Shown here: piece by piece, positions 1 to 31,237 of the stretch
Position numbering within the stretch: the stretch's first letter is position 1
Layout of the letters: each line of letters begins with the position of its first letter
NCBI GenBank assembly: GCA_045047115.1
Contig: JASFYR010000032.1
Location: 1-31,237 of the forward strand
Direction: 5' to 3'
From: Sulfurospirillum sp.
GTDB taxonomy: Bacteria; Campylobacterota; Campylobacteria; Campylobacterales; Sulfurospirillaceae
DNA length: 31,237 bases
Position numbers and translations under genes: made by a program
The notes under the pieces: generated by a model
Database searches by the model: none
Seen by the model: the letters and a program-made list of their open reading frames with translations, nothing else
What the model was told of the DNA's origin: nothing

Positions 1-1
1 T

Positions 2-1450
2 ATAAATTTTTCTATAACAGGCACGGAACTAAATTCAACAACTGAAAATAACTCAACTTCTAGTGATAATTTTGCGATTCGCCCAAGAAAATTCTCTATT
101 GATATAAACACAACATCCTTTTATGCCGGAGTTCCTTTTCATATGGATTTAAATGCTTCAATGCAAGGTGGTGGAAATAGTCTGGACTATAATGAGACAA
201 ACGGGACATCTTTTAGCTTTGATAAGATTGATTCAAATGCTACATGTATCAGTGGTACTCTAGGTGGCTTGCCAAACCCCTTGAGATTTAGTGACGGTGG
301 TATATCATTTGATGCAAATTACAGCGATGTTGGCGATGTGAATTTTACGGTTAATGAGATAAATGGAAGTGAGTTTGCTTTTGTAGATAAAGATGATACA
401 AATGATAGTGTACGGTTGATACAAAAGTTTAGTAAGTCCATCACAGTTGAACCGTATCAGTTTGCTATAGTTGATTATAAATTTGAAAGAGATCCGGATC
501 AAAACTGGAGATATATGTCTGATGTGAAGGATATGAATATAACAGCATCTTTTAAGATTCAAGCACAGAATTTTGAGGGAGGTGTAACTCATAAATTTGA
601 CAGACTATGCTATGCCAACGATGTAAACTTCACTATAGATGTAAACTCCTCAAGCAGTGATGGAAATGTGAGTTATTTTCAAAGTGTAAATGGTATGGAA
701 ACTTATGGAGTTGATAGGAGTTTAAATAATCCAAATCTTATAGATACTATAAATGATCAAAATTTTAGTGATGGAAACAGCTCGAAAATTATATATGCTT
801 TAAATATTTACAGACAACACGATAGGCCAAAAAATCCTCTCTCGTTGCAATTTATAGACATAAACACAACATACCTTCATGATTCAAATGTTAAAAATCC
901 AGGATTTACGCTTGATAACAATACAAGTAGATACTATTTTGCCAGAATAAAAACAAAAGATATAGATACTAACAAACAAAGCGTGCATCACAATCTGGAT
1001 ATTGAGATATATTCCACTTCATCTTTGCCTGGTTTTCACCAAAACAGTTTGAGTTGGTTTGGCATGAAAGATGATAATATTACTAAAATTATAAATTTCT
1101 TACCAAAGAAAGATTTTAGTATGAATAGCAACAAAACAGGACTTAATGATATAAACTCTACTCAAAATATCCTGGATGGAATAGTTGATTTTACTATTAT
1201 AAACAGCTGGAATAAACCCGATAGTGCGTATATTCACCTGAAAATTCCAAAATATTTATGGTATAGTAGGTATAATGCTTATGATGACAATGGCAGTAGT
1301 GATTGCGGAAGCCATCCATGTTTTAAGTATAACTATCTGCAAAAAGTAAACTCCTCAAATATAAAAAGCGGAGACTTTAACGGAACAAATATAGGAAATG
1401 ATTATAATGCTTCAAAAGTAAGTAAAAGAGGGACAAAGGTATTTAGATGA
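2..1450 (+). CDS. MshQ-like large pilus tip/adhesin protein, C-terminal part (5' truncated by the window edge)
   Basis: The frame is open from base 2 (INFSITGTELNSTTENNSTSSDNFAIRPRKF...) into the 143..1450 ORF, so the Met at 143 is internal. The protein is Asn/Asp/Ser/Thr-rich with C-terminal 'YLWY...CGSHPC', and lies directly upstream of minor pilins. The family call is inferred from context. Confidence 0.6.
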   Translation: MNFSITGTELNSTTENNSTSSDNFAIRPRKFSIDINTTSFYAGVPFHMDLNASMQGGGNSLDYNETNGTSFSFDKIDSNATCISGTLGGLPNPLRFSDGGISFDANYSDVGDVNFTVNEINGSEFAFVDKDDTNDSVRLIQKFSKSITVEPYQFAIVDYKFERDPDQNWRYMSDVKDMNITASFKIQAQNFEGGVTHKFDRLCYANDVNFTIDVNSSSSDGNVSYFQSVNGMETYGVDRSLNNPNLIDTINDQNFSDGNSSKIIYALNIYRQHDRPKNPLSLQFIDINTTYLHDSNVKNPGFTLDNNTSRYYFARIKTKDIDTNKQSVHHNLDIEIYSTSSLPGFHQNSLSWFGMKDDNITKIINFLPKKDFSMNSNKTGLNDINSTQNILDGIVDFTIINSWNKPDSAYIHLKIPKYLWYSRYNAYDDNGSSDCGSHPCFKYNYLQKVNSSNIKSGDFNGTNIGNDYNASKVSKRGTKVFR

Positions 1451-2070
1451 GACGAGGGTTGAGTTTGATAGAGCTGATATTTACTATCGTGATTATCGCT
1501 ATCGTTTTTACTGTTATCCCAAAAGTGGTTTTGTCTCTAAATAAAAGTGATAAATTTGCTATCCGCCAAGATGCACTTTTTAATGGAATTTCTCTTTTAC
1601 AGATGATTTCAAAACTGCCGTGGGATGAAAACAATACCCAAAGCACAGACATACTGCATGTATCTAGCGGAAATTTCAGGTGTGATGATATCAGCAAGAT
1701 GCGAATGGGCGGCTTCGTGGGCTCAAGAAATTGTGAAGAGAATCTAAGTGCAAGCTCGATTTCAAATGATGCACAGAGTGACTACAACCTTTTTAACGAT
1801 ATAGATGATTTTAACAATCTAGATATAAATGCTTCATATTATGCTCTACATGTAGAGGTAGATTATATAGATGACAATATAACATATAATGGGCAAAAAG
1901 CCGTATTTGCGCTTAATAGCACACCTGTTTCAGGTACTACTAATCTTAAAATGGTAGATGTAAATATAAGTTATCAGGGCAAGAGAGGGAAGATTAAGCA
2001 TATATCCGGATTTAACTATGTATCATCAAATATAGGACAAATTACCCTAAACAAGCGAGTATGGAAATGA
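1447..2070 (+). CDS. Type IV minor pilin / pseudopilin (MshD/PilV-like)
   Basis: Class III signal MRRG|LSLIELIFTIVII with Glu at +5; ATGA overlap with the upstream stop. Confidence 0.85.
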   Translation: MRRGLSLIELIFTIVIIAIVFTVIPKVVLSLNKSDKFAIRQDALFNGISLLQMISKLPWDENNTQSTDILHVSSGNFRCDDISKMRMGGFVGSRNCEENLSASSISNDAQSDYNLFNDIDDFNNLDINASYYALHVEVDYIDDNITYNGQKAVFALNSTPVSGTTNLKMVDVNISYQGKRGKIKHISGFNYVSSNIGQITLNKRVWK

Positions 2071-2993
2071 AAACCAGAGCTTTTACTCTTATTGAAATTG
2101 TGGTAACCATTGTAATATTAGGTATCTTGTCGGCTGGTACTTTTGTGTCATTGAAGCATCTCTATGTGAAGGTTGCAAAATCAAAAGCCTTGAGTGATCT
2201 CTCAAGTGATTCACAAGTTGTTGTTGATCAGATATCTGCACTGTTGTATGACAGAGTTCCTAGCTCAGTGATAGGCTACAAAAGTGACGGAACATTTCAA
2301 AGCATCTATGCTCTTGGTTCCCCATTCAATATAATAGAATGGATCGGAGTTGCAAGTGAAGCACAAAAAGCCGGGTATTATAGTGGATTTGTAGATTTGA
2401 ACAGGTCTGATAAAATCACAAATACCATATATTCGCCAAATATCGATGCCTCAGCCTTAAACAGTGTAATGATAAATAAATTTAACAGGACTTCTGGTGA
2501 TTTGGCTCTGATATTTGCCGGAACTTTTGATGATGGATCTTTGGTAATATCCAGTGATTTTAACAACTCTTTCGGATGGCACGGTAATGCACACAATAAA
2601 ATAAATGACATAGCAAGTATCGGCAGCAATACTATAGCTTTTGTTTCAACCCCTGATGAGATATATGAAAAATACTATCTTATTGATAGTGCTTACGCGA
2701 TAGCCAGGGGATATGACATAGATATGAATGCCAGTTGTATAAAAGATTTGAACAAAAGTGATGCAAACACACTGTTTCTTTTTTACAACTACAGGCCATG
2801 GCAAGGGAAGACATTTTGTGCAGATCCAAATGGAAGTGCCCAAGATGGCAATGTAACTGTACTGACATATAATGCAAAAGGTTTTGAAGCAAATCTCATC
2901 AATGATAGTATAAAATTTAATTTAACTCTACAGAAACACATAAGGGGTAGTGATAATAATATCACTATATCCAAACAAAAGGTTGTATTTTGA
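2067..2993 (+). CDS. Type IV minor pilin (MshO/PilW-like)
   Basis: MKTRA|FTLIEIVVTIVILG prepilin motif. The ATG at 2067 overlaps the upstream TGA; 2061 is an alternative start. Confidence 0.85.
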   Translation: MKTRAFTLIEIVVTIVILGILSAGTFVSLKHLYVKVAKSKALSDLSSDSQVVVDQISALLYDRVPSSVIGYKSDGTFQSIYALGSPFNIIEWIGVASEAQKAGYYSGFVDLNRSDKITNTIYSPNIDASALNSVMINKFNRTSGDLALIFAGTFDDGSLVISSDFNNSFGWHGNAHNKINDIASIGSNTIAFVSTPDEIYEKYYLIDSAYAIARGYDIDMNASCIKDLNKSDANTLFLFYNYRPWQGKTFCADPNGSAQDGNVTVLTYNAKGFEANLINDSIKFNLTLQKHIRGSDNNITISKQKVVF

Positions 2994-3445
2994 ATCGCTC
3001 TGGTTTTGGTCTTATGCAAGCACTCTTGGTTATAGTTTTAATAAGCGGTATTTTGGTAATTGCTATGAAATACGCAACGGTAAATGTCAAACAGACAAGA
3101 GATATATATCTAAAAGAGTCGGCTGAGCTCTTCATGAACAGTGCAGTTGAATTGGGTTTGCTGGCCATTAGTGGATATGACAGAAACTCTACAAACCCCT
3201 GTCTAAATGAAGTAAGTATAACCTCGCCGAACCAAAGATTTATAGCGGATGTAAATATAACCAAATACTATCTTTTGGCAGGAAGTGCGGATTGTATAAG
3301 ATGTGGAAGTCTTTGTGAGCCAATTGACACAAAAGAGTCACAAGGTATGGTTATGTTAGAAGTTACAGTAGAGACCAATACAACCCATCCAAAAAATCAC
3401 GGCAAACAAATAATCCTCAAAAGAAGGACTTTGCAGAGACCATGA
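2990..3445 (+). CDS. Minor pilin of the PilX/GspK/MshP class
   Basis: TTG start; MNRSG|FGLMQALLVIV has a prepilin site lacking Glu+5, as is typical of the PilX/GspK class; four Cys. Confidence 0.7.
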   Translation: MNRSGFGLMQALLVIVLISGILVIAMKYATVNVKQTRDIYLKESAELFMNSAVELGLLAISGYDRNSTNPCLNEVSITSPNQRFIADVNITKYYLLAGSADCIRCGSLCEPIDTKESQGMVMLEVTVETNTTHPKNHGKQIILKRRTLQRP

Positions 3446-3972
3446 AAAATAATAATGTTAAATGTTTAATTTTTAATGATGAATTAAATTCAAAATTCAA
3501 AATTCAAAATTCAAAATTAATAAGAAATGGTTTTTCTATGGTAGAGTTGATATTTGTTATCCTTCTTATCGGTATTTTAGCATATATCGGTGGAAATTTT
3601 TTACCTGACAATCGACTCTTAAACGATACAAATTTTCTCACAATGAAGATTAAGCAAACACAAAAAAATGCTCTCTTGTATGATGCAGTAGGATTTTTAA
3701 AACCATGGAGTGTAGAAAATAACTCCACATGTATAGATTTAAATACAACTAAACTAGAATTAAAAGATAAAAATACACAAAAACCGCATAGATTTAGTTC
3801 AATCTTAAGCGTGGATGGAAATAGTACGATATGCTTCGATAATTTTGGCAGGCCTTATCAGTCGGAACATCTTTTGCTTAAAAATTTAGATATGAACTTG
3901 ACATACAAACAAAATGAGTATAAGAGTATTTCAGTTGTTCCAATATCCGGTTATGCTATAATAAAAAAATAA
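3442..3972 (+). CDS. Minor pilin (FimU/GspH/MshC-like) with a repeat-extended leader
   Basis: RNG|FSMVELIFVILLIG prepilin motif and C-terminal 'ICFDNFGRP' resembling GspH/FimT; the 30-aa leader is largely encoded by heptamer repeats. Confidence 0.8.
   Translation: MKNNNVKCLIFNDELNSKFKIQNSKLIRNGFSMVELIFVILLIGILAYIGGNFLPDNRLLNDTNFLTMKIKQTQKNALLYDAVGFLKPWSVENNSTCIDLNTTKLELKDKNTQKPHRFSSILSVDGNSTICFDNFGRPYQSEHLLLKNLDMNLTYKQNEYKSISVVPISGYAIIKK
3451..3520. repeat. Heptamer tandem repeat (AAATTCA)x4.7 preceded by degenerate opposing heptamers
   Basis: 3486-3518 = AAATTCA AAATTCA AAATTCA AAATTCA AAATT; 3451-3485 = AATAATG TTAAATG TTTAATT TTTAATG ATGAATT. Confidence 0.9.
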
Positions 3973-3994
3973 AATTAAAGGGCAAAGTTAAGGT

Positions 3995-5491
3995 ATGGCA
4001 AAAACTCAAAAGATTCAGTATATAAATCCGACAGATTTGTCTTTGCTTGTTTATGATGGTAAACACTTTCAAAATATTAATAAAAAAGAAAATCTATATA
4101 CAGTCTCAAGAGTTTTGTACGAAAATGCTACTTTGTATAGTTTTAAAATTCCATCAGTTCAGGCAAATGATGATTTGACTTCTTTGGTTGAGATTAAGAT
4201 GTATGAAGAAGCTGGTCTTGATGTAAATAAAAGCTACAAAATTTCATATCTTGTAAAAGAGCTTGACTTTAATGAGATGTGCTTGATTGAAGCCTTTGCG
4301 GTAGATATAGAAATACTAAAAGAGGCACACAAAGAGTCTATCAAAAAGGTAAAATATATAGACTTTCTAGTATTTCCTTTTTTTGCTTTTAAAACATTTT
4401 ATGTAAATAAAATTCTAACTCCTAAAAATGATATTTTTGTCTATATAGGCAACGATGAAGCTTTTTTGAGTTTTTACAAAAATGGCTCATACATATCAAC
4501 CAAATCTATGATAAATCTAAGCGAAATGGTAGAAAAACTTAATGCTCAAGATATTGTCATAAATCTTGAAAAATTAAATGAGATACTTTTAAGCAAAGGA
4601 CTAAAAGCAGAATTATACGAAAAGAGCGAGAGTGAACTTTTTGTGGCGCTTGAGTCTCTGTTTTCTGATATTTTGACAAAGATTAACAATGTTGCTATGC
4701 ACAATAGAAGTGTTTTTGGTTTTGACAAGATTGAGAGGATCTTTTTTAGCACAAAACAGGGGCGAATAAAAGGGCTAAAAGAGTTTGTTGCAGAGTTTGG
4801 TTTTGTTAATGTTGATGTTTTGGATTTTAACCTTTTTAGGGATAAACAGGAGGTTGACTTTTTAGACAAAGTTGTGTGTTCATATGGCTTTGACAAGTAT
4901 CTGCAAAATTCCAATAAGCAAAATATAACTATCTTTGGCAAACCACCATCTTTTTTATCAACACAGTTTGGTAAACTGACTCTTTGGATTTTTATTTTCC
5001 TTGCTGTTCTTTTTAGTGTATATTCATATTTTTATTTTGATATTCAAAACTTACAAAACCAAGAAAATTTATTGCAAATAAAATATCAAAGTATAAAAAA
5101 CAGAGCAAATATATACAAAAGAGAGACTGGAAAAAAAATACGAGATATTAAAGGTATCAAAAAAGAGATGCAAAAGCAAGATATTGTATTTGAAAGCATT
5201 AAACAAAGCATAGACAAGCTTGAAAAGATGAAAGGAAAACAGAGCAGATATATAGACTTTTTGGCAAGTGTAAACCAGCTCCTGCAAAAATACCGACTTA
5301 AGGCAAAAAGCATAATCCAAACCGGTCGTACTAAAATGACAATTGAGGTTATATCAAATTATGGAAACAGGGATAAGATAGCCAAGTTCTTGAAGTCCCT
5401 CATAAGTGAAGGCTTTGTAAATGTCAGAACACAAGAGATAAAGTTGGATAATGACAAATATATCAGCAAAGTTGAGATAGAACATGAGTAG
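3995..5491 (+). CDS. Pilus alignment-complex protein, PilM/PilN (GspL/MshI)-like
   Basis: Large N-terminal soluble domain, one TM helix (LTLWIFIFLAVLFSVYSYF), a coiled coil and a short C-terminal domain; positioned before a PilO-like gene. Confidence 0.55.
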   Translation: MAKTQKIQYINPTDLSLLVYDGKHFQNINKKENLYTVSRVLYENATLYSFKIPSVQANDDLTSLVEIKMYEEAGLDVNKSYKISYLVKELDFNEMCLIEAFAVDIEILKEAHKESIKKVKYIDFLVFPFFAFKTFYVNKILTPKNDIFVYIGNDEAFLSFYKNGSYISTKSMINLSEMVEKLNAQDIVINLEKLNEILLSKGLKAELYEKSESELFVALESLFSDILTKINNVAMHNRSVFGFDKIERIFFSTKQGRIKGLKEFVAEFGFVNVDVLDFNLFRDKQEVDFLDKVVCSYGFDKYLQNSNKQNITIFGKPPSFLSTQFGKLTLWIFIFLAVLFSVYSYFYFDIQNLQNQENLLQIKYQSIKNRANIYKRETGKKIRDIKGIKKEMQKQDIVFESIKQSIDKLEKMKGKQSRYIDFLASVNQLLQKYRLKAKSIIQTGRTKMTIEVISNYGNRDKIAKFLKSLISEGFVNVRTQEIKLDNDKYISKVEIEHE

Positions 5492-6095
5492 AATAGAAAC
5501 ATATCTAATCAGCGCAGACAAGAGACAAAAATACCTCATATATTTTATGATTTTTGGTTTGATTTTCTATCTTTTTGTGCAAATTATTATGCCTATGCGA
5601 GACGAACAGATTGTACTTCAAAGCAGAATTGACAGCTTGCAAGTAAAATTGTCAAACAACTCATTGTCAAGACTCAAGAAGATAAGAGATATGAAGACAA
5701 AAGAGTTATTGGCTTTAAAAAGCAAACAAGAGAACAAAAAAGAGAATATAGACTATCTTATATCTGGATTATATAAATTAAAATATGCTTTTTATGATGA
5801 TAAAGAGTGGGCAAAAAGTATGGATGATATTTTGAAGTACTCTATAAAGAGAAATTTGAAAATAAAGTATATCAAAAGTATGGAAGTAAAGCCTGAAAAA
5901 AACAATACTGTTATATTAAAAAAGAGAAAAAGACTTGAGATAAGCGGCAGTGGAAATTATATAGATATAGTCGCTTTTATATCTTATGTAGATAATCTAA
6001 ATGCTCTTTTAAAATTTGAAAAAACAGAGATAAATCTACAGGACAAAGAGTTGGATTTTAAACTTTATATTGATATGTATGGGATTGGGCTATGA
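5484..6095 (+). CDS. PilO/MshJ-like assembly protein
   Basis: N-terminal TM, coiled coil and C-terminal 'LEISGSGNYIDIVAFISYVDNL', a PilO/GspM-like pattern. Confidence 0.65.
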   Translation: MSRIETYLISADKRQKYLIYFMIFGLIFYLFVQIIMPMRDEQIVLQSRIDSLQVKLSNNSLSRLKKIRDMKTKELLALKSKQENKKENIDYLISGLYKLKYAFYDDKEWAKSMDDILKYSIKRNLKIKYIKSMEVKPEKNNTVILKKRKRLEISGSGNYIDIVAFISYVDNLNALLKFEKTEINLQDKELDFKLYIDMYGIGL

Positions 6096-6490
6096 AATTT
6101 GTAGTATCTGTTTTGTTTTTGCTTTCTTTTGTTTTTGGTGACAATTTGGCACAAAGATTGCAAAAACTCATCAATGACAAGAGCGAGAAAAAAGTAGAGG
6201 TTTTGAAGTATGATCCATTTTTTACAAAACTTGAAATCAAAAAAACATATAAGAAAGATTTAGTTCTGAAAAAAAAGAAAAAAACAGTAAAAAACAGAGA
6301 ATTAAAACTTGTAAGTATAATGGGAACAAAGGCATTTGTTGATGGTCGATGGATAGCCAAAGGTGATGTAGTAACAGGATACAGAGTAAAAAAAGTTTTA
6401 GGAAACGCAGTTATTTTATACAAAAAAAGAAAAACGATAGTTTTAAGATTTGAAAAAAATGCAGAGATTTTAAAAGTGAGGGAAAAATAG
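6092..6490 (+). CDS. MshK/CtsR-like small exported pilus protein
   Basis: Signal peptide, 'YDPF', and 'LKLVSIMGTKAFVDGRWIAKGDVVTGYRV', a PilP/GspC-like pattern; immediately precedes the secretin. Confidence 0.6.
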   Translation: MKFVVSVLFLLSFVFGDNLAQRLQKLINDKSEKKVEVLKYDPFFTKLEIKKTYKKDLVLKKKKKTVKNRELKLVSIMGTKAFVDGRWIAKGDVVTGYRVKKVLGNAVILYKKRKTIVLRFEKNAEILKVREK

Positions 6491-6492
6491 AG

Positions 6493-7917
6493 ATGAAAGT
6501 TAGATTTGTATTGTTTATATTGGTATTTTTAGTAACAACAGCTTTTTCAAACTGTGAAAATAAATTTTTCTCTTTTAGCGTAAAGGACTCGGGAGGAAGT
6601 GGTATCACCGCGCTTGATATATTGGAAAATATAACAGATGAGTGTAAGATGACCATGATGTTTCAAGATAAAGATGTTAAGCCGATACTTGAGAAAAAAC
6701 TCAACTATATCAATGTAAAAGATTTTTCATTACAAGAGCTTTTAAATCTTCTTTTGAGTGATAGAAATCTTTTTTATACGCTAGATAACAATAAAAAGAT
6801 TTTAAAAATTTCATATCTGAAAACAAAGACATATCTTATAGATTATGTAAGTTTTACGAAAAGAACAAGCACAACAAATAAAACGATAAAAACAGGTTCA
6901 GCCACAGGAGGTAGTGGTGGTGAAGATTCTACGACTATGGATTTTACATCAGATTTTCAGTTTTGGAAAAAGATAGAGTCTCAGATAAACAGTATATTAA
7001 ACAGAAATAGTGAAAATGGAGAAAACAAGGCAAAAGCACTTATAAACCAAGATGCCGGGATGGTGACTGTAACAGGAGATAAAAAACAACTTGATGGTGT
7101 TGAACAATATATAAAAGAGATGATGAAAAGACTCCATAAAGAGATACTTATAGAGGCAAAGCTGATAGAAGTGACCTATGATGGCAGTAAAACAAATGGT
7201 GTTGATTGGAGTAAGTTTGAGTTGGGCATAAATGGCACAAGTGATGCTTTAAGACAGAGAACAGCCGGAGTACTGACAAGTGGCTTTAGAAAACCAAACT
7301 ATTTGATCGGATATAATTTTTCAATGAATGGATTGATCAAGTTTTTGAAATCTCAAGGTGATGTTAAAATTGTGTCGAACCCAAAAGTTATGACTCTTAA
7401 CAATCAGCCAGCGGTTATAAATGTCGGAACGGAAGTAAACTACAGATATAATGACGGGAGTACAACCTCTGTCTCTAACGGCACAACAACGACAACCCCA
7501 AGCTATACAACCGACTCAACTTTTGTGGGAGTGACACTGGATATTACTCCTCAGGTAACGAGTGATAATTTTATAATGCTAAAAATCAATCCGATTGTCA
7601 GTGAAATTTCAAAAGAGCATATAGACAGTAACGGAGTGCCATTTTTGGCACCGGATATCAAGATAAAACAACTCTCTTCTGTGGTGAAAGTAAAAGACGG
7701 CAATAAAGTGCTCATAGGAGGATTGATAAATAAAAACACACACACTACTGTGACATCTGTTCCTCTGCTTTCTTCTATCCCGCTTATAGGACAAGCTTTC
7801 AAAAGCGATGCAAAAGTTGTTACAAACAGCGAACTTATAATCGTACTCATCCCGCATATCGTAGATGTAAACAAAAAACCGAATTTAAGTGATTTTGATA
7901 TCTCTGTTAAGAATTGA
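6493..7917 (+). CDS. mshL: Secretin, MSHA-type MshL / CtsD
   Basis: Secretin motifs 'ILIEAKLIEV', 'GVDWS', 'SNPKVMTLNNQPAVI', 'VPLLSSIPLIGQAF' and 'SELIIVLIPHI'. Confidence 0.92.
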   Translation: MKVRFVLFILVFLVTTAFSNCENKFFSFSVKDSGGSGITALDILENITDECKMTMMFQDKDVKPILEKKLNYINVKDFSLQELLNLLLSDRNLFYTLDNNKKILKISYLKTKTYLIDYVSFTKRTSTTNKTIKTGSATGGSGGEDSTTMDFTSDFQFWKKIESQINSILNRNSENGENKAKALINQDAGMVTVTGDKKQLDGVEQYIKEMMKRLHKEILIEAKLIEVTYDGSKTNGVDWSKFELGINGTSDALRQRTAGVLTSGFRKPNYLIGYNFSMNGLIKFLKSQGDVKIVSNPKVMTLNNQPAVINVGTEVNYRYNDGSTTSVSNGTTTTTPSYTTDSTFVGVTLDITPQVTSDNFIMLKINPIVSEISKEHIDSNGVPFLAPDIKIKQLSSVVKVKDGNKVLIGGLINKNTHTTVTSVPLLSSIPLIGQAFKSDAKVVTNSELIIVLIPHIVDVNKKPNLSDFDISVKN

Positions 7918-7919
7918 TT

Positions 7920-8717
7920 ATGAGAGATTATGAAAAAGCCAAAGAGTTATTTAGAGATATCATAGATGCAAAATACTATTTTGACAGTACAAGTGCAGAG
8001 GTAGCAAGATATAAGATTGAAAATGCTATCGAAGAGAGAAATGCTCCTTTGATATTTCTCATAGGTGATCCCGGAGTCGGAAAAAGCTATATTTTAAAAC
8101 TGATAAGCTTGGAATTGGAAAAAAAATCACTCAGTATATTTATAGATCATCCTTTTTTTGACAAGAGGGATTTGCTGAAAATTTTATATGAAGCTAAAAA
8201 CTTAGAGTTTGATAAAAATATAAATTTTAATGAATTAAAAGAAAAACTGCTAGAACTCTACAGGGACGATAAACATACTATTTTTATAGATGAAGCACAG
8301 CTCCTAAATGAGGAGCAGTTTGAGCTCATAAGGATACTTGGAGACACAAAAATTTTTCAATTTGTTCTCTCGATGCACAAAGAAGAGGGGAGTGCAATAC
8401 TTGAGAAGAAGCACTTTAAATCAAGAACAAAGGTTGTTGTTGAGTATGGCAGGCTTCATCACAGTGAAGTTTACAGATATATACAAAGCACACTCCTTTT
8501 GGAAAATCATTTTGAAATATCCCAAATGTTATCTGTCAAAAATGCCAAGATAGTTACCAAATACTGCCTGGGCAATTTTAGGACTGTAAAAAAGTTCATC
8601 TATTCGCTATTGACTCTACTGGAGTATGCAAAGAAAAACGGACTGAGAAAATACTGCAATATAAATGGATGTCTGCTAAAGATGAGTGCTCTGGATATTG
8701 GGGTTATTCATGACTGA
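7920..8717 (+). CDS. ExeA/MshM/CtsP-like AAA ATPase
   Basis: Walker A GDPGVGKS and Walker B IFIDEAQ; follows the secretin. ATG at 7920 (TTG at 7914 is an alternative). Confidence 0.8.
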   Translation: MRDYEKAKELFRDIIDAKYYFDSTSAEVARYKIENAIEERNAPLIFLIGDPGVGKSYILKLISLELEKKSLSIFIDHPFFDKRDLLKILYEAKNLEFDKNINFNELKEKLLELYRDDKHTIFIDEAQLLNEEQFELIRILGDTKIFQFVLSMHKEEGSAILEKKHFKSRTKVVVEYGRLHHSEVYRYIQSTLLLENHFEISQMLSVKNAKIVTKYCLGNFRTVKKFIYSLLTLLEYAKKNGLRKYCNINGCLLKMSALDIGVIHD

Positions 8718-9450
8718 CAGGGCATTTGAAGATTTACAAAAAAGATGTAAAAAGATGGGTATTAAAAAATTTATGAAGATAGTTTTGTCTGTTTTTTTAC
8801 TTTTTTTAACTGTGATCTTTTTATGCTTTGTATATATTAAGATAAACAGTATAGAGCCAAAAAAAAGTGTTATTAGGCAAAAAAAAGTTAAAATAATCAA
8901 AAAAAATGTGTCAAGCACAACTCTCAAACAAGAAAAATCATTTAAGCCAAAAAATATACCAAAAATTAAAATTCCTCAAAAAGAGAAAAAAGATGATTAT
9001 AATACAGTAATTCTAAAGCCTACAATCATAATTCCCAAAATAAAAACTTCGCAAATGCAGCAGGTGCAAAATCTAAAACCCAAGATTGTTAAAAAAATAG
9101 AACCGGAAAAAAAGGTACAAAAAGAGAGAAAAAAAATAATTATACAAGTGCGGTCTTTAAGAGATGAAGCATCTTTGTTGAAGGAAAACAAGACTAGTGA
9201 AAGTTTTCAAAGCACTTTAAATCTTTCTGAGTATTATCTTAAGAAATCCAAATATGAAAAAGCAATCAATTGGTCGAAAAAAGCAAATCACTATAAACCA
9301 TCCTCTTTTAAGCCGTGGTTGATTTATGCAAAGGCAAAGATAAAGCAGGGTAAAAAAAGTGAAGCCGCAAAAGCAGTGGAGACATTTTTGTCATATTTTA
9401 GCTCGCCTGATGCGCAAAAGTTTTTATATGAAATAAAAGGTAAAAAATGA
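8710..9450 (+). CDS. MshN/CtsX-like membrane-anchored TPR protein
   Basis: TM helix, Lys/Pro-rich linker and C-terminal TPR-like helices (YYLKKSKYEKAINWS...PWLIYAKA). The ATG at 8710 overlaps the upstream gene end. Confidence 0.65.
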   Translation: MTDRAFEDLQKRCKKMGIKKFMKIVLSVFLLFLTVIFLCFVYIKINSIEPKKSVIRQKKVKIIKKNVSSTTLKQEKSFKPKNIPKIKIPQKEKKDDYNTVILKPTIIIPKIKTSQMQQVQNLKPKIVKKIEPEKKVQKERKKIIIQVRSLRDEASLLKENKTSESFQSTLNLSEYYLKKSKYEKAINWSKKANHYKPSSFKPWLIYAKAKIKQGKKSEAAKAVETFLSYFSSPDAQKFLYEIKGKK

Positions 9451-9983
9451 AAACAATTACCACTTTTTTTCTAGTTTTTTACTCTTTGGTATATGCGTAT
9501 AGTAAAAAAGAGTTGATAAGTGACTATCAAAATAAAAATTTTAAAAAAGTATGTATAGACGGAGCGATTTCTGATAGTAAAGATGAAGCTATATTGTCTC
9601 TGGTAGGAAATGCCTGTTTGAAAATAGACGCCATAAATCCACTGGGAATTATAGTAAAAAGACTCGTATCAACTCCAAAATATAGAGAAAATGCATCCTA
9701 TTTTGCCACTATCTTGTTACAAAAAAAACTGATTTATCAATTTATGAATGATGGAATTGATTTGAAGAGCATAAGACTGCCAAGAACATCAAATATACTT
9801 TCAGTTGTATTTGAAAATATTATTAAAAAAAATTATAGAGTTATAGATAGAAACAAAAACAAAATAGAGATAAGTATTGGAAATAAAAAGTATATTCTTT
9901 GGCGTTCAAATGATAATCCACCCAAAGTTTTTATAGATGAATACAAAGATGGAATTTTATTAAAAACACATTGGTATCTATAA
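9447..9983 (+). CDS. Exported hypothetical protein
   Basis: 178-aa ORF with a Sec-type signal (…VYA|Y) and two Cys; ATGA-coupled to the upstream gene. Confidence 0.7.
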   Translation: MKTITTFFLVFYSLVYAYSKKELISDYQNKNFKKVCIDGAISDSKDEAILSLVGNACLKIDAINPLGIIVKRLVSTPKYRENASYFATILLQKKLIYQFMNDGIDLKSIRLPRTSNILSVVFENIIKKNYRVIDRNKNKIEISIGNKKYILWRSNDNPPKVFIDEYKDGILLKTHWYL

Positions 9984-10008
9984 AATGAGTAGAAGGACAG
10001 TAAAATGA

Positions 10009-10084
10009 AATTTCTTGGCAAAGCCAAAGCTTTAGTCGCGAGGAATTTTTGCGGAATTCACTTCCGTAAAAAGGGGACAGTAAA
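10009..10084 (+). repeat. Two-hairpin dispersed element, copy 1 (upstream of the GspE/MshE gene)
   Basis: 10028-10079 is identical over 52 bp to the reverse complement of 31143-31194; flanked by the direct repeat GGACAGTAAAATGA (9995-10008 and 10075-10088). Confidence 0.95.
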
Positions 10085-11752
10085 ATGATTCAAAAAAAGA
10101 TACGAATTGGTGATATCCTCATCGAAAAGGGATTTATAGACCAGGACCAATTGATGCTGGCTCTAAAAGAACAAAAAAAGAGTAATTTTGCAAAGAAATT
10201 GGGTCAGTATTTTGTAGATGAAGGTTATATCAGCGAGAGAGCTTTTGCGGAGATTTTAGCTGAGCAGTTAGATATAGAGTTTATCGACCTATACGGTGTC
10301 GAGGTTGATTTTAACTTAATGACAAAATACCCCTTAAATTTACTCAAAAGTTCTTTGGCTGTGCCTTTTTTGGAAGATGAAGAGTTTGTTCATGTAGCAG
10401 TTGTTGATCCACTAGATTATGAATCCATAGAGCTTTTAGAGAGAAATATAGCAACCAAGCCTATAAAGTTGTATGTATCACTAAAAAGTGATGTAAATCA
10501 CATCTTTGAAAGATTTGAGATAATTTCTACAACAAAACTGATAGTTGACAATATAAAAAGAGAGATAGCTACAAATACCTATAAAGCCGATAGTGAACAG
10601 AGTTCAATCATGCAGCTTATAGAACAGATAGTAAAAAGTGCTATCAAAAACAATGCGAGTGATATATATATAGAGCCCTCAGCTTTTAATGTATCTGTTA
10701 GAAGCAGAATAGATGGAATTTTGAGAGAAAATTTTGTGTTTGATATGGATATATATAATGCTTTGGCATCTAGAATCAAGATACTGGGAAATCTGGATAT
10801 CAGTGAAAAAAGAAAATCTCAAGATGGCAGGTTTACCATGACTGTAGAAAATGGTATATATGATTTTAGACTCTCAACTGCTCCGACAATGTTTGGTGAA
10901 TCAATAGCCATGAGAATCTTAGATCAACAAAAGATACTGCTGAAACTTCGTGATTTAGGCATGGAAGAGAGTAATATAAAAACATTTGAAGAGATTTTAA
11001 AGTCACCTTATGGCATCATTTTTGTAACGGGTCCTACAGGAAGCGGAAAAACTACAACACTGTATGCTGCCCTAAATGAAATCAAAAGTATGGAAAACAA
11101 AATGATAACTATAGAAGATCCTATAGAATATCAACTTCCGCTCGCCCAACAGATACAGATAAATGAAAAGATAGATTACTCTTTTGCTGAGGCCTTGAGA
11201 TCTATTTTGAGGCAAGATCCAGATATCATAATGGTTGGTGAAGTGCGAGATAGTGAGACTCTCAATATCGCAGTGCAAGCATCTCTGACAGGGCATCTTG
11301 TATTTACAACACTGCATACAAATGATGCACCAAGTGCAATAACAAGGATGATCCAGATGAATTTGGAGCCATATCTTATCGCTGATTCACTTGTTGGCGT
11401 AATGGCACAAAGACTTGTGAGAAAAATTTGTCCATACTGTAAAAAAGAGCATAGAGTGCCAAAAAATATGTTGGATTCTGTTAAAAAATATCTTCCCTCT
11501 GAGTATAAATTTTTTAAGGGCGAGGGATGTATTAGATGTGGTTTTAGTGGATACAGCGGCAGAACAATGATAAGTGAGATTTTAAAAATCAGCGAAACGA
11601 TATCTCATCTCATATCCATCAACATGAATAAATATGAAATAGCAAGAAAAGCCGAAGAAAATGATGGCTTTGAGCCTATGATGATTGATGGTTTAAAAAA
11701 AGCACTTGCCGGAATAACAACGCTAGAAGAGGTTTTGAGAGTTGCAAAGTAA
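10085..11752 (+). CDS. mshE: Pilus assembly ATPase GspE/PilB/MshE (CtsE) with an MshEN domain
   Basis: Walker A GPTGSGKT, 'TIEDPIEY', 'LRQDPDIIMVGEVRD', His box 'TGHLVFTTLHTND', CxxC...CxxC zinc motif, and N-terminal RIGxxLxxxG...LxxQ. Confidence 0.93.
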   Translation: MIQKKIRIGDILIEKGFIDQDQLMLALKEQKKSNFAKKLGQYFVDEGYISERAFAEILAEQLDIEFIDLYGVEVDFNLMTKYPLNLLKSSLAVPFLEDEEFVHVAVVDPLDYESIELLERNIATKPIKLYVSLKSDVNHIFERFEIISTTKLIVDNIKREIATNTYKADSEQSSIMQLIEQIVKSAIKNNASDIYIEPSAFNVSVRSRIDGILRENFVFDMDIYNALASRIKILGNLDISEKRKSQDGRFTMTVENGIYDFRLSTAPTMFGESIAMRILDQQKILLKLRDLGMEESNIKTFEEILKSPYGIIFVTGPTGSGKTTTLYAALNEIKSMENKMITIEDPIEYQLPLAQQIQINEKIDYSFAEALRSILRQDPDIIMVGEVRDSETLNIAVQASLTGHLVFTTLHTNDAPSAITRMIQMNLEPYLIADSLVGVMAQRLVRKICPYCKKEHRVPKNMLDSVKKYLPSEYKFFKGEGCIRCGFSGYSGRTMISEILKISETISHLISINMNKYEIARKAEENDGFEPMMIDGLKKALAGITTLEEVLRVAK

Positions 11753-13007
11753 ACAAACAGGTATAAAATTTTTTGAGATAGAGTATATATCAAACGGTAA
11801 AAAAAATAAAACAGTACTCTCAAGTCAAAATAAATTTGAAGCTATAAAAGATTTTAAGTCAAAAACTATCGGTGTTTTTCTTGGTATCGAAGAAGTAGCA
11901 GAACCTTTTAGTGTAAAATTAGATCTGCTAAAGAAGTATCTAAAAGATAAACTAAGAGCAAAAAAAATCCCTCTTGAGCCCTATATAGCTTCATTGCGAC
12001 AGATTTCAACGATGCTAAATGCCGGATTACCTATCACCACTTGCTTGAAAGATGTTGTTAAAACTACAGAACACAAAAGACTCAAAGAGATTTTTACTAC
12101 GGTTCTCGAAGAGGTGGAGTCAGGAATAAATCTATCAAATGCATTTATGATATTTGAAGAAGAGGTTGGAACCATATCTATAGCGCTATTTGATTTAGGT
12201 GAAAAAACAGGTACTTTGGATGATTCGATCGGAAAATTAGCAGATATACTCCAAGAAGTCTATGACAATCGAATGAAACTCAAAAAAGCGACCAGATATC
12301 CGATAATAGTAATAGTCGTGATGATTATAGCCTTTTCTGTTGTTTTGACGCTTGTTGTGCCGCAATTTAAAGATATGTTTGATGAGTACAATGCCAATCT
12401 TCCTTTTCCTACAATTTTACTCTTATGGATAGAAAATGCTGTTAGAGAATATGGGGTTTTTGTGATTTTAGGTGCTTTTTTGTTTAGTAGCGCTCTTTCT
12501 TATGCATATAAAAAAAGTGCCAAATTTAAACTCTTGTTCGATAGATATATGTTAAAAGTATATATAGTCGGACAAGTTATATTTCTCTCTATGATTGGCA
12601 GATTTGTGTATGTTTTTGATAGACTCAGTACTTCTGGTATACCTATCATTGACTCACTGAAGACTGCTATTGGTATCGTAGAAAACAGTTATTTAAAAAA
12701 AAGACTAAGAGAGATAATAGATGCTATAGAAGAGGGTAGGAGTCTGACAAATGGTTTTGAAGATACACAGCAGTTTGAAAGTATGATTATTCAAATGATA
12801 AGTGCGGGAGAAAACAGCGGTTCTCTGAGTGGTATGTTAGATAAGATATCAGATATATATAGAAAAAAGTATGCTTATTTAGTGGACAATGTCTCTACTA
12901 TGATTGAACCACTTCTTATCGCTGCAATTGCCGGTTTTGTTTTGCTTCTTGCCCTCGGTATATTTTTGCCTATGTGGTCTATCGCAGAAGCGGTTGGCGG
13001 TACCTGA
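11742..13007 (+). CDS. Platform protein GspF/PilC/MshG (CtsF)
   Basis: 'RQISTMLNAGLP', 'GEKTGTLD', 'YPIIV', 'AGENSGSL' and 'MIEPLL…IFLPMW'; the TTG start is uncertain. Confidence 0.92.
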   Translation: MQSKQTGIKFFEIEYISNGKKNKTVLSSQNKFEAIKDFKSKTIGVFLGIEEVAEPFSVKLDLLKKYLKDKLRAKKIPLEPYIASLRQISTMLNAGLPITTCLKDVVKTTEHKRLKEIFTTVLEEVESGINLSNAFMIFEEEVGTISIALFDLGEKTGTLDDSIGKLADILQEVYDNRMKLKKATRYPIIVIVVMIIAFSVVLTLVVPQFKDMFDEYNANLPFPTILLLWIENAVREYGVFVILGAFLFSSALSYAYKKSAKFKLLFDRYMLKVYIVGQVIFLSMIGRFVYVFDRLSTSGIPIIDSLKTAIGIVENSYLKKRLREIIDAIEEGRSLTNGFEDTQQFESMIIQMISAGENSGSLSGMLDKISDIYRKKYAYLVDNVSTMIEPLLIAAIAGFVLLLALGIFLPMWSIAEAVGGT

Positions 13008-13098
13008 TGGATATGCAAATCGGAACTATAAGTGTTGCAATTTTCAGTGCAATTATACTGGGTATCGTTTTTTGGATTATTAAAAAGATAACAAGTAT

Positions 13099-13689
13099 TT
13101 AATTACAAGTCAAGGCTATATCATAGTTCGCAGGTGTTGTTCCGTTGTTGTCTATAAGTAAGAAATCTCCAACAGATATCTCTTTAGCGTTGTAGTTACA
13201 GTTTTTATCCGGATTTGTATAGAAAGCATATATCCAAAAATCATTTTTATCTGGTTTGTTTGCTATATCGCTACCAGGGGCATTTGTATCGTATTTTACT
13301 CCATTTTGAGGATCACTGGCCGGTCCTGTAAATATAGAGATATTATAATCACTACTGTTTATGGTTTTTTGTCTGTGAAAGTCACTGTTTTTGCCTTTTA
13401 TGACAGCGCCAAAAACATCTCCGTTCTTTGATAGGACATCCGGATATCCCTCAGAGTTTAAAAGAGTTGAGCTTTGGTGATTTCCCCAGGTGAAATCACC
13501 CTCATTTATACTCCACTCTCCATTTGCACTCTCAAGCGCAGTAGCAACTGCCGAGACAGTTGCTATCTCGGCAGATTTTTTTGCGCCATCTTTTATGGAT
13601 GAGAGTTTAGGAACTGCGATAGAAGCAAGTATCCCTATGATAACAATTACAAAGATAAGTTCTACCATTGTAAAGGCTTGTTTACTCAT
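13099..13689 (-). CDS. Type IV pilin-like protein
   Basis: MSKQA|FTMVELIFVIVIIGILASIAVPKL; C-terminal Cys pair. Confidence 0.88.
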   Translation of the reverse strand: MSKQAFTMVELIFVIVIIGILASIAVPKLSSIKDGAKKSAEIATVSAVATALESANGEWSINEGDFTWGNHQSSTLLNSEGYPDVLSKNGDVFGAVIKGKNSDFHRQKTINSSDYNISIFTGPASDPQNGVKYDTNAPGSDIANKPDKNDFWIYAFYTNPDKNCNYNAKEISVGDFLLIDNNGTTPANYDIALTCN

Positions 13690-13693
13690 ATTT

Positions 13694-14443
13694 TTAGAAT
13701 CGAACTTCCAAAACAGTGTTTAGTAGCTGAGCAGTAGTTGCATCAGAGCGAATCATATCCAGATTTCTGATAGCTGCTCCGGCTCCATTTCCGGTAACTA
13801 ACTGTGATGTGCCGTTTAAATCCAACAATCCAACTGAACGAGCAGGGATTATCGTTGGTGATGTGTGTAGCACATATGTTGCAGTTGTGCTTGTTATATT
13901 TACATCAAAATCATTTGGATTAAATACCCACAGATCATTTTTATCAGGGCTTCCCGCTATATCTTCTCCTGGGATATCGCTTGAGACACTAACCCCTGTT
14001 ACAGGATCAGATGCAGGCCCAACTAAAAAAAGCACATCATTTGAAGGACTTACATTTGTACTCCAATTGACGATATCGGTACCGCTTGAGCCAGCCCCAC
14101 CAACTATCCTAAAGTGTTCACCTTTTTTTAGGATATGGTGTAATACTTTGTGTGGGATATTTACATTTTGATTGTAAGCTTCAGTAGCAGTATATCTTGA
14201 ACTGAAACCACCGTCAGATATATTTACATCGTGCCATAGGACATTTGTATCTCCATAGTCCGAGAGTCTAAACTCTACTGCAGCTGTTATCGTGCCATCA
14301 AGGCTAGACATAGTTGCTAACTCACTATTTACCTTGGCCTTGTTTCTTATTCCGCTGAATTTTGGTAGTGCGGTTGCTGCCAAAATTCCTATAATTATGA
14401 TTACGAAAATCAACTCTACCATTGTGAAACCACTTCTTTTCAT
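13694..14443 (-). CDS. Type IV pilin-like protein (candidate major pilin)
   Basis: MKRSG|FTMVELIFVIIIIGILAATALPKF; strong AGGAG RBS; first gene after its own promoter region. Confidence 0.88.
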   Translation of the reverse strand: MKRSGFTMVELIFVIIIIGILAATALPKFSGIRNKAKVNSELATMSSLDGTITAAVEFRLSDYGDTNVLWHDVNISDGGFSSRYTATEAYNQNVNIPHKVLHHILKKGEHFRIVGGAGSSGTDIVNWSTNVSPSNDVLFLVGPASDPVTGVSVSSDIPGEDIAGSPDKNDLWVFNPNDFDVNITSTTATYVLHTSPTIIPARSVGLLDLNGTSQLVTGNGAGAAIRNLDMIRSDATTAQLLNTVLEVRF

Positions 14444-14559
14444 TTTATGCTCCTAAAATTGTATTTTTTTTATTATATCTTTATATCGGTTATTTTTTTC
14501 TTTATTTTATGATAAATAAAACTTTTTTGTATATAATTCCACTCTTTTAAAGGATATAG
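14444..14559. promoter_or_regulatory. Divergent sigma70-type promoter region (pilins / helicase)
   Basis: TATAAT on the minus strand at 14472-14477 and on the plus strand at 14532-14537, with upstream T-tracts typical of Campylobacterota promoters. Confidence 0.5.
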
Positions 14560-16587
14560 ATGGCACTTTCAAGACTAAACCAAGAACAATACACCGCTGC
14601 AACAGCTGATGCAGGAGCAAATCTCATAGTTGCGAGTGCAGGAACCGGCAAGACTTCAACTATCGTGGCTCGTATATCATTTTTATTGAAAGAAGGTGTT
14701 AGACCAGAGCATATACTTCTTCTGACCTTTACAAACAAAGCAGCCTCGCAGATGCTTCAAAGAGTGCAGAGGTATTTTGATAAAAGCGTGGTTGAGAAGA
14801 TAGAATCCGGTACTTTTCATGCGGTCAGTTACAGGCTTTTGAAGAAAATCGGACGAGATATAAAGCTAAAAACACCAAAAGATTTAAAGATTCTTTTAAA
14901 GAGCATACATGCAAAAAGAAGGTTTGACCATATAGACTCACCCATAAAACCATATCAGTCATCGTATCTATACGATCTATTTTCACTCTACCAAAACTCT
15001 ACGGTAAATTTGAGTTTTTCAAGGTGGCTGGATGAGAGCGGTAGTGAACATGGAGTCTATTTTGATATATATGAAGATATATTTGAAGAGTTTTTGGATT
15101 TAAAAAAAGAGTATGGTTATGTAGGGTTCAATGACCTTTTGATTTTGATGAGAGATGCTCTAAAAAATAACAGAGATATAAGATTTTCAGAAGTTTTGGT
15201 AGATGAGTATCAAGATACAAATATACTCCAAAACTCTCTTATAGATGCTTTTGAAAAAAAATCTCTCTTTTGTGTGGGTGATTATGATCAAAGTATCTAT
15301 GCTTTTAACGGTGCTGATATAGGGATAATCGGTTCATTTAAAGATAGATATAAAAATTCAAGAATATTCAAATTAAATAAAAATTACCGCTCAACTTCAA
15401 AGATAATTTCCCTGGCAAACAGAGTGATAAAAAATAATCCAAGACTTTACGATAAAGAGCTTGAAGTGACAAGAGTCGGTGAGTGTGAATCTCCTAGACT
15501 TTTGGTTTATGAGGAGCTTTTTGACCAATACCACTTCATATCAAGGCTCATAAAAGAGTCGAAAACCCCACAAGAAGAGATAGCTGTTATCTTTAGAAAC
15601 AATGCAAGTGCAGACGGTATAGAGGCGACTCTAAGAGAGCTAGGAGTCTCTTGCAAGAGAAAAGGAGGAGTCAGTTTTTTTGATTCTCGTGAAGTAAAAG
15701 TGATGATTGATCTTGTGAGTGTTGTTGTAAATCCTAAAGATATGATGAGTTTTATACATATATTTGAGTATGCCAAAGGTGTTGGTGCTGCACTCTCAAA
15801 AGAGCTTTTTGAAGGATTGTACAAGATAGGAAAGGGTGATATTTACAGAGGATTTTTTCATCCAGATGACACCATAAAGCCATTTAAGAAAAGAGTCAAA
15901 AATTATCAACTGGGTCTTTTTGATGATTATGGAGAGCCCGGAAGTGTGGGGCGGTTTTATAAGCTCGGATTTGATGAGATTTTTCTCTCAAATCCTATAC
16001 TAAAACATGCAAAACTAAATGATGATGGAGCAAAATTTATATATAATTTTTACAAGTATCTAAAAAATACAATCCGGATAAAAAGCCCAAAAAGTCTGAT
16101 TTCTCACATTGTCTCAAGTAGCATTTTTAAAGATATAGCAGATATTTTAGCAACATCAAGAGCTACCAAAAAAGATGGAAGTATAGATGAAGCTCTAAAA
16201 ACAGAGGCAAAAGAGAGGATTATAAGAAAGGGATATTTGCTTGAAGATATAGCATCCAACTACTCTTCTAGCGAAAGATTTTTAAATGCCATAACCCTTG
16301 GAAGCGGAGAGATGAGCGAGGGAGAGGGCGTAAATCTTTTAAGTATCCATGCTAGTAAAGGTTTGGAATTTCGAGAAGTTTTTGTCATAGACTTGATGGA
16401 CGGAAGATTTCCAAATCGAAAACTTATGAGTAAAGGCGGAAGTTTGGAAGAGGAGAGAAGACTTTTTTATGTAGCAACCACCAGAGCTAAAGACAAACTG
16501 TCTCTATCTTATGCAAAATATGACAAGATTAAAAAAATCACCTATATACATTCACCGTTTCTCAGCGAAGCTGGACTGATTAGTTAA
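14560..16587 (+). CDS. UvrD/Rep/PcrA-family ATP-dependent DNA helicase
   Basis: ASAGTGKT, TFTNKAA, VDEYQD, VGDYDQSIYAF, NYRS, SIHASKGLEF and EERRLFYVATTRAK. Confidence 0.95.
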   Translation: MALSRLNQEQYTAATADAGANLIVASAGTGKTSTIVARISFLLKEGVRPEHILLLTFTNKAASQMLQRVQRYFDKSVVEKIESGTFHAVSYRLLKKIGRDIKLKTPKDLKILLKSIHAKRRFDHIDSPIKPYQSSYLYDLFSLYQNSTVNLSFSRWLDESGSEHGVYFDIYEDIFEEFLDLKKEYGYVGFNDLLILMRDALKNNRDIRFSEVLVDEYQDTNILQNSLIDAFEKKSLFCVGDYDQSIYAFNGADIGIIGSFKDRYKNSRIFKLNKNYRSTSKIISLANRVIKNNPRLYDKELEVTRVGECESPRLLVYEELFDQYHFISRLIKESKTPQEEIAVIFRNNASADGIEATLRELGVSCKRKGGVSFFDSREVKVMIDLVSVVVNPKDMMSFIHIFEYAKGVGAALSKELFEGLYKIGKGDIYRGFFHPDDTIKPFKKRVKNYQLGLFDDYGEPGSVGRFYKLGFDEIFLSNPILKHAKLNDDGAKFIYNFYKYLKNTIRIKSPKSLISHIVSSSIFKDIADILATSRATKKDGSIDEALKTEAKERIIRKGYLLEDIASNYSSSERFLNAITLGSGEMSEGEGVNLLSIHASKGLEFREVFVIDLMDGRFPNRKLMSKGGSLEEERRLFYVATTRAKDKLSLSYAKYDKIKKITYIHSPFLSEAGLIS

Positions 16588-16640
16588 ATATTTATAAAAT
16601 ATCGATACAATCTAAGAAAATTATTTTCAGGAGTCAAATA

Positions 16641-17039
16641 GTGAAAAAAATTGTATTGGTACTTATGTTGTTGTTTGGTTTTGCAAATGCTGAGGTGATG
16701 AATTTTCCTATCAGTAAAAATGTTGTGAATTCCGGCAAAAAGATTATAGATATAAGAACAAAAGCAGAATGGAAACAAACAGGCGTCATTAAAAATTCAA
16801 TTCTTATCACATTTTTTGATGAAATGGGCAGATATAATCTTCCTAAATTCTTAAAAGCTTTAAATGCTCATATAAAGAAAAATGAGAGATTTGCATTGGT
16901 TTGCAGAACTGGACACAGAAGCAGAATTGTAGCAAAATACCTAGGAGAGCATGGATATCATGTCATAGATTTACTTGGCGGTGTACAGGCTTTGGCGAGA
17001 GACAACTACAAGTTTGTAAAATATGAAAACAATAAATAA
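16641..17039 (+). CDS. Exported single-domain rhodanese (sulfurtransferase)
   Basis: GTG start after AGGAG; signal peptide (…ANA|E); '[10 protein letters not shown]', active-site loop CRTGHRS and 'DLLGG'. Confidence 0.85.
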
Positions 17040-19050
17040 GCTATTTTTAATCTTATTGATAGGGATAAGTATGCAAGCAGCAAAATACAGATACACAAAT
17101 GATTTGATACATGAGCAATCTCCATATCTTTTACAACATGCCCACAATCCCGTGCATTGGATGGCTTGGGGAGATAAGGCTTTTGCAAAGGCAAAAAAAG
17201 AACATAAATTGATATTTTTATCTATAGGGTATAGCACTTGTCACTGGTGCCATGTGATGGAGAAAGAAACCTTTGAAGATGTTTCAAGCGCTAAGATTTT
17301 AAATGATAATTTTGTCTCTATAAAAGTGGATCGTGAAGAGAGACCGGATATCGACAAATACTACCAGGATGTTTTCTATCTTCTAAATAAAAGAGGAGGA
17401 GGGTGGCCGCTAACCATAGTGATGACGCCGGAGCGCAAAGTTATATACGCTGGAACATATCTACCAAAAAAGAGAAAATCTTACTCGCCCAGTTTTAAGG
17501 ATGTGATGAATTTCCTTGTGAATAAATTTAAAAACAGTCCAAATGAAATAAAAAAAAGTGCAGACAGTATAGAGCATGCTATAAATCAATATACAAATAT
17601 TATGACCACAAAAGATGATATTAGCTTAAAAGTGATAGGTGCTTTTGTGGATGATGTGAAAGCAAGTTATGACAATATATATAAAGGTATAGGAAAATCT
17701 CCAAAATTTCCGCATGCCAGTACCTTTGATACGCTTTTGGATATATACAAAATTACAAAAAATCAAGATGCACTTTCTATGAGCGAAGATGCTCTAAGTG
17801 CAATGGCAAATGGTGGTATAAACGACCAAATAGAGGGTGGATTTTTTAGATACAGTACTGATGGTGCATGGACTATACCACATTTTGAAAAGATGCTCTA
17901 TACAAATGCTGAATTGATACAGATTTACTCAAAACTATATAGTATAAAACCAACAGATTTTACAAAAGAAGTAGTGAAGAAAACTGTCGAAAATATGGAT
18001 GAGAGATTTTTGGCTGACGGATTGTACAAGAGTGCAAGTGATGCAGATAGCGAGGGAGTTGAGGGAAAGTACTTTGTGTTTGATGAACAAGAGGCAGTTT
18101 CTGCTCTTAAAAAAGCAGGATTTAATGATAAAAATATAGAGAAGATTTTAACTTATCTGAGTATCACCACGATTGGAAATTTTGAAAATGAAAAATCAAA
18201 TCCTATGGCAGATACCCAAGAGAGAAAGCCAGAAAATCTAAAGAAAGCCAAAATTGTTTTAAAAAAACTAAGAAGCAATATCCGATATCCTTTTATAGAT
18301 GACAAGATTCTTACTTCTTGGAACTCTTTGATGGCAAGTGCTCTTTTTGAAGCAGGAGATATAGATGAAAAATACTCCAAAAAAGCTCTCCTTTTGGTCG
18401 ATAATATGCTCTCAAAACTAGAAAAAGATGGTATCTTGTATCATCAACTTCTTATTGGTAGAGATTTGAAAGTGAAAGGACTTTTGGAAGATTATGCATT
18501 TTTGACTGATGCGTTAATCGGTGCATTTGAATACTCTTTGGATGAAAGATATCTCAACAAAGCTTTAGTTTTTACAAGTATGGCATTGAAAAAGTTTTAT
18601 GTAAATAACACATGGTATCTTTCTGATACTGATTTTAAATCAATCGCACCTTTGGAGGATGCAAGCTATAGAAGTGCACAAGCAGTCATGATAAAAGATA
18701 TCTATATTCTAGCGCTTCTAAGCGGTGATATGACACTATATGACAGGGCAGAGACTATGCTTTCTCAAATAGCCGGAAAAATAAAAAGCCATCCAAGCGC
18801 CTATCCTGAGGCGATAAAATTGGTGCTTATATCAAAGAAGGGAGAGATTGATTTAAAGGGTCCAAAAGATAAATTATCCAAGCTTAAAGAGATTAAGAAA
18901 GAGATAAACTACCCCTATATGTACATACTTCAAGTAAATCAAGATATGCTTCAAGCTTGCAGCGCAAAGCAGTGTTTCGCCTTTTCCAAAGATGCAAAAG
19001 AGTTACAAAAACAAATCATAAAATACCTTCAAAAGACCACTGCTCAGTAG
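17023..19050 (+). CDS. DUF255/YyaL (SPATA20-like) thioredoxin-domain protein with an alpha/alpha-barrel C-terminus
   Basis: '[14 protein letters not shown]', '[13 protein letters not shown]', '[11 protein letters not shown]', 'GGWPLT' and 'PHFEKMLY'; N-terminal signal peptide. Confidence 0.92.
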
Positions 19051-19071
19051 TCTCTTCAACGCTAACATTTT

Positions 19072-19118
19072 CAGTGTGCAACCAATCTCTAAATATGGTT
19101 GCACACTGTTTCGTTTTT
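19072..19118 (+). terminator. Intrinsic terminator
   Basis: 13-bp perfect stem CAGTGTGCAACCA / TGGTTGCACACTG (19072-19108) followed by TTTCGTTTTT. Confidence 0.75.
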
Positions 19119-19225
19119 ACACAACAATAATTGATAGCATTAATATTAACTTAATTTAATTATGTAGTAAAGTTATTTAAAGAATTATATGGCTATAATA
19201 AATACTTTATTAAATCAAAAGATAT

Positions 19226-19266
19226 TCTTATCTATAGTATAATATTTTATTATACTATAGATAAGA
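19226..19266. promoter_or_regulatory. Perfect inverted repeat overlapping the putative psrA -10 box
   Basis: TCTTATCTATAGTATAATA-TTT-TATTATACTATAGATAAGA; TATAAT at 19238-19243; SD AAGGAGG at 19276-19282. Confidence 0.7.
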
Positions 19267-19286
19267 TAAACTTATAAGGAGGTAAT

Positions 19287-21674
19287 GTGAAAGTAGAAGT
19301 ATCTCGTAGAAGATTTCTTCAAGGCAGTGTTGCGCTTAGCATCATAGGTGGAACTACATTTAGTGCTAGCAAGCTTTTGTCTGAAGACGAACACGACCGA
19401 GGAAAGATGCAGCTGATAACCAGAACTACAAACATAAAAGCCAAAAAAGTACCATTTTTGTGCGGTATGTGTGTAAATAAATGTGCAGGAATTGCCAGAG
19501 TAGAGAAGGGTGTTGTGGTAAAACTGGACCCAAATCCGTATTTTCCAAAGTCAAGAAATATGCTTTGCCCCAGAGGAAATGCCGGAATTCAAACTCTTTA
19601 TGATCCAGATCGTCTAAAATATCCACTAGTTAGAGTTGGTGAAAGAGGTGATGGTAAATACAAAAGAGTTTCATGGGATGAGGCTTATAATGCTATACTG
19701 CATGGAACAGATAAGTTTAAAGGTCTGCTTCAAATTTTAGATGAAGAGAAAGACAACCGCTCCACTATAGGTTATTGTAATGGAGAGGGTCTGTCTAAAG
19801 AGGGCTTTGAAGAGTTGATGGGATTAAAAATCGGTACTCCAAACTATGTTGATGAGATTAGTATCTGCCTGGAGACGGTTTTGGGGGCTTATTCAGCTAC
19901 TATCGGTGCTTACGGAGAAGCTGATATGAATAATGCCGATTATGTTATCATAGCCGGTGCAAATAGAGCCGAAGCTATAATTACTCCAGATACTATGGAT
20001 ATGTTTAAAAGAAGCAAAGGAAGGGGACTAAAAACTATAGTTTTGGATCCAAGATTTACAAATACCGCAGCAAAAGCTGATAGATGGTATGCAGTCAATC
20101 CGGGAACTGATCTTGCCTTTGTTTTAGCTTTAACATATGTTGTGTTTAATGAAAATCTGTATGACAAAGAGTTTGCTAAAAAATATATGGTTGGGTATGA
20201 GGATTATAAAAATCATGTATTAAAAAATGGCTATACCCCTGAATGGGCACAAAAGATTACAAATATTCCTGCGGGTGAGATATATAAGACAGCAAGAGAG
20301 TTTATGGCTGCCCAGCACCCTATATACTATCAGGGAAGAAGAAGTGTTTTTGCCAAAAATGACTTTCAGCTTCGTCGAGCACAGGGTATCTTTCAGGGTT
20401 TAAGTGGAAATCTTGATAAAAAAGGCGGTATCATATATGGTAAAAAGTTAATACTTCCAAAAGAAGATGTTAATGCCCCGATGTATGCTCAAGCCCAAGA
20501 TAGATTTGATAAAGACGGAATTGCTATATTTGCTGACAAAACCGGCTCTTGGATTGTCTTTAGAAACATGGTATTAGAGAAAAAAAATCCATACCCGATA
20601 AGAGCTATGTTTATGAGAAAACATAATCCGATGTCAGGTGTTCCAAATACTGCCAAAACACAAGAGTTTCTTAAAAAGATGGATTTAAATGTAATGATAG
20701 ATATACTTCCTAGTGATACTACAATGTTTTGTGATGTTGTATTGCCTGAAGCTTCATATCTTGAGAGAACTTCACCAGTTGCAAGCTACGGTTTTCTTGA
20801 GCCGGCTATCGTTCAGAGAAAAGCTGCAATCAAACCACTTTATGAGTCTAAAACTCCTGAGGTTATCTATAAAGAATTGGCAGAAAAACTCACAAAACCA
20901 CTTTGGGAAAATACTCTGAAACATGATAAGGATGTCCAGAGCGATACAAAAGGCATGAAGCCAAAAGAGCTGGCTAAATATTATAAAGAGAATGGTTTTG
21001 ACTTAGCTGATGCCTGGAAAAAAACAGTAGAAGAAGAAAACAGAGAGAAGGTTGAAAAGGCCTTTGGAGAAGAGGCATGGAAAACTTTGGAAAGCAAAGG
21101 TGTTTACTATCCAAATATGGAAAAATACCATAAACAGTTAAATCCAAATGAGTACCGATATTACCCTGAAGATAAGAAAAATTACACAACAAAAGGTGAT
21201 AAGCTAAAAGTTATATGTGATTTTAAAAACTTGGCCAAAAAAGGTGTTGATCCTATGCCTACATGGAAAGATGAGTATGCTTTTAGTGTTCCAGACGGCA
21301 AGTTTAGACTTGTCACAGGAAGACATGCGCAATTTACTCAAAGTGGCACTACAAACAATATGATGCTAAGAGATTTGATTCCTACAAACTATATCTGGAT
21401 AAATAAAAGAGTAGCTAAAAAGAGAGGTATAGAGTTTGGTGATAAAGTTGAGGTCAGAAGTAGTGTCGGCAAGATTCATATAAAAGCATATCCGACAGAA
21501 AAAATAGCACCGAATATGATATTTATGCTCCATGGTTTCGGAGGAAGCAGTAAAGAGATGGAGATGGCATATGGCAATGGCGGTAATGATGCGGCAATCA
21601 TAGAAGATAAGATTGAGCCTGTATATGGAGCTGCTGTTATGCACGAGACAAATGTTGAAGTAAGGAAGGTGTAA
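19287..21674 (+). CDS. psrA: Molybdopterin oxidoreductase catalytic subunit, polysulfide/thiosulfate reductase (PsrA/PhsA) family
   Basis: Tat signal SRRRFLQ, 4Fe-4S motif CGMCVNKC…CPRG, 'LYDPDRLKYPL', candidate Mo-ligand Cys in 'SICL' and 'DVVLPEASYLER'. The substrate cannot be determined from sequence alone. Confidence 0.8.
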   Translation: MKVEVSRRRFLQGSVALSIIGGTTFSASKLLSEDEHDRGKMQLITRTTNIKAKKVPFLCGMCVNKCAGIARVEKGVVVKLDPNPYFPKSRNMLCPRGNAGIQTLYDPDRLKYPLVRVGERGDGKYKRVSWDEAYNAILHGTDKFKGLLQILDEEKDNRSTIGYCNGEGLSKEGFEELMGLKIGTPNYVDEISICLETVLGAYSATIGAYGEADMNNADYVIIAGANRAEAIITPDTMDMFKRSKGRGLKTIVLDPRFTNTAAKADRWYAVNPGTDLAFVLALTYVVFNENLYDKEFAKKYMVGYEDYKNHVLKNGYTPEWAQKITNIPAGEIYKTAREFMAAQHPIYYQGRRSVFAKNDFQLRRAQGIFQGLSGNLDKKGGIIYGKKLILPKEDVNAPMYAQAQDRFDKDGIAIFADKTGSWIVFRNMVLEKKNPYPIRAMFMRKHNPMSGVPNTAKTQEFLKKMDLNVMIDILPSDTTMFCDVVLPEASYLERTSPVASYGFLEPAIVQRKAAIKPLYESKTPEVIYKELAEKLTKPLWENTLKHDKDVQSDTKGMKPKELAKYYKENGFDLADAWKKTVEEENREKVEKAFGEEAWKTLESKGVYYPNMEKYHKQLNPNEYRYYPEDKKNYTTKGDKLKVICDFKNLAKKGVDPMPTWKDEYAFSVPDGKFRLVTGRHAQFTQSGTTNNMMLRDLIPTNYIWINKRVAKKRGIEFGDKVEVRSSVGKIHIKAYPTEKIAPNMIFMLHGFGGSSKEMEMAYGNGGNDAAIIEDKIEPVYGAAVMHETNVEVRKV

Positions 21675-21676
21675 TC

Positions 21677-22240
21677 ATGGCAAATTATGGAATGGCATTA
21701 GATTATAAAAATTGTATAAATTGTAAAGCATGTGAAGTTGCCTGTAAAGAGGAAAATGGAGTCCAGCTTGGAGCAGATAAACATCGTATATGGGTTGGAG
21801 TTAAGGAGATAGAGGGTTTGTGGCCAAATCTTAACATTGCCTCCAGTACCTTTGAACCTAGCCAATGTCAACAGTGTGAAAATGCACCTTGCCAGGAAGT
21901 TTGTCCTACTCAGGCTACTCACTATACAAAAGATGGCGTCGTGATGGTTGACGCAGATAAGTGTATCTTGTGTAGTTATTGTATGGAGGCTTGCCCTTAT
22001 GATGCAAGGTATGTGAAAGAGGATACGATGACAGTTGATAAGTGTACTTTTTGTAGTGATACAAGACTTCTCCGTGGTGAAACTACTACAGCTTGTCAGG
22101 CAACCTGTCCTACCAAGGTTAGAACTTTTGGTGATTTGGATGATCCAAACAGTGAGATTAGCATACTTTTGATGCATCGTGAGCATCGCACGCTTAAATC
22201 ACATCTTGGCACAAAGCCAAAACTATTTTATTTGATATAA
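21677..22240 (+). CDS. psrB: 4Fe-4S electron-transfer subunit (PsrB/NrfC family)
   Basis: Four Cys clusters: CINCKACEVAC, CQQCENAPCQEVCP, CILCSYCMEACP and CTFC…CQATCP. Confidence 0.88.
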   Translation: MANYGMALDYKNCINCKACEVACKEENGVQLGADKHRIWVGVKEIEGLWPNLNIASSTFEPSQCQQCENAPCQEVCPTQATHYTKDGVVMVDADKCILCSYCMEACPYDARYVKEDTMTVDKCTFCSDTRLLRGETTTACQATCPTKVRTFGDLDDPNSEISILLMHREHRTLKSHLGTKPKLFYLI

Positions 22241-22250
22241 GGAGGCAGGT

Positions 22251-23462
22251 ATGTTTGCATTAGCCGAAAAAGGTATGAAACAGATAGAAAAATTCATACC
22301 GATGAGACACACAGATATGAGAGAGTTATTGAATTTTAAAAAAACACCACTGAATCTTTTGGTAGCATTTACTACACTTGTATTCCTTGTACTTTTTGTG
22401 GTGGGGGCTACAAATTATCTTATACACGGACATCATGCTTACGGGGTTACCAGAGAGCATCCCTGGGGACTTATGATTGCGATGTATATATTTTTCGTTG
22501 TAAGTTCTACCGGGCTTTGTATCATGTCAGCAATTGGGCATGTTTTTGAAGTAAAAGTTTTGGAGCCATTTGCTAAAAGAGCAATTCACGGAGCTCTGGT
22601 GACTTTACTCAGTGGCTTTGTTGTTATATTTTTAGAGATAGGTCATCCTCTTAAAATGATGATTTACAACACAATCAGCCCGGGTCTGACTTCAGCTATA
22701 TGGGGTATGGGTGTTTTATATTCACTCTATCTTATATTTATTGTTATAGAGTTTTTCTTTTTGCTTAGACTTGATCACAAGTGGGCAAAGAGATTTGGTA
22801 TATTTGGTTTGGTTGTGGGAGTTGCAGCTCACTCGAACCTTGGAGCGGTATTTGGATTTTTAGTGGCTCGTCCAGTGGCGAACGGTATCTATTATCCGCT
22901 TTACTTTATACTCTCGGCCATGGTAACAGGATGTTATCTTATCTTTTTGATGTATGGATTTAAGTATAAATTGGATTTTCCGCCTGAAATGCAAAAAACT
23001 CTGATAGCCATGGGTAAAATTTTGGGTTTACTGTTGGCAATTTTACTATTTTTTGAGATTTGGAGAATGTTGACGGCTATATATGGTGGTATGTATGATA
23101 GAGCTGCAACTGCGATGCATATACTAAAATCTTCACCATTTTTAATAGGTGAGATTTTACTAGGGATTCTAATACCTTTTGCTGTCATATTGTTTAGTAA
23201 TGCCAAAGCTATTAAAACTATGGTTTTTGCATCTTTTGGCGGTATGATAGGTATATTTTTTATGAGATATGATTTAGTTCATGATACGCAACTGTTTCCT
23301 ATGCAGACTCTAAAGATAAGAGAGTATCAACTTCCGCCTTCTTTTATAGAGTACACTCCCAGTATGACTGAGATTTTTATAGCATTAGGTGCCATTGGTA
23401 TTGCGATTACACTTTATTATATAGGTGATAAAATTTTATATTTGGAAACTGATCCAGATTAG
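22251..23462 (+). CDS. psrC: NrfD/PsrC-family membrane anchor
   Basis: Polytopic membrane protein with 'PWGLMIAMYIFF', 'EIGHP' and 'FMRYD'; follows the A and B subunits; AAGGAGG RBS. Confidence 0.85.
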   Translation: MFALAEKGMKQIEKFIPMRHTDMRELLNFKKTPLNLLVAFTTLVFLVLFVVGATNYLIHGHHAYGVTREHPWGLMIAMYIFFVVSSTGLCIMSAIGHVFEVKVLEPFAKRAIHGALVTLLSGFVVIFLEIGHPLKMMIYNTISPGLTSAIWGMGVLYSLYLIFIVIEFFFLLRLDHKWAKRFGIFGLVVGVAAHSNLGAVFGFLVARPVANGIYYPLYFILSAMVTGCYLIFLMYGFKYKLDFPPEMQKTLIAMGKILGLLLAILLFFEIWRMLTAIYGGMYDRAATAMHILKSSPFLIGEILLGILIPFAVILFSNAKAIKTMVFASFGGMIGIFFMRYDLVHDTQLFPMQTLKIREYQLPPSFIEYTPSMTEIFIALGAIGIAITLYYIGDKILYLETDPD

Positions 23463-23470
23463 AATGAAGT

Positions 23471-23500
23471 TACATGTGAAGCCATTTGGCTTCACATGTA
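23471..23500. terminator. Probable bidirectional terminator between convergent psrC and htpG
   Basis: TACATGTGAAGCCA-TT-TGGCTTCACATGTA, a perfect inverted repeat in the 44-bp gap. Confidence 0.75.
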
Positions 23501-23506
23501 GATATT

Positions 23507-25381
23507 TTATAAAGCTTTTGCTATATATTTATTTAGTATTTTTGCGAAAGTAGCTACATCGTCTATCTTCATTCCTTCAGCCATTTTTGCTTGATCTAAT
23601 AGAAGTAGCGATATGTCTTGCAGACCTGTAAAATCCTTTTTTTCAGTAATCTTTTTGAAGATTTCATGTTTTGGATTTATCTCCAGGATTGGTTTAACTT
23701 TTGGAAGATTGTCTTGCCCCATTTGTTTTAACATCTCTTGCATTTGAAAATCAGGATCATTTTTATCATAAACAAGCACAGATGGAGAGTCACTAAGGCG
23801 AGATGAGAGTTTTACATCTTTTACATCATCTTTTAGTATCTCTTTCATTTTCACTATGACTTCTGCAAGTTCCTTTTGATCCTCTTCACTCACTTTTTTT
23901 TCATCTTTTATCTCTTCGTCAATATCAGAGTTGTTTACAGGCTTTATAGGAGTTTTATCATACTCCTGTACCATAGGTATGACTATGGCATCTACCTCTT
24001 CATCAAGCAGTAAAACCTCTATATCTTTGGCTTTAAATTGCTCTATCAAAGGAGAGTTCCTAAGCAGTGCTTCATTTTCGCCGGTGATGTAGTAGATACT
24101 TTTTTGATCCTCTTTCATGCTTTCTTTATACTCTTTTAGAGATATCAAACCATCTCTTTTACTTGACTTGAAGAGTATTAAATCCAATAGTGTATCTCTG
24201 TTTTCAAAATCACCATAAAGACCCTCTTTTAAAACTTTCCCAAAATTTTTGTAAAACTCAAGATATTTTTCACTATCTTTTTCCTTAAGTTTTTTAAGTT
24301 CGCCCAAAATCTTTTTAACTGATGCTTTTTTTATGCTCTCTAAGATTCTGTTTTGCTGTAAAATCTCTCTGCTTACATTTAGAGGCAAATCCTCAGCATC
24401 AATAATTCCGCGAACAAATCTTAGATAAGTAGGTAAAAGCTCTTTTTCGTCATCTGTTATAAAGACCCTTTTGACATATAGCTTAACACCAGGCTGATAA
24501 TCAACCCTGTATAGATCCATAGGTGGAGCAGAAGGGATATAAAAAAGAGTTTTATACTCTATCGTCCCTTCAGCTCTAGTGTGAACCCAAAGAAACGGAT
24601 CACTGCTGTCATGCGAGATTTGCTTATAAAAATCTTTATATTCCTCGTCTTTTATATTTTTTTTGTTTAGCGTCCAAAGAGCTGAAGCTTTATTTATCTG
24701 AGTCAGTTTTTTCTCAATTTTTGGCTCTTCTCCCTCTTTTTCACTGGGAATACTCTCTTCTTTATCCATATAAATTCCAAAAGGTATATGGTTGGAGTAT
24801 TTTTTTACTATCTCTTCTATCCTGTATGATTCCAAAAATTCACTCTCTTCATCCTTTACATGTAGAGTTATTTTAGTACCAAAATGAGCTTTTTTGGCCT
24901 TTTTGATTTCATATTCACCACTGGCTTCGCTTGACCACTTCCATGCCTGCTCTTCTCCTGCTTTCTTACTTAAAACCTCAATCTTGTCAGCAATCATAAA
25001 CGATGAATAAAAACCTACACCAAACTGACCGATGAGTTGTGAGTCTTTCTTTTTATCGCCACTCAACTGTGAAAGAAATGATTTTGTACCACTCTTTGCG
25101 ATGGTTCCTAGATTTTCTATCAAATCCTCTTCATTCATGCCGATCCCGGTATCACTAATGCTAAGAGTTTTTTTCTCTTTGTTTAACTCTATCTTTATCT
25201 TTGGTTCATAACTTAATGTTTTATAACTTTCATCAGTGAGTGTTAAAAAGTGTAGTTTGTCAAGTGCATCAGAAGCATTTGATATAAGCTCTCTTAAAAA
25301 TATCTCTTTATTTGAGTATAAAGAGTGAATCATAAGATCTAGAAGTTGTGTAACTTCTGTTTGAAATTGATGTTTAGCCAT
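23507..25381 (-). CDS. htpG: Chaperone HtpG (Hsp90)
   Basis: '[21 protein letters not shown]', '[10 protein letters not shown]', '[10 protein letters not shown]' and '[11 protein letters not shown]'. Confidence 0.98.
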
Positions 25382-25410
25382 AATTTCTCCTTAAAGTTTA
25401 ATATAAAGTA

Positions 25411-25419
25411 ATTATAGCA
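25411..25419 (-). promoter_or_regulatory. Extended -10 promoter of htpG
   Basis: TGCTATAAT on the minus strand, ~30 bp upstream of the ATG; AAGGAG RBS at 25387-25392. Confidence 0.65.
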
Positions 25420-25496
25420 AAAATATTATAAAAATTCAAGAACATTAAGTAAATATATTTATATATATTTAGTCCATTGTTATAAAGGTTGAGTAT

Positions 25497-25877
25497 TTAT
25501 ATATACAACTTCTTAAAAAGCATAATAGCTGATATGGTAGATGCTATGGTCAGGGTGACATTTAGTGTGATATTTAGAGCAACTCTGGAGTAGTCTCCAT
25601 CTTGTATCATATTTACATTTTCTAAGGAAAATGTAGAAAATGTAGTCAGTGCTCCCAAAAATCCTGTCATAACAAAAGCTTTGTATTGGGGTTCTATCAT
25701 ATTTTGGAAAAACATAGCCATAAAACCGATGATAAAACTACCCAATACATTTACACTGAGTGTTCCAATTGGAAAAAAAATATTTACATTTTTTTGAATA
25801 AAACTTGCAATCAAAAATCTTGATATTGCACCCAAAAAGCCACCAAACCCGATATATAGTAAAAGAGATAAATTCAT
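25497..25877 (-). CDS. crcB: Fluoride channel CrcB/Fluc
   Basis: 'GGFLGAISRF', 'PIGTLSVNVLGSF' and 'TGFLGALTTFSTF'. Confidence 0.96.
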   Translation of the reverse strand: MNLSLLLYIGFGGFLGAISRFLIASFIQKNVNIFFPIGTLSVNVLGSFIIGFMAMFFQNMIEPQYKAFVMTGFLGALTTFSTFSLENVNMIQDGDYSRVALNITLNVTLTIASTISAIMLFKKLYI

Positions 25878-25884
25878 GTAGTGC

Positions 25885-26220
25885 CTATTTATGCTTATAT
25901 TTTATGACTTGGGTATCACACATGGTCATTATACCTTCACTAATCATACAATCAATCTTGTCAATAAATTCAACTATCTTTTCTTCAGAGTCAATTATCT
26001 CTATAACAAGAGGCATCACCTGCGATATGGTAAAAATATTGAAACTTCTAAGTTCACTATGAGCACCGATTCCAGCAAGGCCTTTGAAGACGGTTGCCCC
26101 TGCTACACCATTTTCTTTTACTTTTTTAAGTATCTCTTCCCACAGTGGTCTGTTATCAAATTTATCTTGGTTGTCTATGTAGATACGAAGTATCTTTTTT
26201 TTGCCCAGATACCGCTTCAT
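25885..26220 (-). CDS. DUF190 (PII-like) protein
   Basis: 'LRIYI…PLWEEI…GVAGATVFKGLAGIG…PLVIEIID'; this family is commonly adjacent to crcB. Confidence 0.88.
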   Translation of the reverse strand: MKRYLGKKKILRIYIDNQDKFDNRPLWEEILKKVKENGVAGATVFKGLAGIGAHSELRSFNIFTISQVMPLVIEIIDSEEKIVEFIDKIDCMISEGIMTMCDTQVIKYKHK

Positions 26221-26918
26221 TTTATCTCTCCTTTTTCAAATTTTTCATTATATTTGTCTAAGGTTTTTTGCATATCATCTCTCGTTTTATCATACCATTT
26301 TTTATCATCTTTTGGATCAATTAAATCAAGATAATGCACTATTACCGTTCCGCTTTTTGCTTTGAAATTTTGTGAATCAAATATATTTCTTGTGTTTGCA
26401 ATAACCACGGGTTGAACTTTTAAGTTCAATTTTTCTGCCAGAAATTTTGCACCATTTTGAAACTTTAAAAGTTTTTTTCCTCTACCTCTTGTTCCTTCGG
26501 GAAATATAGCTATAACTCTGCCCTCTTTTATCCTTTGTTTGGACTCTTTGATTAACTTGACCAGTGATCTTCTGTTGTTTCTGTCTATAATTATCATTTT
26601 TGGTGCTTCAAGTATGTGTCCAAAAATCGGAATGTCTCTTATCTCTTTTTTTGCAACCCAGCACAGGTTTTTTGGATAGATTGCTTCAAGTGAAGTTATG
26701 TCCAAAAGACTTTGGTGGTTGACTAGTATAAGTTTAGCCTCCAAGTCGGGTTTGCCATTTTGTAGTATGTCAAATCCTATAAGAACTTTTTGCATTCTTG
26801 CCCAAGCTTGTCTAATTTTATATGTACTGTTTTTAAATATATACATTAAGACAATAGTGACTAAAACGGTAAAAACAAACTGTATCATTATGAAAATCGC
26901 TTTAATTCTTGATAACAT
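26217..26918 (-). CDS. plsC: 1-acyl-sn-glycerol-3-phosphate acyltransferase
   Basis: NHQSLLD and FPEGTR motifs. Confidence 0.93.
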   Translation of the reverse strand: MLSRIKAIFIMIQFVFTVLVTIVLMYIFKNSTYKIRQAWARMQKVLIGFDILQNGKPDLEAKLILVNHQSLLDITSLEAIYPKNLCWVAKKEIRDIPIFGHILEAPKMIIIDRNNRRSLVKLIKESKQRIKEGRVIAIFPEGTRGRGKKLLKFQNGAKFLAEKLNLKVQPVVIANTRNIFDSQNFKAKSGTVIVHYLDLIDPKDDKKWYDKTRDDMQKTLDKYNEKFEKGEIK

Positions 26919-28119
26919 TTTTCTCCTTTATCCAACCGATTTTTCTATTTGGCAGTATCACTTTTATATACTCCTCTCTGGTGTTAAGTTTTTGAGCTGT
27001 TATAATTTTTGGTGTGATATAAAATATTGTAGAGTTTTTTGTCGGCAATATATACACTTTTGAATTTTTTGCAACTTTTATATCTCTTAGTGGATTTATA
27101 CCCGTCAAAAACAGAGTTAAAAGTATGATAAAAAAGAGTAGATATATAATCCTCCTTCTCTTTAAAAATATCAAAAGTAAAATTACAGCCACTACGCCAT
27201 AAGTTATGTTTTTGTATAAATTAAATGAGCCTTCTTGTGGGTTTAGGTCGCTTTGTGTGCTTATATCTTCGTCACTGAGCACCAAGTTTAGAGATTTTTT
27301 TATAAATTTATTTTGTTTAATATTAAAGTATGTAAAAGTCAGTTTATCCGTATGATTTGGCACTATTGCATAATAGTAGATTCTGGACATTGGAAAATTA
27401 TCCACAAACGAATCTATCCCCCCCTTTTGTACATAAGAGAGTTTAAAATCTTTCAGGTTTGCATTCTTTGCTACGACTTCTAAAACAACCATAAGGTTTT
27501 GTTCGTCGAATTTGGTCGTTTTTACCTTTAAAACATCAAGCCAACTTGCTATGACATTTGAAAAGTATAGGTCAGTATGGAGATTGATTATATCAAGTGG
27601 CAAAGGAGGAAATTTTTGTGAAGAAGTTAGATTTCCGTCTTTATACAGTTCAAAATAGATCTGTGGAAATGTCGCATTATTTTCTTTTGCTCTTAGATAA
27701 AAAGTTTTTTCATAGATAAAATCACTCTTTTTTGTCCAGTTTTCATCACTGTTTAGCACAGCTATATTTTTTTCCGGGAGTACTCTGTTTTTAATCTGAT
27801 CAAAATTTTGTGTAGCTACTACTGTTTTTACTTTGAGTGAAAATTGCTGCCCTACAAAAATTTTACCGGGTGTTTTTTTGTAGGAGATAAAAATATTTTG
27901 TTTTTGCTCCCTCTCTTGTGATAGATTTACATCATTTGAATTTGTGTAGTTCCTAAGGGAGAGATTTGTGTCCTTTGGAAGCTCAAAAAGAGATTTAATA
28001 GATATATTGTTTTCTTTGTTTGAGGTTAAAGGTTGGGATTGATTGTTTTGGTTTACATTTATCGTATTTCCAAATACAAGCGAAGCATAAAGAGTAAAAA
28101 TCGCAAAAAATCGCATCAA
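26902..28119 (-). CDS. Exported, membrane-anchored protein with a C-terminal bacterial SH3-like domain
   Basis: Signal peptide, two TM helices near the C-terminus and 'VYILPT…YIKV…IGWI'; sits between purQ and plsC as in other Campylobacterota. Start is TTG 28119 or ATG 28116. Confidence 0.7.
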   Translation of the reverse strand: MMRFFAIFTLYASLVFGNTINVNQNNQSQPLTSNKENNISIKSLFELPKDTNLSLRNYTNSNDVNLSQEREQKQNIFISYKKTPGKIFVGQQFSLKVKTVVATQNFDQIKNRVLPEKNIAVLNSDENWTKKSDFIYEKTFYLRAKENNATFPQIYFELYKDGNLTSSQKFPPLPLDIINLHTDLYFSNVIASWLDVLKVKTTKFDEQNLMVVLEVVAKNANLKDFKLSYVQKGGIDSFVDNFPMSRIYYYAIVPNHTDKLTFTYFNIKQNKFIKKSLNLVLSDEDISTQSDLNPQEGSFNLYKNITYGVVAVILLLIFLKRRRIIYLLFFIILLTLFLTGINPLRDIKVAKNSKVYILPTKNSTIFYITPKIITAQKLNTREEYIKVILPNRKIGWIKEKNVIKN

Positions 28120-28120
28120 A

Positions 28121-28792
28121 CTACTCTAAAAAACCCTCTAACATCTTGACCCCGTCATTTGAGCCCAATATATCTTCTATAGCACGCTCGGGATGAGGCA
28201 TTAGGCCAAAGACATTTTTGTTTTCATTGCAAAGACAAGCTATAGAATTAACAGAACCGTTTGGATTCTCTTCATTGCCCTCTTTGTCGCAATATTCCAA
28301 CAAAACCTGCTCCTTGTCATAGAGCCTTTTTATTTTATCACTGTTGATGAAGTAGTTTCCCTCTCCGTGGGCGATAGGTATGTTTAAAATATCTCCAATT
28401 TCAAGTTTACTTAAAAATTTATTGTTATTATTGAGCACTTTTAAGTATTGATATTTGGATATGAAGTGTGTATTTTGATTTCGCTTCATGGCTCCTGGCA
28501 GCAACTTTGTCTCCAGAAGCATCTGAAAACCATTGCAGATACCAAGCACCATACCGCCTTTTTTTGCATACTCTACGACGGCATTCATGATAGGAGAAAA
28601 TTTAGAGATAGCAGCACTTCTGAGATAGTCCCCATAACTGAAACCACCTGGTAAAACTACCAAATCGGTATCACTTGGTAATTTATCGCTTTTGTGGAAC
28701 AGAAGCTCAACTTTGCAACCTATCTTTTCAAAAGCGTATTTTGTATCAATTTCACAGTTGGTACCGGGAAATACAGCAACTACTACTTTCAT
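28121..28792 (-). CDS. purQ: FGAM synthase glutaminase subunit
   Basis: FPGTNC, PGGFSYGDYLR, GICNGFQ, AHGEG and MPHPER. Confidence 0.97.
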   Translation of the reverse strand: MKVVVAVFPGTNCEIDTKYAFEKIGCKVELLFHKSDKLPSDTDLVVLPGGFSYGDYLRSAAISKFSPIMNAVVEYAKKGGMVLGICNGFQMLLETKLLPGAMKRNQNTHFISKYQYLKVLNNNNKFLSKLEIGDILNIPIAHGEGNYFINSDKIKRLYDKEQVLLEYCDKEGNEENPNGSVNSIACLCNENKNVFGLMPHPERAIEDILGSNDGVKMLEGFLE

Positions 28793-29031
28793 TTCTTTAT
28801 CTCTATCTCATAAGTCTCTATGACTGTATTTGCAAGCAAATCTTCACACATGCTCTTCACTCTTGATAGAGTTTCTTCTTCCTCACCATCCTCTACATCC
28901 AGGATTATCTGCTTCCCAATTCTCACATTTTTAACTTCATTGAATTGAAGAGCCAGAAGTGCATGGTGAACTGCCTTGCCCTGGGGATCTAAAACCCCTT
29001 CTTTTAGTTGTATGTTTACTATAATTTTCAT
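28789..29031 (-). CDS. purS: FGAM synthase subunit PurS
   Basis: 'LKEGVLDPQGKAV', 'VRIGK' and 'LLANTVIE'. Confidence 0.96.
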   Translation of the reverse strand: MKIIVNIQLKEGVLDPQGKAVHHALLALQFNEVKNVRIGKQIILDVEDGEEEETLSRVKSMCEDLLANTVIETYEIEIKK

Positions 29032-29110
29032 TTTATTGTCCCCTTTTCATGGAAGTGAATTCCATAAAAATTCCTCGCGACTGAAGCACGAAGTAAACTT
29101 CTGTATCTTT
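29032..29110 (-). repeat. Two-hairpin dispersed element, copy 2 (diverged), between purC and purS
   Basis: The minus strand reads GAAGTTTACTTC-GT-GCTTCAGTCGCGAGGAATTTTTATGGAATTCACTTCCATGAAAAGGGGACAATAAA-ATG. Confidence 0.93.
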
Positions 29111-29114
29111 CATA

Positions 29115-29828
29115 TTATTTCTCCATAATTCTTTTTAAAACTTCTTCGTAGGCAACTTTTACATCACCCAACCCTTGCCTAAATCTATCTTTATCCAGTT
29201 TTTCATTTGTCTTTATATCCCAAAATCTACAACTATCAGGGCTAATCTCGTCAGCTAAAAGGATATTTCCTTCCTGATCCACTCCAAACTCTACTTTAAA
29301 ATCTACAAGACTCAAGCCCCTTTTTTCAAAAAAGCCCTTGAGCGTTGCATTTATCTCACGACCAAGTCTTTTAAGCTCTTCAAGGTCAGTTTCACTTTTG
29401 ACTAAATCCATCATCAAGCAGTGTTCATCATTGACCAGAGGGTCATTTAAATCATCATCTTTATAATAAAACTCAACCAAAGCAAACGGCAGTTTTTTAC
29501 CATCTTTGATACCCAGCCTTTTTGTTAGCGAGCCTGTTGCTATATTTCTTACAACCACTTCAAGCGGGATGATTTTTACTTTTTTTACAAGTTGCGAAGA
29601 GTCATCTATGGTTTTAACCAGATGGGTTTTTATGCCCTGCTCCTCCAAGAGATGGAAAAGTTGGGTGCTTATCTTACAATTTAGAGCGCCTTTGCCCTTT
29701 TCATTACCTACTTTTTGAGCATTGAAAGCTGTTAAATCATCTTTAAATTCAGAAACCAAAAGATTTTCATCATCAGTTTTAAAAAGTCTCTTTCCCTTTC
29801 CCTCATAAAGCAACTCTTTTCTTTCCAC
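29115..29828 (-). CDS. purC: SAICAR synthase
   Basis: 'LLYEGKGK', '[14 protein letters not shown]', 'DFKVEFG' and '[14 protein letters not shown]'. The likely start is GTG at 29828 after AGGAG, not 29855. Confidence 0.97.
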
Positions 29829-29829
29829 C

Positions 29830-31137
29830 TCATCTCTCCTGTTTTGATTTGGCAATTGATAGTATATTTATGGTGTCAATTGCTGTTTTTAGTTGTATGT
29901 CTTTGAGTATGTCATCTTTTGTTATTACATTTTTATCTTTTTTCTCTATTTTTATCTTCTTTTTTTCTATTTTGTTTAGTTCAACTTCGAGATGTTTTTT
30001 TAACTCTTTCTCTTTTATGATAAAGTCATTAACCTTGTGAGGAACTTTGCCCGCACTCACTACAACATCGGGCTTCACTCCAACAGCCTGTATAGTTCTT
30101 CCACTAGGCAGATAGTATCTTGCGATGGTGAGTCTTAATGCCTCGGTATTGTTGATAGGCAGTATAACCTGCACGCTTCCTTTTCCAAATGTATTAGTTC
30201 CGACAATGATTGCTCTTTTATGATCTTGCAATGAACCACTTACGATTTCACTCGCACTCGCACTTCCTCCATTTACCAAGACTGCCATGGGAACATGAGT
30301 AAGCGTGCTCGAGGAATCTGCATTGTATTTTATATTTTCTTTTTTGTCTCTTCCTTTTTGAGATACGATTATGCCTTTATCAACAAAAATATTCACTAGT
30401 CCTACAGCCTGATTTAAAAGGCCACCCGGATTGTTTCTTAAATCCAGTATAATCCCTTTTACTTTTTTATGTGCAAGAATTGCTTCTTTTGCTTTTTTAA
30501 CCACTTTTTTATCAAAACTTGTAACTCTCAAGTAGAGGATATTGTCTTTTTTTATCATTTTTGTATATACGGAGTCTATTTTTATTATAGCCCTTATTAT
30601 GGTTATTTTAAGAGGTTTACTTAAGCCTTTTCTTACAACTGTGAGAATGATCTTTGTTTTTGGTTTTCCGCGCATATGGCTAACTGCTTCATCAATTGTC
30701 ATATTTAAAGTTGAGAGATCGTTAATTTTAAGAATGATGTCGCCTGCTTTTATGCCTGCTTTATCTGCCGGAGTGCCTTCTATAGGAGAGATAACTGTTA
30801 ATGCTCCGTTTCTCATACCAACTGTGATGCCAAGTCCTCCAAACTCACCGTTTGTTTGGATTTTCATATTTTTAAAACCTTTTTTATCTAAAAATGATGA
30901 GTGAGCATCCAGATTTGACATAAGTCCTGCAATGGACTTGTTTATGATGTTGGTGATATTTATATCATCAACATAGTACTTTTCGATAGTTCCTACAACT
31001 CTTGTATATTTTGCCAATGCAGCCAGTCTGCTAGATTCATTCTCGTTTGATTTTGCAAAAAGAGTTGAAGTCATTAAGATTGTAGCCCCAATTAATGTAG
31101 CTAGAAATCCAAATGTTGCAATTTTTATATGTTTCAT
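29830..31137 (-). CDS. ctpA: C-terminal processing protease (S41A family, PDZ domain)
   Basis: 'LDAHS', PDZ 'FGGLGI', '[11 protein letters not shown]', 'SASASEIV' and 'TFGKGSVQ'. Confidence 0.95.
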
Positions 31138-31237
31138 ATTATTGTCCCCTTTTTACGGAAGTGAATTCCGCAAAAATTCCTCGCGACTAAAGCTACGCCT
31201 TTGGCGAGAAAATTACTATTTATTGTCCCCTTTTTAC
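31138..31237 (-). repeat. Two-hairpin dispersed element, copy 3 plus the truncated end of a tandem copy 4
   Basis: 52-bp identity to copy 1; TATTGTCCCCTTTTTAC occurs at 31140-31156 and again at 31221-31237 (81-bp period, cut by the window end). Confidence 0.95.

Follow-up and report, generated by a model that had tools for sequence, protein, structure and literature searches.

An approximately 80-bp repeat built of two hairpins occurs at 69 loci in the genome of this Sulfurospirillum sp., where it sits in sense orientation at the start codons of unrelated genes. About half of the pooled SD-type copies with a start codon carry an upstream ATG, whose reading frame mostly runs through the repeat to the downstream gene. 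The element apparently represents a widespread family which has escaped cataloguing and which, judged by its description and behaviour, works like the MIRU and REP2 repeats.

The window, i.e., the whole stretch of 31,237 nucleotides that was analysed, corresponds to contig C32 of a 2.14-Mb draft genome (34.8% G+C). As claimed in the initial annotation, it contains three copies of about 80 bp, all co-oriented with the downstream gene and ending just before the ATG of genes encoding a MshE/GspE-type ATPase, PurS and CtpA. Copy 1, on the plus strand at 10005-10087, illustrates the order of the parts: a short hairpin P1 (10012..10029, short stem with an AAA loop), the conserved linker CTTTAGTCGCGAGGAA (10030..10045), a 27-nt hairpin P2 (10046..10072) and an SD-like GGGGAC followed by a spacer and the start codon (10073..10087) of the mshE/gspE-type gene (10085-11752, plus strand). 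Both the 11-bp stem of P2, capped by a TTCAC loop, and the GGGGAC located 12 nt ahead of the ATG are present as reported, and so is the perfect 14-bp direct repeat bracketing the copy (9995-10008 and 10075-10088, period 80), whose left member is probably the retained original SD-ATG of the gene. Together with this upstream ATG the copy forms a 27-codon mini-ORF (10005..10088) whose TGA overlaps the downstream ATG (ATGA, -4 spacing). Copy 2, at the purC-purS junction on the minus strand (29029..29113; P2 at 29070-29044, SD at 29043-29040), is bracketed, again as first described, by a 12-bp direct repeat with one mismatch (period 82), and its mini-ORF of 26 codons (29113-29033) stops one base ahead of the purS ATG. 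Copy 3 precedes ctpA on the same strand (31135..31215; P2 at 31176-31150, SD at 31149-31146) and is crossed by an open frame whose TGA overlaps the ctpA ATG. In each of these three cases, the reading frame that crosses the repeat terminates where the following gene begins. A fourth, supposedly truncated copy (31216..31237, minus strand) is indeed partial in the window, but it is merely the 3' tail of an upstream unit cut by the contig end. Contig C28, which shares 73 identical bases with the end of the window, carries this unit in full, and the ctpA site is therefore an array of at least two units. The complete fourth unit begins with an ATG that is in frame with the open frame of copy 3, and this frame remains open across both units and ends in ATGA. 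The idea that the repeat inserts inside operons does not hold for ctpA, which comes first behind a divergent gap.

An iterated profile search of the genome returned 86 hits, 70 of which are near full length, against none in the reversed genome, and a covariance model search returned 82 matches. The 86 hits correspond to 52 single-unit and 17 multi-unit loci. With ORFs called mechanically and 9 of the 69 loci lacking downstream sequence, 60 loci could be placed: 44 end at a start codon and 13 within 30 nt of one (57/60 within 30 nt of a same-strand start), 2 lie within 120 nt and 1 is found in the RNase P RNA. Among the 48 loci located between two called genes, 43 occupy co-directional gaps, 3 divergent gaps and 2 nominally convergent gaps; the last two are the RNase P RNA and a mis-called rplL, so that true convergent gaps hold none. 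All 43 copies in co-directional gaps are sense and none antisense. This genome-wide tabulation of orientation and distance bears out the proposed docking at gene starts in a single orientation. Replication-strand bias was considered as the cause of this orientation and rejected: 43 of 58 loci lie on the G-rich strand compared with 62% of genes, and as this excess reaches only p=0.06, orientation follows the gene. No copy was found within a coding sequence save for short in-frame N-terminal fusions. The 54 downstream proteins scanned share no common pathway; their genes include secY, infA, rplK, rplL, rplM, rpsG, rpoC, dnaK, clpB and guaA as well as purE, argF, leuB, thrB, hemN, soxX, soxZ, flgG and fliQ. 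Remnants consisting of P1 only lie upstream of full units at G000:C34:28498-28537 and C21:3737-3782 (G000 being this genome) and also on C8 and C33, and are consistent with deletion between short repeated motifs.

Hairpin P2 is constant in this genome, all 65 parsed copies having a best length of 27 nt (the parse covers the hits with intact P2, 21 truncated or degenerate ones among the 86 being left out), while relatives also display 26-nt, 29-nt and long branched forms. Both stems covary. In 24 copies selected for a 4-nt P1 loop, 92% of the cells are paired and 13 of 21 pairs have changed on both sides; in 32 copies from 29 other genomes, aligned by fitting to the model and thus biased towards it, 96% are paired and 16 of 20 pairs show two-sided change. 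The covariation score was reached in none of 500 shuffles. The sense strand of P2 contains 46 G.T against 8 A.C pairs under symmetric scoring. For the copies as a whole, folding favours the sense strand over its complement in 58 of 62 cases with RNA energies and in 51 of 62 with DNA energies. P1 loops are of the GNYA type in 73 copies and of the GNRA type in 23, GNYA-type loops being better suited to folded DNA than to RNA. The linker GT likely pairs with the AC that follows the SD, which would close a purine-rich internal loop; the corresponding positions (29-73 and 30-72) are paired in 96% of cases, without two-sided change. Moreover, covariation links a base of the linker with a base located after P2 (G/G in 166 and T/A in 58 of 233 pooled copies).

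The subtypes comprise some that carry an SD, GGGGAC and GGAGAC, and others that do not, GATGAC and GAAGAC. They are mosaics, with 16 different associations of P1 class, linker type and P2 loop. The proposal that the element escapes polarity by donating its own SD stands in part: SD-type copies end with SD-ATG, but roughly a quarter of the copies are SD-less and lie upstream of the native SD of the gene, and only 1 of 50 GATGAC copies ends in ATG. Where an SD is donated, it is predicted to be unpaired with a probability of 0.62 compared with 0.49 for 150 native starts, using standard energies that are blind to non-canonical pairs.

SD donation as the sole means of escape also overlooks the mini-ORF. 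Among 233 pooled distinct copies, 145 are SD-type with an ATG and 73 of these possess an upstream ATG, the frame of which is open in 66 cases (other frames, 28%); 49 of the 73 mini-ORFs end in an ATGA overlap with the gene start. ATG-to-ATG spacing peaks at 80 nt (22 copies) and 83 nt (31), with troughs at 81 (4), 82 (6) and 84 nt (2), and falls in one frame in 57 of 77 cases, or 40 of 54 when one copy is counted per downstream gene. A 3' part of 55 instead of 56 nt is accompanied by a shift of one nucleotide in the 5' part (Fisher p=2e-6). The p-values for the frame are overstated because the copies are kin, and the first-in-array filter passed some tandem units. Nevertheless, such compensating indels would be hard to obtain without selection on the reading frame. 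The T/C variant of the linker was rejected as a tracker of the frame, with which it shows no significant association (p=0.13).

BLAST detected the element in all 13 genomes of the genus and in 21 of 24 genomes of the family, and the model search in 38 of 121 genomes and 11 of 25 families of the order, where per-genome counts reaching 38 stand for at least 38. Two genus relatives have 90 and 110 copies, whereas a family relative has 3. No copies were obtained from the 22 and 17 genomes of two families with small genomes, which would be the host-associated families. Named records with the full motif are mostly from Sulfurospirillum and other Campylobacterales MAGs; among the matches listed, those outside Campylobacterales lack the P2 stem. 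No exact motif match was found in viral contigs, nor any match to the element in plasmids.

Orthologous junctions carry zero to three units of changing subtype, which supplies the empty sites expected of a mobile element. The purC-purS junction is filled in 5 of 12 genus genomes (1-3 units) and empty in 7, as well as in all 18 genomes outside the genus, and one of the empty sites reads like a filled site from which the unit has been removed together with one of its flanking repeats. The mshE junction is filled in 9 of 13 genomes with at least 5 subtype arrangements, and the ctpA junction in 3 of 13 with three different subtypes, one of these copies being accompanied by a 12-bp duplication covering the first codons. 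On a four-protein tree, some inner branches of which are weak (46-59), the ctpA copy is missing from the sister of this genome, and the carrier furthest removed falls outside the main clade; this would imply several gains or several losses at ctpA. Genes bearing the element in relatives and having a match here are also filled here in 23 of 50 cases, a count that repeats some genes, and in 21 of 42 cases for the top-scoring loci, a set in which one 'empty' site holds a degenerate copy; about 3% would be expected by chance. Since about half of the relatives' sites are common to this genome, many copies are probably old and inherited, and site sharing between species also fits a benefit to the host. 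Sites nevertheless differ between sister species and thus appear to be both inherited and turned over. Apart from these junctions, the lepA-comF gap of genomes with one detected copy (L270, L285) holds an SD-less unit closed by a flanking helix, away from a start codon.

The direct repeats flanking the copies are centred on the ATG and range from 0 to 16 nt. They were rightly noted at first, yet the 14 bp of copy 1 are unusually long, most copies having 4-6 bp. At least 8 matching flank bases were found for 7 of 48 first units compared with 2.1 expected, and the extension on both sides of the ATG exceeds that of shuffles (58 units, some tandem units included). Terminal inverted repeats are absent from the copy alignments, as initially stated. 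Consequently, the element is not a MITE. Of the proposed non-autonomous REP/MITE-like nature, mobility is supported by the empty and filled sites, and no link to a RAYT/IS200-type transposase was found.

We consider it reasonably probable that the element is a dispersed repeat copied by host recombination via the shared SD-ATG and kept only where translation survives. The host's own recombination would copy it to new sites through the short SD-ATG held in common with gene starts, duplicating a variable stretch around the ATG. Because of this duplication, the old SD-ATG would stay upstream and open an ORF of 27-28 codons, the TGA of which would overlap the new ATG, so that translation could be coupled as in MIRUs. 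Where no upstream ATG is present, a copy would rely on its own SD, predicted to be left open by the P2 hairpin, while SD-less subtypes would land upstream of a native SD. Tandem gain and clean loss could both result from recombination or slippage between flanking repeats, subtype turnover from gene conversion, and the RNase P copy from a tolerated insertion at a look-alike end sequence. The weakest step is selection on the hairpins, which likely acts at the mRNA level, where they may keep the SD free and shield the message. Enzyme-free copying alone leaves the fixed 27-nt stem and the invariant linker bases unexplained.

An alternative is a REP/REPIN-like element whose folded single-stranded DNA, from the non-template strand, is cut and copied in trans by a stand-alone Y1 HUH transposase, translation then filtering the survivors. 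Y1 transposase matches were obtained from all 13 genus relatives, from 22 of the 24 family genomes and, three times, from this genome, and the head-to-tail arrays, fixed stem length, DNA-type P1 loops and superior folding of the sense strand under DNA energies are all in keeping with such an enzyme. However, the RAYT/IS200-type mobiliser flanked by copies that the initial annotation suggested looking for did not materialize: RAYTs are flanked by their REPs according to PMC3184786, whereas only 1 of 32 Y1 loci has a copy, some 800 bp from the gene, and linkage was rejected on this basis. Y1 genes are also present in genomes with 0-3 copies, and REPs do not share the strict sense orientation of the element or its placement at start codons. 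We therefore regard this account as clearly less probable than host recombination. One of the three matches in this genome, a stand-alone Y1 transposase-like gene of 262 aa, lies between comF and gyrA (G000:C7:19755-20543, also L086:1450-2238), and similar genes of 220-290 aa are found in nearly all family genomes searched.

IS110 was rejected as mobiliser: this genome has one copy, only 2 of the 13 genus relatives have it and two drafts rich in the element yielded none; the local IS110 ends bear no similarity to the element. IS110 looks like a user of SD sites rather than a mover. Its right ends were observed at an AAGGAG SD directly 3' of copies in two relatives (L069:2330-2388 and L335:39-121), one case being at the clpB site, a pattern like that of IS insertion into REPs. 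The IS110 of this genome (C9:125472-126687) is not beside any copy.

A further, less probable alternative is a cis-acting RNA signal of the host (protein-binding site, RNase III-type processing site or 5' stabiliser) recruited to tune many genes, with spread being secondary. In its favour, the structure persists across 11 of 25 families despite turnover of the sequence, the linker and the SD side covary (G/G 166, T/A 58 of 233), half of the sites are common between species, and the genes behind SD-less copies tend towards ribosomal-type codon use (p=0.04, n=14). SD-type copies exhibit no such codon-use bias, though, and a close relative copes with 3 copies. The downstream genes are without common pathway and sites differ between sister species, and the copy in the RNase P RNA has no gene to regulate. 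A general signal is thus unlikely and so is the gene-specific form, since the downstream genes are unrelated and differ between species, which also makes the shared cis-regulatory RNA offered as an alternative in the initial annotation improbable.

Start-codon docking is not exclusive either, the copy located in the RNase P RNA having been missed at first. It resides in sense orientation in helix P12 (gene at G000:C9:162528-162927, L310), one strand of which is formed by the 3' end of the element. Among 30 RNase P loci fetched, 28 were parsed and 5, from this genome and four relatives (L294, L297, L299 and L304), have a profile match in P12; in two further genes P12 holds a long insert that resembles the element but scores below threshold, and in the others it is short, its length ranging from about 19 to 147 nt across relatives. 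P12 copies occur also in species nearly devoid of other copies, and a divergent second RNase P gene (L317, G003:C1), on a 2.5-kb contig that is possibly a contaminant, has its own. A second P12 helix type, seen in three genomes (L298, L300, L318), shares its stem with the long branched P2 variant that sits before purS and mshE (L010, L043, L044, L047), which suggests that sequence has been exchanged between dispersed copies and the RNase P gene. Because the P12 copy sits where nothing is translated, the end sequence rather than the ribosome may define the target. The least probable of the alternatives, an RNA-derived SINE-like element originating from P12 and reverse transcribed with priming at gene starts, could account for the P12 copies in copy-poor species and in the second gene, for the shared long-P2 helix, for the variable flanking repeats and for 5'-partial units, but this draft, which is 100% complete, yielded no reverse transcriptase (PF00078), P12 is short in the majority of RNase P genes, those of relatives with many copies among them, and the dispersed copies carry no other RNase P sequence. 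It would be a long shot that a bacterial SINE-like element copied from P12 to translation starts installs a two-cistron cassette (leader ORF, hairpin, SD and overlapping stop-start) and so retunes housekeeping operons.

That the family had not been described, as first suspected, agrees with Rfam 15, in which no model was matched at the gathering score, the best E of 0.17 belonging to eukaryotic models without relation to the element. Supplements aside, no description was found in the open full-text literature, including the accessible portions of PMC5217627 and bioRxiv 10.64898/2026.09.22.753630, although the motif tables of PMC11109978, PMC8632094, PMC6429828 and PMC5737381 could hold it. A putative 'three-stem-loop' repeat of Arcobacter was considered as a precedent but lacks support, being absent from the available part of PMC2147049 and from PMC3751612.

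The closest parallel is provided by the MIRUs (Supply et al. 1997), which, in the portions of the sources consulted, are described as repeats of 40-100 bp in tens of copies inside polycistronic messages, with no known transposase (PMC3184786, PMC12548453), which insert at start codons and whose internal ORF is coupled to the gene with a spacing of -4 (PMC12548453). The present element resembles them in size, copy number, polycistronic setting, empty and filled sites, tandem number variation and absence of a known transposase, and above all in start-codon insertion with a coupled internal ORF (49 of 73 mini-ORFs, 40 of 54 per gene). As far as those portions allow comparison, it differs in its phylum, its A+T-richness, its own SD, its two covarying stems of set length, its SD-less subtype and its RNase P RNA copy; MIRU ends carry tetranucleotide direct repeats, whereas here 0-16 nt are repeated around the ATG. 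Neisseria REP2 and Borrelia IR-A/IR-B likewise lie directly upstream of genes without terminal inverted repeats and combine two stem-loops, an RBS and an ATG, as do 145 of the 233 pooled copies here (accessible text of PMC3184786). In that description they are longer (120-180 bp, against 80 bp here); our element forms tandem arrays, has no co-regulated gene set and may lack an internal promoter, native -10-like boxes lying upstream of it at clpB and ctpA. REP, BIME and REPIN-RAYT systems share with it short structured repeats, head-to-tail arrays and an IS110-family target, but the present copies keep one orientation (43 sense, 0 antisense) at gene starts, avoid convergent gaps and do not flank Y1 genes. 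It is further distinguished from MITEs by flanking repeats of variable length and by its lack of resemblance to the local IS110 ends, besides having no terminal inverted repeats. Rickettsia palindromic elements insert into RNase P RNA and thus offer a precedent for a structured repeat tolerated inside a stable RNA. They are among the families listed in the accessible part of PMC3184786; unlike them, the present element is not a single long palindrome and its copies in coding sequences are only short N-terminal fusions.

The family would stand as an independent counterpart of MIRUs that is rich in A+T. Selection for translational coupling would have left a clean evolutionary signature in it, namely the 80/83-nt spacing with compensating indels, and empty/filled pairs are numerous. 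Owing to this signature and these pairs, the homing of transposase-less repeats to start codons and their escape from polarity become testable, while the P12 copy links the repeat to a stable RNA. The arrays break assemblies (19 of 69 loci lie at contig ends) and are possible typing markers.

The window also contains an MSHA-type pilus cluster (6493-14443), in which two pilin-like genes run on the opposite strand, and an operon of the thiosulfate/polysulfide reductase-like kind (19287-23462); both appear ordinary. Other short repeats, unrelated to the element and with 7-10 self-matches each, were noticed at G000:C21:66300, C7:14900, C9:132700, C9:157200 and C28:3000.

Follow-up and report, generated by a model that had tools for sequence, protein, structure and literature searches.

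A MIRU-like mobile repeat of Campylobacterales that carries two covarying hairpins and abuts start codons

MIRUs, as presented in the available text of PMC12548453 and PMC3184786 (after Supply et al., 1997), are 40-100 bp long, occur in tens of copies at filled and empty sites, insert at start codons and contain internal inverted repeats. The same text describes an internal ORF of MIRUs that is coupled at -4 nt to the host gene, and how MIRUs move and by which enzyme is not stated in it. Neisseria REP2 and Borrelia IR-A/IR-B, in the available part of PMC3184786, are promoter-bearing repeats of 120-180 bp, and REP2 marks co-regulated genes. Strand-specific imperfect hairpins are a feature of IS200/IS605 (IS608), REP/RAYT and TIR/TIRYT in the accessible sections of PMC3201880, PMC6006769 and PMC3733652. 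In IS608, two bases 3' of the hairpin foot form crosswise triplets with the first two guide bases (PMC3201880, in part), and an orientation bias of the IS608 kind, towards the lagging-strand template, is stated in the preprint PMC6006769.

The element analysed here is a MIRU-like mobile repeat: it functions like a MIRU, resembles REP2 or a Borrelia IR in build, and differs in at least one defining feature from each family tested in full. It shares with MIRUs the form of a dispersed intergenic repeat of about 80 nt in tens of copies, internal inverted repeats, and empty and filled orthologous sites. However, it belongs to another phylum, and the likeness rests on architecture and not on sequence comparison. 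Whereas MIRUs have tetranucleotide direct repeats and imperfect TIRs, the alignment of the present element shows variable flanks and no evident TIRs. Further differences from MIRUs are its own Shine-Dalgarno sequence (SD), the two covarying hairpins with a fixed core, the existence of SD-less subtypes, and copies located within RNase P RNA or in spacers between rRNA or tRNA genes. REP2 and the Borrelia IRs are similar in lacking TIRs, in having two internal stem-loops and a 3' ribosome-binding site with ATG, and in lying immediately upstream of genes, but the element here is only about 80 bp long, is usually preceded by a gene on the same strand and gives rise to a coupled mini-ORF. No description of this family was found in the literature searched, in which subscription papers were poorly covered; PMC3733652, seen in part, lists Sulfurovum repeat consensuses in its figures and supplements that may bear on novelty. 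The present analysis adds an empty-site map, frame statistics, non-coding and antisense sites, and two signs pointing to single-stranded DNA (ssDNA).

The window is the whole 31,237-nt stretch of Sulfurospirillum DNA that was analysed. Three copies of the element, which were also built into the model, are its sole significant model matches (Table 1). All three fit the mini-ORF arrangement described below. Comparison with the empty site of genome G301 indicated that the mini-ORF of copy 2 begins at the original purS start position, 1 nt past the purC stop, and in copy 3 the open frame terminates in ATGA on the ctpA start. The array that ends in copy 3 is in frame and runs on into another contig of the same genome (C28): window positions 31165-31237 overlap the start of G000:C28:1-120 by 73 nt, and the contig ends inside the tandem array. 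The 12-nt linker has three exact matches in the window, and with up to two mismatches allowed it has four against 0.81 expected, which is above chance. The window also holds an MSHA/type IV pilus-type operon (143-13007) whose ATPase has a c-di-GMP-binding MshE-type domain, a thiosulfate/polysulfide-reductase-like molybdopterin operon (19287-23462) and a crcB fluoride exporter gene (25497-25877), with no Rfam riboswitch match within the window.

Table 1. Element copies, their parts and candidate transposase genes. Positions refer to the window unless a contig of this genome (G000) is named.
Feature	Position	Strand	Remark
Copy 1	10012-10084	+	in front of mshE/pilB-type ATPase gene
Copy 1, hairpin 1 (TGGC-AAA-GCCA)	10016-10026	+	
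Copy 1, flanking 14-nt direct repeat	9995-10008 and 10075-10088		
Copy 1, mini-ORF (27 codons)	10005-10088	+	TGA overlaps mshE ATG (ATGA)
Copy 2	29032-29105	-	in front of purS
Copy 2, hairpin 1 (GAAG-TTTA-CTTC)	29090-29101	-	TAC/GTG lengthens the stem, one A bulged
Copy 2, near-invariant core (GC-TTCA-GT)	29080-29087	-	
Copy 2, subtype-specific purine linker and GAA	29071-29079	-	base 5' of GAA and second base 3' of hairpin 2 vary together
Copy 2, hairpin 2 (27 nt)	29044-29070	-	
Copy 2, element-supplied SD, spacer and purS start codon	29029-29043	-	start codon at 29031-29029
Copy 2, mini-ORF (26 codons)	29033-29113	-	TAA ends 1 nt 5' of purS ATG
Copy 3	31138-31209	-	last unit of tandem array before ctpA
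Copy 3, hairpin 1 (CGCC-AAA-GGCG)	31196-31206	-	two compensated pairs
3' end of preceding tandem unit	31218-31237	-	contig breaks in array
IS200/IS605-type tnpA (L001)	G000:C20:19553-19921		next ORF broken by an early stop codon
TIRYT-type Y1 gene (L002)	G000:C3:14588-14920		inverted GGGGACAG or GGGGTCAG repeats on either side, partly in tandem
TIRYT-type Y1 gene (L003)	G000:C7:19806-20141		inverted GGGGACAG or GGGGTCAG repeats on either side, partly in tandem
IS110, single copy (L173)	G000:C9:125402-126928		at a Shine-Dalgarno sequence, antisense to neighbouring gene; element absent at junctions

A first-pass annotation of the window had claimed compensatory base changes in both hairpins, and direct reading confirmed them. 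Hairpin 2 of copy 2 differs from that of copies 1 and 3 at four positions and keeps its pairing throughout, by a two-sided change from C-G to T-A and by one-sided wobble changes from G·T to A-T and from T-A to T·G; hairpin 1 presents three sequences with one fold. The covariation also persisted in the larger alignment that the annotation had called for: 77 copies from many genomes, 74 of which had passed a pairing filter in the copy parser, were 95.3% paired compared with 72.3±0.9% after shuffling. This filter loses little, with 58 parsed copies in this genome against 57-59 unfiltered pattern matches. The covariation score was 0.626 versus 0.191 for shuffled alignments and at most 0.169 for slid-partner controls, and 240 two-sided changes were counted against 80.9±8.6 after shuffling. 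Moreover, RNAalifold found hairpin 2 unprompted, and all four pairs of hairpin 1 were Watson-Crick in 76% of 225 copies, compared with 6.8±1.6% with shuffled arms. The copies share ancestry, so p-values are overstated.

On the sense strand the element consists of hairpin 1 with a bulged extension, the core GC-TTYA-GT, a subtype-specific purine linker, GAA, hairpin 2, a purine tail and an A/T-rich spacer. Positions near-invariant in the family are C-TTYA-G-T, GAA-TT and AA-G; hairpin 2 is closed by TT/AA and is 27 nt long in 150 of 186 distinct hairpins. A linker and a TTCAC loop that do not vary, as the first-pass annotation had it, hold among the three window copies but not across the family, where they appear in 28/78 and 23/78 of the genome-wide matches, respectively. 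Judged by eye, a kink-turn or loop-E reading of the linker is not compatible with every subtype.

The model gave 86 HMM matches in this genome and none in the reversed genome. At E<1e-4, 78 matches fall into 67 arrays, a total in which arrays split by assembly breaks are counted twice; 54 arrays precede a same-strand ORF (38 of them after a same-strand gene), nine lie at contig ends and four at other sites. Tandem arrays occur, as do partial duplications with variable ends. Within the order, at least nine pattern matches were found in 20 of 301 genomes, spread over five families, and the covariance model matched 14 of 151 genomes of the phylum and none of the 53 genomes of one family (f25). 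Three weak model matches in another family (f11), located within coding sequences or between them, appear to be chance matches. Among the matches listed, the element is restricted to Campylobacterales apart from two chance matches, and the named records for its commonest subtype are likewise Campylobacterales, such as Sulfurospirillum, Arcobacter and Nitratifractor. Viral contigs, plasmids and phages, each probed with one pattern or one copy, gave no match.

The element moves, since orthologous sites are patchily filled and empty, with different subtypes at one and the same gene. The purC-purS junction is filled in 5 of 12 loci of the same genus, by one to three copies of different subtypes, and in none of 18 from other genera; at the empty site of G301 the flanks are nearly identical to those of this genome. 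The mshE site is filled in 8 of 14 relatives. The ctpA site is filled in 3 of 17; in the tree, it is empty in the sister genome G234 and occupied by other subtypes in G307, G304 and G123. This pattern is most simply explained by repeated gain, with precise loss perhaps contributing. In some genomes with few copies, orthologous sites (argF, RNase P) have retained the element, consistent with old insertions that persisted. Left and right flanks resemble each other in a site-specific manner (9.09 versus 7.72±0.19 in shuffled pairs, 65 sites), and the exact flank match is 2.46 against 1.32±0.19 before the start and 2.15 against 1.62±0.11 after it (61 sites). Because this similarity is short, variable (0-12 nt exact on each side) and not present at every site, and the upstream ATG of one family belongs to the element, there is no fixed-length target duplication. 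Insertion of IS200/IS605 elements is not known to make flank similarity; the element here differs in showing it.

Hairpin 2 adjoins the SD, as the first-pass annotation had stated. Two subtypes have an SD-like tail, followed 8-15 nt further on by ATG or GTG in 163 of 186 copies, and at gene starts the SD-bearing subtypes end in SD-spacer-ATG; in the three subtypes without such a tail a start at this distance is found in 6 of 49. The annotation missed a second start codon and the mini-ORF coupled to the host gene, a further MIRU-like feature. A start codon lies just upstream of hairpin 1 in 76 of 160 start-abutting copies, and the mini-ORF that it opens runs through both hairpins; its stop lies on the host start (ATGA) or at most 8 nt before it in 65 of 77 copies, a slightly larger set than the 76, versus 29.7 expected for a random frame. 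Start-to-start spacing is 3n+2 in 52 of 76 and peaks at 80 and 83 nt. In the distant-family set only 6 of 13 show 3n+2 spacing, yet the stop lies beside the start in 11 of 13. The mini-ORFs cross the element in three different reading frames; thus the peptide is not conserved and is irrelevant. The proteins encoded downstream, 48 of 54 scanned, have unrelated functions by their Pfam families, from which the gene names are also taken, and include SecY, IF-1, L11, L12, L13, RpoC, DnaK, GuaA, ArgF, SoxZ and FlgG-type proteins. Since these genes share no function, a regulon reading is not supported; as to the co-regulated genes that REP2 marks, no functional theme was seen among the downstream genes here.

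The element also occurs at non-coding sites. One copy of this genome lies inside its RNase P RNA (Rfam RF00010; G000:C9:162658-162737, L329) in a variable helix, which we take to be P12. Four of the 18 RNase P genes examined, from three genera, are filled, and a fifth filled gene was found in G069; insertion loci also include L377, L379, L385 and L403. Other copies lie just before the 16S rRNA gene and, in antisense, in the 16S-23S spacer (L296 in G257; L295 in G284), and a diverged antisense copy lies between tRNA-Cys and tRNA-Ser (L412, G018). All copies at stable-RNA sites end at an ATG triplet, except the one in the second RNase P gene of G234. The target therefore looks like an ATG motif rather than translation as such. 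In this genome's RNase P copy, the left flank is the reverse complement of the 3' end of the element, which rebuilds the helix; the second RNase P gene of G234 is divergent and also holds a copy. In a long-hairpin subtype (L144, L207, L208, L211) the stem arms are those of the variable RNase P helix of G302, G294 and G303 (L376, L378, L384).

IS608 has an orientation biased to the lagging-strand template. The element differs in having no replication-strand bias (31:14 versus 889:607 for all ORFs, p=0.22); its orientation goes with transcription, not replication, and no antisense copy was identified among the 67 arrays of this genome. Wobble pairs are biased to the sense strand, with 20 G·T versus 6 A·C in this genome and 36 versus 10 in relatives when a Watson-Crick-only parser was used, a bias that suits RNA and ssDNA alike. 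The strand test on hairpin 1 alone was not significant (17 G·T versus 9 A·C, p=0.17), and a hairpin 2 count of 99 G·T versus 25 A·C was discarded as strand evidence, as the parser accepted G·T and so biased the count.

The loops were compared with motifs of either nucleic acid: in the available part of PMC13037366, GNA and GNNA mini-hairpins are extra stable in DNA, and GNRA and UNCG are RNA motifs. Among 106 distinct perfect hairpin-1 stems, a set that omits stems with G·T and with them a GNRA-loop subfamily, the 53 tetraloops comprised 27 GNYA, 2 GNRA and no UNCG, and 24 of 48 triloops were C(RNA)G. Hairpin 2 loops are mostly C(TTT)G, A(TTYAC)T or C(TT)G. This repertoire favours ssDNA over RNA in a suggestive manner only, because the RNA control with terminator loops (6 terminators only) failed and wobble-bearing stems with GNRA loops were excluded. 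In addition, the identity of the base 5' of GAA goes together with that of the second base 3' of hairpin 2: 255 copies include 196 G·G and 50 T·A combinations, and 40 distinct types include 25 and 9, respectively, with all nine T contexts taking A. As in IS608, a 4-nt stretch lies 5' of a hairpin foot and its first base covaries with the second base 3' of the foot, so that the covariation across the foot of hairpin 2, judged from the aligned letters, would echo the guide-foot triplets of IS608 in the same geometry. C-TTYA-G loops are also found at IS200/IS605 ends in relatives. The IS608 guide code for the cleavage site was rejected: at the sole position tabulated CAAT/CAGT occurs in both guide classes, where the code predicts a change, and unlike in IS200/IS605 no covarying cleavage site was found.

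The search for a mobilising enzyme covered reverse transcriptase, IS110 and local Y1 genes and yielded none. This genome gave no match to reverse transcriptase (PF00078). Of its three Y1 genes, one is of IS200/IS605 type and is followed by an ORF that, by its position, is presumably tnpB-like. The other two are flanked by GGGGWCAG inverted repeats and resemble the TIRYTs in the accessible parts of PMC3733652 and PMC6006769; similar genes are widespread in the order. The commonest subtype of the element ends in GGGGACAG, which fits the TIRYT motif GGGGWSAS. The TIRYT-type genes were nevertheless rejected as mobiliser, because they share this sequence with one subtype but are present in element-poor genomes as well. 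In contrast to REP/RAYT and TIR/TIRYT, no Y1 gene is flanked by the element in inverted orientation, and the GTAG/CGTC tag is absent at the hairpin foot in the alignment. Flanking copies were absent from all 33 Y1 loci (the nearest case is one locus with a lone copy some 800 nt off), and Y1 genes were not found in G284, G290 and G135, all of which hold copies. IS110 was rejected as a general mobiliser, being present in 23 of 64 genomes and not found in 9 of 10 element-rich genomes of the same genus; its past action on the element is still conceivable. Neither Y1 (PF01797; 58 genomes) nor IS110 (PF02371; 64 genomes) tracks the element in these hand-picked genomes.

The element is probably a non-autonomous short mobile repeat of Campylobacterales with a MIRU-like life, whose fold serves as an ssDNA substrate and which brings an SD and a translational relay to start codons. 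At the DNA level, an AT-rich ATG motif would guide insertion, and start codons would dominate because such insertions are tolerated, the element bringing a new SD. Translation of the mini-ORF should melt hairpin 2 and so pass the ribosome to the host start. The hairpins and the unpaired core may be kept mainly as the ssDNA substrate of a trans-acting enzyme, most plausibly of HUH/Y1 type. A more specific proposal, which we regard as tentative, is that the element is itself an HUH/Y1-type ssDNA mini-transposon with retuned guide/hairpin-foot triplets (G·G versus T·A), aimed at ATG, with the SD and the relay ORF repairing the damage. If true, it would explain in concrete, testable terms how MIRU-like start-codon repeats move, and the element would be a natural example of one that enters gene starts, even RNase P RNA, without breaking them. 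Without a dedicated enzyme, SD-spacer-ATG sequences might recombine by microhomology or allow template switching, and the repeat would spread in this way, with precise loss and array formation through recombination of flanking repeats, and pairing kept because unstructured variants are harmful or poorer switchers. Such spread is consistent with the short and variable flank similarity, the partial duplications with variable ends, and the outcome that no reverse transcriptase and no correlated transposase were found, but it explains neither why the unpaired core is near-invariant and the hairpin length fixed, nor the strict G·G/T·A covariation (34 of 40 distinct types) and the recurrence of one architecture in at least five families, and we consider it improbable.

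The same fold might instead be selected by the host as an RNA element, that is, a portable translation-start, mRNA-stabilising or processing cassette (REP2-like) targeted by an RNA-binding protein or nuclease, with spread being secondary. The sense-strand wobble bias, an orientation that tracks transcription and not replication, the missing antisense copies in this genome's arrays, the fixed length of hairpin 2 near 27 nt and the tolerance inside RNase P RNA all agree with this. However, GNRA and UNCG loops are nearly absent, antisense copies lie in two stable-RNA operons, and the same genes do without the element in close relatives; moreover, frames have been selected to read through the element, as expected for something being neutralised. 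We consider a cassette of this kind unlikely. The first-pass annotation had proposed a folded RNA or ssDNA recognised by a protein or ligand, of which the folded single strand under selection is supported and ligand sensing is not. A leader of riboswitch or regulon type, controlling access to the SD according to a ligand or regulator, could draw on the position of hairpin 2 next to the SD and on an alternative stem, predicted for copies 1 and 3, between the linker and the 5' pyrimidine tract. This alternative stem is unavailable to the copy-2 type, the genes that follow are unrelated, empty orthologous sites occur patchily, and SD-less subtypes rarely have a start directly after them. With copies also at non-coding sites and in antisense, and no match in the window from Rfam, such a leader is extremely improbable.

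Strong covariation beside an SD need not imply a regulatory RNA. In vent and sediment-type Campylobacterales the mobile repeat rewrites the ribosome-binding sites of core genes (secY, infA, rpoC, dnaK, purS), and assemblies break at it, its motifs being present at 21 of 82 contig ends. Hundreds of diverged copies that covary cleanly, sites whose filled and empty states are dated, and a candidate code for ssDNA recognition make the movement of start-codon-seeking repeats directly testable.

Two further structures were observed alongside the element. A structured insert of about 33 nt, flanked by GCTTT repeats, sits in the hairpin 2 loop of some copies (G000:C9:65226, C11:39454; L075) and is possibly a second, smaller element. 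In genus g2, hairpin 1 and the core are followed by a different shared sequence ahead of a gene (L390 near 466 and L404 near 236, both on the - strand), which possibly represents a sister element.
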